A stretch of DNA of 64,000 nucleotides, from contig CM114271.1 of assembly GCA_050084515.1 (NCBI GenBank), positions 1,922,001-1,986,000 on the forward strand. The letters run 5' to 3'. Below are positions 1 through 64,000 of the stretch, piece by piece. The notes beneath the pieces were generated by a model that searched no databases, was not told the DNA's origin, and saw only the letters and a list, made by a program, of their open reading frames with translations. This DNA comes from Blasia pusilla. Taxonomy: Eukaryota. The position numbers and the translations under genes are program-made. Positions within the stretch are counted from its first letter, which is position 1. Every line of letters starts with the position of its first letter.

Positions 1-262
1 GTCATTCCACTACCATTTGAAAACTAGGATCTACAAGGTTGACATGTATTGAGTGTAGTATGGTGAAAGAAAACTGTGTATTATCCACGATATAAGGTTG
101 CTCATATGTGCATGGGGGTTTGTTTTGTGTCTCGTCATGAGGGGTATGAGAGTTATGCAAATATGGATATTTTAGTTGGTAGTAACTTCCACAAGTGTGA
201 ATGCTAGCTGTTAGTGTGGGGTTGCTTGGAAGTATGCGAGGCCTTCTAAGTTCTAGCACCAT

Positions 263-778
263 TGTCACGTCCTTTAGGATAGATCGGTGAGATCTAGTAG
301 AGCGCCTTCAAGAGTAGTGGAAGACATGCCTAGGAGTTCGAGGATGACCTGCTGAGGCCCCGGGAAACCTAAGAGAGCAGGTTTCCCCTTCGTTTTGGCT
401 CATTTGGAGCCATATTGAGGAACTTACTAGTTTGGGTATGTACCATTTTGAGCATATGATCGACATTCTATTTTTGGTAAGTGGCCCTTGACCTCCTACA
501 TCAGGTCAAGAGCCAAGGAGGTGACTTGGGAGAATAGGTTACCATGGAGAGAGCTTGGGAGAGGGGAGGGGTATATATTCCAAGGAGAGAGAGCTTGAGA
601 GCTCATTCTCTCTTTGTTGAACCTCTTGGCATGAGGCGGCGGAGCTATGGTCCCTTGCCTTGTGAGTGTAACCCAAGCCTCTCATTAGGAGAGTGGGTTT
701 GGTTTGATATGAGAGCGAGTGCACACCTTTGAGAGCTATGGTGTGAGATTGTGTAGAGAGAGATTAGATCTTATTTTA
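263..778 (+). repeat. El-1 terminal repeat A1
   Basis: Near-identical to 18777-19115 (which lacks ~175 bp) and to the reverse complements of 42996-43511 and 31044-31562. Confidence 0.92.
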
Positions 779-1359
779 CAAAGAGAGAATGAGAGAAAGA
801 GAGAGCTTCATGGGGGAGCTCGCTGGTCACTCGATATTTTTGTAGGATGGGGACCGTGTTCCCCATCCAACGGCTCATGGGAATGCTCATGGGAGCAAGG
901 GTTGCTTGGATTGTTCTTTGCATTTGCCGATTTTTTGTGTGGAAGAGTGGCGCGCGGAAGCGCTGCCCAATTTCTGATAGGGATTGAGTATGGGGGCGGG
1001 TTGCCCCATGCCGGTGCTTTCGGGAGCACCATGTCGCTTTCTGATTTGTATTTTTACAGGTTTTACATTTTTGTTGGGAGGAATCAACGCGAAAGCGCTG
1101 CCGAATTTTGTGTAGGAGAAAGAGACATTGGGCTTTACAACAATCCCTTTCAGTTTTTACTGGAATGTCTGATTGTAAATATTTTTTGATGTTGGCGTAG
1201 ATCGTAAAGTTGTGCACGCTGTGCAACAAACTATGTGCAATTTGGAGTTACGAGCAAAATGTTATGATCAATCTTGCAAAACTACCATTGCTAGGCGATT
1301 TTTAGGGTTAAATTGTGCAAACCCTAAACCAGCCGCCACCGCCGCCGTCGCCGTCATAG

Positions 1360-1475
1360 TCAACGGTCAACCATCACCAGCGATGGTCAACCATCACCAC
1401 CAATGGTCAACCATCACCTTCACCATTCGTCCGTCACCATCAATGGTCAACCGTCACCATCAATGGTCCACCGTC
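1360..1475 (+). repeat. Short tandem repeats (CAAYGGTCAACCRTCACC-like) in the El-1 leader
   Basis: About 4-5 imperfect units. A reduced version lies on the minus strand in El-3 near 42350-42420. Confidence 0.7.
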
Positions 1476-2454
1476 CGTTATCCACCCTTGGTTGCCATTG
1501 CCGCCGTTACGGAGTGGAGGGTCTTCCACAACGTTCGTTGATTATCGGACTTGCGTCGCCATCACGTACTTTGTTTTGGCAGCCACCATCATCAACCTGT
1601 GATGGCATATGACCTCCTATTATAGTGTTTGAGTTTTGATTTCATGCTGCTATATTGTGATTGGTAGCCGCTCAACGACGATCGAGTACCGTGCCGTGAC
1701 GCCCGTAGCTGCAACGCGTCGCCGATTGCCGCGCCGTGCCGCTCGTGGCCGCATTGCACCATCTTGATCGTGGAGCCACTCCGGCATTGTGGAGCAGAGT
1801 GTGGGTTTATTGTTGATTGAGGAGGGTATGCCGCCGAGTGCCGCATCCCATCATCGATGGCCGTGCCGTTCGTAGTCGTTTCGTGCCGCCTGCAACGCCG
1901 CATCGTTCCGCTGGAACCGCACTGTCTATCGAGGAGTTTTGAGCAACATCAGCATGGGAGGAGCATGACTTGCTGATTGGAGGAGTTGTCTCCACGACCG
2001 AGTTGGGGTTGAGATTTGCAGTTGCTGAAGAGCGATATTGATATGTGTTCAGGTTACCCATTATGGTCCTTTACCCTGCACGTGTGAGGGATTATGGGAT
2101 TTGGGTAGTTTATTTGGGGATATTGGTTGTGTGGATGCTGAGAGCATCATTTATGTATGTGGTTTATGGGACATACACCTGTGTGGGATATCTTGAGTTG
2201 AGGGTAGGTTATCGATGAAATGATAACCTGGTCGATTTTCCCCACCACGCCGCTTATTCCCGCACGTTACATGTCTCGGGGAGGGAGAGTGTAGATCGAG
2301 TGCCGCATGTTTGAGATGAGTGATTGAGGGATTACTCACGAGGCAAGAGTGATCGGGTGAGAAGGGCACGAGGGTCATCACGACGTCTGTTGGGGACTTT
2401 GAGAGGCGAGGTGGTGAACCCGAGAGTAGCTCTAGAGGTTTTACGCGGAGTGGC

Positions 2455-4370
2455 GTGAGGTTCCGAGGGTCTTCACTTCAGGGACCACCTCGACCTCCTT
2501 CTGTGTCATCGTCAGACAAGGGAGAGGGTGTAGACGAGTTTTTGAGCACATCGCCACACATTGTGAGTGGTCCTACTAGTTGGGTGTACGAGATGGATGA
2601 CCGGGGTAGAGGACTACGTAGGTTTTCAGGTGCAGTAGGTACGATTGAGTTCCACGATTTCATAGCAGAGTTAAGGAGTTGGTGCGACTCTCAGAGGGCC
2701 AAGAACTCTAGAGAGTTCAACCCATTTACATCATGGAATGCTATGTTCCAGCATTTAGAGGGGGCACCCATGGACGATTACCATGAGTTTTCCCACAGAT
2801 ATGCCCACAAGATTGAGGCATGGCAACTCTACTACGACCCACACTATGTGTCGTGGGCGGAGCCGTTCCCAGATGAGGAGGAGGAGTTAGGAGAGGCTAC
2901 TTCCTCTTCCACTAGTGATGTTTTAGGAGGGATCACTCGCACTGGAGCAATTGCACCGTCTTGTCGGGTTCGTCCCAGGTTCAACCCGTGGTTGAGTTCT
3001 TTGCTGAGTTGAGGGCGAGCTACTAGGAGGTACGGAAGGAGAAGTTGCGGAGCATCCACAACTTCCAGAGGCGCCCGGGTGAGAGTTTACGTGAGGCTTA
3101 CACTCGCTTGCGCCGGTTGATCAACGTCACTCAGGGGATGATAGAGGCTCAGGCTATCCAGTCATGGTACGCGATGCTGGACCAGACCCTACGGCCACGA
3201 GTGCGGGAGGGGGTGCTTTTTATGAACACCTCCCCTACGTTGAGAGATGTTTTTAGGACCACCAAGAACATTGAGCGCAATATGGCAGAGGAGAGCGTAG
3301 CCACCATGGGTTCTGGGCCAGAGCACTCGCGATTGGCTGCACCACCTGTGCAACAATGTGGACTCCGAGATAGGTCAACTGTGGCACCACGAGCTCAGGG
3401 AGGATACGGGGAGCCGTGGCACAGAGACCTGCGCCTTCATATGCGGCTCAACAGCAGCCGCCTACTATTACTTGTTGGTCATGTGGTGGAGCCCATCATC
3501 AGCGCCATTGCACTCGTCAGGGTCATGGACGTGTGCCTCAGCATGAAGGAGGAGATGGTGCTGCACCAGGAGGTTATCAGTGTGACTATTGTCAGAGGTA
3601 TGGTCATACACGCGCAAGGTATTTCAGTTTACATCCTGAGTTACATCCGGACTAAGGGCCAGAGAGGGCACCAGAGTGAGTAGCCGGTCCGGGTGGGCCT
3701 AGAGATTGTGCACGGAGTGGTCCGTTGGGACGAGGAGCTGGAGTTGCCCGGACGGGGGTGGTGGAGCTGCCCGTGGAGGAGGTAGAGTACCACCACCTAG
3801 ACGCGCCGAGGGAGACGCCGGACGTGAGGCTGGGATGGCTGCTCAGATACAGCAGCTACAGGAGCAGATTGCCACTATGGCATTGAGGTTACCTGATGCA
3901 GGATCCGTGGCATCGACATCATATGGAGCAGCCAGAGATCTGGAGGATCTGGTTGGATGTCTTGGGTTGCCCAGATGGAGGCCGCCGGAGTTTGACGCCA
4001 GCGTGGAGCACGCAGAGTTGGATCCATGGGGAAGCCAGAAAACAGACTAGGCTTCCTCAGTCTTTCACGTTGTTCGAAGCGATGAGGACCCCATTGATGG
4101 GTCCTCATCAAAGTTCCTTGAGAGTTGGTGATGTTGTTGGTGTGTAGGCACGGAGGGCGATGGGAGAAGCGAGTGCGACGACTCCTATTGTTGATGCTCA
4201 AGAGGGGCATGTGTCGAGCACATTGTTGGGGGTGGCCACCATTGTGTACCGCACTCCTTTATTTTTTGCTTCCGATGTTATACGCCTGCCAAGGCTTTTT
4301 GGCTGGCCGCTTCACTATGTGAGCGCGGAGTTGGAGTTCCTACATCACGTTCAGAGGTGATTGTGGATTA
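2455..4370 (+). pseudogene. El-1 gag (frameshifted) with two zinc knuckles
   Basis: ORF pieces 2455-3012, 3045-3683 and 3416-3655 are homologous to El-2/El-3 gag pieces (GTIEFHDFIAE / GTIELEDFMQE; RPGESLREAYTRLRRLI). Knuckles CWSCGGAHHQRHC and CDYCQRYGHTRAR(Y). Start codon not resolved. Confidence 0.8.
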
Positions 4371-4371
4371 G

Positions 4372-4935
4372 GTGATGGACCTGCCCTTGGAGCGGATGCT
4401 TAGACCGTCCACGTTAGATTCATGGCAGGCTGCGGCTGCTAGGATGTCGGAGATGCCCGCCAGACCCACGATAGAGCGTGCCATGGCTTCTCCCGGTGTT
4501 GTGTTGCTGGATAACCAAGGAGAGGTCTTCCAATTGGTGAGTCTTAAAGGTAGAGCTTTTAGTCTGCAACGCGTCTTGTTGGATTCAAGAGCGCAACCCC
4601 TGATGTTGGGGAAACCGTCATTCAGAGGATTGGGCTTGATGAGAGCCGATGTGGAGCGTTGTCCATTCCGGATATAGACATCCTTGGGTGGAGCAAGTAC
4701 CACACAATATATCACCCGACAAGAGGTTGTGGTGAGGATTCGCCCGGGACATCCTACAGATGAGTCCATGGTGCGCGCCAAGGCGATAGTGACTGATGCA
4801 GAGTCCTACGACGTCGTGGTTGGTGGAGTAGTGTTATACCCAATGGGGTTTGCCCTGGATTATTGGGAGGAGTCAACATCCTACAGACCAGGATGGCAGT
4901 CAGGTGATGGGTGCCTTAGTTCATTACCCGTTTGA
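4372..4935 (+). pseudogene. El-1 aspartic protease domain
   Basis: RVLLDSRAQPLMLG (El-3 VLLDLGAQPL; consensus LLDSGA) and downstream YDVVVGG, typical of retropepsins. Confidence 0.8.
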
Positions 4936-5292
4936 TTCACAGGTGCAGTGATCGAGCAACGACCAGGAGAGATGGCGACCTTAGCAGCATTTAGCAGTGC
5001 CATCACTTGGCTTAGTGATTTGATTGAGGGACATGTCCATGCAGAGGATACTCCCGTTCCTGACATTTCTATGGAGAGGAGTGTTATGGTAGCTGCATCA
5101 TTCCGTGGAGGAGAGGTGCCGTTGTGGGGCTCGACTAAGGAGCTTCGACGATTGGCAGATGAGCACATGCAGACCGCGTGGAGCGAGGCGTTTGCACCGG
5201 AGCGTGATGGGTCTGAGGAACACAAGGTAGCAGGGAGTGCTACGATGACACCCTTGGATACCACATCCATTGTGTAGTGTACCCCGGAGGAG

Positions 5293-6245
5293 GGTATTCG
5301 AGTGTTAGATCTCTTTGGAGGGATTAGCACCGGGTTAGCTGCTGTTTTGCCGGCAAGAGTGCGAGTACAACAGTACCTGTATGTGGAGAGTGATGATGTT
5401 GCAAGGCGCGTCTCACTACGACATGTGGCGCAGTTACACCTACGTTTTCCCGACTTATTTTCTGCATCCGTAGTATAGGGGTACGAGAGTTCCCTACCAA
5501 GGGATATTTCGTTGTTGGGAACGCAGGACTTAGAGCGGGTAGGGACCATTGATTTGGTCATTTCCGGTTGGCCATGTCAGGGCCAATCGAGTGTTGGAAG
5601 AGGTAGCGGGTTGCCTCACACTCGGTCCAGGTTGTTTTGGGAGATGTTGAGGGTCTTACGGCAGTTGCAGGAGCACCAGTCTCGTTCTCCAGCCTACATT
5701 CTAGAGAACGAGACTGTGCCGATCTTAGGAGACTCCAGATCACGGGTGGTGATGAGTGCTCATCAAGTGCGTGCCTAGATCGGCCCAGTAGTGTTCTTGG
5801 ATGCGGCGAGTGTAGGTTCTAGAGCCCATTGCCCACGTCTATGGTGGACCAACTTGGTGTCCCATGCGGTGTTACGGAGGACGTATGCGAGAGTGGAGCG
5901 CCCCTCCCATTTGTTAGTGGATTCCATTCTAGATCCAGGTTGTGGATCACAAGTAGTGAGGCACGATGATCGACCACCACTGACTATGGTCAATAGGGTA
6001 GGCAGGCCGCGGGCAGCCTTTCCCACGTTTGTGAGTTTTCCCGCTTCCTATGCATACAAGGAGGCCGGTCCTGGCTTGGTTTGGGATGACCAAGTTTAGA
6101 GGTTGGTGGAGCCCAACGCCAAAGAGAGAGAGCAGGAGTGACACCCTCACAGGAGTGATGGCAGTCCCGTCAGTATCAGAGGCATCACGATGCCATGTCT
6201 TGGGTCAGGCGATGGACCTGAACTGCTTGACATGGATCCTCAGCT
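5293..6245 (+). pseudogene. El-1 DNMT3-like cytosine-5 DNA methyltransferase domain
   Basis: Motif I IRVLDLFGGISTG, motif II YLYVESD, motif IV DLVISGWPCQG, motif VI YILENE, motif VIII LDAASVGSRAHCPRLWWTNL, motif X VLGQAMD. Same reading frame as the upstream protease; contains in-frame stops and a frameshift near 6130. Confidence 0.92.
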
Positions 6246-6589
6246 TGGGAGTGGCTGAGCAGCGTCGTATGAGATCGCGACAGATCACAGCGGTTGCGTT
6301 GGTGAGCCCCATGCCTACCGAGATGGTGGAGGCAGTGGCTGAGGGCGAGACCCGAGGAGATCTATGCACCAGGGGAGATCGGGAGAGACACCCTTGTACT
6401 TCTTGGGATATTTTGCATGTACGCCAGGAGATGATAGCCACAACATCGAGCCTGGTTTCGGGCACTGCACGTGGAGGAGATTAGAGTTTGCAATTGGCTG
6501 TAGGAGAGCGGCTCAGTGTTGTTGTTCGAGACGGGGTTGCACCATAGCAACCACCGATACCCGCGTCGGAGAGTCCTACCGTAGTCACG

Positions 6590-8040
6590 ATGGAGACTTG
6601 GGAGCAAGATATGGGCCCTAAGTTGACAGGAGGAGAGCGGCGCCGAATACATCAGTTCCTCAAGAGTTATAAGAGCTGCTTTGTATTTAGCATGGAGGAT
6701 TTGGGGACGCTGAAGGGATCGGGGATCCACATTGAGTTGTCGAGTGATACGCCGATCTTCCGACGACCCTACAGGTACAGTGATATGGAGAGGGCTCTCA
6801 TTCAGAGTAGGAGCCAGGACTTGGTCTGAGCAGGACTAGTGGAGATGTCGCATGGGGAGTATGCATCTGCCATTGTGATGCCCGCCAAGAAGGATGTGCA
6901 TGGCAACTAGATGGATAGGCGGATGTGTGGGGATTACCGACCTATCAATCGTGATTTAAGTCCGATAGGTATGCCATGCCCACCCCGAGGAGATCTTTGA
7001 TGCGATTGGTCACGCAAAGGTCTTGATTCATTGATTTTGAGCGGAGACCATCAACTGCCTATCAGATTGGAGGACAGGCAGAAGACGGCATTTTGGGGCA
7101 TCGATCCTCATGGGAAGGATTGTTTGTACTAGTGGCGGTTCTTACCATTTGTGTTAAAGAACGCCCCGGCTGAGTTTCAGAGGGTCATGGATAGGATCTT
7201 GGCTGGTCTGGATTTTCCTAGGTGTTATATTGATGACACCGTAGTCTTTAGCGCCACGGTTGAGGAGCATGAGCGACATCTAGAGGAGGTGTTTCGACGA
7301 TTGCAATTACATGGGCTGAAGCTACATCTAGGCAAGTGCAAGTTCTTCTGCGACCAGATTGAGTACTTGGGTCATACGATATACCCAGGGAGCCTTGGTG
7401 TTCAGCAGACAAAGATATAGGCTATCTCACGCATTCCACGCCCTACCAATGTGAGCCGTGTTCGCGCATTCATGGGATTGGCGAACTTCTATCGGCGATC
7501 GTCAAGGGATTCAATTTGATTATGGCCGTTGACCTTGCGACCAAGGTGGATCACGAGTGGCACTAGGGGATGAGCGGGAGCGAGCATTTCGATTGCTCAG
7601 GACGGAGTTGGCGTCCGCGCCCATCTTGAGGAGACCGATCACGGGCGTCCTTTCCGATTGCACCACAGATTGGAGCATGTTGGGGCTTGGGCGGTGCTCA
7701 CCCAAAGATGATGATGAGGGTAGAGAGTTCGTGGTGGCTTACGCTAGCCGCTCGAACAATGTTGCAAAGGTGAAGTACAGCTCGTATGAGGGTGAGTGCT
7801 TCGCTACAGTGTGGGCTGTCGCGCATTTTAGGTGTTACTTATTCGGAAACCCCGTTACCATCATCACTGATCATCAACCACTGAAGTGGTTGATGGAGTC
7901 CGATAAGCTTACAGGGAAGCTTGCGAGATGGGCTCTGTTGTTGCAGGAGTATGATTTTCACGTGGTACATAGACCTGGGATGCTCAACAAGGATGCAGAT
8001 GGGTTGAGTCGTAACCCATGCCCGAGTCAGCGAGATGCGA
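6590..8040 (+). pseudogene. El-1 reverse transcriptase and RNase H
   Basis: PIFRRPYRYS, RMCGDYRPIN, LKNAPAEFQRVMD, CYIDD, KCKFF...YLGH; RNase H TDWSMLGLG...YSSYEGEC...TDHQPL...DADGLSR. Confidence 0.93.
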
Positions 8041-8199
8041 ATGGAGCTCGATGGCATGGAGAGAGTGATGAGGAGTCGGTGCTAGGATGGCACGTGTCTG
8101 CCTATTTAGGCATGTTGGCTATGGAGAGCCAGAGTGTGGAGACTTTGATGGCGAGGTCTAGCGGAGAGTCCTTGGATCCTGAGGCAAGTGAGGACACGA

Positions 8200-9221
8200 C
8201 AAGTGGCCGAGATATTCATGATGATGGAGTAGTCTTGGAGTACCTTCGTACTGGTAGCGTTGCGAGCACCGTGGATGCTAGAGAGCGGGATCGGATCCTA
8301 CAGCGGGCTAGACGGTTCCGTTGGGAGGGGACACATGTTTTGAGGGTTTGGGAGGATGGCAGAGTACGCATAGTGCCGCATCCTTCACAGAGAGCACGAC
8401 TAGTGCAGCATGCCCACGAGGAGTTGGGTCACTTTGGGGTGAAGTGGACGTACAGCTTGCTCGAGATTCAGTATTGGTGGCGAGGCATGCAGACTGACGT
8501 TCAGCAGTTTGTTGCCAGGTGCATGGTGTGTGATCGGATCCGAACATCGTTCAATGCTCCAACTCCACAGTTGCATCCATTACCGATCATGGGCTTAGGG
8601 TATAGATGGAGTTTGGATTTTGCACGACCTTTGCCCTTTGACGGAGCGTCACAGTCGTTATGTGTTGGTGATGATCGAGCACTTCTCGAAGTGTATCGAG
8701 TTGGTTGCATTGCCTGACAAAGCAAGTGAGGGAGTAGCTTATGCCTTCCTTGACAGAGTGCTGAGTCATTATGGCGCACCGGCTGAGGTGTTGACAGACC
8801 ACGGTACCAAGTTTCGCGCTGAGTTCCACGCCTTGTGTGATCAGGCGCTCATCGATCATCGTACGACTTCGCGAGATCATCTTGAGGCGGATGGATTAGC
8901 GGAGAGAGTTGTGCAGACGGTGAAGAGGTGTTTACGCAAGTATGGCTTGCAAAGAGGTCACCTAGGAGATTGGGACCTTCAGTTGCCCTGATTAGCGATG
9001 GGATGCAGATTCAGCAGGTAGGTATCCTTAGCGTCTTTTTCACCGTACTTGGTACTTTATGGCCGAGAGCCAGATTTACCTGCCGCCATTCGTCGAGATT
9101 CTGGTGCGGTGCTCGACCTTGATGACCCAGATGTATGGATGTGAGTATGTTCTCAGAGGGCTGAGTTGTTTTGGAGAGTGATGCCCATGGCGTTCGAGAA
9201 CTTGGCGATTGCGTAGCATCG
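8200..9221 (+). pseudogene. El-1 integrase (HHCC and DDE core), interrupted by El-2
   Basis: HAHEELGHFG...CMVC; WSLDF, VLTDHG, GLAERVVQTVK. Reading resumes at 18029 (AIA*HR|DTLRYATIQGG). Confidence 0.92.
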
Positions 9222-9969
9222 TGTCGTGCGAATCCACATCGTCATACAACATACATCGCTGACATACCATACTCACATACATAGATAACATAGATGAGAG
9301 TATCCACAAACACAAGTGTACCACAACTGAAATCCGTGAAAGACCTAGTGTCATAAAACACGTATACAATCACATACAATCGAGCCAAACCCACTCCACG
9401 ATGGAAGAATCTAGGTCAAAGCTTGCGGGAAACACCATAGCCAAGAGCTCTACTCACTACCAAGGCTAACTCCCAACGCAACAGGCTCAACTCAAAGAAC
9501 TGACTGTTCTTTGAGGGCACTCCACCTTATATCCTCCAACCTAAGAGCGATGGGAAAGTCACCCCAACTGAGTAACCCCCAACCCTATGTATGGAACCGC
9601 ATCTCTACCAAGCCACTACGGTCCTACATAAGGAATGGCCTCTACTAGCACACCATACTCTACGACATAATCTGTATGGTCATGACAAATGTGTCGTGCT
9701 TGAATCCACATCCTCATACAACATACATCGACATACCATACTCACATACATACATAACATAGATGAGAGTATCCACAAACACAAGTGTACCACAACTCGC
9801 CCCCCTAACTGGCGGTTAGGTCCCTCTAACTCCCAGGTAGCCCTATACATCTACTACATGCTATACACCTTCTTGGGTGCCCGAATCAGAAGGCCGGGTG
9901 CTAGGTTGCCCCATCGTTAGTCGCACATCTGTAATCCATATCATGCAAAGATCAAGTCATCTACCTCTC

Positions 9970-12900
9970 CTAAGTACATCGAGGACAAACCCACCTTCCA
10001 CTAGGAACAACATCCATACGTGGAGTCAAACACATCATGTGCCAACCCTAGAACACCGATCACACACCAACATACGGGTTGCGTTACCAGCAGATCCACA
10101 CAACATGCACCTCAAGCTAGCACGTATCATGGCTAAGCTTGGGTCAACAGTACCATCCACATTTGGAAGATGACATGGCGCACAATTACGCACATGGTCC
10201 TTCCAAACAACTCCATCACGACCCTCCAACATGAGAACTCCAGAAGCTAACACCTCGCAAGACTCGTAAAATAGTGCGGCCTGCCGTCACATCCAACGTT
10301 GTCGGTGCAATCTGCTGCAAATAGACATAGTCCCCCACATGGAACCTACGAATCGATGGTTGATAACCTCCACCTTGAATGGTTGCATACCGCAACGTAT
10401 CCCTGTGTTGAGCAATGGCAAGATTCTCAAAGGTCGTTGGCATAACTCTCGAAAGAAAGAGCTCCGCCGGCGAGAACACACCCTCATCCAAATCTGGGTC
10501 ATCAAGGTTCACCACCTCACTAGACTCCCGACAAATTCTTTCTTGGCAAGTCTGGATCTTGGCCATATAACAGAAAATAAGGTGAGAAGGAAGCCAAGGA
10601 TGCTTGGCGACTGAACCTATACCCCATGGCTAACCATGGCAATCGAACATCCAGTCTCAAGATGCCCCTTCAGAGGCCATACTTGCGCAATGCCCTCTTC
10701 ACCGCCTCGAACCACACGCTCAGCCAAACCATCCGCCTTGGATGATCTCGAGATGTGGTCCGATGATCAATCAACGCCTTGTCACACAAGACCGAAACTC
10801 ACGAAACTCAGACCGGTCGGTCAAGACACTTCAGCTGGTGCACCAAAATGACTAAGCACTCTATCTAGAAACGCATACGCCGTTCCCTCACTTGCCTTGT
10901 CCGGTAATGCCACCAACTCAATCCACTTGGAGAAGTGCTCCACCATCACCAACACATATCAATGATGTCGTACAGTGAACGGTAACGGTCCCGCAAAGTC
11001 CACACTCCAACGGTAACCCAACCCCATAATAGGCAAGGGGTGTAATTGTGGTGTAGGGGCATTAAATGATGCCCTCACCCGGTCACAAACCATACAACAT
11101 GACACCAACTGCTGCATGCCACGCCATCAATATCGGCCAAGGAGTAAGCTATACGACGCTTTACCCCAAAATGTCCCAACTCCTCATGGGCATGTCGCAC
11201 AATGCCTCTCTCTTGAGCCAAATGTGGCACTACTCGTACTCTACCATCCTCCCACACGCGGAGAATATGTGTTCCCTCCAATCGATACCTCTTAGCACGT
11301 TGAAGAACACGGTCTCGCTCCTTGGCACTCACTATGCCTGGCACCCTACTGGTCCATAGGAACTCCAACACCAACGCATCATCATGAATATCACGCTGAT
11401 CCGTACTACCATCTCCAACCTTAGGATCTGAAGGGTGGCCATCTACCCTCTGACTAGAGTAAGATATCATGTGGTCCTCCATACTAGAGTCCACCCCTTA
11501 CCAACATAAAAAGGCGGATGCATGCCAACCTGGCACCATCTCCTCATCAACCTCGCCATGCCATCTAGCCCCAGTTGTATCCTGTTGGCTAGTACATGGG
11601 TTCCTACTCAACCCATCAGCATCAAGGTTGGCAACTCTAGGTCTATGTACCACCTGGAAGTCATACTCCTGTAAGATAAGAGCCCACCGTGCAAGCTTCC
11701 CTGTAAGCTTGTCCGACTCCATCAACCACTTGAGCGGTTGGTGATCAGTAACAAGGGTAAAGTGGGTGCCAAACAAGTAACACCTAAAGTGTGCCACAAC
11801 CCACACTACTGCCAAGCACTCTCCCTCATATGAACTATAGCGCGACTCCGCTGCATTATTCGAACGACTTGCATAGGCCACCACAAACTCCATGTGCTCA
11901 TCATCATGTTGTGTCAACACCGCTCCAAGTCCCAACCTACTCCAATCGTGTGTAATCTGAAATGGGCGCCCTCGATAGGTCTCCTCAAGATAGGCGCGCC
12001 ACCAATCGGGCCTTAAGCTCCACAAAAGCTCTCTCGATCATCTCCCAAAGTGCCACTCTTGATCTGATTTCAGCAATTGGTTCAAAGGCTTTGCCATAGC
12101 ACTAAATCCTTTCACATACTTCCGATAGTAGTTCGCCAATCCCATGAATGCTCGAACTCTACTCACATCTACCGGACGTGGAATAAGTGCAATAGCCTCC
12201 ACCTTTGCTTGCTGAACTCCCAAACCACCTGGATAGATCACATGACCCAAGTACTCAACATCCTCATGGAAGAACTTACACTTTCCTGGATGCAAACGTA
12301 GACCATGAGCTTTCAACCGCTCAAACACCATATGCAAATGTATCTGATGCTCCTCCACCGTGTTACTGAACACCAAGATATCATCAATGTAACACCGAAC
12401 AAAATCCAACCCTTCTAGGATCTTGTCCATCACTCTTTGAAACTCGGCAGGTGCATTCTTCAACCCAAAGGGTAAGAATTTCCACTAGTACAAACAATCC
12501 TTGCCATGAGAGTTGACACCCCACGAATCTTTGTCTTGGCCTTGTCACTCTCCGAATCGGCAATTGATGGTATCTGCCCGAAGATCCAAAGTATCTGAAA
12601 ATCTTTGCCTGTACCACCACATCAAAGATCTCTCAGGTGTAGGCATGGCATACCTATCGGCCTTGGTTTGCCGATTGATAGGGACGGTAATCTCCACACA
12701 TCCGCCTATCCGTGTAGTTGCCATGCATATCCTTTTTAGCAAGCATGACGGTGGCCGATGCATACTCTCCATGCGACAACTCCACTAATCCAGCCTCCAA
12801 AAGGTCCAACGTCCTACTCTGAATCAAGTCCCTCTCCATATCACTATATCGGTAGGGACGACGGAAGATTGGCGTATCACTAGCCAAATCAATCCGTATA

Positions 12901-15900
12901 CCGAGTCCAACCAGAGAACCCAACTCCTTCATGCTAAAGGCAAAACAACTCCTATAAGCATGTAGGAGGCGTGTCAGCGTCGTTTCTCACCTCCCGTAAG
13001 CTTGGGCCCAAGTAATGGCTCCCAAGTCTCCTCCTTTGGCACACTAGAGGGAGAGGGCGATGCCATTGGTCGCTACTCATAACCCCCTCACAAGATGGTA
13101 CACCCTTAGCTACACCATCATCTGAGCAAATAACTCCTCCACCAGCATGAGCAACCAACTCCACATGCCCAGCCATTACATCCCATTTACTCCAAGGATG
13201 CAAAATACTACTCTCCTCGCCCCCAGCCGATGCCTCTACCGTCCCGGTAGCCATCGAGCTCATTACAAGGGGTGGAAGACCCTGAGACATAGTCCGAAGT
13301 CGATTTGCTCGACCATACCAAGACTCAAAATCCAAGTCAAACAATTCAGGTCCATGGCCTGACCCAACACATGACGTCGTGAAGCCTCGGAAATAGAAGC
13401 AACGGGCATTTGTCACACCAATAGCAAATCCCATCGCGACGCTCTCTCGATCAAGTGTTAGGCTCCACCAAGCCGCCGCACATAAGAATCCCATACAAGC
13501 CCCGGACCACCTTCCCTGTAGGCATGTGACGAGGGAAAACTCACAAATGTGGGTAGTGCCATCCTAGGCTGGCCCACACGGTTCACCACTGCCATGGGTG
13601 ACCGATCAATAACCCTCACCACTTGAGAAAGTCGCCCAAGATATCAAGATACTATCCTTTGAAGGCGAGGATCCCAGACCGCATCATATGCTCGACGTAG
13701 AACCTCCCTAGGCAACAAGTTTGTCCACCACAAGCGTGGGCGATGTGCACGCTGAGCCAACTGCGCATTTGCATCCAACAACACCACCTGGTCCAATCCA
13801 AGACCGCACCTCATGAACACTCGCCATCATCCGGGTCCGAGTGTCACCCAACAATGGAACATTCTCCAAAATGTAAGCTAGAGCACGTGCCTGATGAACC
13901 TGAAGATGTCGTAACACCCGTAACATCTCCCAAAACAATCGAGACCTAGGGTCATGTAATCCCTCACCACGACCAGACGTGTATGACCCTGACATGGCCA
14001 TCCAGCAATCACCAAATCCACAGGACCAACCCTCTCAAGGTCCTGCGCCCCCAACAATGCAATGTGTGATGGTAAAGCACGCTGGTACCCACGAATAGCT
14101 GATGGCGACAACAACTCGGGATATCTCGCATCAATCGACCAATATGTCGGGATGAGACTCTCTGGGCCGTCTCATCTCGCTCCACATACACGTATCTCCG
14201 CACAGGAATACCGGCCTGCAACACTACAGCCAAACCAGTGCTAATCCCACCAAAGAGATCTAACACACAAATGCCCTCCGACGGATACTGCCATACAATG
14301 GGTGTAGTATCCAAAGGGATAACTAATGGACCAGAAGTAGGAGTCCGTGGGGCCTCCTCTTCCTCGTGAGGTATAATGACCTCACACCAAGCCTCTGCAC
14401 TAGGCGATCGCCTCTGCCGTAGTGCACCGCTGAACTCCAAAGTGGCACATCCAACGATGAGGATGCCACTGCTGCAAAAATAAGGACCTCCTCTACCTCC
14501 TCATGCGCAGGAGAATCCATAGCAGAAAAATTACCCTCCAAAAAGTCTCCTGGCCAAGTGACTACTCCACTAAAACCAGCCACAGATGCTAACATTGTTG
14601 GGAAGACCCTCTGGTCGAGCCCCGAAATAAATCTCACAGAACTTGGCTCATACGTCCATCCCTGATGCCAACCAGGTGTAAGACGCTGTCTCGATCCGGT
14701 AATCCATCCGAAAACCCATCGGTACAACATCGCTCCTCCAACTAGTACATCATACGACTCGGCCGATGTGACTACCGCAGATACTCCCAACCGGGAGCTA
14801 TCAGTCGCATGATCTGGTCTCAACTGTACAGAAAAATTTTCCCGTGTCATGAATTGAGACCTATCATTGGCTCCTCCAAGTGATGTTTGAATCTGGAATG
14901 GGCAAGGCTCAAGCTCGACCTCCGAATACCCAAACCAATACATGCCGCCTTTCCCAACATCAAGGTTGGGCACCGAGTCTAACAAGACTCTATCTGGTCT
15001 ATACACTGTCTGTAGGACTCACCAATCGGAAGATCCCACCGGTTGTCCAACATACATACACCAGGTGTAAGCCTCTCACGATCAATGGTGGCCGGGTGGT
15101 AATGCATCCATCTTCGCCATTTCTTTGCTCGCTAAGTAGCATGGTACTCAATGCTACACGACATAGAGGGTCGCTCCACCGCAACATCCTCATCCACCTC
15201 AACACGTGTAGCAAGAACACCCCACGTTCACACAATGTGGTCGCTAGCTGAAATACTGAGCTAAGTCAACTCCTAAAGCCATCGGCTCCGTGGGCGAAAA
15301 CAATGGGGATCCCAACACTAAAGTTGCCATCCGCACATCTTGATCGATCTTGCATCCGTGTCTACTACACGCCGATGTAGATGCCTCGATCCCCAATGTC
15401 GGCTCAATAGGCTGCGAGGAACCATGGATGGAGTCCTAAGCACCTCGAGACAACAAGAATGATGGGAAGCCTAGCCTGCCTCCCAGCCTCACCCCTCTAT
15501 GGGTCCAACTCCACAGTAGCACCACGTGGCTCTGACGTTCGAGTGGCTCCTCTCATAAGTGCAGCTGATGCCTTAACCTGTGCTGCACTCGCCATATAAG
15601 AGAGATCATCCCCTCCATAAGAGGTGGAAGCTCCTACTCCCGAACCTGATCTATGCTGGATACCAGCCATAGTAGCCAACTTCTGCTCCAACTGCTCAAT
15701 CCTGGCAGCCATAGCTGACTCTGTCGTAGTGGTAGGGTTGCCACCGTAGGCTCTCCAACCACTGGTCCACCTCTACCACCTCGACCTCTCAGAGCTACTC
15801 CACCACGGCCGCGGCCTGATCTCAACTCTGGATGAAGATCAAAGCAACGCTCTCGAGGATGACCTGGTGTCCCGCAATGATCACACTGAGTTGGGGCCGA

Positions 15901-17069
15901 CTGAGACCCATCCTCCAAAGTCCGTCTCCCATCCTCTTGGGGACAAAACTTCCTAACATGATCACCTCCACATGTCCAACATGACTGTCCTTGCTGCGGG
16001 GCAGCAAATGAAGGCAATGGTCTCTGCGCAAGTGTCCCTCTAGGACTTGACTAAGGTCGTGTGTACCCCCCACGACTCCCACTACTACTACCACCACCAC
16101 TACTACGAGACTGTGAGGTGGGCGGTTGAACACGAGAAGTAGTAGTTGTATCCCTACTGAATGCGGATGTCACCACTCTCTCCTTCACCATGTTAAGCTC
16201 AATCTTCTCAGATAGAGCAAACACATGGGTCAATGTGGGTGAATCATCACTCATAAGAGTAGCATCACGTACCCTACGGGCGCAAATCTCTGTCCAAGAT
16301 CCCATACCAAAAGCTGGATCGCTCGATCCTCAATCACACCCTGGGTAATGAAATCAGCGTCGATACGAGTGTATGCCTCACGAAGACTCTCACCGTCTTT
16401 CGCTCAAATTCTGAAGATTCCTCAACTTTTCCGTCTTCACTCCCTGATAGTTCTTCTTCAACCTCTTGAAGAACTCTGCAATCGAGATGAACGATGGTGG
16501 GGCACTAGTACCTCCACTAGTACCCCCCTCCGGCCTCGCACTGCACCACTCAACGTCGGGCTGGCTAGCATAGTAGGAGCACTACTACCAATACCACCAT
16601 GGGTGATAGACACATAGCCTGGAGACCAATATTGTCTCCATGCCTCAATCTCAGCAACATGGTCCTTCCTAAACTCATGGTTATCATCCATGGGTGGTCC
16701 TTCCAAGTGCTGAAACAACCCCTTCCAAGCCAAGAAGGGTGTAAACAACGTGGCGTTCCGCAACATCTGCATATCACACCATGTATCAAACTCCTGCATG
16801 AAGTCCTCCAACTCAATGGTACCCACTACACCCGAGTATCGTCGTGGGCCCTTCATGGCCCCATATCCACCGTCCATGTCCCAAATCAATGGAGCTGCAA
16901 CACTCGATAACAACGTAGAAGACTCGGTGTTTGGAACACCCTCGTCCTCCTCTTCATCAACCGTCGGAAGTGGAAAAGGTAGCCGATACCTAAATCCACT
17001 CCGTGTGAAACCACCATTGTCCGCACCACGGTCCCCAACCAGACCACTCGACAGCTCCGTGATGACCAA
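9970..17069 (-). pseudogene. El-2 Gag-PR-DNMT-RT-RH-INT-PHD polyprotein (many frameshifts)
   Basis: Knuckles CWTCGGDHVRKFC and CDHCGTPGHPRERC; RVLLDS; DNMT motifs; CYIDDILV; YSSYEGECLAV; HAHEELGHFG; C-terminal CMLC...CDRC...WVCPRC. Confidence 0.9.
13330..14278 (-). pseudogene. El-2 DNMT3-like methyltransferase domain
   Basis: ICVLDLFGGISTG, YVYVERDE, GPVDLVIAGWPCQGH, RSRLFWEMLRVL, YILENVPLLGD, AHRPRLWWTNL, VLGQAMD. Confidence 0.92.
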
Positions 17070-18028
17070 CGCCGATGCCGCACCACCACCAAATTACCCA
17101 AGTGATGTCGATGTCGCTCTATTATTGTAGCTCTCCTAGCTATGGGTGTAGGCAACCTAACCTCTCATCACCACAAGAAGCCTCCCATGGTCTACTGGTC
17201 ATCACTCCAGCCTCACTATCAGTAGCACACATGAGTAACACTACTCTGGAAATCAGCGTCAACCCTAACAATGGGCGCGCAAGCAAGAAGCACGATGGAG
17301 GGGATCCAAACACATGAAGTCCAACGACAACCCTCCAATCGCAAATGGAAATCAAGGTAACACAATCCACCAAACGTGGTGCCCCCCTGAATCCACAAAA
17401 CCCACCACACAATTCTAACGCAATAGCTACTCCGCCGCGGGTCGATGACGTACTAGTCGAACTTGCAGCACCTGAAAATATCACCTGCATGGAGAGGCTA
17501 CACCGTACTATGCGCTAGAGGTACATCAACCAAAAACCTGAGATGCATAAAGCGCCTAACACATCTCCGAACAGCACCAAATGAGCTACAACAGTGTGTA
17601 CACTGGCATAGTTAAGAACTCAACAGTTAAGCGTCCTCCAGGCAGAATAGCCCAAAGATGGGTGACCAGTTATGCAAAACTCAAATCCCAAATCCTGCAA
17701 AAATTACCTCACGCCCAAGCAAGCAAGCTTGCTTGCTTGCTCCTTGCTCCTTGCTCCTTACTCCGCCTCTCACGCCCACTCGCCCCGAGCTACCACGAGT
17801 TGCCTCGAAGCCTCGAAGCCTCAAAGAACTGACTGTTCTTTGAGGGCACTCCACCTTATATCCTCCAACCTAAGAGCGGGCCCTACTGGGAAAGTCACCC
17901 CCAACTGAGTAACCCCCAACCCTATGTATGGAACCGCATCTCTACCAAGCCACTACGGTCCTACATAAGGAATGGCCTCTACTAGCACACCATACTCTAC
18001 GACATAATCCGTATGGTCATGACAATCG

Positions 18029-18461
18029 GGATACGTTGAGGTATGCGACTATTCAGGGTGGTGGTTAACGACAAACTATCCGGAGGTTTCATTAGGGAGA
18101 TTATGTCTACTTGCAACAGACGGCACCGACGATGTTGGATGTGACTGTAGGGCGCACTATCTTGAGAGTACGTGACGTTTTGCCATCCGGTGTTCTCTTG
18201 CTGGAGGGACGCGATGGTATGGTATGGAAGGACCATGTGCGTAATTGTGCACCATGTCACCTTCCTAACATTGATGGTACATTGGATCCGAGCTTAGTAG
18301 TAGTTCCTACAGGCTTGTGTTGTATGTTGTGTGGTTATGCTCGTGGTGCGGTCACAATACTAGTCTATGATGGTTTTTCGAGAGGTTGGCATATGGCATG
18401 TCCGACGCCACCTCTCACTAGGGTTCCTTGGGGACGATGGATGTGTCCCAGATGTACATAG
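18029..18461 (+). pseudogene. El-1 integrase C-terminus with PHD finger
   Basis: CCMLCGY...VYDGFSRGWHMACPTPPLTRVPWGRWMCPRC. El-2 and El-3 retain CDxC, giving a C4HC3 PHD pattern. Confidence 0.88.
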
Positions 18462-18647
18462 AGGAGATACTAGGTAGGTTTCGATACTGACTTTTTCTCT
18501 GATATGGATGAGAGGAAGGCGACTAACAATGGGGCCACATGAGCACCCGACCTTCTTGCTCTTAGCGTCCGAGAGATGTATGTTATGGTAGGTAGGGATA
18601 GATGGCTATCTAGAGTTAGAGGGACCTAACCACCAGCTAGGGGGGCG

Positions 18648-18774
18648 ATTGGAGATATTTGGTACTTCTTGTCTCGTTTTTTGGATGCTATGAGTTAGCA
18701 TGGGATCGTGCGTGTTTGTGTGTGTGTTCGGTGACAGCGATGTATGTTGTGTAGCGATGTGTATGCGCACGACA
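18648..18774 (+). repeat. El-1 internal repeat B1 (ends GCACGACA), preceded by G-tract TAGGGGGGCG
   Basis: Matches B2 at 19116-19225 and El-3 B1/B2 on the minus strand. Confidence 0.9.
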
Positions 18775-18776
18775 GT

Positions 18777-19225
18777 TGTCACTTGGTTTATGATAGATCG
18801 GTGAGATCTAGTAGAGCGTCTTCAAGAGTAGTGGAAGACATGCCTAGGAGTTCGAGGATGACTTGGGAGAATATGTTACCATGGAGAGAGCTTGGGACAG
18901 GGGAGGGGTATATATCCCAAGGAGAGAGAGCTTGAGAGCTCATTCTCTCTTTGTTGAACCTCTTGGCATGAGGCGGCGGAGCTATGATCCCTTGCCTTGT
19001 GAGTGTAACCCAAGCCTCTCATTAGGAGAGTGGGTTTGGTTTGATATGAGAGAGAGTGCACACCTTTGAGAGCTATGGTGTGAGATTGTGTAGAGAGAGA
19101 TTGGATCTTACTTTAATTGGAAATATTTGGTACTTCTTGTTTCGTTGTTTGGATGCCATGAGTTATCATGGGATCGTGCGTATTTGTGTGTGTGTTCGGT
19201 GACAGCGATGTATATGCGCACGACA
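18777..19225 (+). repeat. El-1 A2+B2 terminal unit (TGTC...GACA)
   Basis: A2 (18777-19115) matches A1 apart from an internal deletion; B2 (19116-19225) matches B1. Confidence 0.9.
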
Positions 19226-19369
19226 CCATTGCAAGGCCCCACATCAATTTTGGGTTTTATTCCAAAGACACTTTGAAGTCTATCCCATCTCTTTGGAGTT
19301 GCACGCAAGGTTGCACACAAACGGACAAGTCCACGGACATGCGCGGCTTGCACCCGAGCCCGCCGCGCA

Positions 19370-19610
19370 GACTTGGGCTGGCGGAGCCCATACCCGTTGT
19401 GCGGCTTGCGTCAGACCCGCAACTAGGCTTGCAGGGTAGGCTCAAGCCCACACACGACTCGCATGGCGGGATGGAGGCCCGCATAGAGCCCGCCCAATGC
19501 TCGTGAAGGGCCCACCATGCAAGCTCTACGCGGGCCTCCAACCCGCCATGCCGGTCATGCGCCGGCCTAGTTGCAGGCCACACAACGGGTGGGGGTTGCC
19601 GGTGCCCGAG
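19370..19610. repeat. GC-rich foldback (long imperfect inverted repeat), possible MITE remnant
   Basis: 19461-19489 pairs with 19523-19551 (27/29 by eye); outer arms GCAACTAGGC/GCCTAGTTGC and CCCGTTGTG/CACAACGGG. Confidence 0.6.
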
Positions 19611-20556
19611 CCCGCACGGACATGTCCATCCATAAGACGGACATAAGTCCGCGGACCTGGACATATCCGCAGACCGTGGTTGCACGCCATTGGAAACTAG
19701 TCTTGAACCAGAGATTATGTTGAGGCGACATGCACGCATGCCGCGGTGAGTGAATGAATATATGTTACTCCATCGTACTCCATTTATTTTCAATTTGGTC
19801 ATGATATTCATTTTTGCATTTGCATCGCTTCGGACTACATTTGATCAACAAACCCCATGGTGATTCTTGGCTTGAAAGGAAACCTTGTTGAATTAATCCT
19901 AATAGGAATCTTCCATTCGTGTCATTTCACAATACTCTTTGAACCTCGATAGCAACCAAAGCAAACAACAACCATGAGGAAATCTCCATGTAGAGGAGGC
20001 TCCTTTGACAAGTGAGGAAAGGGATTTTCATTCGGATCTTGATAGAAACCACATGCATATCACGTGTATTTTCAATGTCTTGCCAAGAAATTAAAAAAAT
20101 AAAAATAAATTATACCAAATGATAACTTTAATATTAAATAAAAACCAATCCGTGGCCCTCAGAGGGGTGGGAGAGAAAATAATCAATGAATATGTGGATA
20201 AGACCGTAAGGGACCTCATTTCCGCGACCAATATATGTTTCCCTTAGACAATCCAAGAAAATATAGTAGTCCTTTGTAGAAACCTTAGACATGCAGTAGT
20301 AGTAAGGGCAGCCAGGACACTGCACAATTTCTGCACTCAACCTCTCGCCCATGGGACTCGGCTCTAAGGCCTTTTGGGGTTAAATGAGAGTTATCCCACA
20401 CGTGGCCTTATGAGGAGTATGTATGTATGGCATTGTAAGGATCATACTTGAAGGTTTAGTGGGTTTGTATTTTGGGGTGCGTTCAAGAGAAGGTGATGGA
20501 AATTCAAAATAAATTCCCACTTGTGATCATGTGGAGGCGCCTTAAATAATAATATA

Positions 20557-21240
20557 TCTATATAATAATGGGTGACCACATATGCACAATAAGACAAAAT
20601 AGGAAACATCCTTGAATTTTGTTTTTTGAGCCCTATTAGATGGGTAGAAATAGAACAAAGGAAATGAATAGGGATGTCAGTTGAATATATATTAATAAAT
20701 AAATAAATAAATAAAATTATAATGGGTCATTTTAAATATCACTAAAAATAAAAAAATGATAAATAACCAAAATTTTAGAATTTCTACCTCAATTCATATT
20801 TGATGAAAAAAGGAAAAAAAATTTTTATGGAGTAGATTTTGTTTAAATTTTATGGAAAAATAAAATTACTTAGTGTATTGGGATATCATTTCAATTTGAA
20901 TGGAGAATTGTAATTATTAAGAATAGTGAAATGTTATTACTCTTCTAAGATTTTAGAAAATAGAAATCATATTTAAAATTTGAAGTCAATAACATGGCCA
21001 TTTTTAAAAATAATTATATCAATTCACATGTGATATTTTGGGAAAGGAAAATAAATTTGAACGGAAAAGGAAAATTATTCTGTTAACTAAAATTAACTAA
21101 GATTTTGAAATGTGAAAATTTCTTATTCTTTTTAGATTAAAAAAAGGAAATTTTACTTAAATTTTAAAATTAAATTAAAATTTAAACATAGTTTTAAAAA
21201 TTATTATTGACACCTGGTTTTTCAAGCCCTATTGACATGT
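20557..21240 (+). mobile_element. AT-rich non-autonomous Helitron-like repeat (3' end not found)
   Basis: Starts A|TCTATATAATAA and is collinear with 62833-63460 (e.g. CTCAATTCATATTTGATG, GGAGTAGATTTTGTTTAAATTTTATGGA). Confidence 0.6.
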
Positions 21241-23844
21241 TGTAATTGGAAAAAATAAATTGACATATGATTATTGGACAAGAAAAAATTGACATATGAT
21301 AATTGGACAAGAAAAAAAAGTCTCATGTGTTATGAGCAAGAAGAAAAAATTTGAATTTGAATCTCATCACTAAAAAAAACTCTTCAAACTTTTTTTTTTC
21401 CAAACCTTATTAGTAACTATAAATAGGTACTTAATATTCTGTTCCAAATTCTTTCTCACGACCTCCTTCCCTTGCAAGGCGAGAGCTAGAATGAACGACC
21501 TATTCCATGACAGGACTACATCACGACTACGCGTGAGGATTTCTATTGCACGCAAGTACGATGCAGGCCTCTGCATGTCGATCTGCACCGGCCAGGCTCT
21601 GGACTTTACGAATAGTGTTTGCCCCACATGCATTCTACTACTACAGCATGAGTCGTTGAACGTTTGAACGAGGATTGTTTCATAGTTGAGGAGCATGACC
21701 TCGATGGGAATCTTATGTGCGTAAAACATTTTATTCCTTCAGACAGGAAAAAGGTACGGATACGCAGCAATGAAATTCCCGCTCACTTGTGCTTTTGCAA
21801 AAGCTTCGTGCGAATTTTGAGAATTACTTTTAGCATCTACCACGAAAACGTGCCTGCGGTTAACGTTGACGACTGCTTCACTTTTCTCTGGATCTATGGG
21901 GGCTTCACGTGTCTACATTCATTCCTCTGGGTGTCTCCTTCTGTCCCATTTCCCTCCGATTGCTAGTGCATCTACTTCCAAAGAGCCTAATCTGTCCTAC
22001 TCCGTTCTGCACGAAGTCTTTTCGCACTAGGACACCTAGCAGACAATGAATGCGACTTTGTGTCTCGGTTATCGATGCCCTTTCTCACACCCCCTTTTCC
22101 GTCGTATGGATCCGTATAAGACAGACAAGCGGAGGAGATCACACCAATTAAAGGGAAATTTCATCAAAGTTCTCAAACCTGCTGAAGGTTGTTCAGATCA
22201 TCTGCCCTCTCCCTTTCCCTTTTCATCAAACCATGTCCTCATTGGCTTTTGTGGTGGATTCCATGACCTGCTCGTCTTTTCTTCAATCAACGACAGCCTC
22301 CATTTCCGTGCGATAGCCACCGTACAGTCGATATATTGTTTATTTTAATTTGTGCGGAGAAGTGTAACGCTACGGTCTGACTTGGTGTAGCAAGTCCATC
22401 TCTCTTGAGAACTGTCGTGGCTACGGGAGATCGAGTGTTCTCTCGGTAATGCTAACCGGACCGGCACCAAGAGTCAGAGAAGACAAGGAGCGGGCGGAAC
22501 GAAATGCCTGCAGTGAAAAAAAAAAATATTCATTACCGGTAAACGGTTTGCAGCTATGCAGATTTTGCCGATGGAGTAGCCGAGAAGGACGCGCGTGCGT
22601 CAGCGCTAGGAGTGGCCATGGGCCAGGCTCTTTGAAAGTAGCTCCACCTCTACGCCATAAGACAAGGTCTTTGCAGGATCCATAAGGACACAAAGGCAAA
22701 GCCAGTGAGCCAGCGAATTAGTCATCTCTTGACCCGCCGCCCTGTACAATTTTGCAGTGTTAATCCTGGCGAGAAACCCTCCGAGCTTTGTCCACAGTAC
22801 TTGCGTGAACCACGGCTGTCTGCATACTTTCCGTCTTGCTTTTCTACAAAACATCGCACTCCTTGGGAGGAGTGATCCGCGGATACAGAACGAAGATTCC
22901 GGCTTCACCTGACTCTGAAACCCCAGAAAGCATCAAATCGCATTAGTCTAGAGCTCCAAGAATGGTAATGGTGCCGGTGCCGGTGCCGTTCAGACCATAC
23001 GGTGATGCTCTTCGTGTGCAATTGCGATGCATGACGTTTCCTTCCCGCTCCCATCTAACATCGTCATCAATCGCACCTTCCGAACCACAGGTTCAAGGCC
23101 AGTGTTGTAGGTCTTCACATTAAAGTTGATTTAGGTTACGCGAAGATCCTAGGTGCTATGCCAGCGCTTCGGTAGAGCAGTGCGATCTGGGCAGGGAGGT
23201 CGTGAAGGACGGTCGTTTTGTTTCACTGTTAAATAGAAATGCCTGATTGATGGAAGACAATGAAAGAATAAGTGTCAGGGATCCATGCATTGCTACAAGA
23301 TCTGCAGGCAAAGCGTGAAGGACGGCAGGTTTCTCCTTGCAATTAAATTCCGTCGAAATGACTGATTCATGGAAGACGATAAAAGAACAAGGGCCCATGA
23401 TCCATGCGTTGCTCCAAGATCTGCCAGCGAGGTGTGAAGGACGTCTGGTTTCGTTTTGCTATTGGATTAATAGAAACGCAATGGAACGATCGCTTGACGG
23501 AAGACGATGAATGAACAAGGCTCCATACGTACCTCCCATATCTGCAGGATCCTCGCGGAACGTCCTTCGCAATCATCATCAATTATAATACTTTTAGAGA
23601 ATCTGCGAGTTTAATGTCAGCCTTTCAGCTCCGCCGCACCATTTCCTCCATCCTCCCCTCTGCTGGTGGGCCCTCCGCCGGTTTCCTCTCCACTTTTTCC
23701 ATCTCCGCTCACTCCGTTCATTGGCACTTAACCAGCGGCGCCTTCACCAGATCCGACTCTCCCTCCCTCGAAGAAATTTTTTTTCTCCCATTCTCGTGAA
23801 TTCGTGTTCCGGTGAACAAATTGGAAAAGTACACGACAATCCAG

Positions 23845-24050
23845 CGTCTGAACGGGGAAAAACCATCTACTGCTCAGGAGTATATGACGCTGTGAAAATC
23901 ATTTGTTTTCTCAGCGGGAAACGACACGAGAAAAATATTTCTCGTGTCGTTCTTCTTTTTTCTTCCTGCGGTTGTCTGAACGGGGAAAAACCAGCTACTT
24001 CTCAGGAGTATATGACCACTGTGAAAATCATTTGTTTTCTCGTGTCGTTC
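23845..24050 (+). repeat. Local tandem duplication (TCTGAACGGGGAAAAACCA...CTCAGGAGTATATGAC...TGTGAAAATCATTTGTTTTCTC)
   Basis: Two copies, at about 23845 and 23975. Confidence 0.7.
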
Positions 24051-24196
24051 TTTGTTTTTCTTCCTGCGGATGTTTCTCTCCTTTCCTTTTCTTTCCTTTC
24101 CTTTCCATTTCCGGCGCTCCTGTTCACACCAACTCTGACCAACTCTCACCAGATGCTATGAAGCTTATACCTACGCACCCAGGTGTACATCTACGA

Positions 24197-24548
24197 TCTT
24201 CTATATAATAAAAAGAGGATGGAGTACACTTGTGAATAATACGGGGCTCGGGAGGAAACCTTTTCACAAGTGTACTTTCCGTACTTATTACTTCGGTGTA
24301 ATATTTAATCTAAGAGTAAAATTAATAGTCATAGACTTAGCAGATGTCTTTCGCCCACACAAAGATTTTATTTTATTATTGGATAATGTCTTTTCATTTT
24401 GCCAAAATATTTTCTTTTGACTCGTGTTTTTTTTTAACAAAATCTTTAGTTGTCAACCAATAGGATTATTTGAATTCAATTATATATTTTAAATGGGTGA
24501 TTCAAAATTATTTTTAATTAATATGTGCATCGCACGGGAACCGGCTAG
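24197..24548 (+). mobile_element. Non-autonomous Helitron
   Basis: A|TC start; 3' hairpin GTGCATCGCAC then GGGAACCGG-CTAG|T. The 5' TCTATATAATAAAAAGAGGATG resembles the start at 48101. Confidence 0.7.
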
Positions 24549-26908
24549 TACTTCTTAATCCTTCAAGGGCACTCAAATGCTCTCTTTCCTCCGAGTTACT
24601 TTTAGGATGTCTGCACCGGTACTCCTCCAAATAACGCTCGATTCGACGAGTGGGATCATGCATTTGTGAATGCCCCAAATTCCACATGATTCTTGTTTAG
24701 GTGCTATTATCGTCATATGACTTGTACGGCTCACAAATGACAACCATTGATTGATGGCCAATGGTTGATTAGATAAGCTATATCCTCAAGATGTTGTATA
24801 ACATATCCCATTACGTAACTCCCTTGTGAGGGGCTTTCATGTGTAGAGAGAACGATACCACTCCATGTGAGATTCATCCCTTCAGACAGATCTAGAATGA
24901 CGGATCAGGTTGACTTGATGATGGTCGACGATCTAATTACAAATGGTAGAGGAGAGCCTATTCTTACACATGTGGTTGCACAAGAGAGATTGTTGTAAGG
25001 AGACGTGACAATAGGGAAGAAGAACCAATTTTGTATTCGTCGTCACGAGAGGCATCGCTTGATGCTATCAACTGTTGAGATGTATGGAGATATGGGGCAA
25101 GAGATCTGACACATTCTTTGTTTTCCAATCACTCCCTAGGTCATACTAATCAAGCATTATAAGAAATCATATGTCTCCCACAAACTTCCTTCTATTTTCC
25201 TATAGAAGCCATGGACGCTCTGTAAGTTTTAGGTTCGTGTTCCCTAATAGGTCCTCCATAATTGAGTGAAGAACTCAACAACAAGGTTGAACCTAGGGCG
25301 GACCCCAACTGGATGATGTAACTTGCCCTCAATGGCCCCCACCTCCATATATGGATATCACTTGAGCTTGAGGAAGTAGCCTTTCTTACCACCTCCTCAT
25401 CATTAGAAATGGTTAAGTCCATCACACATAATGAGGATCATAATGTTGCCTCCAAGCCTAAGTCACACCAAATCTTGAACTTTTGTTATGAATTCATGTA
25501 ACTTGGTGGTATCAACGGCCCTTGAAAAATATGTATTGTCCTCTACCTTGGTCGTCTCTTCTCCATCTAATGATTACACAACTGCGAAGAGGGGTTGAGG
25601 TTGTTCATCACAAAATAACCCTCAATATCTTGCATACCTCTACAATATTATTTTCATCGTGTTTAAGTTATCCATTCTAGTCGTAGAACTTGATGTTGTA
25701 AGGATTTTCCCAAGGTATTGGGCATACGAGATGTTATGGTGGATGGTAGAGATGTATAGAAAGTTGATGTTTGGATTAGTGGGATACATATATCCATGTG
25801 GTGTGCCTCATAGGGATTTCCAATTACCTATGATAGGATAGATTTGACATAGACCACATGCACTAAAGAAGCATTACTATACTATACTACCTATTGCCAC
25901 ACTCTACGCCTATCAGATTATGTGAAGGAATAAATTAGACCGGCGTACACTTGGGTAGGATTTTTTGGGATTTGGCTTAGTGAGAACAAGAGGTCATAAT
26001 GCGAGAGGGGCTTAAGAGTCACCATGCGCAACATCCTTTCACGGATTCAAAGGAAGGGTTGGTGAGAGTAGTCTTAGAGGGTTTTTTGAAAATTATCACC
26101 ATCTCAATTGTAATACAAACTTGTTGTCTCCTCAATGAGCACTAACATGCATAGCTCAATCTCCTTAAGAAATATGGTACAACCAAGATCTCTCGTCAAT
26201 GACATGTGCACACAAGCCATCTGCTCTACCCTAGCCTATGCTAGTAAGTTGAGGGGAAATTCTTAAAATGGAAAGCAAACCTATCCAAAAGTAATGAACT
26301 TACTTGAAATGAATTTGATCTCTTCTCAACTACCTCTATATCTAATCCTCTAATCATGGATAAGATGCACGATGAACAAGGTTAGGCCTCTCGCCATAAG
26401 AGCTCAATATGTTTAATACCATTCGACTTGAGTCTCATTGGCTCAATAAGAACATCTATATGAATATTACTGGCACTTAATAATGTGCCATACCACCGAA
26501 AAAAGAGAGGAAATGGGACTTATATACGTAAGTGTCGGTAAGTCACATCTAAGGCAATAAATCACAATTGACCTCCTAAAATGAGCATTATAAAAGACCC
26601 CTATAAGTCTTGATGTAATCTTACCATGACACATCAACCAAAAAGAGAAAAGACAAGATATATGAGATAAAGATGAGAGTGGGGCCATAGATTGGTGAAA
26701 AGGAAGATAAGGATGAGGTTGGGGAATATGAGGTTGGTACATTAGAGTTCAAAGGAGATCCTCTCATGCTCTGAGAGTATGACACGTGGTAGAGCTAATT
26801 TGTCTTCATTGTACATATCTCTAAGTATATAAAGGAAGAGGAGAGGCCTCGATGGGCATTCTACCTTTGGGCAACTCTAGAGTGGTTCCGTGAGCTGGAG
26901 AGTTACAA

Positions 26909-26920
26909 TGATATCAGAGC
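26909..26920 (+). promoter_or_regulatory. Primer-binding site, initiator tRNA-Met type
   Basis: TGATATCAGAGC, one mismatch from TGGTATCAGAGC, 1 nt after the LTR end CA. Confidence 0.8.
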
Positions 26921-27067
26921 AAGGTTGCTCTTCCAACGAGAGTGGATTTCCCCTCTTGGAAGCATAACCAAGTAATGATACACTATCAAGAGTTAGATAG
27001 GTTATTAAAGGCTAGTAGTGGCTATTGAGTGCAAGTAGAATAAGGGGGAAGGGCTATTTTACAGATA

Positions 27068-27500
27068 ATGGATAGAGGGGGAGCAAGAGTGGCTCCTAAT
27101 TTTCCATTTCTTAATCCGTTCATCATCAAATTCTTATATGTAGATAGACACTGGTTCACAAGATACCTCGTACATCACTTTGGTGAAATTTTCATGACGA
27201 AAGTGATGGAGTCTCGCTTCCCGATGATACTCCCTATTGTTACATATAATCGTGTGTGGGATTGCACTATTTATAATTGTTTTAGATGACATATGGGGAA
27301 TGGATTTGAATAGACCCCCACAAGTATTTTTTAACACTCAATGTATAGTCCATGTGGTTTGTCAACCTAAGATAACATATAGAGAATTCATGGTGAGAAA
27401 ATTTGGCCAAGAGTATTATGATGAAGTTATTGCATCAACACTGCCTTTTGTAGTCCCTATTGTGCAAAATTGGCAAGTGTACATCTTGATCTTATATTAG
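27068..27500 (+). pseudogene. Unknown ~140-aa accessory ORF (one frameshift) between PBS and gag-pol
   Basis: Homologous to 37216-37650 (VDRHWFTRYLVxHFG...ILPIVTY...FG..YEEV...FVxPxxxxWxVYI). Confidence 0.65.
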
Positions 27501-27652
27501 AGTGCTAGTAAAGGGTTAGGGGAAAATCGAAAGCGATCATGGAAGAAACTTTGAGGGATATGATTCGTGAATTGAGAGTTGAGAGTTGCATTTGATCTAA
27601 GTCAAAAGCAAGTCCAAGAATTAGCACAAGAAGTTGCTTCGGTAAGTAAGAA

Positions 27653-27771
<119 letters not shown>

Positions 27772-27933
27772 ATGAGAGATAATTCATGGCTATGGTCATA
27801 TAGCCATGAATTATCGTCTTCATAGGCTTAGAAATAGACAATATCATTGCCTTCTTAATCATCTTGAAGGAGGAGACATGCATGAAGATGACAAAGAAGG
27901 CATACCTCAAGGAAACGCCAACCACCAATAATC

Positions 27934-30560
27934 GTGCCTCGCGGATATACTGGTTCTAACGAAAGGAGGAAAGGTGAGGGTCGACACAAATATATGGAGG
28001 TAAATGGTTTGAAAAAAGGAGAAACGCGTCTCATTGTTATAGATGGGGAAGTAGAAGGATCCCAAGTTAGAGTGTTGATTGATCTTGGTGCAACAAAAAA
28101 CTTCCTTTCAGGAGCCATATCTATGAAATTGGGCTTAGCTTTAGAGAGGGATAAAAAAGAAGAGGTAGAATTTCCAAACGGGCAAACAAAAAAGATTGAG
28201 AAGCTTCCTCGAAGGGTGGAGTTGAGGATAGGAAAATATCAAGAAGAGTTGGAGATGAAGGTCATTAGAGTAGCACATTATAATGCTATCTTGGAGTGCC
28301 TTGGATGGAACACTATAATCCGGAGGTAGATTGGAGAAAAAAGATTGTTAAGACTTGAGAATGGAAGCTTTACGGAGATAGAGTCAAGTCACGTTCTAGA
28401 ACCCTACCCCTATATGTAATAGGAAAAACCACCATCAAACATCAAGATGTATGTTTCCTAGGTTTAATAAGAGATGTCGTGCGTATACACATTGCTACAC
28501 AACATACATTGCTGGTCACATCCACACCACACAACACCCATCTTCCCAACACACGCATAGATCCACACATGTATAAAAATCAACTCATACATATACATGG
28601 AGATCACACAACCATCTTCCTCCCTTATATAGGGTTGGGAAGAGCCAAAAGGCTCTTCCCCTAAAAATAGCTATCCTCATGATAACCTACACGCACAAGT
28701 TACCAGGGGCGGGAGACCTGCTCAACAAGTCACCCGGATGTGAAGGACCTCAACAGGAAAGTTGTCAAAAACAACGTTCCTGACATAACGGATGTATGTT
28801 CAACCTCATCCGACACTGCCAGACAAAGTTACACTCAAGACAGTCTGCTGGCTCCTATGCCCTATGCACGATAGATCTCGGCCTATCGGCTACTTAGATG
28901 TGATAGAGATGTTGGTGGTTTGAAAAAATATTCACAAGTACCAGACAAGTTGAGAGGAGTATTGGAGGAATATAAAGATGTATTCCCAAATGATTTACCA
29001 TTAGGGTTACAATCCAAACAAAGGGTAGACTACAAGAGGTCTTATTATTAATTTGATCTTACTATTAATGCACTTGGGTAGGCTATTTGGTCTTACTATT
29101 AATGCATTTGCAACCATTATGGGCCTAATGAATGAAATCTTTCGTCCACATTAAGACAAGTCTGTCATTGTATTCTTAGATGATATCTTAGTCTATAGTA
29201 AAACCATAGAGGAGCATCTACGAGAAGTCTTCCAAATCCTAAGAGATAATGAGTTGTATGCTAAACCTTCAAAATGTGAGTTCAGTAAGACAAAAGTTGA
29301 TTATCTAGGGCATCGAGTAAGCGTAGAAGGCATTCAAGTGATGAATGAGAAGGTAGAAGCGATAAAACAATGGAGTGCACTTGAGGATCAAACTCAATTG
29401 AAGAGTTTTCTAGGATAAACATAATTCTATTGAAGATTTGTCAAAGGTTTTTCTCAAATTGCACAATCCTTGACGGCTTTACTAGGAAAAAGACAAATAT
29501 AGAATTGGGGCTCATCACAAGAGATTGCTTTTCAATCATTAAAGGATGCCTTGATCAAAGCCCCTATTATGAAGTGGTATGATCCTAATCGAACCATCAA
29601 GTTGGCCATAGATGCTTTAGGTACTAGCATTGGAGGAGTACTACAACAAAAATGGGAGGATGGATGACATCATAATGCCTTCTTTTCTCGCAAGCTATTG
29701 CCAACCGAGCAAAACTACCATACAATTGAGCGAGAAGAACTTGTTATTGTATTGGCAACCGAGAATTGGAAATATTACTTGGGCCATAAGGAGTTTATGG
29801 TGGAGATTGATCACAAGCCCTTGGTTTACTTAGAGTCCCAAAAGGAGCTCTCCAAACCCAAAATTTGATGATCATGAAATTCACCATGAAAATTATCTAT
29901 GTGGAAGGAAAGAAGCAGTTGGCGGACGTCCTAACTCGTACACCACAGATGAATAACATATCTAAAGTGGAGATTCACTCTGGTTGGTGGAAAAAGTTAT
30001 CCATAGCCACAAAGAAGGATGAAGAAATTGTAATTGCTATTCAGGCCAACAAAGTACACAAGGTTCAAGGATTGGTTTTCCATAAATGGAAAGTATGGAT
30101 CTTACAAGATCCATATTTACGCACTCAAGTAGATGATCATCGTCGAGATGTCAAGTCTTTAGAAGGAAACAAGGTTTGGTTAGCATCAACCAATTTATCA
30201 TTAGTAGGAGTTCGTAAGTTTAATCATCGCTATATTGGGCATTTTACTATCCTACAAAAAGTGGGTGCGGTGGCGTATAAGCTAGACTTATCGATGCATA
30301 TGAAAATCTATCATGTATTTTATGTCTCTCTTCTTCGATCGTTTATTCCACGCCCAAAGATATTTGAGGATAATATTATCACTCCACCACTTCCTCAAAT
30401 AGTCAAAGATCATGAAGAATTTGAAATGGAACGTATCTTGAAGAAACGCACTTGAGAAGCTCATTACCAACGAGTTGAATACTTGGTCCAATGGAAATGA
30501 TATCCACTATTTGAGGCCATATGGAAACCCTCAACCAACTTGGCCAATGCACCATTAATA
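27934..30560 (+). pseudogene. Chromovirus pol remnants: protease, RT, RNase H, integrase tail and chromodomain (integrase core deleted)
   Basis: VLIDLGATKNF; VFLDDILVYS, KPSKCEF, YLGH; LADVLTR; YIGHFTILQKVGAVAYKLDL; EEFEMERILKKR...VEYLVQWK. ORF 29865-30455 jumps from the pre-HHCC region straight to the integrase tail. Confidence 0.85.
28475..28905 (-). mobile_element. Solo A+B terminal unit of a related split-direct-repeat element
   Basis: Begins TGTCGTGCGTATACACATTGCTACACAACATAC (B-repeat end, cf. 30915) and ends TAGATCTC...GATGTGATA (A-repeat end, cf. 43511). Perfect TSD GAGA (28471-28474 / 28906-28909). Confidence 0.8.
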
Positions 30561-31872
30561 GCGCAAGAGTTTGAAAGTTATTACAACAAGGACATTGTGT
30601 CTTAAATAGGAGAAGGTTTATAACCATCCTTTGTTAGTCATAGTTAAGTTAAAATCTATGACATGAAGCGCATAAATGGGAAAGAATCAACAAAAAAGAG
30701 AAAAGGACAAGATATATGAGATAAAGATGAGAGTAGGGTCATAAGTTGGTGAAAAGTAAGGATAAAGTTGAGATAAAGATGAGGGTGGGATCATAGGTTG
30801 GTGAAAAAGAAGATAAGGATGAGGGTGGAGAATATGATGTTGAGACATTAAAGTCCAAAGGAGATCCTCTCATGCTATGAGAGTAGGACACGTGGCATAA
30901 GGATAGGTAGAGGTTGTCGTGCGCATACACATCGTTACACAACATATATCGCTATCACTGAACACACACACACAAACATGCACGATTCCATGCTAACTCA
31001 TGGCATCCAAACAACGAGACAAGAAGTACCAAAATATCTCCAATAAAATAAGATCCAATCTCTCTGACAACACCATAGTTCTCACATGTGTGCACTCTCA
31101 CATGTCTCTCTTAATGTCAAACCAAACCCACGTACTCTCCTAATAAGAGGCTTGGATTACTCTTACAAGGTAATGGACCATAGCTCCGATGCCTCGTGCC
31201 AAGAGATTCAACAAAGAGAGAATGAGCTCTCAAGCTCTCTCTCCTTGAGGTATACCCTTCCCTCCCCCAAGCTCTCTGCATGGTAACCTATGCTCCCAAG
31301 TCACCTCCTTGGCTCTTGACCTGATGTAGGAGGTCAAAAGCCACTTACCAAAAATAGAAATTCGACCATATATTCAAAATGGTACTTACCTAGAATAGTA
31401 AGTTCTTAAAAATAGCTCCAAATGAGCCGAAACGAAGGGGAAACCTACTCTCTCAGGTTTCTCGGGGCCTCAGCAGGTCATCCTTGACCTCTTAAGCCTA
31501 TCCTCCACTACTCGAGAAGACGCTCTACTAGATCTCATCGATCTATTCTAAAAGATGTGACAGTTATCGTGCGCATACACATCGCTACAAAACATACATC
31601 GTTGTCACCGAAAACACACACCAACACGCACAATCCCATGCTAACTCATGGCATCCAAACAACGAGACAAGAAGTACCAAAATATCTCCAATCGCCCCCC
31701 TAGGTGGTGGTTAGGTCCCTCTAACTCCCAAATAGCCATCTATCCCTACCTACCATGACATACATCTCTTGGACGATAAGAGCAAGAAGGCCGAGTGCTC
31801 ATATGGCCCCATCGTTAGTCGCCTTCTTGTCATCCATATCATAGACAAAAGTCAGAATGTAGAACTACCTAT

Positions 31873-34437
31873 GCTATGTACGTATGGGACACATCCATCA
31901 TCCCTGAGGAACCCTAGTGAGAGGTGGTATCAAACATGCCATGTGCCATCCTCTCGAACATCCATCACAGACTAGCATAGTGGTAGCACCGCGGGTAGAA
32001 CCACACAACATACATTGCAAGCATGCAAGAACTATTGTTAAGCTCGGATCAACTGCATCTTCAATGTTTGGAAGGTGACACGGCACACAGTTACGCACAT
32101 GGTCCTTCCAAACCATACCATCGCGTCCTTCCAATAAGAGGACACCTGATGGCAAAACCTCACACACTCTCAAGATGGTGCGCCCTACAGTCACATATAA
32201 CGTCGTGGATGCCATCTATTGCAAGTAGACCTAGTCTCCCTGATGAAACCTCTAGATAGTAGTTTGATAATCACTCCCCCCGCGAATAGTCGCATACCTC
32301 AATGTATCCCGATGCTGCGCAATCGCCAAGTTCTCAAACGCCATACGCATCACTCTCCGAAATAATTCAGCCCTCTGAGAACATGCTCGCATCCATACAT
32401 CAAGGTCATCAAGCTTCAAGACCTCACCAACATCTCGAAGAATGGCTGCAAGTAAATTTGGCTCTCGGCCATACAAAAGTAAGTATGGTGTGAAAGACGC
32501 TAAGGATGTCTGCCTGCTGAATCTATATCCCATGGCCAACCACGGAAACTTGAGGTCCCAATCTCCTAGGTGACCTCTCTGCAAGCCATACATACGTAGT
32601 CCTTTCCATCTACACAACCCGCTCCGCTAGTCCATCCGCCTCAGGATGATCCCGCGAAGTAGTGCGGTGGTCGATCAGTGCATGATCACACAAGGCATGA
32701 AACTCCCTGCAAAACTCTGTACCCAGGTCTGTCAACACCTAAGCTGGTGCGTCGTAATGACTCAACACTCAATCTAGGTAGGCATACACTACTCCCTCAC
32801 TGGCTTTGTCAGGAAATGCAACCAACTCTATCCACTTTGAGAAGTGCTCGACCATCACCAACACATAACGACTATGGTGCTCCGTCAAAGGCAAAGGTCT
32901 TGCAAAATCCAAACTCCATCTATCACGTAAACCCATGATCGGAAGTAGATGCAACTGTGGAGTCGGAGCATTGAACAATGCTTGGACTCGATCACACACC
33001 ATGCATGTGGCAACAAACTTTTGAACGTCACTTTGCATGCCTCGCCACCCATACTGAATCTGGAGCAAGCTGTATGTGTGCTTAACTCCAAAATGACCCA
33101 GTTCCTCGTGGGCATGATGCACGAAATGTGCTCTGTGCAGAGGATGTGGCACTATATGCACTCTACCATCCTTCCACACTCGCAACACATGTGTCCCCTC
33201 CCACCGGAAGTGTCTGGCTTGTTGTAGGATCCGATCCCTCTCTCTAGCAGCCACTGTGTTCGTGACGCTGCCAGTACGCAGGTACTCCAGGACCACTCCA
33301 TCGTCGTGAATGTCTCGACCACCGATCGTCTCCTCAGCGGCCTCTGGATCTAAGGACTCTACATCAGACCTCGCCATCAAAGTCTCAGCAATCTGGCTCT
33401 TCATAGCCAACAATCCCAAATAGGTTGACGCATGCTATCCTGACACCAACTCCTCACCACTCTTACCATGCCAACGAGCTCTAGTTGCATCTCGTTGACT
33501 CAGGCATGGGTTACGGCTCAAACCATCTGCATCTTGATTGAGCATCCCAGGTCTATGCACCATATGGAAGTCATACTCTTGCAATAAAAGAGCCCACCTC
33601 GCAAGCTTCCCTATAAGCTTGTTGGACTCCATCAACCACTTAAGTGGATGATGATCAGTAATGATGGTATAGGGATTTCTTAATAGATAACATCTGAAAC
33701 GTGCGACAACCCATACTGCAACCAAGCACTCACCCTCATATGAGCTATACTTTGCCTCTGCAATATTGTTCGAGCAACTAGCATAAGCCACCACGAACTC
33801 TCTAACATCATCATCATGCTGGGTGAGCACAGCTCCAAGCCCCAACATGCTCCAATCAGTATACAACTAGAAAGGAAGCCCCCTGATCGGTCTCCTCAAT
33901 ATGGGTGCGGATGTCAATCGGTCCTTGAGCAGCTAAAATGCTCTCTCCTGCTCACCCCAGTGCCACTCCTGATCCACCTTGGTCAGAAAGGTTAGCGGCT
34001 TTGCAATCGAACTGAAACCCTTGACGTACCGTTGATAGAAGTTTGCCAATCCAATGAGTGCACGAACTCGACTCACATCTCTAGGGCGTGAAATGCATGA
34101 AATAGCCTCTACCTTCGTTTGTTGCACACTAAGGCCCCCTAGCTATATCGTATGACCGAAGTACTCAATCTGGTCGTAGAAGAACTTGCACTTGCCTGGA
34201 TATAGCTTTAGCCCATGTAACTACAATGTCATCAATATAACACCTTGCAAAATCCAGACCTGCCAAGATCCTATCCATGACCCTTTGAAAATCAATCGGG
34301 GCGTTCTTTAACCCAAATGGTAAGAACCGCCATTGGTACAAGAAATCCTTCCTGTGAGGATCGATGCCCCAAAATGTTTCTTTTGCCTGTCCTCCAATCT
34401 GATAGGCAGCTGATGGTATCTGGCTCGAAGATCTAAC
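31873..34437 (-). pseudogene. El-3 RT (C-terminal part), RNase H, integrase, PHD
   Basis: LPFGLKNAP..CYIDD; YTDWSMLGLGAVL; HAHEELGHFG..CMVC; WSLDF; CMLC..CDGCSRGWHMAC. Confidence 0.9.
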
Positions 34438-36484
34438 GAAGTGAGGACCTTTGGCCATATATGTGATCCTTTGTATGAGTTGTTGAGAAAGAAGAAGAAG
34501 TTGACTTGGGAGAATAAGCAAAGACCAGCAATAATGCAGTTGAAGGAGGCATTAAAGTCGCCACCAGTTCTACGACAAATGAGCTACGAATGCAGAAGAC
34601 CTATTATCATCACAGTAGACACTAGCCCTATTGCTATCAGATGGGTAGTTGGTCAGGATGACGCGGAAGGAAGAAGATTTGCGACAAGGTTTGGAGCTCA
34701 TACACTCACGAAATGACAAAGGAGGTACCCTCAAGTAAAGAGGGAGCTTTGGGGAGTTGTGACTGCAATGAAAGCTGAGAAGGAGTATCTTATGGGAGCC
34801 TATGTGTTGCTTGAGGTTGATTGTCTACCTCTGTTAGGAATGAATGCAAATTGTACAACTCCAGATATAGCCATGTTACTTTGGATAGCCTACATTAGGT
34901 CTTTGAATCAACAATTGAGGCACATAGTTGGAAAAGAGAACTCAGTAGTTGACATGTTATCTAGAGCTAGATTTAGTCAAGAAGATTATATGGAGGCAGC
35001 TAAGATAGATGAGGATGATGCATACGTGTGGCAAGTGTCATCGCGAGAACAAGGTGACATAGAGGATGTTCTAACCTTCAAAGAGAATTTGTATGAGGAC
35101 AGGTTAAAATAAATTGGGCACTATTTAAGCACTCTGCAAAGAGAAAGAGGGTAGACTGATAAGTTCTTCATGGAGATTCGGCTTAAGGCGTATGGCTCTC
35201 TCCTACAAGATGGATATCTTTGGAAAAGGTCAAAGAGGAGAGGTGGAATGCCCTTGAGGGTGATGGATGAGAATGGGACAAAAATATAAGTGCTCAAAGA
35301 ATTCCACAATTCTTTATGGGCAGGACACAGAGGTACTTGGGCAACTTTCACCAAGATAAAAGAGAGATATTGGTGGAAAGGCCTGTCTAAGGATGTTGAG
35401 AGATATGTTGGGTCATGTGTTGAATGTCAATTTCAATAAAAAAATCAGGGTGAGAGATGGACTTAAAACCCACGTATCCTTTGTCTATTCATCATCAATG
35501 GGTTATAGATCTAGTAGCTATGCCACTAGGTCTTTGGGGAATGCGCTACTTGGTCCTAGCACGAGAAGAGTTGTCCAATTTTATAGAAGGGAAGGCTTTA
35601 CGAGCTAAAAAAACAAAGCCTATATGTCGTTTTATTCTAGAGGATATAGTTGCTCGATATGGGAGTGTTGGGAGAATCCGTGCAGATAGAGGAGAGTTGA
35701 ATGCAGAGGAAGCACGAGATTTCTTCAAGAGGTATGGAGTCCAACTGAGATTAACAACCTCAATGAATCCGGAGGCAAACGGCAAGAGCGAAAGGGGACA
35801 TCCGCCAATCATTCAAGCATTGGTGAAGGCGTGTGGAGAGTGTTATGCTGATTGGCCTAGATTGTTTCCATTTGCTTTATGGGTAGATAGAACCACTCAC
35901 AGCACCGTTACAGGGTTCATACCTACAGAGTTGATGACATGTCAAAAGCCGATAACGCCAACAGGAGGAGATATTCCCATTTGGATGGGTTTGTTGTGGG
36001 AAGACGGGCTCGATAGGGAAGAGCTCCTAGCACTTTGAATGCAACAGCTAGAGCTGTGGGAAGAAGATACTGCAGAAGCATTAGTCAAAATGAAGGAAGC
36101 AAGGTTGAAAAATAAGAATCGCTTCGACAAAACTCATCGACTTTGGAAGGAGCCTATAAGGGAAGGAGATTGGGTCTTGGTGCACGACAACAGCCTTGAT
36201 AACCAGTATAGTACAATTAAGAAGTTTGCATGTCGTTGGTTTGGTCCATACGTTGTAGTTTTTGCTTTTGACAATGCCACTTACAAACTACGTGAACTAG
36301 ATGGCACAATTCTCAAGCTGTCCATTGTAGGAAAAAGGGTCAAGATTTTTCGTAGACACGAGGGATTTCTTGATTTCGATTCAATGTGTCTAGAGGCATA
36401 AAAAAAATGAGTCTAAGTAAAATAGCAAGAAGTCTCGATATTTTCGGCATATATCGGAGGATGTGCAGGTTTGGAGGGGGTGAA

Positions 36485-37746
36485 TGTCGAATAGTAAAAT
36501 CATCCGCTATGTAAACTCCTCTATCCTTAAGTGTTAGAGAAAGTTTTATTAGTATTAAGTAAATTAGCCTAGGAAAATGAAATTCCCATGCTTAAACCTC
36601 TTTAGGTTGATTCATTTGCGCGGGCCCAACTTTAGAAAAAGAGATAATAAATAAAAGATGGGATTAGAAAAGTAAATTAGTGGGGTTGGTGTTTTAATAA
36701 AACAAAAGCAAAAGTAGTCTTGGTTGGTGGCTAGGGTTGATGGGGTAGTTTGGAAGATATGAAAAGAGTAAAAGAAGATATTTTGGAAGAGATAAGAGGT
36801 CATCTACTTGTGTCAAAATGTGATTGGCTAAGCCTTGAAAGGAAGCCATATGGCAGAAGATAAGATTAGCCCTATTTCATATTCTTATGGATCTCTTGTG
36901 AGAATATAAAGAGGAGGTACCTCCAAGGGTTCATCACCTTCTATGTGTCACTCTTGGGTATATGGCTTTGGGATTGCTTGCTCTTCCAATGAGAGTGGAT
37001 TATCCCTCTTAGGAGAATAATTTGACCTTGGTATATTCTTCGAGAGGTTTCTAGAGTGTGATATATGTGGAGATGACATACTTGTCACCTTGGATGAATT
37101 TAGTTATACTATAAATAGAAGATGGTTTGGCTTGTTATTTTCCCAATGAGAGTGGATTACCCATCTTGGGAGAGAAACTCCGCCAAATCCCATTCTAGAG
37201 AAGAGGAGAGGATGTTTGTCAAGTATGGAGAGGGATGGAGCACGAATTATGCCGGATTTTCTTTTCCTCAACCCGTACCACGTTAAGATTCTCTTTGTAG
37301 ATAGGCACTGGTTTACTCGCTATCTAGTTTATCACTTTGGGGACGCGTTCATGAACCAAGTCATGCAATCTCTAACTCCGGTGATTCTTCCTATAGTCAC
37401 GTACGGAAGGACATGGGATTGCATTTTGTGTGTCCTTATGTAGCTATCTATGGACGTCAATACGCCTGCTCGAGTAGGGTTTAACACTAGTTGTTCTATT
37501 TTCCTTGTGTACAAATATAAAGTAGTTTACAAGGATTTCATAGTTAGGAATTTTGGGGTTTCATGTTATGAAGAAGTGATCGCCTTGGCACTATCTTTCG
37601 TGATTCCTGTCATGAGAGAATGGAGGGTTTACATAATAATTCTGAACTAAAAAAGGAGAAATTCTTATAGAATTTGACTTGCATCAACCATGTCTGCTGC
37701 AACTAGAAGGTCCACCCTTACTCGAAGAAAGACTCTCGATACGACA
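36485..37746 (+). repeat. Putative LTR of the truncated Ty3/gypsy element
   Basis: Follows the PPT; 5-bp terminal inverted repeat TGTCG/CGACA. Only one copy in the window, so the boundary is inferred. Confidence 0.6.
37216..37650 (+). pseudogene. Unknown ~140-aa accessory ORF (one in-frame stop)
   Basis: 37216-37443 and 37450-37650 are in the same frame; homologous to 27068-27500. Confidence 0.65.
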
Positions 37747-40700
37747 GCGGGAAAACCTCACCAATGTGGGAAAGGCTTCCCGTGGCATGCCAATCGTGTT
37801 TGCCACAATCAACGGCAGTCAATCATCTAGCCTCACTGCTTGTGATTGACGGCCCGGATCCAATATAAAATCCACCAACAAATTGGAGGGGCGCTCCACT
37901 CTCGCATATGCCCTCCGCAACACCTCTTGTGGTACCAAGTTGGTCCACCAAAGACGCGGGCAATGTGCTCGTGAACCCACACTCGCCGCATCCAAAAAAA
38001 ATGCCAGGCCGATCCAAGTGTGCACATGATCTGTACTTGTCACCATACGGGACCTCGAATCGCCCAAAATTGGTACATTCTCCAGAATGTATGCTGGACG
38101 ATGAGATTGATGCTCCTGCAAGTGTCGCAAGATCCGCATCATCTCCCAAAACCATCTAGACCGAGAGTCAGCTAATCCGCTACCCCGTCCAACACTCGAC
38201 TGGCCGTGACATGGCAAACCAGCAATGACCAAGTCTATGGTCCCTACCCGCTTCAAGTGCTATGCCCCCAACAATGAAATGTCCCTCGGTAGGGAACTCT
38301 GGTAACCCTGAATGACGGACGTAGACAACAAGTTGGGAAAACGAAGGCGTAATTGTGCCACATGGTGAAGTGAAGCGCGCCTTGCAACATTATCAATCTC
38401 CATATACATGTATTTTTGCAGGCGCACTGTAGATTGCAAAACAACAGCTAACCAAGTGTTGATCCCTCCAAAGAGATCCAACACCCGAATACCCTTCTGT
38501 AGGATGCACCACACAATCGGGATGGTATCCAAAGAGGTCATAGCAGCACTCCTGGCTACCTGGCGTTCCTCTGACCTGTCACACTCTGGTGCAAACGTCT
38601 CGCTCCATGCGGTGTGCATATGCTTAGTGGCTACGCGTCGAAGCTTCTCAATCGAGCCCCAAAGCGGCACCTCTCCTCCTTGGATTGATGCAGCTACCAT
38701 GACACTCCTCTCCATAGAAATGTTAGGAATGGGAGTATCCTTTGCATGGACATGTCCCTGAATCAAATCACTGGGCCAAGTGATGGCACTACTAAATGTT
38801 GCTAAGGTCGCCATCTCTCCTCGATGTCGCTCGATCACTGCACTTGTGAATCCAACGGCTAATGAGCTAAGGCGCCCATCTCTTGACTGCCATTTTGGTC
38901 TATAGGACGATGACTCCTCCAAGTAATCTAGGGAAAACCCCATCGAATATAACATTGTTCCACTAACCAAGACATTGTAGGACTCTACATCAGTTACTAT
39001 CACCTTGGCTTGCACCACGGACTCATCTGTAGGATGTACCAGGCGAATCCTCACCACGACCTCTTGTCGGGTGATATATACTGTGTGGTACTTGCTCCAC
39101 CCAAGGATGTCTGTATGCGGAATGGAAAATGCTCTACATCGGCTCTCGTCAAGCCCAATCCTTTGAATGACGCTTTTCCCAACATCAGGGGTTGCGCTCC
39201 TAAATCCAACAAGACACGCTGCGGACTAAAAGCTCTACCTCTTGGACTCACCAACAAGAAGACCTCTCCCCGGTTATCCAACAACACAACACTAGGAGAA
39301 GCCATGGCACACTCTATCGCGGGTTTAGCGGGCATCTCCGCCATCCTTGCAGCCGCAACCTACCATAATTCTGATGTGAACGGCCTGAGCATCCGCTCCA
39401 AGGGTAGGTCCATCACCTCCTCTCCAATCACCTCTGAGCGTGATGCAGGAACTCCTACTCCACGCTCAGATAGCATAGCGACCAACCGGAAAATCTCGAC
39501 GGGCATACCTCCCAACATCATAACATCAGAAGTAGTAAACAGCGGAGTACAGTACACCATCATGGCTACCCCCAACATCGTACTCGACACGTGCTCCTCT
39601 TGAGCATCAGCAATAGGAGTCATCGCACTTGCTTTTCCTATTGCCCTCCGTGCCTACACACCAATAACATCACCAACTCTCCTAGAACTCTGATCAGAAC
39701 CCATCGATGGGGTCCTCCTTGCCTCGGAAAACGTGAAATACTGAGGTAGCATGGTCTATTGCCTAGCTTCACCTCGTTGTGGATCCAACTCTACGGCTGC
39801 TCCACGCGTCACAACTACGGTGGCCTCCATTTGGGCAACCCGGCACATCCAATCAGGATCCTCTATATCTCTGGATGCTCCATATGATGTCGATGCCATA
39901 GATCCGGCATCGGGTAACCTCAATGCCATAGCGGCAATCTGCTCCTATAGCTGCTGTATCTGAGCAGCCATCCCAGCCTCACACCTGGCGTCTCCCTCGA
40001 TGCGTCTAGGTGATGGGACTCTACCTCATCCATGGGCAGCTTCACCACCCTGTTGGACAACTCCAGCTCCTCGTTCCCCAACGATATCACCTGGTGCACA
40101 ATCTCTAGTCCACCCAGATCGGCTACTCGCTCTGGTGCCCTCTCTGGCCCTCGATTCGGACATAACTTAGGGTGTAAACTGAAACACCTGGCGCGTGTTT
40201 GACCATACCTCTGTCATACTAAACGCACCATCTCCTCCTCCATGTTGAGGCATACGTCCATGATCCTGATGAGTGCAATCACGCTGATGATGAGCTCCAC
40301 CACATGACCCACAAGAAATCGTAGGTGGTTTCTACTGAGCCGCATATGAAGGCGCTCGTCTCTGTAGCACGGCCTCCCTAAGCTTGTGGTGCCACAGTCG
40401 ACCTATCTCGGAGTCCACGTTGTTGTACTAGTGATGCAGACAATCGTGACTGGTCTCGCCTAGAACCCATGGTGGCTACGCTCTCCCCCGCCATGTTGCG
40501 CTGAATGTTCTCGACGGTCCTAAAAAAATCTTTCAAGGTATAAGTAGGGAAGGTGTTCCTAAGAAGCATCCCCTCCCGCACCCGTGTTCGCAAGGTTCGA
40601 TCCAGCATCGCATACCATGACTGGATAGCCTGAGCCTCTCTCACCCACTGAGTGACGTTGATCAGCCGGCGCAAGCGAGTGTAAGCCTCACAAAAACTTT

Positions 40701-41350
40701 CACCCGGGCACCTCTGGAAGTCGTGGATGCTCCGCAACTTCTCCGTACGTACCCCTTGGTAGCTCGCACTCAACTCAATGAAGAACTCAACCACGGGGTT
40801 GAACCTTGGACGAACCCAACTAGATGGTGCAACTGCTCCAGTGCAACTGACCCTCCTAAAACATCACTAGTGGAAGTGGAAGTAGCCTCTCTTGACTCCT
40901 CCTCCTCATCTGGGAACGGCTCTGTCCATGACACATAGTGTGGGTCATAGTAGAGTCGTCATGCCTCAATCTCCTAGGCATATATGTGGGAGAACTCATG
41001 GTAATCGTCCATGGGCGTCCCCTCTAAATGCTAGAATACACCGTTCCATGTTGTAAACAGGTTAAACTCTCTAGAGTTCCTAGCCCGCTGTGAGTCAAAC
41101 CAACCCCTAAACTCCGCAATGAAGTCGTGTAGCTCTATAGTGCCTACAACACCCGAAAACCTACGCGGTCCTCTATCTCGGTCGTCCATCTCGTATGCCC
41201 AACTGGTAGGACCACTCAATGTGTACTGTGGATCACTAACACACTCCTCCATATGCTCCCCCTCGTGTGAAGATGACACAGAAGGAGATCGTGGTGGTCT
41301 CTTACGTGGAGACCCTCGAAACCTTGCACCACTCCGGGTAAACCCTCACG
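37747..41350 (-). pseudogene. El-3 Gag, protease and DNMT3-like domain (DNMT 3' part deleted)
   Basis: GTIELHDFIAEF; RVLLDLGAQPL; IRVLDLFGGINT, YMYMEID, DLVIAGLPCHGQ, YILENVPILGD, LDAASVGSRAHCPRLWWTNL. Confidence 0.9.
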
Positions 41351-44300
41351 AGCTACTCTCAGGTCCATTACCTCGCCTCTCAAAATCCCGAAAGGACTTC
41401 GTGATGGCCCTCGTGCCCCTCTCACACGATCACTCTCAATCTCGCACATAATCCCTCAATCACTAAAACTAAGCATGCGGCACTCAATCTACACTCTCTC
41501 ACTAAGATGTGTGTTGTGCGGCAACAAGCGGCGCGGTCCTTCAAATCAACTCATCTTTCATCTCATCGATAAACCATCCTCAACTATGGACATCCCACAC
41601 AGGTCTATGTCCCCTAAACTCATACATCATCGATGCTCTCAAGATCAACACGAAACCCAATATTCTAAATAACTTCCCAATACCCGGAAATCCCTTGCAC
41701 GTGTAGGGTAAGAGACCAAAATGGATAACCTGACAATAATGTTGATGTCGCTCCTCGGCAACTGAAAATCTCAACCCCAACTTGGTCATGAAGACAACTC
41801 CTCCAATCAGCAAGTTGTACTCCACTCATACTGACGCTGCTCAAACCTCCTTGATGTGCGGTGCACGTCCAACAATCACAAAACGGAACGGCTACAAACG
41901 GAACGACACTCGGGAATAGGGTGCGGCACTCGACGACATACCCTCCTCAATCAGCAATTCACACGCTCTACTCCATAGTGAAGGAGCGGCTCCGTGAACG
42001 AGACGGTGCGGTGTGGCCACGAGCGGCACGCCGCGGCAATCGGCGGCGCGTTGCAGCTACAAGCGTCACGGCACAGTACTTGATCGTCGTCGAGTGGCTA
42101 CCAATCACAATATAGCAACATGAAATGAAAAATCAAACACTATAACCTGAGGTCACCTGCCATCACTGGTTGATGACAAAAATGCAATGACGGTGGCGGC
42201 CAAAATAAATTACGTGATGGCGGCGCAAGTCAGAGAATCAACGATCGTCGTGGAAGACCCTCTACTCCTTAATGGCGGCCATGGCAACCAAGGGTGGACA
42301 ACAGCCGAATGCAGCTCTGAGCAACGCTAGGCGGTGGCGGTGGCGGCGGCCGATGGTGGATCATTGACGGTGACAATTCACCGTTGATGGCGGACCGTTG
42401 ATGGTGACTATGACGGCGATGGCCGCCGCCGGCATGACGGCTGATTTAGGGTTTGAACAATTTAACCCTAAAAATTGTCTAGCAATGGCAGTTTTGCAAG
42501 ATTGACCATAACATTTTTCTCACAACTCCAAATTGTGCAGTCTATTGCACAACGTAAACAACTTCACGATCTACGACGAAGTCAAACAATATTTTGAATC
42601 AAACATTCCAGTAAAAATTGACGGGGACTATTGTAAAGCTCAATGTCTCTTTCTCTTACACAAAATTTGGCAGGGCTTCCACGTTGCTTTCTCCCAATAA
42701 AAATGTAATATATGTGAGAACATAAATCAGAAAACTACGTGGTGCTCCCAAGAGCTCCATCCAGGAGCAATCCGCCCCCATACTCAAATCCTATCGAAAA
42801 TTGGGCAGCGATTCCGCGTGCCACTCTCTCATACAAAAAATCAGCAAAGCAAAACAGCAAACTCGCAGGACTCTTGCTCCAATGAGCAATCCCATGAGCC
42901 ATGAAGCGGGGAACATGATCCCCCAACCTACACCAAACATCGAGCAACCAGCAAGCTCCCCTGTGAAGCTCTCTCACTCACTCATTCTCTCTTTGTAAAA
43001 TAAGATCAAATCTCTCTCACAACACCATAGTTGTCACATGTGTGCACTCTCACATGTCTCTCTTAATGTCAAACCAAACCCACTCTCCTAATGAAAGGCT
43101 TGGATTACACTCACAAGGCAAGGCACCATAGCTCTGCCGCCTCGTGCCAAGAGGTTCAACAAAGAGAGAATGAGTTCTCAAACTCTCTCTCCTTGATGTA
43201 TATCCTTCTCGTCCCCCAAGCTCTCTCCATGGTAATCTATGCTCCCAAGTCACCTCCTTGGCTCTTGACCTGATGTAGGAGGTCAAGGGCCATTGAACAA
43301 AAATAGAAAGTCGACCATATACTCAAAATGGTACTTACCTAAAATAGTAAGTTCCTAAATATGGCTCCAAATGAGCCGAAACGAAGGTGAAACCTGCTCT
43401 CTCAGGTTTCCCGGGGCCTCAGCAAGTCATCCTTGACCTCTTGAGCATGTCCTCCACTACTCGAGAAGGCACTCTACTAGATCTCACCGATCTATCCTAA
43501 AAGACGTGATAAGATAATTTGTCTTCATTGTACATATCTCTAAGTATATAAAGGAAGAGGAGAGGCCTCCAGGGGCATTCTACTTTTGAGCAACTCTAGA
43601 GTGGTCCCGTAAGCTGGAGAGTTACAGCAGTCTAAACATGATGTGGCAAGTTGGAGAGCAAGGTGTTGAGAGAATTGAAAGATGTGACAATCTTGCATCC
43701 AACCTCATTTATATTGAATGAGGCTTTTAAGTTGTATGGACCACATTGATTGCATGACCGAGGAGAGAGCATTATGGCCATACTTTCAAGAGGTTCTTCA
43801 TCCTACATCTTGTAACCTCATGAATGCTTAGAGAGGGTGCACGGGAGAATCAAAAAATATGACAAAACAAAATATGACAAAATCACTTAAATATATTAAT
43901 AATATTTGAGGTACAAAGTGGTCAAGTCCGTCTGTACGCTCATAGAAGAGCTTTGATGGAAATTGAATATGAAGATAAGTTGACATGCAAGAATGCGCTA
44001 CCGCGGCGGCTCCCTACTATTTGACTACTCGGGAAACTAGGATTTGCCTATTTTTCTTTATTTCTATTTATACAAAATTTTGTATCAGGGTGCTCTAATC
44101 CTGGTAATGCTACTCTACAAACCACCTACGTCATAGTACTATGACTTCTTCGACGTATAAGTCGGAATCATCAATCTAGGATTCTCCTCATATGAAGGGG
44201 CCGATAAGATTAATGATGCTGAGAAAAGCAGATGTTGAGAATCCAACAAAAATGGAGAGGAGTCCAAGGCCATAGAGCAAGTCATTATACATGAGGATGA

Positions 44301-46039
44301 AGTAGCAAGTATGCTTGTGACCAGGGAAAATGCTCAATACATGAATAAGTCGAGGGGAATCAAAGTTGAGAGGCTAGGATGCATGGACGTTTAGAAAGAG
44401 TCGTTAAGCAATGATATTGAAGTGATCCAATGCCAGGTTGGCGATATCTACATCATATATCTAGAGCATGTATAGACATATACAATCCTAAATAGATATG
44501 TGGGGTTGGGAGATAGAGAAATTCACTGTGATTATTAGTAGTAGAGATGAATATGAAGTTGGGGTTAACTACTAGATATACCATACTTACTTTGTTTGAG
44601 GCAATGAGGACTTCATTAACGGGTCTCGATCAGACATCCTGTAGGTTTGATGTTTGTGGTGTATAAATACGACCACTAATGGGATATGTGAGTATCTTGA
44701 AATCCATTATGAGTGCTTAGGAGGAGTCTATGTTGTGTGTTGTGGTGGGAGTGGCAATTTCGTGTATCTTCCCATGGACGAGAGTTGCCTTTCCTTTATG
44801 GGCCTTGATTGCAAAGCTTTGACAAAGTGCTAACGATCACGTGTACACAACTTGCATTGGAGTGAGGTGGGGCTTTGAAGTGGGTCAAAGAAGCCCAAGG
44901 TAATAGAGAGTGTTACGTATGTTGTCATCCTTGGATACCAAATTGATTATGTGGAAATATCCAAGGAGGATGTGAGAGTATTGGATGTCTATAGAAGGAT
45001 CAATGTTTATGGGCATTGATCCAAAAATGTGACTTATAGGGTCTTTGCGTATAATAGTACTTCTATGTGGAGCGAGATTGAGCTTGCAAAATGAGTCTCA
45101 CTTTAACATTTAACTTATATTTCACACCCTCTTATCGATGGTACAAATGTAGGGTTACATAGCTTCTTGACTAAGGGCATATATCTGATTGTTTGGGGGT
45201 ATCATCGAGACCAAATTGATACCATCCATTTAATGATTTTATGTTGGCCAAATCAAGGTTAGTTGAGTGCTACATGAGGGGATGGCTGGGGAGATCCCAT
45301 ATCCATGTTGTTTTTGGAGATGTCATAGATCTTGTGACTTTTGCAAGAGCATTAGTCTCATTCTATAACTCACATTCTAGAGAAAGTACCACTTTTTTCA
45401 CTCTCGAGCATGGTATATGACAATGATATGGACACAGCCTTGATTCACAACAGTAGTTGTGTGATTCCACAAGTCAAATATCCTAATGTTCATTGGAGTT
45501 TCATTACAAATTTCCTATTCAAGTACATCGCCCTTGTATATTCATAAAAAATCCATCCATTTCACTTCAAAAAAATATACATGCATGTATATTGTAAGGA
45601 AATTCCACGATTTACTTCCTTTCCTCATTATGGCCCCTACTAAACCCATGTATTTCCATTTCTAGCTACTTTTAGGCAAAGAGCCACTTATATACATAGC
45701 CATAAGTGTGCTTTTCTTTGGACTTAGTATTCACTTAACACTATAGTATGATATATGTATTATATGTTCTCTTACATATCAAATTATGCTAATTTAAACT
45801 CCACAATGAAGTTCCTATTAGTATACATTGCCCCTTCATATTCTTCACCAATCCTTCAATTTCACTCAAATAAGTGAAATTTTTTCCTTCCTCATTTCTC
45901 TTCCATAGGTTTTCACATTTCCATAGGCTCCAAGGAAATTCCAGCTAGAATTTTTGTGTTACATTCACTTCACTAATTTTGTGCCGGTGTTTATGTTAGA
46001 AATATTTTAATTGCAATAGCTCGGGATGGATCTTTTCAA

Positions 46040-46220
46040 TCTATCTATATATTAATTGGAGGATGCAATTTCTTTTTTATAATTACTCTTGTATCTAACA
46101 CGTGTTACGAGACTTCTTTCAAAAATATTTTTGGTCATTTAAAGGGGTCGTGTAAAAATTAGTAAGGAGAGTTATGACTAAACATGAACTATTAATAAAG
46201 GATCCGTGCATCGCCCGGTC
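46040..46220 (+). mobile_element. Small non-autonomous Helitron-like repeat (family with 47583-47788 and 62650-62832)
   Basis: TCTATATATTAATTGGAGGATG start and CCGTGCATCGCCCGG near the end; collinear with the other two copies. CTAG end not evident. Confidence 0.6.
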
Positions 46221-46733
46221 TGTTACTCCTCACATATTCTTACCAATGCATATTTTTCTAAATTCTATGCCTTCCAACTTGCAACTCGATTTGCCTTCTA
46301 CAAGAGAATTTGATGCGACTCCAAGACATAGGTTTCAAGAACTCTAATGTGCATTATTTCACCACTAATGCACGTGTCACCTAAGTTATCCGGGTCACAG
46401 TCGTTTTACAACACTAAAGTCTCCTTAACGCTTGCCATTTTTCACCAGATCTCATTTCCCTTATTCTTAAAAATAAGAAAACCTAGTGTAACCCTAAGGG
46501 TTTCAGCCACCACCCATTGCAACTCAAAGTTCCACTAACCTCATTTTGTCGTGAATATGCGGAGATTGTGTCGCCGACTCGTTGCTAAATTCGGGTCTTA
46601 TGGGAGAAGACATTGAAGAAGATCTTGGGATGTGCAAAGGGGACGTCGAAAGGCTCGCATGCATTCGAGCAGTCATTACAATCCAGTTTCCGAGCAGGAT
46701 TGGAAGAGAGCAGAGCGGAGGTAGCAGCAGAAG

Positions 46734-46950
46734 CACTGTGCGCTGCGTTTGCTCCAGGACTTAGAAAGAAAGAAGGAATCACAAGTACTGTGCGCTGCGT
46801 TTGCTCCAGGAGGTAGAAAGAAAGAAAGAAGCAATCACAAGAACTGTGCGCTGCGTCTGCTCCAGGAGATAGAAAGAAAGAATCACAAGAACTGTGCGCT
46901 GCGTTTGCTCCAGGAGGTAGAAAAAGAAAGAAAGAAAGAATCACAAGAAC
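46734..46950 (+). repeat. Tandem repeat, about 4 units of ~50 bp (ACTGTGCGCTGCGTTTGCTCCAGGA...AATCACAAG)
   Basis: Seen directly in the sequence. Confidence 0.85.
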
Positions 46951-47582
46951 CTAGATGAAGAGCAAAGCTCAAGAGAGCGTCTTCCTTGGATAGGGAAGAT
47001 TCTACTCTACAACAGCGCATTCCTTCCCGCTTTCGCAACGTTCATGACGGACTGAGGACCTGTAGGAAGAAGATTGGATTGGAACCTTACTATTACTATT
47101 CAATTTCAACCGCAAGGCTACGTTAGCAAAGGTGAGAGAGTGTTGACCTTACTTCATCGGGAGCACTGTTGTTGTTGTTGTGGAGGGTGTTAATCCAAAC
47201 TTCGTTCGACTGGCTGTTCTGTTGACGACATGGATTCCCAACATCTACCGATTTCTTCGCATCCCATAGATACATATACCTACGAAGTTGGCGTATTACG
47301 TATTTGATAATCGTTACGTTACATAGTTACAATACATTGTAACTATGTAGTGTAATCGGAGAGTAAGTGAGAGAAACTTGTAAAATCATGACATTTAAAT
47401 TTAGGGCTAGAGAAAGTTGATGGTAGTGGAATTGAAAGTTGCCTGCCATACATACTTCTGAAAATTTTCATAAAAGATGAATATAGTATTAAACCAAAAT
47501 TATTTTCTTCTTCCTTGGAGGGCATTTAGCTTTAGGGTACATTAGGGATGAGAGAATGGAGAATTAGTGAGGGATGAGAGAA

Positions 47583-47788
47583 TCTATATTCTAATTGTAG
47601 GATGTAGTTTTCTTAAGTTCCTCCTATGGAAGGAAGACTCTCTTAAGTTTTGGTGCATCTCTCTATTTGACACTTGTCACTAAACTTCTCTCAAAAATAT
47701 TTTTGTCACCTTACCAAGTCTGAAAATTGGTAGAGAGAGTGAAGTTAATAATCAGGGCATTGCGCGGTCCCTTGCGGGTCCTAACTAG
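47583..47788 (+). mobile_element. Small non-autonomous Helitron
   Basis: A|TC start, GC-rich subterminal segment, CTAG|T end. Confidence 0.65.
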
Positions 47789-48100
47789 TGGAGAATTAAG
47801 AGAGGCTCCATTACTTTAAATCTGATGTATACAAGATTTATCACTCCAACCAGAATTGACTCTTCCGTATATATATCCCTAGTCATTTTAAACCCGTACT
47901 CCTTCACAAATTCTATTCACGTAACCAAATTTCTCCTCTAGTGGCAGATGATAAATAGCATGGTTTAAAACATGAAAATAATATAAATATTTTTAATTAT
48001 CGGAGAGGGGTCATTTTGAGAAATCTTGATACCATACATCACACGAACATCTACCGGTTACTAATTAATTGGAGCACTTTCGAAATCAAAAAAATATACT

Positions 48101-48398
48101 TCTACCTATATAAATAAAAGACGATGAGGTTAGAAGAAAACCTTCATAAATTTATACCTATATAATTAAAAGAGGATGAGGTTAGAAAAAAACCCTCCTA
48201 GATGCTATCTAGTGTCCTCTAAGGGTTCTTATGGTGTTGACAAGACAATTTAATAAAAAGAATTATATGAAAAATGAGACTATTCTATGAAGAAGGGAAA
48301 AGAGACCCCATACACACAAAATTTGAAGATCTCTCGCTCCAATAGTTTAGCCTAAATATTTATCGACGAACCCGTAAGATGCGTGGGTTAGGTACTAG
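48101..48398 (+). mobile_element. Small non-autonomous Helitron-like element
   Basis: TC start with a duplicated 5' segment; AACCC...GGGTT hairpin then CTAG|T. Confidence 0.55.
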
Positions 48399-51300
48399 TT
48401 GATCTCCGTCTATGCTCCATCAAAATTTGAAACAATATAATTTCCAGTGCATGTCATTATTATTAGACTTACAAGCTGTGCGTAATTTTCTTTATTCTCT
48501 TTTTCTAATTCAACTCCCTCTCTCAAAATGACATGTGTCTACATCATAGGAGCCCATAGAAGACCGTATCCACGCCTAAAAGATTTCTTCAAACTCGATC
48601 CTATTTTAATCTTAAACACTTTTTTACTTGTGCATATGACACTTGTCCTATTTGTATTTGCATTTTCACCTATACATGACACCGTCGAAAGATAGAGGTG
48701 CTCCCAAAAGCTTAGTTTTTGGGAAACGCCTCTACACCTGGAAATGAGAACCAGGAACTCAACACCTGGCCAAAAATGCTAAGGATCAAAAACAGGGTTC
48801 AGAAATCTTTGACTTAAACAGGCAGGAGGGCACATATTGCCACCATCTCTGCACCCCCGCTATGAAAGGACTATGACCTACCTACCTGGCTTCAGATACA
48901 AACACACACGTTCTCCTTGCTTTGGACGTGGGCGTTTGACGAAGACGAGGTCTAAACCTGAAAGGGGCCGGAAACTACACCTCTCGTTTACTCACCCATC
49001 TCCATCTGCGTCGATGACTGACTACCACGTGTGGATTCAAGAGTCAAATGTGCGTCAGTGCTATCTTGAACGGAGAAATGTTGAAATGGGAAGTGCTCCG
49101 AACTTGAATCTTGCGCGCCTCGTACATGCCAAGCACGAAAGGTGCGGTGCAGCGCTCTCGCCTGGCTCTCGCTCTAGATACAGATTTATCTGCCTGCAAG
49201 AGAGCATTCATACAGTTCTGCAACCACTTCTTAATTTATTTTCCAGATGATGCTGGTAAACTGCATTTTCGGGCCCCTTCTCCATTGGACAAACGAATCC
49301 GTCAATCAAGAAAATCTGATCTGAAGAAGACAGTAAGATTTTGGACATTTTCACATGGGGAAAGGAGAGAGCGCGAAGTCTGTAAGCGTCACCTACGATT
49401 GCGTTGGAAGTCTGGCAGCTGGCCATCGGCATCAAATCACGCTATCGAGTGACGAACTCATGATATTAGACCTCTCTGCATAAGAGAAATTGGCAGTATA
49501 GTAGTATCTCAGACAGAAGGTGGTTACTGATCAGGGCGGATCGTGCCAAAAAGTTAGAGGAGACAATATAGAAAATTAAGTAAAACAAACCGTCATATAC
49601 TTATTGTCAAGCACAGCAAAGATGCCTATTGGTTGTAGCAGATCTCCCTGAGTATTCGACGGTCTCCGAAATTCAGGGAGCCGAGAAGAACCGACGAAGA
49701 ATTCGTCCAGCGATGGGAAATTCAATGCCTTCAGTTTCCGTGTTTACAATCTGCACGCATACCCGAGTCTACTGCAGCCACCTCGCAGACTCGAATAGGT
49801 GAGGTGCAATATCTCCGAACCTCTTCCATTACTTGTTCAGACCTGTGTACAACCTGTGCTCAATTTTTTTAAAAATTCTTGCGGCCCGCAAAAGAATTTC
49901 TTGTTCGGGGAGTATGAGAAACGTTTTCTGCACGTTGCCATTAAAACAAGAAGCCACTCTTCTCCTCTCTACTCTAATAGTATAGATGACATATCTACCT
50001 ACCTGTTGAATCATCACGCACATGAAAACTTTGACGAGTTTGAAGTTGCTGATGCGTTCACACGACAAATTTCAGGTGAGTTGTAAGGGAGCTCAATAGA
50101 CTTGGGTATGCGGAGGTCTGTCAATATTGATGCAACATGAGACCATCCGCATGGTAGCATGTTTTCGTTCACTCCACAACTCTGGGGAACAGACTTTACC
50201 CTGTATAACAAAACCGAGAAGAAATCATTGAATAAGAGGACACTCAATAATATGTCCGTTTTTCTACATGATTTATCTATGTGTAACTCATATTTTATAA
50301 AAAAACCTGAGGATTGATTTGTATTGTATAACGAAACGAAGTGTATGTCACATGACAAAATATGCGAGAGAAATCGACCCACTTCGATTCAAGCAGTGTT
50401 TGAATCAAAGTCTATTAGGTGTCAGTTAGTCTCAAGGCCACCTTACTAGTTTTGATTTTAGGTCAGAATCGTATTGCACATATGGTTTTGTAACGACAAG
50501 GGTTCATTCCTAGTCCATGGCTCTCGCTTAAATGGCTCACGGAATCTCAAGGTGCTACAAGAAGTTGTCTTACACGTTCGGAAGTTGAACACTTGGATGA
50601 AATCCCCAAGCATACGATGTTTGGAATGTACAGAATCCCCAGTCATAGCTGGAAAACTAGGATAAGAGGGCAGAAGTTCGGGAAAATTACTTTGAAATGC
50701 CCCATCGCAGCGAAGAAATGGAGTATTTTGGCAAAAGATTTGGACGTCTCGGGAGCGATGGAAAGGGGAAGATGACATCCGATCGAAGTCAGTCTAAGAT
50801 ATTTGGAAAGTTGACAAATCGTCAGCAATGGCGACAAGCTATGTTTGCTATGTGGACTAAACCTAGAAATGCCGACTAACTTACAGAGATCGTATTTTAC
50901 CAGTTCTGGAAAATCCTGATGGCTGGAAAAATCTGGAGTTTTTTCAATTCATAGTAGAAAGCATTCAAACGTATGGGAATATGTGAGGACGTTGACTTGA
51001 ACTCTTACAAACTTCTTATCGGATCTAACCCACAGGATGGTTCATCGCAAGGCTAGGAACGGAAGAAATCTGTGAGTTAAATTCTCCAACACGCCGATGA
51101 CTAAACTTAAGACCATCTGGACTTGTAAGTGCAATGAAGAGGTTTCCCATCGAAGAATAACTGTCCGAGCAAGTGACAAACAGTCATCGATCATCTGAGA
51201 AAGGACTTACTGAGTATACCCACCAAAACATACATTACTGCACTCCACAAGGAAATTCAGCTCTTCACACTTCCATCAAGACGAAAATGCTACGAGAAAA

Positions 51301-53402
51301 TGTATAATGCTCGCACTTTGCCACTCAACACCAACCTTACTGCGGCTGCAAATGCGAAGGAGTTGCCTCACATGTCCAAAGAGAAGGAAAAAAAGTCGTT
51401 CTGGGATTTCCCCTAAAGGTAATAGAGCGCAGTGTGATTTTGAGATAAAACACCGTTCGATATATATCGTAGTTCTGTTCACCAATGCCAAAGCCAAAGC
51501 TTTCCACGTCCACATTCCTTTAATTCTGAATGTAGTGGCTATGGTGACCATTGCCCGCCAAACAGAATCTACCAAACCCCTTGAGACAGGAAATTTGACT
51601 TCTGATACTTGATAGAAAGAAATTAGCTAAGTTCACCCGTATACCTGGTTTCCGGTGCCATTCGGCACGATAGCTTCCACCATGCCTATCATGGTGGAAG
51701 CAATCGTTTAGGTGATCGGAACATCTTTCACTCTCGGCGTCACCGCCCAGGTCTCTAGCCTACATCTTAACGAGCCATGTCACCTAGACCATAAATTAGG
51801 GTATCCTTTCCTCAAGTTGAGTGCTCCAGGTGGTTTCAAAGTGTCTTATCCACAAAGAGCAATACCCACGGGAGTAGAATATGAGCAGATAAGAGTGTGT
51901 ATGGAACGGAGGCAATCCCCCAGAGGCGCTTGCAGCAGACTTTTGTAGGGGCCACATCTTAAAGTGCGAGTAATCTGTGTAGAAAATTGTTCATCGAGCG
52001 TTTTCTGTGATATTGGGAACCTTGGGAGAGACAGACACCTCCCAATATGAGAAACGACATTCCTAGATAATTGGAACTTTGTGTGCTACTCTCTCTTCCA
52101 CGGTACAACAACGAGAGACCCCTACAGGTATCGTTTGTGATGTTCTTACGTAATTCTCCAGTTTTTTTCGAACAATTAGTGGTATAATATGAAAAGTACC
52201 AAACCTGCCGCAAAATTACTTTAATTAGTCGTCGTATAATCTTAACTTTGGAATATACCCATCTTTCGTTACATACTATGCTCTTTCCTGAGAATCCTGC
52301 TTTCTCTTTACAAGAATGTGGGATTGCATCAAGCAAATAACTAATTATTACATAGCTGGATTTGAGCAGCATGGACAATGCAATAGTCATCGAAAAATAG
52401 ATTTACCAGAAACATTCACACCTCGACCTGCACATGGGAAGCCCAATGGTTCAGAAAAAATGCTTTACTTGGCAGTCGCAGTGCTCGAGTAATAGTGCTC
52501 TACACATAGAGACACAATGAACACTACATTGACAGAAGTAAAAAAGACGGGAAAAGTTGGAAAAGTTGGTAATTGGTTGATTCAGCCTGAGTAGAGCCAA
52601 GGACTTGGAGATGAATAAGAACAGTGTTACTAAAGTCCTGGGGGAAGACATCATATACGCCTTCCTTCACCCACTATTGAGAAGGACTTCACCACAGAAA
52701 TGCACAACAAGATGAGTTGCCCCAGACCAAAAAGGCGGGGCAAATTATCCAGACCAGATAGCTTAGTGTAGCCCTGAAAGAACATTGACAAGAAAGTGAT
52801 CCTGTGCGCGTGCAAGTTATGACTATATCTGAATTATGACATAATAGGATCCAAGCTCAACCCGTATTCCACCAAATTCACAGTTGGAAGTTCTAGAAGC
52901 TTTCACATCAAGTACAAAGAGAGGGATTGGAACAATTCAGGTCTACCTGGCTTCAAACTTTCAATGAAAAACGTCACATCGGATCAAGACATCCGTTTCT
53001 CTAGCTGCTATAAAGCTGAGACAAAAAGACCAACACTCACACCCACGTTAACCATATTCATGAGAGCATGCTCACTTTCTCCAGCCTGGACAACCTAGCA
53101 GAGGACGCAGCCTTTCTCTTCACTCTGCATATCAAAGCTTTGGAGAAGCTACGGAATTATAGAACACAAATTGAGTTGATTAACAATGAAAAGTCTGCAG
53201 AGTTAGTAACAACAACAACTAGTATGTAAAGATAGATGATACTAGCAGGAAACTAAACCATGAGATAATAGGGCTATTCATCCGGAGCTATAAGAAAACT
53301 CATTCATACTCGAGCCCAAAATGCTACAGTTTATCAAATCAAGTCTAGGTTACTTGAAGCAGGTTCTGCAGAGAGTCGTCTAGATAGCAAGAGTCCTTCT
53401 AA

Positions 53403-53632
53403 GAGCCAGATCCCATGCACAGCAGGTCGCGGCGACCATAGAGCTTCGCCACTTTGTCTGTGCCCAAAACTTTTGGGCGCAGAAATGGCCCAGCATCCTG
53501 GTGACCTTGACTTGGCTATAACCGAAAGTAGTTACTAGGGACCAGTTCGCTGATACTATCCATTCGAAAATTGTTTTGGTCGCAGAAATGAGGGTCGCCG
53601 TGACCTCTGCGAGTCTTCATGGGATCAGTCTC
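53403..53632. mobile_element. Tourist/PIF-Harbinger-like MITE
   Basis: Imperfect TIRs GAGCCAGATCCCATG...GGTCGCGGCGACC and GGTCGCCGTGACC...CATGGGATCAGTCTC, with TAA on both flanks (53400-53402, 53633-53635). Confidence 0.7.
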
Positions 53633-55629
53633 TAAGCATAAGGCCTCTCAAGCACCTGCCCAATTCAACTTTGGGCTACTAACAGTGAAAGCGATCCATC
53701 CATGACTAGCCGCTTGTGAAAATTAGGGAAAGTAGGAGAAACTGGACTTGGAAAACAAGTGAGTTTCCGATGTTGAACAAGTTGGTACTGCAAAGGGAGC
53801 ACTCCTCAAAAACAAACTCTCGACTGCTTCCAAGTAAACCGCATCACCCTGTGAGTACCTGACAGACACAAAGTGGAGCAGCTCGTTCTCCTAAATAGGT
53901 TCGAAAACTTCACATGAAAGAAGAGTACTATTTTCTTCCATGGGCGACTAGGTAAGTGAGGTGGATCACCACAATTTGAAAAGAAACTCCAACCAATAGT
54001 AGAGAGTAAAAGTTGCATGAGAGCCAAAGAGTGTCTAATGGCTCGCTGCCCCGTATGCCAACGAGTATCTGGACACTCATGTGAAAGGAGGTTTGACGTC
54101 AACAAAATTCGGAGCGTTTTGATACACTTGAATTCGCTCAGGACATTACTACTGACGACATCTCCTGAATGGACGGCTCATTTACCACTATTTCAAATTT
54201 CGATTACTCCCTTGTTCTACTTACCAAGATAAGGAAGTGCAACTCAAAATGTAGCTTTGTCATTAAAATGCCGGACTCAGATTAGCAGCGGACATCATCG
54301 AGTGCTTTGGCTATTCCCATCCTACCCAATCGCAAAGGAACCTACGGAAAATATCACTTCAGAATCAACTTCACTTACAACTTCGCGATGGATTCATTAT
54401 CCACGCGGATTATTACAGAATGTTTGCAGCTTGCGATAAGTTTTGAGCAGTCTGGAGTTGGATGGCTATTCACCATGAACAATAAGAATTTCGATAAGGT
54501 GTGTAGCAGTGGAGACGATGCAGCCATTTGCGGCCATAATTATATCTAATGGTAAACATATACTGAAACTTACATCACGAGGAGTGATATTGCCCTCAAG
54601 GCGTCGTCATCAGATTCTAACTACAACACTGATGGCCTCGCTACGCTCGATTTGAATCATCTTGCCCTTCGCAGATAGAACGAAACATCAAGACCCAGCG
54701 ATAGCTCAACTCCTCCTTCCAGATCACTTTGCTACACTATCGAGAGGAGATTCCCGCAATAATATCGTCAGTTCCGAAACATCTAGGAGTCCAAAGCCAG
54801 CACACTGATCGCTTGCAAGATCTGTATGCATCGCTGTGCGAACAGCGCGGGAACTGCAATCTGCAACCACTAGAGCGCCGATTCGTTCCTGTATTGAGTT
54901 GAAAGTAGTCAGAAAGAAAACTTGCAACATTTTGGGCATCTTGTTTACGACCTTTCTTTGAGGCCGCCAAAATTGTAGTACTATTTTAACAAGTCCTAGC
55001 ACTTCAACCAGATATAAAGAATAAATCTCGAGGAAACGAAGCGACCGGAAAGTATTTCGGTGCGGATCACACATGTATCAGGGGACTTCCGCCCCTTCCT
55101 GCAGTACTTGCGAAAGGATGCAGCAAGCGAGATTCGGGCTTCATACAACATTCACTTTGTATTGTCCATTTAGTATACACTTACTACATTCCCTACCCTG
55201 ATCCTCACTTCGATGGCATGCCCTGAGAACGAAGATACAGGGACAATTAGATCGGGCCTCGCACATCGATGCAGGTCAGTAGCACTCGCTCTCACCCACG
55301 TACAAGAGCGCATCATCGACCGTGTCTGCTCGACCTTCCCCGCAGCCTCCTGTATCTCGCGGGTAGATTACACACACGGTCAATATGACCCGCTCCTGTA
55401 AGAGAGCATCACCTTGTCTCCTGCTATCTCAAGAATGTCGTGAGAGAATCAACCATACACTCTAGACAACATTCTTGTGGCGATTGGACACTCATCCTCC
55501 TCTGGTCTTTCCGGTCTCCTCCTCCTCCCCCTCCTTCCTCCTTCTTTACTTCTGCAAATTTTGCTTTCGTGAGCTCTGACTCCATCACTTTCGATTGACG
55601 TCTTCTTCTTCTCCATCTTCGGCACTTCC

Positions 55630-55798
55630 GCAGATCTGGTTGTTGGGAGATCCCGCTTCAGATGGTTAACCGTCTTCTTCTTTTCTCGTCTTCTTCTCCA
55701 TCTTCGGCACCTCCGCAGATCGACCCCTTCGCTTTCGTTTGCAGATCTGGTTGTTGGGAGATCCCGCTTCAGATGGTTAACCGTCTTCTTCTTTTCTC
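55630..55798 (+). repeat. Direct duplication of about 58 bp upstream of TFIIB
   Basis: GCAGATCTGGTTGTTGGGAGATCCCGCTTCAGATGGTTAACCGTCTTCTTCTTTTCTC occurs at ~55630 and ~55741. Confidence 0.85.
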
Positions 55799-56286
55799 CG
55801 TCTCATCTCTTTCTCCTACTGCTTCAGCATTTCCGCAGATCTGATTGTTTTGAGCTACCCCGCAAATCTACTTTGTTTGTTCTTCAGTGACTCACCTACA
55901 AGGATATGCCGTGCTGGCGGCGTCGGGTTCCGCCAGCAAGCCAGCCAGCCGACCGCTGCACGCTGCAGAGCGGGGCTGCGAGGCCACATGCATGCTTTTG
56001 GTGCGTCCGGTTTCTTGGCACATCCTCTAGGACGCGGGGATCGCTGGAACTACGTTGCCGGAGAACACTACAGTCGTCCTCGCCTCCAGGCCCGTTGGAT
56101 CGCAACAATCGATGGCTGGTATGGCAGATGGAACAGTTCCCGGTTACCTAAAGCACCGGCACGGGAAAAGACGGGTCCGTGCCACCGACTGGCAACAACG
56201 GGTGGGCTGACCGCGCAATTTAGGAGTACAGTATCTGATCGCATCCCAACGAACCGGCTTGGGTCCTGACCTAGCTTTTGGGGTGC

Positions 56287-56294
56287 TATATAAA
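56287..56294 (+). promoter_or_regulatory. Candidate TATA box of the TFIIB gene
   Basis: TATATAAA about 620 bp upstream of the ATG, followed by a purine-rich UTR-like leader. Confidence 0.45.
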
Positions 56295-56912
56295 TGCAGG
56301 ATGGCATCATTTCACGCTGCCAGACTCTACATCCTGGCTCTTCTTCTCCGCTGCGAGAACAGAGCGTTCGCCGCGCATCCTGAGGGGAGAAGCGGAAAAA
56401 GGAGTTGGGGGTTGTAAACCAAGGCAGAGCAGACGAGTGATCTCTGCGTCGGGGAGTGTGATGGTTTTCCCAAGGATGTGACATGAGAAGAAGATTTGAA
56501 AGAATAAGAAATTCGGAAAGCCTAGCCGCGGGCTGTGCAGTGCCTCTGCACAGAGAGCTGTTTGAGAGGGAAGCATGGAACCAATTTGGTGCACGATACA
56601 AGCTGCTAGGAGGAATCACGTGTAGATGAGAAATAGACAATCATTGCACTGGTCAGCAGATTGCTTGCCAAGGGGCGGAATTCAAACCAAGCGGTGGTGG
56701 TTTAGAGTAGGAGAGGAACGCAGTATTTGGAGGGTGGGGTGAGAATTCGAAGGGAAAGAATAGTAGGAAGCAGGTGCACTCTGGGGAGAGAAAGTCACGG
56801 AAGAATTTTTGAAACGCAGAGTGCAAAGCGTAGAAAGTTGGAAACGATCTTGGACTTTGAGTGACGAAGACGGAAAGACTGAGAGTTGAAAGAGGAGTCG
56901 AGGGGAGAGAAG

Positions 56913-57273
56913 ATGAACAAAGTGGTGTGCCCAGAATGTCATCGAGCAACGGAGGTGGTGGTGGATCACGCTGCTGGAGACATGGTCTGCTCGGAGTGTG
57001 GATTGGTTCTTGAGGCGCATTCTATCGACGAGACGTCCGAGTGGCGTACATTTTCAAATGAGTCGTCATCGAACGACCCAGTTCGTGTTGGTGGCCCTTC
57101 CAATCCTCTGTTGACTGATGGGGGTATGTCCACAATCATCACAAAGCCCAATGGTGCACAGGGAGATTTCATGTCGTCTTTAGGCCGCTGGCAAAACCGA
57201 GGCTCTAATCCGGACCGCTCACTGATTATCGCCTTTCGCACAATTGCCACGATGGCTGACCGGTCAGTTTCTT

Positions 57274-57310
<37 letters not shown>

Positions 57311-57389
57311 CCATCCCAGTCTCAAGCACCGTCCAACCAGGGCGCGGGGTCTATGGTCGCAAGGCTACGACAGGCACTACTTAATGAGT

Positions 57390-57439
<50 letters not shown>

Positions 57440-60289
57440 AGTGCAACGTCCAACCAGGCGCGGGGTCCATTGTCGCAAGGCTACGACAGGCACTACTTAA
57501 TGAGTAAAGTATCTTTCTCTCCGTCCAACCAGGGTTCGGGATCTACTACAGGTACTACATAGTGGTCAATCAGATTGCTATGCCTGTGGATCACTCTAGC
57601 CCAACTGGATTAAGGTGGTTAGTGGGATATGTTGAACATGTCTCGACAAACCACATGGCACTGCTGTAGGGAAAATGCCTCGTCCTCTTCCTGGCATGTT
57701 GTGACAAATAGGATTGTGCATGAATTCTTGGCCCCGATCCTCCCAGCTCCCTGTGTACATCTGGGCAATTCTATCCTCTGGAAATTTAGTAACATACGAA
57801 CTGTGTTGATTTTTTCGGTATCGCCTAACTCCTTAGGTATTGGATCTTGTTTCACCTCTTTTTTATTTTAATCAGAAAGAAAATGACTAATGTTTCTGTA
57901 ACCTGATGTGGGGGATCATCATATGAACTCTCATGCAGATTGGGGCTCGTCTCTACAATTAAGGTGCATTTTCAGATTTGTCTCCTTTTGGCTTTGCTAA
58001 TCCCAGTACAACTGCAAGTATGATATAAAATGTGAAGCCATCTGCATCCGTGATACATCAGGCATCTTGATTGGCTTCTGAACCATGCATAGCATCCACA
58101 CATGATTCGATTTGAGTCATCATTGGCATTTGTAGGAGCTGGCGCTTGTTCAACCCTTGTAATTGCACCTTTTGCCCATAGAATTTGCCTCAGGCCAAGT
58201 ATATGTCAAGTAGCCCAAAAATGAATGAAGTTCCCATAATTCTGAATCGCATATTTCTCAATGCTCCATGTATCAAAGTCTACTTGCTGTCCCCTTTACA
58301 CTCAACAGTTCTGATGATCCTTAATTTAGTTAAGCCGTCTTGCAGGTGGAAACTCTGCACAGATTTAAAGTGGTTTGTTTTTCCTTGTATTTATTGGTAC
58401 ACAGGTCTTGACCAGGTGAACTGCCTTTTTTTCCCAATAAAGAGATGATTAGTGTACTCCTACTTCTTTGTTGTGAAGGATCGGGCCAACGAGATATATA
58501 AGAAGGTGGAGGACTTGAAGTCCATCAGGGGAAGGAGTCAAGATGCCATCCTGGCTGCTTGTCTCTACATCGCTTGCCGACAGGAAGATAAACCTCGAAC
58601 ATTCAAAGGTATAGTCCAGTTACAGGACTTCTCAAGGTAAATGGGAATCTTTCAGAAGACAAGATGGCTTCAGTTATTTTTCTGTGGTGCAAACATTGCA
58701 TTACCAGTATTACTTGTAGGGTATATAGTCACTCCTTTTCTGTTTATGGTGCTCATGTTCACCACACACAGAATAAGAGAGCCTTCTAATAAGCACTCTT
58801 CTGCCAGTACGTCTGTACTGTAACATTTGAGCTTCTAATACATGCTTGTGGTCGCTTAGAAAGTTATAAAAGGTCAAAATGCATAAATTTAGATATCAAC
58901 TATGCAACTAACAACCAGTCTAATATGATCTAGTTAATTGTCATGAACTTGGAAAAATGCTTCCTTGGGCCTAAACCATGTATGGTCATGTAAAGGTAAC
59001 AATTTCTCTTAACCAAGTTTGATGCGTGTAGAGATCTGCTCAGTGGCAAATGGTGCATCCAAGAAGGAGATTGGGCGTGCTACCAAGTTCATCGTGAAGC
59101 AGTTAGAGGAGGAAATGGGGATGTCAATGGAGATGGGAACTATTCATGCTGGTGATTTCTTGGTAAGTCTTTGTGATGAGGGAAACATCTGCTCACTATT
59201 TACTGAATGCAGCTGGACCAGAAGGGTTAAGTAGGCTTTCACCATTTATGGTACTAAACTCCATCAGTTTTTCAGTTCTGGCTTACAAACTGCCTATCTT
59301 TCTTATCGTTATCCGCACAAGCAAATCTGAGAACTATGTAATATGTCCACAAGATGTATAAGAGGTTTACAGAGTGCTCATATCTCTGATGGTTTTATTG
59401 TGCAGAGACGATTCTGCTCGCATCTAGGGATGACCAATAATGCTGTTAGGGCTGCTACTGATTCTGTGAAAAGATCAGAACAACTCGACATTCGGTACAT
59501 AAACTCTTACCCTTCATAAACTCTTACGACCTTCCTGGTACTTACAATGATTTATCTAGGAGGAAATGGGCCTTAGAGGTGTATTTTTACAGAGTTAGAT
59601 ACCGTGTAGGCTTGATCGCCAGCATCAATGGTGGCACTTCATGGGCAGTTCAAAGACTACGAACTAGAGACATACTAATTAGTAATGATGTTTTTATGGG
59701 GTTACAGGAAAAGTCCCATCTCCATAGCGGCTGCTGCAATCTACATGATCTCTCAGCTATCAGACGACAAGAAACCACTGAAAGGTTTGCTCTCTGTCAC
59801 CTGCAGGAATGAATTCGTTTCGATCAATAACGACCATATAGAGGTCCTCAAGTTTGCAACTTGTGTTTTCGCACGTATGCAGTCGCCACACTTCTCATGT
59901 TGGAGTGTCACTTGGTCATTTAAGTGTTGCTGGTGTTAAAAGTCCAAGTGAAGGGAAATGCAGATGAGAGAAAGAGATAGAATTGAGTGAGGTACCTCTA
60001 TCAGTCAAACATCTACAAGCTTCACATGGGAGATTCTTTCCCCGGAATCCTACGGCCCTCTTCTTCTTTAACAAGTGATGTGTGAGTGTTAAAGCATAGG
60101 AAGAATTGAGAGGGAACTATAGCTAATTCTAATGTCGTCGTGTTTTTGTTTTCAGATATTTCTCGAGTTGCTGGTGTAGCCGAGGTTACAATCAGAAATT
60201 CATACAAAGATTTATATCCTCATGCTGCAAAGCTGATTCCAGAGTGGTTTGCCAAGGAAGAGGATCTAAAGAATCTCTGTGCCCCGTAG
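56913..60289 (+). CDS. TFIIB: General transcription initiation factor IIB, 311 aa, 7 exons: 56913-57262, 57939-57963, 58479-58608, 59032-59162, 59406-59494, 59708-59784, 60156-60289
   Basis: Zn ribbon CPECH...[14 protein letters not shown]-reader [10 protein letters not shown], cyclin repeats ([46 protein letters not shown]). All introns are GT-AG with consistent phases; 936 nt in total. Confidence 0.96.
57275..57505 (+). repeat. (CT)n tracts plus a duplicated ~60-bp unit in TFIIB intron 1
   Basis: CGTCCAACCAGG...GTCGCAAGGCTACGACAGGCACTACTTAATGAGTA occurs twice, each after a (CT)n run. Confidence 0.85.
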
Positions 60290-61608
60290 GATACAACTCA
60301 TTCTGGAAGGTGGCCATTTTTGTAATTCATTCTCCCAAATTCTCTCAACCAGCAATCTTCATGAGTCACAACATTCTATGGTGGAGTTGTGTCTCAGGGC
60401 AGAGGAGGCAAAGTCATCAGCTTGGTTTAGTACTCCGAGAACCACTTACGTTGTTGAATCCTTGAATCCTCGGGATGAGTTGGCTCTCTGCCCAGTCCAA
60501 GAAACTGTCGGAGATGGGCAACGATGTATAGATAGCATCGAATTCCCTGCCAAGCCTATCCAAATTTCACATTTCATCTTTTATTGGAGGAAAATCCTAT
60601 CTGGAAATGCCCAGGTATGGAACCATTTTTTTGAATTTCCCAGCGAAGGATGCACCCTAGTGAGCTGGAGAGTGGTTTCTTGTCGTCTGATAGGTAAGAG
60701 ATCTTCCGAGATCATGTATGACTCGGAAACCTTCCAAAGTATGTCACTTCTATTGATGGAGAGAAATTTTAAGTGCTAACGAGAGATGTATACACAACCC
60801 CATCACCTAGTAAGGTTTCAGACGCGATGGAACTGTAAGGTTCCTTTTTGGACGGTGTCTTCATTCCCGGATTTTTTTGTAGTGCCAGTAAAGACTGATG
60901 GATTGAGTTCAGGGATTGAAGCAAATCTTCACTTTTGGTGATCCGGGCAAGGCTATGAAGAATGATATTCTGAGTGGTTCAGTATGAAATTTATTTGCGG
61001 ACACAAGATGCAACACCCTAGAATGTCAAGCAATGGCTTCCTGAAATAATACTCTTCACAGGATTCTTGGAGAGTGTCTATCAAAATCCCTTTCGGCCAA
61101 TAATAATATACTTTCATTAGAATTGCCCAAAATTAATTTCAAATTGCATTAAAACTTTGGGAGTCACTTATGAAAGGTAACCTAAGTCATGCACCTTCCT
61201 CGTCATCATTGAACTGAAGGTCAAAGTTGGGACGTTGCCCGTCACATGGTCAGCCTCTCCCAGTGCAGTCCCAGGAGCCCACGTCTCAACTGCAACGCCC
61301 GGCTTCTGGACTCCAAACCTTAATGGACCAGCGTGACCATTTTATGAGGACAAATTCCCATCAGCGTGACCCTTTTGACCATTGTAGAGGACAAAATTCA
61401 AGTCTCGCCTTATCTTCGAAGCACCGGATGTACTAGTGTGTTTTGTTGTGCGGGGAAAACACTTTACAGAGCAGAATCCAAGGAGCTTTTACGTATCGAT
61501 CATGCCGCAAATGCGAATGCTTCATTATGTTACTGTCAGTCCACATTGCGTATGGTCCGCCCTCTCCAAGTGTTCTTTAACTAACTGCAGCATCTTCGGC
61601 TCACCTCT

Positions 61609-61750
61609 CTAAGTGTCGTCCAAATGCCTCCCAGTATTCTTAATTCATTCCGACATGTTCGACTCACGTCTGTAAGTGTCGTCCAAATGCCTCCCAGTGT
61701 TCTTAATTCATTCCGACATGTTCGACTCACGTCTGTAAGTGTCGTGCAAA
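61609..61750 (+). repeat. Tandem repeat, ~63-bp unit, just over 2 copies
   Basis: TAAGTGTCGTCCAAATGCCTCCCAGT.TTCTTAATTCATTCCGACATGTTCGACTCACGTCTG repeated. Confidence 0.85.
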
Positions 61751-62649
61751 CGCCTGATGTCGGCGGAACATGGCCTCTCTAGCAACCGTAGACGAGCCTG
61801 CCTGGACGCGTCGTGGAGCTACGTGCATTCCCCAGGAGAGATACGATTACCAGATTACTTTTGACAGATTTCTGACAGGAGCCAAACGTTTGACATCTCC
61901 GTAGCAATCGAAACGTAGTACGATCTTCAGGATTCTATACAAGGATGCGGTTGAATCTTTGCTAAAACAAGTGTACTCGAGTGTGTGTTGCAGCGTGTGA
62001 TTAGTTTAGATGTTTAGGATCCTATACAAGGATGCGGTTGAATCTTTGCTAAAACACTCGCACTCGGGGTATATGATCATATACCCCGAGTAATGATCAT
62101 TGGATGGATATACTCGTAAAAATACATATGAAATAAAAAAGTGTTTAAGAATTAATTTATTATTCTAAAAAAAATTTTAATCATGTTATAAATAATTTTA
62201 TTTTTTTTATTGTCTTATTGAAATATTTAATTGTCGTCTAATTGTCACAAGTCAAATAGAGAGGTGTTTGCAAATCAAGAAGGCACCTTCCCATAATAAC
62301 ATGGATTGGAGAATTTCAAGATTCCGACCTAGGAAATTTGTGAATCTTAGTCGAAAAGTTGAACATTTTACTACTGATATTTCCTGAACTTTCAATTTGG
62401 TATGAGAAATTTCTGAAGTTTGGCATTAGCATATAATGATAGAAATTGCATCAAAAATTTGGATGCAATCGATTGGTATCATGGATGCATGGATGCGACC
62501 TTTTAAACCCTAAACCTTTATGGTGTAAATTGAACTATATGAAGATGAAGTAGTAGCTCTTGGCAAGTAGTGGTAGTTCAAATTCCACATTTTAGCCTAG
62601 ATAATTTTCTTTTTTGAGTCTCAATTCTTTTTCATTCCCATTTAAATTA

Positions 62650-62832
62650 CTAGTAAGGACCCATAGGGACCGTGTGATGCACGGTCACTTATTAATAGCT
62701 CATGTTTAAATGTAACTCTCCTACCAATATTTACAAGACCCCTTAAGATGACCAAAAGTATGTTTGAAAAAAGTCTAGTGACACGTGTTGGATAGAGGAC
62801 CAGCTATAGAAAACTCCATCCTCCAATTAGTA
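62650..62832 (-). mobile_element. Small non-autonomous Helitron (minus strand); its 5' tip is displaced to ~63461-63466 by another Helitron
   Basis: Minus strand ends GACCGTGCATCACACGGTC...CTAG|T; collinear with 46040-46220. Confidence 0.7.
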
Positions 62833-63460
62833 TCTATATCTAATAATTGGCAACCCCTTACCCATAATACGACAAGATAGTGAGACAAGAGGACAAAGTA
62901 GGCAACATGTTTGAATTTTGTTGCTTTAGCCATATTAGATGGGTATAAATAGATATGAAAGATAAACCTACAGGGATTCGAGTGGAATAGAAAAATAATA
63001 ATTAACCAATTAATAATTTATTTAATATTATAGTGGGTAATTATAAATATTAATAAAATTGAGTTATTATGATAAAAAACCAAAAAATTAGAATTTTTTC
63101 CTCAATTCATATTTGATGGAAATGGAAAATAAATTTTAATGGAGAAGGAGTAGATTTTGTTTAAATTTTATGGATGGGTAAAATTACTTAGGGGATTGGA
63201 ATATCATTTAAATTTGAATGGAGGATTGTAAGAGCTTTTACGGAGGAGTGAAATTATTTCGGGGAGATGGGTATTATTTAAAGATGAAATTTTCTCACTC
63301 TTTTAAGATTTAAAATTTTGGAAATTATGTTTAAATTCTAAAATTAAATATAGTTTAAATTTTACACATAATCTTAAAAAAAATATTATTGAAAACTTTT
63401 TTTTAGGCCCTTATATTGAGGAAATTGTGTCACGTGTGCATCGCACGGGCAACATACTAG
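62833..63460 (+). mobile_element. Non-autonomous Helitron
   Basis: A|TC start, CGTGTGCATCGCACGGG hairpin, CTAG|T end, no TSD; homologous to 20557-21240. Confidence 0.78.
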
Positions 63461-64000
63461 TATAGGTTAAGGGAGGATGACTTCTTGACTTGCAAACACT
63501 ATCTAAGTGACATATGGTAGTGGGTAGAAAAAAATGCTTTAATAACTTGGTTGACAAGAAAAAAAATTGGAAGTCTTTGGGATAGCATGATCATTGGCTC
63601 TACACATAGTGCCCACTATAAACTAGTTTTGGGACTCCTAGGAGATCTATGATTCTTTGAATCACTTAAACCCAAAACCTTCACACTATCCCCCTACCCC
63701 AAAAACTTTTACTTGAGTATCTTGATTATACCTTTTCTTTAATGCCAATATTTTTTTTTAAATTGCATACAGTAATTTGCAAGAATTTTCTTCTTAATAG
63801 AAATAGTTTCACAAAAAAAAATCAATACATGAGAAAATAGAACTTTAGTTCTTTCACGGTCTTAAATTCTTTTAGCAAAAAATGGAGCTTGATAAGAGAA
63901 GTAATTGCATTTTCTTGCTCATTATTACATGCATATCTATGAGGTGCATCTTAAAAAATTTAATGAAATAATTTCAATGGTTGAGAGGGCATTCCATAAG

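Follow-up and report, generated by a model that had tools for sequence, protein, structure and literature searches.

What kind of retroelement carries a DDE integrase between repeats that are split rather than placed as two complete LTRs, and how could such an arrangement arise? The question is raised by a 64,000-nt stretch of Blasia pusilla DNA (GCA_050084515.1 CM114271.1:1922001-1986000), here called the window, which holds three elements of this kind, El-1, El-2, and El-3. A first-pass annotation made from the sequence alone had described the layout A1-body-B1-A2-B2 in all three, and repeat comparison, ends, and target duplications all agreed with it.

Repeat layout and ends of the three elements

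Each element reads A1-body-B1-NN-A2-B2, begins with TG, ends with CA, and lies between target duplications of 4 bp. The two complete LTRs of a Ty3/gypsy element are lacking, the 5' end having A alone and the 3' end B-NN-A-B. All twelve repeat-block positions first assigned to the three elements hold, with A2 of El-2 extended to 9687-9329. The features of the window are as follows.

259..262, plus strand: left target-site duplication of El-1, CCAT, matching 19226-19229
263..778, plus strand: El-1 A1, a U3-like part with TATA at ~572-578, then R-U5
602..617, plus strand: PBS-complementary r of El-1, which would form the first 16 nt of the transcript, ~30 nt past the TATA box
778..793, plus strand: putative self-priming PBS of El-1, immediately past A1
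4438..9221, plus strand: degraded pol of El-1, with many stops and frameshifts (Pfam, tblastn)
~4438, 5302-6135, and 6500-7708, plus strand: PR, DNMT, and RT, respectively, of El-1 pol (Pfam, tblastn)
7566-9221, plus strand: El-1 RNase H and integrase (HHCC + rve) (Pfam, tblastn)
9222..18024, minus strand: El-2, a diverged family member nested within the El-1 integrase
18024-17820, 9797-9692, 9687-9329, and 9328-9222, minus strand: El-2 A1, B1, A2, and B2, with a 4-nt spacer, CATT, between B1 and A2
18028-18025 and 9221-9218: El-2 target-site duplication, CGAT; RNA joint 9217>18025
18029..18458, plus strand: El-1 integrase C-terminus and PHD finger
18638..18647, plus strand: G-rich polypurine tract (PPT) of El-1, adjoining B1
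18648..18774, plus strand: El-1 B1, last letters ...ACGACA
18775..18776, plus strand: El-1 NN spacer GT, from B1 CA to A2 TG, an internal palindromic CA-NN-TG site
18777..19115, plus strand: El-1 A2, with a ~170-nt internal deletion relative to A1
19116..19225, plus strand: El-1 B2; the A2/B2 boundary is where the U5 end meets the U3 start, with one extra A
19226..19229, plus strand: right target-site duplication of El-1, CCAT
30915..43511, minus strand: El-3, target-site duplication ATCT/ACCT
43511-42996, 42996-42980, 31692-31565, 31562-31044, and 31043-30915, minus strand: El-3 A1, PBS, B1, A2, and B2, with NN = AC
~34441-37700: unrelated Gypsy fragment inserted in El-3
26663..26907, plus strand: uninterrupted paralogue of the site targeted by El-3, with junction letters AGCT
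28475..28537, minus strand: fourth, truncated copy, reduced to 63 nt from the 3' end of a B block (...CGCACGACA), with unrelated sequence beyond

In El-1, A1 (263-778) and A2 (18777-19115) are 94 to 97% identical, A2 having an internal gap of ~170 nt, and B1 (18648-18774) and B2 (19116-19225) are 94% identical. On the minus strand, the A and B pairs show 95.6% and 93.6% identity in El-2 and 90.5% and 90.6% in El-3. Within any one element, A1/A2 identity approximates B1/B2 identity, which is the pattern to be expected had neither pair differed when the element inserted. The true A2 of El-2 is 359 nt long, with 205 nt common with A1 and 162 nt missing from El-2 A1. All copies are old, their repeat pairs being 85 to 97% identical.

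The termini, TGTCAC or TGTCATG at one end and ACGACA at the other, were read directly in all three elements, as were the target duplications (CCAT/CCAT in El-1, CGAT/CGAT in El-2, and ATCT/ACCT in El-3), which bears out the ends and duplications reported earlier. Both ends of El-3 are fixed by the paralogous uninterrupted site, and the boundaries of El-2 by RNA reads from uninterrupted copies, in which 9217 is joined to 18025 with four letters fitting either side. The duplication is 4 bp long wherever it is readable. All four letters match in El-1, El-2, L007, L024, and L078, three of four in El-3, L041, L044, L066, and L073, and none in L067, which gives at least three matching letters in 10 of the 11 complete long forms, with the TG...CA ends and a duplication within the 4 to 6 bp of Ty3/gypsy elements.

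The layout across related copies

The layout proved to be a property of the lineage, as had been proposed, rather than an accident of three copies: about 20 distinct metagenome-contig insertions have the long form in addition to the three in the window. These counts are drawn from the 53 of 80 metagenome loci with any A or B match, which represent a few related contig sets and possibly few host species. All four blocks occur in nine loci at eight distinct sites, L007 also having the four-block layout with an internally deleted B2, and B-A-B at the 3' end occurs in 16 loci at 11 further distinct sites. About 14 short copies (A-body-B) are also present. The first-pass annotation would have given way had most copies carried two complete AB LTRs and a PBS; no window or metagenome copy had two complete repeats, and a B block adjoined A1 in 0/21 distinct 5' ends examined.

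Enzymes encoded by the elements

The domain order, borne out by tblastn with intact relatives, is a gag-like region, PR, a Dnmt3-like DNMT, RT, RNase H, an HHCC/DDE integrase, and a C-terminal PHD finger. Window ORFs matched the Pfam families DNA_methylase (PF00145, in ORF 5479-5775), RVT_1, RT_RNaseH, Integrase_H2C2, rve, and PHD, and Phage_integrase had no Pfam match in the ORFs scanned. The best solved relatives were Ty3 Gag-Pol (7q5b, E 4e-101) and Ty3 RT (4ol8), and the DNMT of the relative L001 was nearest to DNMT3A/3B/3C. The enzyme set is accordingly of Ty3/gypsy type by Pfam, tblastn, and solved relatives, with RT, RNase H, and integrase in that order and an integrase of HHCC zinc domain plus DDE rve core, as the earlier annotation had it. 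Among named proteins, those of Calypogeia fissa and Marchantia polymorpha come closest, with 55 to 66% identity. Stranded RNA reads were in sense orientation for both families.

A self-priming site past A1

The elements had at first been described as having no PBS, with tRNA-independent priming. The first statement holds for a tRNA-type PBS, which is absent past A1, and not for a PBS as such: the 15 to 17 nt directly past A1 can pair base for base with r, a stretch of A that lies ~30 nt beyond its TATA box, which supports the second. A perfect r/PBS stem of 13 to 17 bp lies directly past A1 in 12 of 22 5' ends (L024 and L032 among them being one insertion), and one of at least 10 bp lies there in 16; the longest stems in a shuffle control, with 100 shuffles per copy, were 10 to 13. 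The six 5' ends without the stem belong to degraded or deleted copies. Across copies, r sits 26 to 32 nt downstream of a TATA-like motif. There are three r/PBS sequence classes, mutually unrelated and each fully complementary, and the stem shows covariation, with a CG>UA replacement in L078 that preserves pairing (column 9/154). In an RNA fold of El-1 602-794, the closing stem is formed by r and the PBS (z = -5.4). RNA reads of other El-2-family copies have the A end running into the CTCAAAGAAC... PBS (loose end at 9328). From its sequence, the site past A1 is a putative self-priming site of the Tf1 type, with r as the RNA 5' end predicted from the TATA distance. No pile-up was seen at r in the RNA read map, whose depth is resolved into only 30 bins. 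Molecule ends do pile up a short way 5' of the El-2 TATA box, at 17863; were this position a genuine RNA 3' end, there would be no R region.

At the other end of the body, a G-run adjoins B1 in 28 of the 28 copies examined, so that a PBS stands next to the 5' repeat and a PPT next to the 3' repeat as in Ty3/gypsy elements, the PBS being of another type than tRNA. Of these copies, 27 have an NN spacer of 2 nt, and El-2 has one of 4 nt. The CA of B1, 2 nt, and the TG of A2 form a palindromic CAYGACA-NN-TGTCRTG, and the inserted unit spans from that TG (the A1 start) to that CA (the B2 end), with the 4-bp duplication on both sides.

How the arrangement could arise

Given a PBS where A1 ends and a PPT where B1 begins, reverse transcription should yield LTRs of the form B-NN-A. 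We propose that the RNA would start at r in A1 and finish at a poly(A) site within A2, and that ordinary self-primed and PPT-primed reverse transcription would convert it to cDNA with such LTRs. Integrase would then bypass the outer cDNA ends and use the internal CA-NN-TG site, on a substrate in which the U5 end is joined head-to-tail to the U3 start, giving the A2/B2 boundary. Use of the internal site on such a joined molecule would make the integrated element a two-LTR junction form opened inside the PBS-proximal LTR. The junction may arise directionally, the plus strand reaching the right end and switching to the already finished left end, which would leave a nascent, structurally marked junction. 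Use of the B1 CA instead of the B2 CA, or later B1xB2 recombination, would give the short A-body-B copies as dead ends. Read as joined cDNA ends, the A2/B2 boundary is exact in El-3 and has one additional A in El-1. Small length differences fall exactly there in 8 of 14 G-run-family copies, and PPT-derived letters are found there in L014 and L067.

Replication in the DIRS/Ngaro manner would have the same topology and would dispense with an end-joining step. The genomic RNA would extend from A1 through A2 into B2, with A2/B2 inherited via RNA; the missing parts of 5' A1 and 3' B2 would be rebuilt by template jumps with B1-NN-A2 as the bridge, and the linear cDNA, already TG...CA-ended, would insert normally. 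Four independent insertions of the L024 class (L009, L018, L024, and L048) share a B2 start, AATTGTGG, while the B1 of each reads AGTTGTGG, and for these, inheritance of the boundary via read-through RNA fits better than fresh formation in each cycle. However, a PBS set precisely where A1 ends and a PPT set precisely where B1 begins make B-NN-A the repeat produced by reverse transcription, and downstream of B2 no site for priming can be seen. An RNA-inherited A2/B2 boundary would not be expected to vary in length or to carry PPT-derived letters, and the G-run family lacks any column separating B2 from B1. We consider this route unlikely. The template jumps via B1 and A2 suggested in the first-pass annotation keep their support in topology, but the PBS and PPT positions indicate LTR-type reverse transcription rather than a DIRS-like bridge.

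A still less probable course is that two-LTR circles with LTRs of the form B-NN-A are ligated and that integrase cuts one or other of their two identical CA-NN-TG sites without preference. Such circles would account for the A2/B2 junction and its small imprecisions, and retroviral integrases are reported to be able to cleave a palindromic LTR-LTR junction (PMC1905944, PMC1180852, and PMC4372172). Random choice would, however, make A-B-NN-A-body-B as frequent as A-body-B-NN-A-B, whereas 13 of the 21 distinct 5' ends are from long forms and none is from the alternative permutation. The 14 short forms show that dead copies do turn up in these data, so that selection could not have hidden the missing permutation, and a directional origin of the junction is favored over random cutting. 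That the three elements derive by rearrangement, tandem arrangement, or nesting from an ordinary LTR retrotransposon, with a tRNA PBS and both LTRs complete, is scarcely credible. Nesting is real here (El-2 in El-1 and a foreign Gypsy fragment in El-3), but the same whole A1...B2 layout with 4-bp duplications recurs in three diverged subfamilies, at ~23 distinct sites. Two complete repeats occur in no copy, and no target duplication flanks A2-B2 by itself.

Relation to known elements

A layout of this kind is already known from one earlier mention, in an alga, in the parts of de Mendoza et al. 2018 (PMC5890265) that concern KnitGypsy-Dnmt3 of Klebsormidium nitens. The legend to Fig. 4c there describes its repeats as DIRS-like and its domains as Gypsy-like, so that it shares with the present elements both the A-body-B-A-B repeats and a Dnmt3-type methyltransferase inside a Gypsy-type Pol. 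The passages on this element there, in section 9 and the Fig. 4c legend, are silent on its target duplication, ends, PBS, PPT, and mechanism, some of which the supplements may cover. Its host is an alga, whereas the present elements are in a bryophyte, their nearest named proteins being those of C. fissa and M. polymorpha. Retrotransposon proteins of K. nitens were among the homologues at 38 to 46% identity, not necessarily those of the published elements.

The split direct repeats A1-body-B1-A2-B2 are shared with DIRS/Ngaro/PAT/TOC1 elements (compare the legends to Fig. 1e and Fig. 4c in de Mendoza et al. 2018), as is an integrated copy equivalent to a two-tandem-repeat circle opened inside one repeat. 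Those elements use a tyrosine recombinase and make no target duplication, in contrast to the DDE integrase, 4-bp duplications, TG...CA ends, LTR-type PBS and PPT positions, and Ty3-nearest RT seen here. Abutted inverted ends a few base pairs apart, acted on by a DDE enzyme, are also found in the cleavage of retroviral two-LTR circle junctions, and in IS3/IS911 circle junctions the abutted ends are 2 to 4 bp apart. Both of these join complete element ends, whereas here CA-NN-TG is an internal part of the LTR, permanently present in every LTR made by reverse transcription.

Membership in Troyka, named in the first-pass annotation as a lineage combining integrase with split repeats, was rejected. 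As described in Kojima 2025 (PMC12440569), Troyka is likewise an unusual Gypsy-like lineage with non-standard ends, but these are CG..CG, with 3-bp duplications, ordinary LTRs, and known hosts in animal phyla only, against the TG..CA ends, 4-bp duplications, split repeats, and plant host here; "split" is used once in that paper, about the storage of Repbase entries.

Tf1/sushi-Tcn1 elements have a PBS complementary to the 5' end of their own RNA; here the complementarity is to the predicted transcript start. The self-priming criterion given in Neumann et al. 2019 (PMC6317226) is at least 10 bp of complementarity 0 to 5 bp downstream of the 5' repeat, and the site found here, beginning 0 to 1 nt past that repeat, falls within it. 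Tf1/sushi-Tcn1 elements, as treated there, have ordinary LTRs and a chromodomain, whereas the present elements have permuted repeats and, in place of a chromodomain at the integrase C-terminus, a PHD finger. This finger probably takes over the role of the chromodomain as the chromatin-targeting module.

We consider it probable, then, that the elements of the window, old and degraded as they are, belong to a Ty3/gypsy (Metaviridae) lineage of streptophytes, of the kind first described as KnitGypsy-Dnmt3 and named "streptophytes (Gypsy-DNMT3)" in a 2026 preprint (bioRxiv 10.64898/2026.05.21.726589), with the junction-opening origin proposed above. Their sequence signals suggest how an A-body-B-A-B arrangement could arise.

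Elements of the window and their target sites

The three retroelement copies El-1, El-2 and El-3 share the layout A1-body-B1-NN-A2-B2, in which A and B are split-repeat blocks and NN is a short spacer between the CA of B1 and the TG of A2. Self-comparison of the window recovered every repeat block listed in the first-pass annotation, and the listed positions for El-2 stood, with the exception that its A2 had been drawn too short, the true block being 359 nt (9687-9329).

Retroelement copies in the window
263-19225, plus strand: El-1, with A1 263-778, B1 18648-18774, A2 18777-19115 and B2 19116-19225 (window self-comparison)
18024-9222, minus strand: El-2, nested within the El-1 integrase region (window self-comparison)
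43511-30915, minus strand: El-3, interrupted at about 34441-37700 by a piece of unrelated Gypsy sequence

Read directly from the sequence, the three units start with TGTCAC or TGTCATG, end with ACGACA, and are flanked by 4-bp duplications (El-1, CCAT/CCAT; El-2, CGAT/CGAT; El-3, ATCT/ACCT). The target of El-3 has a paralogous, uninterrupted copy at 26663-26907, with the junction letters AGCT. RNA reads of El-1-family copies lacking El-2 connect 9217 to 18025, four letters being compatible with either side. The inserted unit is therefore A1 through B2, not A1 through A2, as indicated by the TG/CA ends, the 4-bp flanks, the empty site, and this RNA joint. The A1 of El-2 lacks its final 162 nt together with adjoining sequence, and RNA reads of other El-2-family copies continue past the complete A end into CTCAAAGAAC..., seen as a loose end at 9328.

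Several other repeats lie in the window. The host repeat hit by El-3 corresponds to 26663-26907 with 30769-30895 and 43512-43626, and its second, intact copy 4 kb away serves as the empty-site control. A fourth, truncated copy is represented by a 63-nt B-end remnant of the El-1/El-3 type (28475-28537, minus strand), followed by unrelated sequence. Other Gypsy-type pol fragments, only distantly related (22 to 40% identity to the query proteins), occur on the plus strand at 34441-37700, nested in El-3, and at 29170-29853. An 85-nt AT-rich direct repeat (20829-20913 and 63147-63231; 89% identical, 42 kb apart) is unrelated to the elements.

Encoded proteins

Fragmentary open reading frames in the window match the Pfam domains DNA_methylase, RVT_1, RT_RNaseH, Integrase_H2C2, rve, and PHD. 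Mapping of intact relatives onto El-1 placed its coding regions as follows.

Coding regions of El-1, from the mapping of intact relatives
About 4438, plus strand: protease (PR)
5302-6135, plus strand: DNA methyltransferase (DNMT)
6500-7708, plus strand: reverse transcriptase (RT)
7566-9221, plus strand: RNase H and integrase
18024-18458, plus strand: integrase C terminus and PHD finger, past the El-2 insertion

In the related metagenome locus L001, Asp_protease_2 lies upstream of the DNMT, which has DNMT3A/3B/3C as its best matches. The best solved-structure match of the closest full-length relative, P0005, is Ty3 Gag-Pol (E value of 4e-101), with caulimovirus and gammaretroviral RTs below it, and its PHD resembles the ATXR5, KDM5, and CHD4-type fingers among solved structures. 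Among named proteins, those of two liverworts, Calypogeia fissa and Marchantia polymorpha, come closest (55 to 66% identity), followed by those of Klebsormidium and Closterium; the element host is therefore probably a bryophyte. In three related metagenome polyproteins (P0060, P0061, and P0066) the DNMT follows RNase H and precedes integrase, rather than lying ahead of RT, so the position of the methyltransferase differs among related lineages. A 4.4-kb member at one site (L049/L054) has the full A...B-A-B arrangement, with a truncated B2, around an interior of RT-RNase H-IN-PHD alone, lacking the gag-like region, PR, and DNMT.

The split layout across the lineage

Mapping of the A and B blocks covered 80 metagenome loci in which pol could be aligned, and 53 of these gave any match. 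Since the loci come from a few related contig sets, they show numerous independent insertions across three diverged subfamilies, probably within few host species. Nine loci, corresponding to eight distinct sites (L049 and L054 being the same), carry the complete set of blocks arranged as A...B-A-B. L007 keeps this order with B2 cut down to its last 29 nt, and the contig of L046 ends within A2. In 16 loci whose 5' side lies outside the available sequence, B-A-B directly follows pol, and 11 of these are further distinct sites by their flanks. A B block adjoining A1, before or after, was found at none of the 21 distinct 5' ends (18 loci and the three window elements). The split layout announced in the first-pass annotation is thus real and lineage-wide, none of the mapped copies having two complete AB LTRs and a primer-binding site (PBS). 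Target duplications match in all four letters around the complete long forms El-1, El-2, L007, L024, and L078, in three of four around El-3, L041, L044, L066, and L073, and in none around L067; a solo A-B, L070, is flanked by CAAT/CAAT. The complete metagenome copies are all degraded, and the long-ORF loci L001 and L061 showed no terminal repeats within their available contig sequence.

Short forms, in which body, polypurine tract (PPT), and B are followed by unrelated flank without A2-B2 although the contig continues, occur at 14 distinct sites.

Short-form loci
L006, L008, L011, L020, L027, L030, L031, L036, L040, L047, L057, L060, L068, L077

Around their A...B units, L006 has TGTG/TGTG, L040 a duplication agreeing in three of four letters, and L027 none. 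Such forms could have arisen by recombination between B1 and B2 or by integration via the CA of B1.

Priming signals and the internal site

The absence of a PBS had been taken as a feature of these elements, a claim that is not supported: a predicted self-priming PBS adjoins A1. A stretch of 15 to 17 nt that begins with the last base of A1 is perfectly reverse-complementary to r, the predicted transcript start inside A. El-1 and El-3 have ACAAAGAGAGAATGAG versus CTCATTCTCTCTTTGT, the L024 class has ACTCAAAGAACTATGT(T), and the G-run class has AATTCTAGAAAAACT; the three classes have almost no sequence in common, and each is fully complementary. Perfect r/PBS stems of 13 to 17 bp are present at 12 of 22 5' ends (L024 and L032 being one insertion), against a shuffle maximum of 10 to 13 (100 shuffles per copy), and stems of at least 10 bp at the same position at 16 of 22. 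The six 5' ends without the stem all belong to degraded or deleted copies, El-2 included. A TATA-like motif precedes r by 26 to 32 nt, the expected position for a transcript start. L078 carries a compensatory CG to UA change in the stem. In the predicted fold of the El-1 leader, which spans r through the PBS, these two segments pair with each other (z = -5.4), and none of 200 shuffles folded equally well. Covariation was judged from the within-family alignment fold and direct stem counts; cross-family RNAalifold gave 0 pairs because MAFFT had not aligned the three classes correctly at their 5' ends. The r/PBS arrangement agrees with the criterion of Neumann et al. (PMC6317226) for predicting Tf1-type self-priming in plant elements.

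The PPT, a G-run (TAGGGGGGCG or CTGGGGGGGG), touches the first base of B1 in all 28 copies inspected. At the internal site, B1 ends in CAYGACA and A2 starts with TGTCRTG. In 27 of 28 copies the spacer between them measures 2 nt (GC, AC, GT, AT, or TC); El-2 has 4 nt, and RNA reads indicate GC as the usual spacer of its family.

Expression

Stranded RNA reads from three raw runs with the same species label gave about tenfold higher sense-strand coverage for both families, the first mate lying on the minus strand across El-1 and on the plus strand across El-2. Most reads are 90 to 99% alike to the window and thus come from other copies. In 30 depth bins and among the best-supported starts and ends, no transcript start or poly(A) site stood out. 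In two runs, molecule ends pile up at 17863 (26 at a depth of 63 in one, 20 at 63 in the other), directly upstream of the TATA box of El-2. This pile-up may mark a transcript 3' end or a clipping artifact where other copies diverge, and it counts against the integration route favored below. At 10442-11431 in El-2, reads of other family copies skip 988 nt, with nine other letters between (16 to 37 reads per run); with TA..TG at its ends the skipped segment does not resemble an intron, and the reads probably come from a subfamily of transcribed deletion derivatives.

The A2|B2 boundary and a possible integration route

Length is constant at the PPT|B1 boundary and in the NN spacer but varies at the A2|B2 boundary, where El-3 is exact and El-1 carries one additional A. 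Among 14 copies of the G-run family, five look exact (including L067, exact in length with two base changes), two have 1 nt extra, three lack 1 or 2 nt, one has 6 nt extra, one is -8/+1, one lacks most of B2, and one has a deleted A2 end. In L014, a U5 short by about 22 nt is joined to a B2 beginning 2 nt inside the PPT. On this sequence pattern, A2|B2 behaves like joined cDNA ends, a U5 end meeting a U3 start. Within each element, A1/A2 identity is similar to B1/B2 identity, which fits both pairs having been identical at insertion; in the B1/B2 lineage test the copies are star-like, own-pair identity not exceeding between-element identity.

By the ordinary rules the PBS marks the end of U5 and the PPT the start of U3, so with a PBS at the end of A1 and a PPT at the start of B1, the reverse-transcribed repeat should be B-NN-A. 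RNA from r in A1 to a site in A2 would hold everything needed. The left cDNA end would be finished early, and the plus strand, on reaching the right end, would switch to the left end and produce a structurally marked junction. A 2-nt staggered cut by integrase at the adjacent CA-NN-TG would then yield canonical recessed CA-3'OH ends, so that the integrated copy would correspond to a molecule with B-NN-A repeats that has been cut open in the PBS-side repeat, at its internal CA-NN-TG. We put forward, as possible rather than probable, that this streptophyte Metaviridae-type lineage integrates via a permanent palindromic CA-NN-TG inside each LTR, and not via the outer cDNA ends, on an intermediate whose cDNA ends are already joined head to tail. 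If this reading of CA-NN-TG is true, it would be a natural, obligatory "circle-junction" DDE integration. For retroviral integrases, cleavage at palindromic LTR-LTR junctions has been reported (PMC1905944, PMC1180852, and PMC4372172).

DIRS-like replication, as proposed in the first-pass annotation, would have the A2|B2 boundary inherited through read-through RNA. It fits the presence of AATTGTGG at the start of B2, and not of B1, which has AGTTGTGG, in four independent L024-class insertions. A ligated two-LTR circle opened at a random CA-NN-TG is disfavored, since it predicts A-body-B-NN-A-B and A-B-NN-A-body-B in equal number, yet the counts are 13 and 0 among 21 5' ends, and the second class is missing although dead copies are otherwise visible. 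The same 13 long forms against no alternative permutation favor the directional junction route. Tandem or rearranged ordinary LTR elements were rejected, as was a separate insertion of A2-B2 beside B1, its own target duplication being absent.

Relation to known elements and significance

Membership in Troyka, suggested earlier, is excluded by the CG..CG ends, 3-bp duplications, ordinary LTRs, and animal hosts described for that group (Kojima 2025, PMC12440569). The closest known system is KnitGypsy-Dnmt3, with repeats of the DIRS type and domains of the Gypsy type (de Mendoza et al. 2018, PMC5890265, Fig. 4c legend), and a 2026 preprint mentions "streptophytes (Gypsy-DNMT3)" (bioRxiv 10.64898/2026.05.21.726589). 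This kind of element is thus already in print, and here it is found in another host group. The literature searched, outside the de Mendoza 2018 supplements, held nothing on target duplication, an internal CA-NN-TG, a self-priming PBS, PPT position, short forms, or a land-plant member. As far as this search extends, the dissection of cis elements is new, and it makes an odd layout a testable mechanism.

Split direct repeats are regarded as the signature of retroelements with a tyrosine recombinase. The lineage described here arrives at the same permuted provirus with an integrase of retroviral type, a 4-bp duplication, and a PBS and PPT in their ordinary places. LTR finders that expect two full LTRs, a CA-ended 5' repeat, and a tRNA PBS would probably misbound or miss such elements. 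Integration at internal junctions has been argued over in retrovirology for decades, with regard to two-LTR circles. If our inference is true, the integrase must act at a site in the interior of a cDNA that carries the junction, an idea open to direct testing, given that public RNA data include sense transcripts of both families. LTR retroelements would then be linked in mechanism both with split-repeat elements of the DIRS type and with circle-junction transposition of the IS3 kind. The cargo of a DNMT3-type enzyme and a PHD reader bears, in addition, on the interplay of transposons and plant chromatin.

Follow-up and report, generated by a model that had tools for sequence, protein, structure and literature searches.

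The window, by which we mean the whole 64,000-nucleotide stretch of Blasia pusilla DNA that was analysed (assembly GCA_050084515.1, contig CM114271.1, forward-strand positions 1,922,001 to 1,986,000), contains three decayed copies of a Ty3/gypsy element with nested insertions, El-1 on the plus strand and El-2 and El-3 on the minus strand, together with a fourth relic. El-1 begins with an LTR-like terminal repeat A (263..780, +) that starts with TGTCAC and has blastn matches at 18777-19116 (93-97% identity) and among the El-3 repeats. The gag region (2584..4300, +) is spread over three frames with stops and was placed by tblastn with the relatives P0003 and P0016 and from the ORF text; it includes a CCHC-type knuckle at about 3470-3650 (+), the equivalent place in the nearly intact relative L011 scoring 29.9 bits as zf-CCHC. 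The protease (PR) region (4288..5277, +) was located by tblastn and has the active-site triplet D-S-R (4582-4590), where the relatives have D-S-G; a Pfam search of the El-1 protease gave no match, and Asp_protease_2 reaches 23.0 bits on the relative P0013 (cut-off 24.3). A DNMT3-like C5 methyltransferase domain, hereafter MT, occupies 5278..6412 (+), as indicated by PF00145, the translation and tblastn with residues 543-1243 of P0003, and is followed by a stop codon, TAG then CAACCA, at 6545..6553 (+). Reverse transcriptase (RT, 6584-7708), RNase H (RH, 7569-8345) and integrase (INT, about 8400-9221) lie beyond it on the plus strand, broken by frameshifts and stops and recognized by tblastn and Pfam (RVT_1 68.9, RT_RNaseH 97.8, Integrase_H2C2 57.4 and rve 41.5 bits).

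The El-1 integrase is interrupted by El-2 (9222..18024, -; blastn and tblastn), which is about 72% identical to El-1 in nucleotide sequence, has the termini TGTC...GACA and is flanked by a 4-bp target duplication, ATCG, at 9218-9221 and 18025-18028. Its MT lies at 14395-13132 (-; tblastn with intact relatives), its conserved TAG at 13075-13073 (-), and its 3' repeats at 9797-9691 (B), 9690-9329 (A) and 9328-9222 (B), all on the minus strand. El-1 then resumes with the C-terminus of its integrase, including a decayed PHD finger (18029..18458, +; tblastn with P0217, PF00628), and ends with 3' repeats (18649..19213, +; blastn) in the order B 18649-18745, A 18777-19116 and B 19117-19213, this second repeat A lacking about 166 bp. 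El-3 (30944..43509, -) belongs to the El-1 subfamily (81-85% nucleotide identity to El-1). On the minus strand it comprises a 5' repeat A (43509-42996), gag-PR-MT (41192-37753, the MT itself running from about 38500 to 37753), RT/RH/INT (34453-32310), a PHD finger within 32605-31886 and 3' repeats B 31691-31594, A 31560-31044 and B 31043-30944; a foreign low-GC insert of 3.3 kb (34453-37746) interrupts the MT past motif VIII/IX and replaces the MT C-terminus and the RT N-terminus. The fourth MT relic (44882..45397, +) is heavily decayed and lies in low-GC DNA; it was found by tblastn (E 2.5e-6, 32% identity) and gave no match in a Pfam search.

The domain order is thus gag(CCHC)-protease-MT, an in-frame stop, and RT-RNase H-integrase-PHD finger, with CCHC gag, protease, RT, RNase H and integrase in the Ty3/gypsy order by Pfam and tblastn. 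The repeats are laid out as A-coding-B-A-B in all three copies (blastn), with no simple LTR pair. No tRNA-type primer site was recognized by eye after repeat A, and Rfam (at the gathering threshold) and ARAGORN each gave 0 matches across the whole window. Every copy in the window carries many stops, frameshifts and nested insertions; all are dead and none is capable of making protein, so the window is silent on the activity of the enzyme.

The preliminary description of this DNA placed a C5 methyltransferase between protease and RT in three copies, with coordinates and reading frames that proved right within a few codons, and suggested a scan with PF00145, whose gathering cut-off is 22 bits. 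That scan finds the domain in El-1 (32.4 bits, E 8.3e-8) and El-3 (35.4 bits, E 1.1e-8), while El-2, in which the MT is broken across three frames, scores 17.2 bits and falls below the cut-off; tblastn with intact relatives detects the MT of all three copies at E-values of 1e-90 or better. In El-1 a single frame (4372-6099) does cover the protease and most of the MT, with six stops inside it (five TAG and one TGA), and includes the strings LDLFGGIS, GWPCQG, ENETV and SRAHCPRLWWTN, whereas HVLGQAMD of motif X shares the RT frame, the next one over (6035-6484), again as described. The MT runs in frame 1 to about 6135 and in frame 2 from about 6122, the frameshift being specific to this copy; motif I is at about 5314, the PC cysteine at 5575-5577 and the ENV glutamate at 5704-5706, and the in-frame stops of the MT are at 5275, 5476, 5776 and 6097. 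The shared frame of protease and MT extends for about 1.8 kb in El-1 and 1.4 kb in El-3. The PC of motif IV is found in all three copies; ENV is uninterrupted in El-2 and El-3 and carries two extra residues in El-1 (ENETV); and the motif VIII string AHRPR, ascribed earlier to all of the copies, is literal in El-2 alone, El-1 and El-3 having AHCPR.

The motifs of the El-1 translation follow the order I, IV, VI, VIII, X and are not permuted, unlike those of DRM. All of 27 diverse MT domains have the ENV glutamate; conservation is at least 90% for the cysteine and glutamine of motif IV, and either complete or at least 90% for the RxR arginine. The likeness to DNMT3 proposed in the preliminary description is borne out by sequence and predicted fold, in comparisons that used the intact relatives P0003 and P0174 and not the decayed window copies: all 25 PDB sequence matches of P0003 are DNMT3A, 3B or 3C (best E 1.7e-8), and the Foldseek rows listed for the predicted model of P0174 (pLDDT 88.7) are all DNMT3A/B/C (33 rows, ranks 1-48; E down to 5.9e-19, target TM 0.79-0.84). 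The relatives share the unpermuted motif order with these animal catalytic domains but are only 20-23% identical to them, have gag and protease upstream, and show no PWWP or ADD domain in Pfam searches of P0003, P0013 and L011. PWWP and ADD define the animal DNMT3 enzymes rather than the catalytic clade.

The MT has evolved under purifying selection, as judged from substitution patterns, in agreement with the earlier proposal that it was retained by selection. For this domain, dN/dS is 0.19-0.32 in pairs of window copies (0.19 for El-1 against El-3, dS 0.74) and 0.17-0.20 between metagenome subfamilies, values that fall between those of RT and protease and are to be read with synonymous sites saturated in deep pairs (pS 0.66-0.80) and with codon alignments guided by protein similarity, which bias dN downward; where decayed copies form shallow pairs the ratio is 0.36-0.89, as expected of dead elements. 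Relatives of the window copies are transcribed in sense in this host. In three RNA runs the depth across 2300-9300 is 12-166 and the first mate is mostly on the minus strand in 30 of 30 bins; the reads are mostly 85-95% alike to the window (only 10-28 of 4187-4890 are at least 99% alike) and therefore originate in relatives whose coding state is not visible.

A conserved in-frame stop divides gag-PR-MT from RT-RH-INT-PHD, and is a new observation here. It occupies one aligned position in 43 of 44 MT-RT junctions (33 TAG and 10 TAA), and the six bases past it are CAACCC in 39 of the 43, CAACCA in three and CAACTC in one. The El-1 stop, like that of L011, is TAG CAACCA, matching the type I readthrough motif of tobamoviruses, UAG followed by CARYYA, as given in the source consulted (PMC5382211); El-2 has TAG CGACCA at the equivalent spot. 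The upstream and downstream ORFs share a frame at every one of the 44 junctions, a single tblastn alignment covering each, and coding similarity reaches both edges of the stop; in comparisons of the window with the loci the hexamer after the stop is nearly invariant, the flanking protein being about 40% conserved. The nearly intact L011 has gag-PR-MT-RT-RH-INT in a single frame with two in-frame stops over 6.5 kb. Eight reading frames end 44-65 residues past the MT (models from Marchantia in five cases and Calypogeia in one, and two unnamed ORFs). Gene models were considered as proof of a single ORF and set aside as weak, since the gaps in P0005 and P0016 resemble predicted introns that skip the stop. 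The earlier view of the MT as part of the polyprotein thus holds for the in-frame joining of protease and MT and for the single frame of L011, but has to accommodate a conserved stop between MT and RT. Conservation and context point to readthrough at this stop; weighing against it, CAACCC, without the final A of CARYYA, follows 39 of the 43 stops, and TAA stands in place of TAG at 10. The C-terminal end of the integrase is a PHD finger, also a new observation here, scoring 39.7 bits with PF00628 (cut-off 24 bits) in El-3 and 18.4 bits, below the cut-off, in El-1.

The gag-PR-MT(-RT-RH-INT) arrangement is shared by named relatives in Marchantia, Calypogeia, Riccia, Sphagnum, Closterium and Mesostigma, the nearest of which are 52-62% identical to the decayed copies, and 1830 library proteins match the MT at E up to 0.001, 125 of them at E up to 1e-30. 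A second architecture, RT-RH-MT-INT-PHD, is found in chlorophytes, in gene models of Scenedesmus sp., Haematococcus lacustris and Chromochloris zofingiensis and in many metagenome ORFs; we did not find this group described in a literature search. The chlorophyte elements are, like the window family, Ty3/gypsy with a related MT and a PHD finger ending the integrase, and differ in having the MT between RNase H and integrase rather than between protease and RT; across all 150 listed representatives of both architectures the MT is 30-44% identical to that of El-1. In the MT tree, a quick search with no outgroup, the El-1 clade of 27 rows includes Marchantia, Calypogeia and Sphagnum sequences (SH-aLRT 100), and all 18 RT-RH-MT rows fall in a separate clan of 44 rows (SH-aLRT 98) with no PR-MT row inside it. 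The homologue searches returned no host DNMT sequence.

The closest published system is KnitGypsy-Dnmt3 of the freshwater alga Klebsormidium nitens, first described by de Mendoza et al. 2018 (PMC5890265), which the text and legends of that paper present as a streptophyte Ty3/gypsy-type element with a non-rearranged Dnmt3-type domain inside its coding region, as in the window copies. The A-coding-B-A-B layout is common to both (Fig. 1 and Fig. 4 legends, PMC5890265), the published Ka/Ks below 0.2 compares with 0.17-0.32 here, and the published tree places the K. nitens copies within a divergent Dnmt3 clade (PMC5890265). The relatives of the window copies differ in belonging to land plants, namely liverworts and mosses; the PR-MT-stop-RT order, the candidate leaky stop and the PHD finger are seen in the window family, KnitGypsy-Dnmt3 being known here from legends and text. 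K. nitens is not named among the 16 + 46 + 100 listed homologues or in 20 looked-up clusters, and as no K. nitens sequence was compared, the kinship rests on layout, architecture and host phylogeny. Self-blast of six long metagenome loci gave one LTR pair (L041), one B-like pair (L016) and no full A-B-A-B. We regard the window element as a land-plant member of the published streptophyte Gypsy-DNMT3 kind and not as a new category. The earlier suggestion that no characterized land-plant family is known therefore stands narrowly, in that our literature search found no paper on one, but the kind is published, and public annotations of Marchantia, Calypogeia, Riccia and Sphagnum already contain gene models with PF00145. 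SymbioDIRS-Dnmt3 and SymbioLINE-Dnmt of Symbiodinium are likewise retrotransposon-encoded DNMTs, the former also with A-coding-B-A-B repeats, but they belong to the DIRS (tyrosine recombinase) and LINE classes in another host kingdom and are, according to the authors, independent acquisitions (PMC5890265).

Our main reading, to which we give a probability of about 0.75, is that the window copies are dead, nested Ty3/gypsy elements of the streptophyte Gypsy-DNMT3 lineage whose coding region includes a DNMT3-type MT. For active copies we lean towards a scheme in which Gag-PR-MT would be the main translation product and a minority of ribosomes would pass the putatively leaky TAG CAACCA to yield a longer protein that continues into RT-RH-INT-PHD; the MT, matching Gag in abundance, would then enter the particle alongside it. 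Moloney MLV offers a parallel in its gag-pol readthrough, the stop there too being in frame and set between a plentiful upstream product and the polymerase (PMC5009743, as far as that source was consulted), although the stop here comes after protease and MT, not gag alone, and most relatives have CAACCC. More tentatively, MT released by the protease may act de novo on the freshly made cDNA of the element or on the site of insertion, methylating it, so that a new copy would arrive pre-marked and the mark would be maintained by the host. That the PHD finger might read histone state and so steer integration is a more doubtful suggestion still. Stop-separated gag and pol are reportedly found in other plant LTR elements.

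As explanations of the MT-like stretch, a chance motif match or a piece of a host gene carried as a passenger have a negligible probability, and we consider them already refuted: nothing but the decay of the copies favours them, while PF00145 is above the gathering score in two copies, three copies from two subfamilies have the domain at one and the same place, the library matches number 1830 and 125 at the two E-values given above, and pN is far below pS. Independent capture of a host DNMT3 by the land-plant elements, with convergent likeness to KnitGypsy-Dnmt3, seems to us quite improbable; retrotransposons have captured DNMTs several times, by the published accounts consulted (PMC5890265; bioRxiv 10.64898/2026.05.21.726589), and the comparison here lacks K. 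nitens sequence, but the PR-MT-RT architecture is common to Mesostigma, Closterium, liverworts and mosses, the RT-RH-MT rows form their own clan without any PR-MT row, and the unusual A-coding-B-A-B layout matches the legends of the algal report (PMC5890265). It is less plausible than our main reading, under which the lineage is shared. Far more credible, though we still hold it unlikely, is that the MT-RT stop is an ordinary terminator of ORF1, with RT-RH-INT made by reinitiation, from an internal start, or from a separate or spliced transcript; the incomplete CARYYA in most copies and the 10 TAA codons among 43 favour this, as do RNA-only joints such as 6710 to 7771 (11-23 reads per run), whereas the common frame of all 44 junctions, the coding similarity up to both stop edges and the near-invariance of the six following bases beside a protein only about 40% conserved argue for readthrough.

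What the MT does also admits other answers. It may have been kept without being an active DNA methyltransferase, as a DNA-binding, oligomerizing or host-factor-recruiting protein in the manner of DNMT3L for DNMT3A, or as an enzyme acting on RNA, and the selection data do indicate constraint rather than catalysis. Non-catalytic scaffolds such as DNMT3L usually lack the catalytic residues; in the 27 domains compared here, conservation of the PC cysteine, ENV glutamate and RxR arginine is complete or at least 90%, and we judge loss of catalysis improbable. In favour of a non-catalytic role, the only published assay of the KnitGypsy-Dnmt3 domain, in yeast, showed no de novo methylation, but human DNMT3B failed in it too, and the authors call it inconclusive (PMC5890265, as far as consulted); SymbioDIRS-Dnmt3 does methylate CG de novo in yeast (PMC5890265). 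A slightly weaker prospect is action in trans on the host genome or rival transposons, for instance to silence competitors or mark nearby chromatin, instead of on the element's own cDNA. MT at the level of Gag would far exceed the needs of one cDNA, and the contig word-depth sums of X1 are very large, though these are not copy numbers; against this, direct evidence is lacking, and the K. nitens methylome is reported to be ordinary and plant-like despite such elements (PMC5890265). Self-directed methylation, tentative as it is, remains the function we prefer.

Retrotransposons bearing the host's own silencing enzyme present a paradox, and descriptions of them have until now concerned dinoflagellates and a single charophyte alga. 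Liverworts and mosses widely harbour this lineage, it is transcribed in this host, and selection has preserved its catalytic residues; the question thus moves to testable organisms, among them Marchantia with its transformation, methylome and mutant resources. If the stop is indeed leaky, the enzyme is to be expected at the level of Gag and inside the particle, a change of both dose and location. The boldest form of this reading, which we think unlikely, is that bryophytes including Marchantia harbour a still-transcribed gypsy inherited from streptophyte algae, with a DNMT3-type enzyme made at Gag stoichiometry ahead of a TMV-like leaky stop and coupled to a PHD-finger integrase, which would place 5mC on its own cDNA and choose its chromatin. 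If true, it would be a self-contained epigenetic toolkit, first testable in a tractable land plant, and the split between chlorophyte (RT-RH-MT-INT-PHD) and streptophyte (PR-MT-stop-RT) elements would date the partnership before the green lineages diverged. In comparisons of host DNMT repertoires, the many bryophyte gene models named 'DNA (cytosine-5)-methyltransferase' should be counted as transposon genes.

Two minor observations may be added. Strand-biased C-to-T decay was considered as the source of the strong GC skew and rejected; the nearly intact L011 and L002 are equally skewed (+0.17 to +0.22), and the skew is therefore a family trait. Separately, an Atlas search confirmed a TFIIB zinc ribbon in the TFIIB-like exon.

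The methyltransferase-bearing element of the window is a genuine feature, and it is a land-plant (bryophyte-type) representative of the already known Gypsy-DNMT3 elements. Self-comparison of the window, together with tblastn searches using intact relatives, resolves a single retrotransposon family in three copies. El-1 lies on the forward strand at 263-9221 and resumes at 18029-19213; El-2 (9222-18024, reverse strand), with termini TGTC...GACA and a 4 bp target duplication, ATCG, at its flanks, sits within the El-1 integrase; and El-3 occupies 30944-43509 on the reverse strand. El-3 is 81-85% identical to El-1 at the nucleotide level and has lost the C-terminus of the cytosine methyltransferase domain (MT) and the N-terminus of the reverse transcriptase (RT) to a 3.3 kb low-GC insertion (34453-37746), which has a G+C content of 40.8% and a GC skew of its own of +0.24. 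The identity of El-2 to El-1 is only about 66-72%, and two subfamilies are therefore present. In addition, tblastn located the heavily degraded remains of a fourth MT at 44882-45397. The copies in the window are all dead, since every aligned block contains stops and several frame changes are needed per copy. The protease (PR) triplet of El-1 is D-S-R where its relatives have D-S-G, and its ENV motif contains two extra residues.

In El-1 a single frame, 4372-6099, covers the protease and most of MT and is interrupted by six stops (TAG five times, TGA once), and residues 543-1158 of the intact relative P0003, which belong to PR and MT, align to the same frame (frame 1) over 4288-6135. The final MT motifs are in frame 2 (6122-6412), as is RT (6584-7708); the change of frame at about 6122-6135 is peculiar to this copy, as both P0003 and the metagenome locus L011 are continuous there. 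The preliminary description had placed an MT between protease and RT as part of the polyprotein, and its account of the frames was correct; the motif strings it listed were recovered. Its expectation of a PF00145 match (gathering score 22 bits) was borne out for El-1 (32.4 bits) and El-3 (35.4 bits) but not for El-2, which scores 17.2 bits because its domain is divided among three frames; the relic at 44882-45397 has no PF00145 match. Downstream of MT, Pfam models identify RVT_1, two RNase H (RH) models, Integrase_H2C2 and rve in El-1.

The likeness of MT to DNMT3 is seen in both sequence and predicted structure. A phmmer search of all PDB sequences with P0003 (E up to 0.001) returned 25 matches, every one of them DNMT3A, 3B or 3C, the lowest E value being 1.7e-8. 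The short relative P0174 was modelled with AlphaFold from a 27-sequence alignment (pLDDT 88.7, pTM 0.88), and of the Foldseek matches to this model all 33 listed (ranks 1-48) are likewise DNMT3A, 3B or 3C, with E values down to 5.9e-19 and target TM-scores of 0.79-0.84 for catalytic-domain chains. Within the 27-sequence alignment the ENV glutamate is invariant, and the motif IV cysteine, the motif IV glutamine and the RxR arginine are each at least 90% conserved.

An in-frame stop between MT and RT is conserved. Five gene models from Marchantia, one from Calypogeia and two unnamed ORFs, several of them unrelated to one another, end 44-65 residues past MT. We fetched 80 metagenome loci encoding relatives, most of them decayed; L011, with only two stops, encodes gag(CCHC)-PR-MT-RT-RH-integrase (INT) in a single frame. 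A single in-frame alignment spans the junction in 43 of these loci and in El-1 (n=44), the other 37 loci failing to reach or span it, and a stop is present at the same aligned position in 43 of the 44 (TAG in 33, TAA in 10); the exception, a distant copy (L076), has TTT. The six bases that follow are CAACCC in 39 cases, CAACCA in three and CAACTC in one; the El-1 junction reads TAG CAACCA (6545-6553) and that of El-2 TAG CGACCA (13075-13067). According to the text available of PMC5382211, tobamoviruses use UAG followed by CARYYA for type I readthrough, and murine leukaemia virus is described as producing Gag-Pol by readthrough of an in-frame UAG (PMC5009743, in part); the final A of CARYYA is absent from most copies of the present family. 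Judging from the conservation of the stop and its context, the main product is likely to be Gag-PR-MT, with the RT-RH-INT part appended through occasional readthrough. A conserved leaky stop of this kind would place MT in the Gag-level product, a predicted arrangement that goes beyond what is in print as far as we have found.

Estimates of dN/dS (Nei-Gojobori, with codons paired through a reference protein) indicate that MT has been constrained. The values for MT are 0.19 between El-1 and El-3 (dS 0.74), 0.23 between El-1 and El-2 and 0.32 between El-2 and El-3, the last two comparisons being saturated; they are thus well away from the value near 1 that the preliminary description had named as contrary to its reading. 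Elsewhere in the window copies, segments containing RT give 0.10-0.36 and the protease 0.28-0.59. Across metagenome subfamilies MT shows pN of 0.24-0.26 against pS of 0.66-0.69, a constraint greater than that on gag and protease and less than that on RT. Shallow pairs of decayed copies give dN/dS of 0.36-0.89, matching the expectation for neutral decay after death of the element.

Relatives of the element are numerous. A word-index search of long proteins, with 2790 candidates scored, gave 16 matches, and one of proteins similar in length gave 46 from 6346 candidates; where a species is named, the matches are gene models of Marchantia polymorpha (many), Calypogeia fissa, Riccia sorocarpa, Sphagnum fallax, S. 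troendelagicum and S. tenellum, at 61-65% identity to El-1 at most. With HMMER, run exhaustively over 1.84 billion representatives, 1830 proteins matched at E <=0.001 and 125 reached E <=1e-30; many of the matching proteins are 1000-3200 residues long. When domain segments were probed against all 218 fetched proteins, MT followed gag/protease or preceded RT in 49, and followed RT/RNase H or directly preceded the integrase in 83; it stood alone in 85, and one protein had INT-PHD. Outside the bryophytes, the organisms named for the first architecture are Closterium spp. and Mesostigma viride, and we therefore regard it as the streptophyte form. The second is usually RT-RH-MT-INT-PHD, as in P0027, P0034, P0035, P0261, P0089 and other chlorophyte and metagenome gypsy elements, its named members being the chlorophytes Scenedesmus, Haematococcus and Chromochloris; we found no account of such elements in the literature searched on retrotransposon DNMTs. 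This split in domain order between streptophytes and chlorophytes is, as far as we have found, also new. One Closterium protein (P0298, strain NIES-54) has a weak MT match (E 5e-20) and copia-type Pfam domains, which fits the remark, in the part of PMC12344493 available, that LTR Copia elements contain some of the DNMT3 members.

A quick maximum-likelihood tree was made from 114 MT domains of 230-400 residues, a range that excludes many second-type domains, and is consistent with this division. In this tree, which has no outgroup, the 18 RT-RH-MT rows are all grouped in a single clan of 44 rows (SH-aLRT 98) containing no PR-MT row, and El-1 belongs to a 27-row clade (SH-aLRT 100) alongside Marchantia, Calypogeia and Sphagnum sequences; a 13-row Marchantia polymorpha clade excludes El-1. 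The moss sequence P0185 (Sphagnum troendelagicum) is nearer to the Marchantia clade than are the leafy-liverwort sequences P0175 and P0181 (Calypogeia), with SH-aLRT of 95-99, a pattern that could stem from ancient paralogous lineages or from transfer among bryophytes.

At its C-terminal end the integrase carries a PHD finger (PF00628), which scores 39.7 bits in El-3, 36.7 bits in the Marchantia model P0217 and 18.4 bits, under the cut-off, in El-1; an integrase of this kind is a further feature that we have not found in print. The termini are more complex than a plain pair of LTRs. A repeat of about 100 bp (B) flanks the 3' repeat A on either side, at 18649-18745 and 19117-19213 in El-1, 9797-9691 and 9328-9222 in El-2, and 31691-31594 and 31043-30944 in El-3, and the El-2 target duplication shows that the final B integrates with the rest of the element. 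In the text available of PMC5890265, the arrangement A-coding-B-A-B is attributed to DIRS elements and is said to apply as well to KnitGypsy-Dnmt3, the Klebsormidium nitens element with a Dnmt3 domain; it is exactly that of El-1, El-2 and El-3.

The same source describes retrotransposon-borne DNMTs in Symbiodinium (DIRS, LINE) and in the charophyte K. nitens, and later papers mention 'streptophytes (Gypsy-DNMT3)' (bioRxiv 10.64898/2026.05.21.726589; PMC12344493; both in part). Expression of the K. nitens domain in yeast gave no methylation, a result termed inconclusive by its authors (PMC5890265). In the literature on Marchantia and bryophyte retrotransposons, MpDNMT3, cytosine methyltransferase and Gypsy-DNMT3, judged mostly by title and abstract, no description of a land-plant Gypsy-DNMT3 family was found.

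The family is transcribed. Three RNA-seq runs, whose organism label is that of the best DNA matches, cover 2300-9300 of El-1 at depths of 12-166, and the first mate is mostly on the minus strand in 30 of 30 bins, which, given the usual stranded libraries, indicates sense transcripts. Reads at least 99% alike number only 28 of 4535, 27 of 4187 and 10 of 4890, most being 85-95% alike, so that the RNA comes from relatives and not from the El-1 copy. Most reads differ by one base in length at several El-1 frame-change sites (e.g. 7499, 7598, 7663 and 8634). A joint from 6710 to 7771 that skips 1060 bases is present in 14, 23 and 11 reads of the three runs and absent from the DNA contigs of X1; its ends are TG..GG rather than GT..AG, and it could derive from a genomic relative with a deletion or from transcript processing. 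About 148,000 contig pieces of the DNA run match, and the family is therefore abundant, although depth does not equate to copy number.

The base composition of the window is uneven, with G+C of about 50-54% in the left 19 kb and in 31-43.5 kb, both of which show marked strand-specific GC skew, and about 30-45% in the remainder. An excess of G over C on the coding strand (skew +0.17 to +0.23) is seen in 781-9221, 9797-17660 and 37746-42990 and in the metagenome loci L011 and L002; decay was ruled out as its cause, nearly intact relatives being skewed too, and it is a family trait. The CpG observed/expected ratio is 0.60-0.78 in the window copies versus 0.28 in L011. Retroelement debris at 25118-25297 (reverse), 29086-29853 (forward) and 29811-30455 (forward) includes a gag relic of the present family (tblastn, E 5e-7) together with fragments of a different gypsy element, from its RT/RNase H and the C-terminus of its integrase. 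Long CT/GA dinucleotide microsatellites at about 27505-27783 and 57200-57560 appear as SL runs in ORF lists. The sole recognisable cellular gene is represented by an open frame at 56883-57300 (forward strand), which encodes a zinc ribbon of the TFIIB type and a linker, scores 0.97 in the Atlas against TFIIB zinc-ribbon clusters and is probably exon 1 of a TFIIB gene of the host.

Follow-up and report, generated by a model that had tools for sequence, protein, structure and literature searches.

What does a PHD finger do at the very end of a retrotransposon polyprotein that also encodes a DNA methyltransferase? The question is raised by a stretch of 64,000 nucleotides from Blasia pusilla (NCBI GenBank assembly GCA_050084515.1, contig CM114271.1, positions 1,922,001 to 1,986,000 of the forward strand), referred to below as the window. 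An earlier note, made from the sequence alone, had described three copies of a polyprotein there, each closed by a Cys4-His-Cys3 (C4HC3) motif, and had proposed that this finger steers integration. Retrotransposons that encode both a chromatin reader and a DNA methyltransferase illustrate how mobile DNA engages the silencing system of its host. The reading favored here, at a probability of roughly 55%, takes the feature for a decayed PHD finger, C-terminal in the integrase of an element of the Gypsy-DNMT3 kind, and holds that in live copies this finger would dock the intasome on histone H3 tails and thereby bias insertion.

The three copies belong to elements that are themselves interleaved with other mobile DNA. 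Element A, a Ty3/gypsy LTR element on the forward strand (263..19225), is interrupted by element B (9222..18024, reverse strand), a diverged relative with about 70% identity to A that is nested in the integrase gene of A in the opposite orientation. Element C (30913..43511, reverse strand) is of the same family as A, with 81-87% identity. Element limits were drawn from self-comparison (self-BLAST for A) and end sequences. All three elements have TG..CA ends, accompanied by the 4-bp target duplications CCAT (A) and ATCG (B) and by the flanks ATCT/ACCT (C); such ends and duplications are the mark of a DDE integrase. Self-comparison also uncovered split, DIRS-like terminal repeats in the order A1-coding-B1-A2-B2 in every element. 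They lie at 263-778 (A1), 18648-18745 (B1), 18776-19115 (A2, with an internal deletion) and from 19116 (B2) in element A; at 18025-17820 (A1), 9797-9691 (B1), 9688-9491 (A2) and 9328-9221 (B2) on the reverse strand in element B; and at 43512-42996 (A1), 31692-31563 (B1), 31562-31044 (A2) and 31044-30913 (B2) on the reverse strand in element C. DIRS-like split repeats are here combined with ends and target duplications of the DDE-integrase type, in A, B and C alike.

The coding order in element A is protease region, methyltransferase, reverse transcriptase (RT), RNase H, integrase, SH3-like domain and PHD finger. RT, RNase H, the integrase zinc-binding domain and the integrase core occupy 6569..9221 (+; Pfam RVT_1, RT_RNaseH, Integrase_H2C2 and rve; tblastn). 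On the far side of the nested element B, the integrase resumes from 9221 with its C-terminal SH3-like domain at 18024..18315 (+), located by tblastn with residues 888-1030 of P0029 and 464-608 of P0022 (database proteins are cited by such P numbers). Element C runs without a break over the site at which B entered A, and this allows the PHD finger at 18316 to be connected with the integrase core ending at 9221. A C-A-P-C-H-L-P motif, nearly invariant among liverwort and chlorophyte relatives, closes the SH3-like domain about 20 residues before the finger (window 18237-18260, +; residues 148-154 of P0002).

A foreign gypsy fragment inside element C (~34414-36398, +; RNase H, rve and a weak SH3_Tf2-1 match) lies between the methyltransferase and the RT of C and explains a gap in the alignment of A and C. 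Substitutions between A and C have a transition/transversion ratio of 1.86, with CpG observed/expected of 0.65-0.76; these values indicate normal decay with a slight loss of CpG and are uninformative on the PHD finger. The three elements are strongly asymmetric between strands, the coding strand having a GC skew of about +0.19 to +0.24 (G 31%, C 19-21%) at window positions 2001-8000, 10001-18000 and 38001-42000. That B lies nested within A, and another gypsy element within C, is compatible with insertion into repeat-rich chromatin; three events prove nothing.

The PHD domain is real at all three sites in the window and broken in each. In element A (18316..18461, +), the translated frame from 18102 ends in ...VVPTGLCCMLCGYARGAVTILVYDGFSRGWHMACPTPPLTRVPWGRWMCPRCT-stop, a PHD-type Cys4-His-Cys3 finger. 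Its C-terminus reads CMLCG...LVYDGFSRGWHMAC...PWGRWMCPRCT-stop, with the stop codon at 18459-18461, and Tyr and Phe replace the Cys residues of zinc ligands 3 and 4, respectively. The match to Pfam PF00628 covers profile positions 1-47 of 47 and reaches 18.9 bits (E=0.0016), below the gathering cut-off of 24 bits. In element B (~9970-10115, -), six-frame translation reveals a finger split by a frameshift with stops: one frame reads CMLCG...LVCDRCSRVGT-stop and another GWHMMC...PSGRWVCPRCT-stop, and the ORF that holds the first half (10038-10286, -) matched no Pfam family. In element C (~31873-32023, -), the C-terminus reads CMLCG...LVCDGCSRGWHMAC...PQG-stop-WMCPIRT-stop; the finger is complete as far as His-x2-Cys, an in-frame TGA follows, and the final Cys is replaced by Arg. 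Scored over its uninterrupted ORF alone, this copy matches PF00628 with 33.3 bits; when the stop is read as X, the score is 42.8 bits (E=5.2e-11). These Pfam scans covered the stop-free ORFs of the window and a few short read-throughs with X at stops. All three copies have a stop codon no more than two codons past the last ligand position, and in none of the three are the eight zinc ligands complete in C4HC3 order and spacing. The earlier description of a C4HC3 motif closing the polyprotein in every copy therefore stands as regards the domain, at all three places, while the motif as written is a composite that is intact nowhere. The PF00628 scan that had been suggested as a check succeeded for copy C and fell short for copy A and for the first half of copy B. 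The three elements of the window are pseudogenes and do nothing now.

With every window copy broken and copy A under the Pfam cut-off, the pattern might be a chance arrangement of cysteines, or a host-gene fragment that was captured and is foreign to the element. Relatives argue strongly against both. A search with the 121-residue ORF of element A found 94 proteins; Marchantia polymorpha supplied the best matches, and Calypogeia, Sphagnum and Pleodorina follow lower down. PF00628 is present in 85 of these 94 relatives, and the full C4HC3 spacing in 73; together with the three homologous copies, the former count makes the motif more than chance. The intact relatives, which come from liverworts (Marchantia and others), Sphagnum and chlorophyte algae, match PF00628 with 29-46 bits and keep all eight ligands, which are invariant in an alignment of 27 sequences whose mean column identity is 39%. 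Moreover, RT, RNase H, integrase and PHD finger follow one another in single intact ORFs (P0017 and P0029), so the finger is part of pol. Given the same placement in three homologous copies, these intact ORFs and hundreds of relatives, a chance motif and a captured host exon were both rejected, and we regard either as having next to no likelihood. The window elements are dead liverwort-type members of a large Gypsy-DNMT3 clade of green plants and green algae. Within the clade, copies have also entered gene annotation: P0002, P0005, P0015, P0018-P0020 and P0022 of Marchantia polymorpha are fragments of this retrotransposon family annotated as hypothetical 'PHD-type domain' genes, with P0022 combining pieces of protease, methyltransferase and integrase-PHD in a chimera. 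Such copies, of which Marchantia has many annotated in this way only, could confound gene counts of PHD proteins.

The finger is not only part of pol but its last module. In liverwort and moss relatives it is terminal, with 1-14 residues behind it; the more distant chlorophyte-like relatives carry an extension of 30 to 450 residues beyond it. Some of these extensions resemble known domains below the Pfam cut-offs: that of P0081 gives a weak Tudor-type match (PF21743, E=8e-4), and those of P0078 (E=0.003) and P0046 (E=0.03) resemble the SAM-binding part of D12 adenine methyltransferase.

A neighboring decayed chromovirus (about 27892-30560, +), with protease, RT, a Tf2-1-type SH3 domain and a chromodomain, offers a comparison within the window. 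Its chromodomain (~30420-30551, +) was recovered with PF00385 (E=9.1e-8, 32.4 bits, with X at two stops), and SH3_Tf2-1 lies directly upstream (E=1.7e-14). Both parts of the earlier comparison were thus confirmed, namely that the neighbor has a chromodomain and that the PHD finger sits where chromoviruses carry theirs, after the SH3-like C-terminal domain of the integrase. Elements A, B and C gave no Pfam match to PF00385, and the finger occupies that position. As in chromoviruses, then, pol closes with an accessory chromatin-reader domain placed behind the SH3-like domain of the integrase. In contrast to them, elements A, B and C have a zinc-binding PHD finger as their reader, which makes these elements functional analogues of chromoviruses and not members. 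Chromodomain-directed integration is cited in PMC6673714 and 10.1101/2021.11.30.470311.

The second chromatin-related domain of the polyprotein is the methyltransferase. In element A, a DNMT3-like cytosine-5 methyltransferase (5296..6298, +; Pfam PF00145, E=3.2e-9) lies between the protease region and the RT; its GWPCQG catalytic loop is present, and its frame carries stops and a frameshift. The corresponding regions of element B (13311..14281, -; weak PF00145 match, E=0.0045) and element C (37696..38490, -; PF00145, E=3.9e-9) were both found by tblastn. The DNMT region of P0082 matches element A with 38% identity (tblastn, E=8e-47). When the methyltransferase of A, with X at stops, was compared with solved structures (phmmer, PDB), the best matches were DNMT3A, DNMT3B and DNMT3C (E~3e-8), and the next family was the bacterial M.HaeIII (E 5e-3). 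The label 'DNMT3-like' given earlier to this writer was therefore apt.

Are reader and writer kept together beyond the window? A search with the methyltransferase alone (P0082 residues 690-1045, a query free of PHD sequence) found 184 proteins, of which 120 were listed. PF00628 is present in 103 of the 120 listed relatives, and the 17 without it are mostly short or truncated. Because these relatives were found by the methyltransferase alone, reader and writer are co-conserved, and the proposed pairing of the two within one element is borne out. A search with integrase plus PHD gave a still higher fraction (PF00628 in 119 of 120 listed matches), which is biased, the query having contained the finger. 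Domain orders were compiled across all 306 fetched proteins, a non-random sample in that every query came from the same clade. They include RT-RH-DNMT-IN-PHD (n=88), RT-RH-IN-PHD, starting at RT (n=31), and DNMT-RT-RH-IN-PHD, the order of the window (n=5). The PHD match comes after the integrase in all orders recovered except that of P0181 (PHD-RT-RH-DNMT-IN, where the recorded match precedes the RT), and this placement holds whether the methyltransferase lies before the RT or between RNase H and integrase.

The two domains differ in how well they are kept. Among the 120 listed relatives of the methyltransferase-only search, a regular expression for C4HC3 matched in 102, and the G[WF]PC[QTN] catalytic loop is kept in only 43; judged from these sequences, many copies with the methyltransferase fold are probably inactive. 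In Pleodorina P0054, for example, GWCWHD stands in place of the catalytic loop. The most useful new figure is this greater constancy of the reader relative to the writer in this clade; as a candidate for the core adaptation of the family, the reader is accordingly preferable to the writer.

The main rival reading, which co-conservation invites, has the finger serve the methyltransferase and not the integrase. As a split counterpart of an ADD-methyltransferase protein, it would bring or license the DNMT3-like enzyme at a given H3 state, and the new copy or its surroundings would become methylated. The ADD domain, a composite module of a GATA-like part and a PHD part beside the methyltransferase in one protein, reads the unmodified H3 tail. 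The nearest solved relatives of the finger read that tail too, and the joint presence of PHD and DNMT-like region in both domain orders suits such a service. However, the finger stands beside the methyltransferase in no order, even where the latter has moved, and is C-terminal to the integrase in all but P0181; from the counts of loop and C4HC3 pattern, it also outlives catalysis. No DNMT3 or ATRX ADD chain occurs among the best 60 of 85 solved-structure matches. Furthermore, the published domain list of Gypsy-7a_cRei, a Chlamydomonas element, includes a PHD without a methyltransferase (PMC9940879). Service to the methyltransferase is accordingly judged quite unlikely.

The earlier link to the ADD domain of animal DNMT3 survives only as an analogy. 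In both cases a PHD-type reader is associated with a DNMT3-type methyltransferase. Unlike the ADD domain, the reader here is a single plain PHD finger on the integrase, separated from the DNMT region by about 1,000 residues. Identity with an ADD domain was rejected, the finger being plain and single, carried on the integrase without adjoining the methyltransferase, and without an ADD chain in the same best 60 of 85 matches.

Which kind of PHD finger is it, then? P0002, an intact Marchantia relative, matches solved PHD fingers with E values of 1e-13 to 1e-7, among them those of PHF12, CHD4, KMT2C/D, KDM5A/B (PHD1), PHF21A/BHC80, DPF3, ATXR5, KAT6A, UHRF1 and AIRE. An AlphaFold model was built for P0002, as a relative of the window copies, with a 27-row alignment. 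Its mean pLDDT is poor overall (63), with 78-87 for the finger and a good SH3-like barrel. Foldseek placed the modeled finger on BHC80 (rmsd 1.0 A, 48% identity), DPF3b (0.5-1.0 A), ATXR5 (1.2 A) and BAZ2A 'in complex with unmodified H3K4 histone peptide' (1.1 A), and also on UHRF1 'with unmodified H3 N-terminal tail'. Taken as a unit, barrel and finger resemble the Tudor-PHD pairs in PHF1, MTF2 and UHRF1, with a poor overall fit (rmsd 12-13 A). Relative to the solved fingers of PHF21A/BHC80, DPF3b (PHD2), BAZ2A/B, UHRF1, ATXR5 and CHD4, the C4HC3 fold is the same (rmsd 0.5-1.4 A, 33-48% identity), and so is the signature CDxCxxx[WYF]HxxCLxPPLxxxPxGxWxCPxC. They differ in context: the solved fingers belong to cellular chromatin proteins, whereas that of the window belongs to a retrotransposon pol.

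Two features of the relatives bear on the likely ligand. Two residues ahead of the zinc-binding His, where H3K4me3 readers have their cage tryptophan, the 27-sequence alignment has a nearly invariant Gly. Among the matches listed there is no finger of the ING or BPTF type. Together these observations favor a reader of the unmodified H3 tail. In BHC80 and AIRE, acidic residues hold unmethylated K4; among the sequences of the 94-relative set, such residues are conserved neither ahead of the first Cys nor within the first loop, which makes the specificity of the finger a guess. Chromatin without H3K4 methylation is the likeliest target, since the nearest solved PHD fingers read the unmodified H3 tail, but we hold this tentatively, at somewhat less than even odds.

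The same residues can be turned against histone reading altogether. PHD fingers with non-histone ligands exist, and here the relatives display neither an evident aromatic cage nor conserved acidic K4-binding residues. The finger could bind another host protein or nucleic acid, or stabilize the integrase's C-terminal end, for example in nuclear entry or intasome assembly. By both sequence and fold, though, it groups with PHD fingers solved with H3 tails, and a Tudor-like module directly follows it in some chlorophyte relatives (PF21743, E=8e-4, below the cut-off). A role away from histones is therefore rated as unlikely.

Docking on the H3 tail, the reading preferred here, starts from points that are established: the domain is a PHD finger, it forms the final module of pol, intact relatives conserve it, it occurs together with the methyltransferase, and the elements show integrase-type insertion. 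In live copies, the finger would remain on the integrase and could dock the intasome on nucleosomes through the N-terminal tail of histone H3. Such tethering would bias the landing sites of new copies, much as the chromodomain does in chromoviruses. Steering of integration by histone state, as the earlier note had suggested, is plausible by this analogy. A more elaborate version would join PHD finger and DNMT3-like domain in one co-evolved system that reads, inserts and marks. The finger would dock the intasome on H3K4-unmethylated nucleosomes, and a co-packaged methyltransferase, or its dead scaffold descendant, would mark or shield the new copy; the pair would thus be a split, mobile counterpart of ADD-DNMT3, kept across chlorophytes and streptophytes despite the movement of the methyltransferase within pol. 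We consider this extended scheme distinctly improbable as a whole. The Marchantia copies would be a tractable plant system for PHD-directed integration.

Elements of this kind have precedents. de Mendoza et al. (2018; PMC5890265) described KnitGypsy-Dnmt3, a Klebsormidium Gypsy element with a DNMT3, as 'DIRS-like repeats with Gypsy domains'. As described there, it shares with all three window elements the Ty3/gypsy pol order RT-RNase H-integrase, a DDE integrase, a DNMT3-type methyltransferase in the polyprotein and A-coding-B-A-B repeats (legend of their Figure 4). The likeness concerns published layout and domains; the window relatives are liverwort-like, with best matches in Marchantia, and no protein named from Klebsormidium is among the matches listed in the A-fragment, methyltransferase or integrase-plus-PHD searches. 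The term 'PHD' is absent from the main text and three text supplements of PMC5890265; its Figure 4c may show one. The name 'streptophytes (Gypsy-DNMT3)' also appears in a 2026 preprint (10.64898/2026.05.21.726589).

PHD fingers in Gypsy elements have been reported independently. In Chlamydomonas, Gypsy-7a_cRei carries a PHD and inserts into intergenic sequence 2.6 times as often as expected, and targeting was suggested (Craig et al., 2022; PMC9940879). By its description, this element is, like those of the window, a green-lineage Gypsy LTR element with a PHD in Gag-Pol and 'LTR subparts'; its published domain list differs in lacking a methyltransferase and in naming the PHD before INT. PHDs are a common accessory domain of Chlamydomonas transposons according to PMC8557442. 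Across eukaryotes, PHD and Chromo readers recur with the RT and integrase domains of retrotransposons (Grau-Bove et al.; 10.1101/2021.11.30.470311), the example named being a cnidarian PYGO-like PHD; the passages of that survey on such fusions leave a pairing with DNMT3 unmentioned. Gypsy-DNMT3 elements, PHD-bearing Gypsy elements and the idea of targeting are thus all already published. An explicit pairing of PHD and DNMT3 in Gypsy-DNMT3 elements was not found in the searchable texts of the literature, figures lying outside that scope.

Outside the elements, the only clear cellular gene noticed in the window is that of a host TFIIB-like factor (56883-59936, +), with a TFIIB zinc ribbon (E=4.9e-18) and a weak TFIIB repeat about 2.8 kb downstream, a spacing that implies introns. 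Short dispersed repeats with 77-79% identity also occur in AT-rich stretches outside the elements, pairing 20586-20913 with 62885-63231 and 46043-46220 with 62839-62668.
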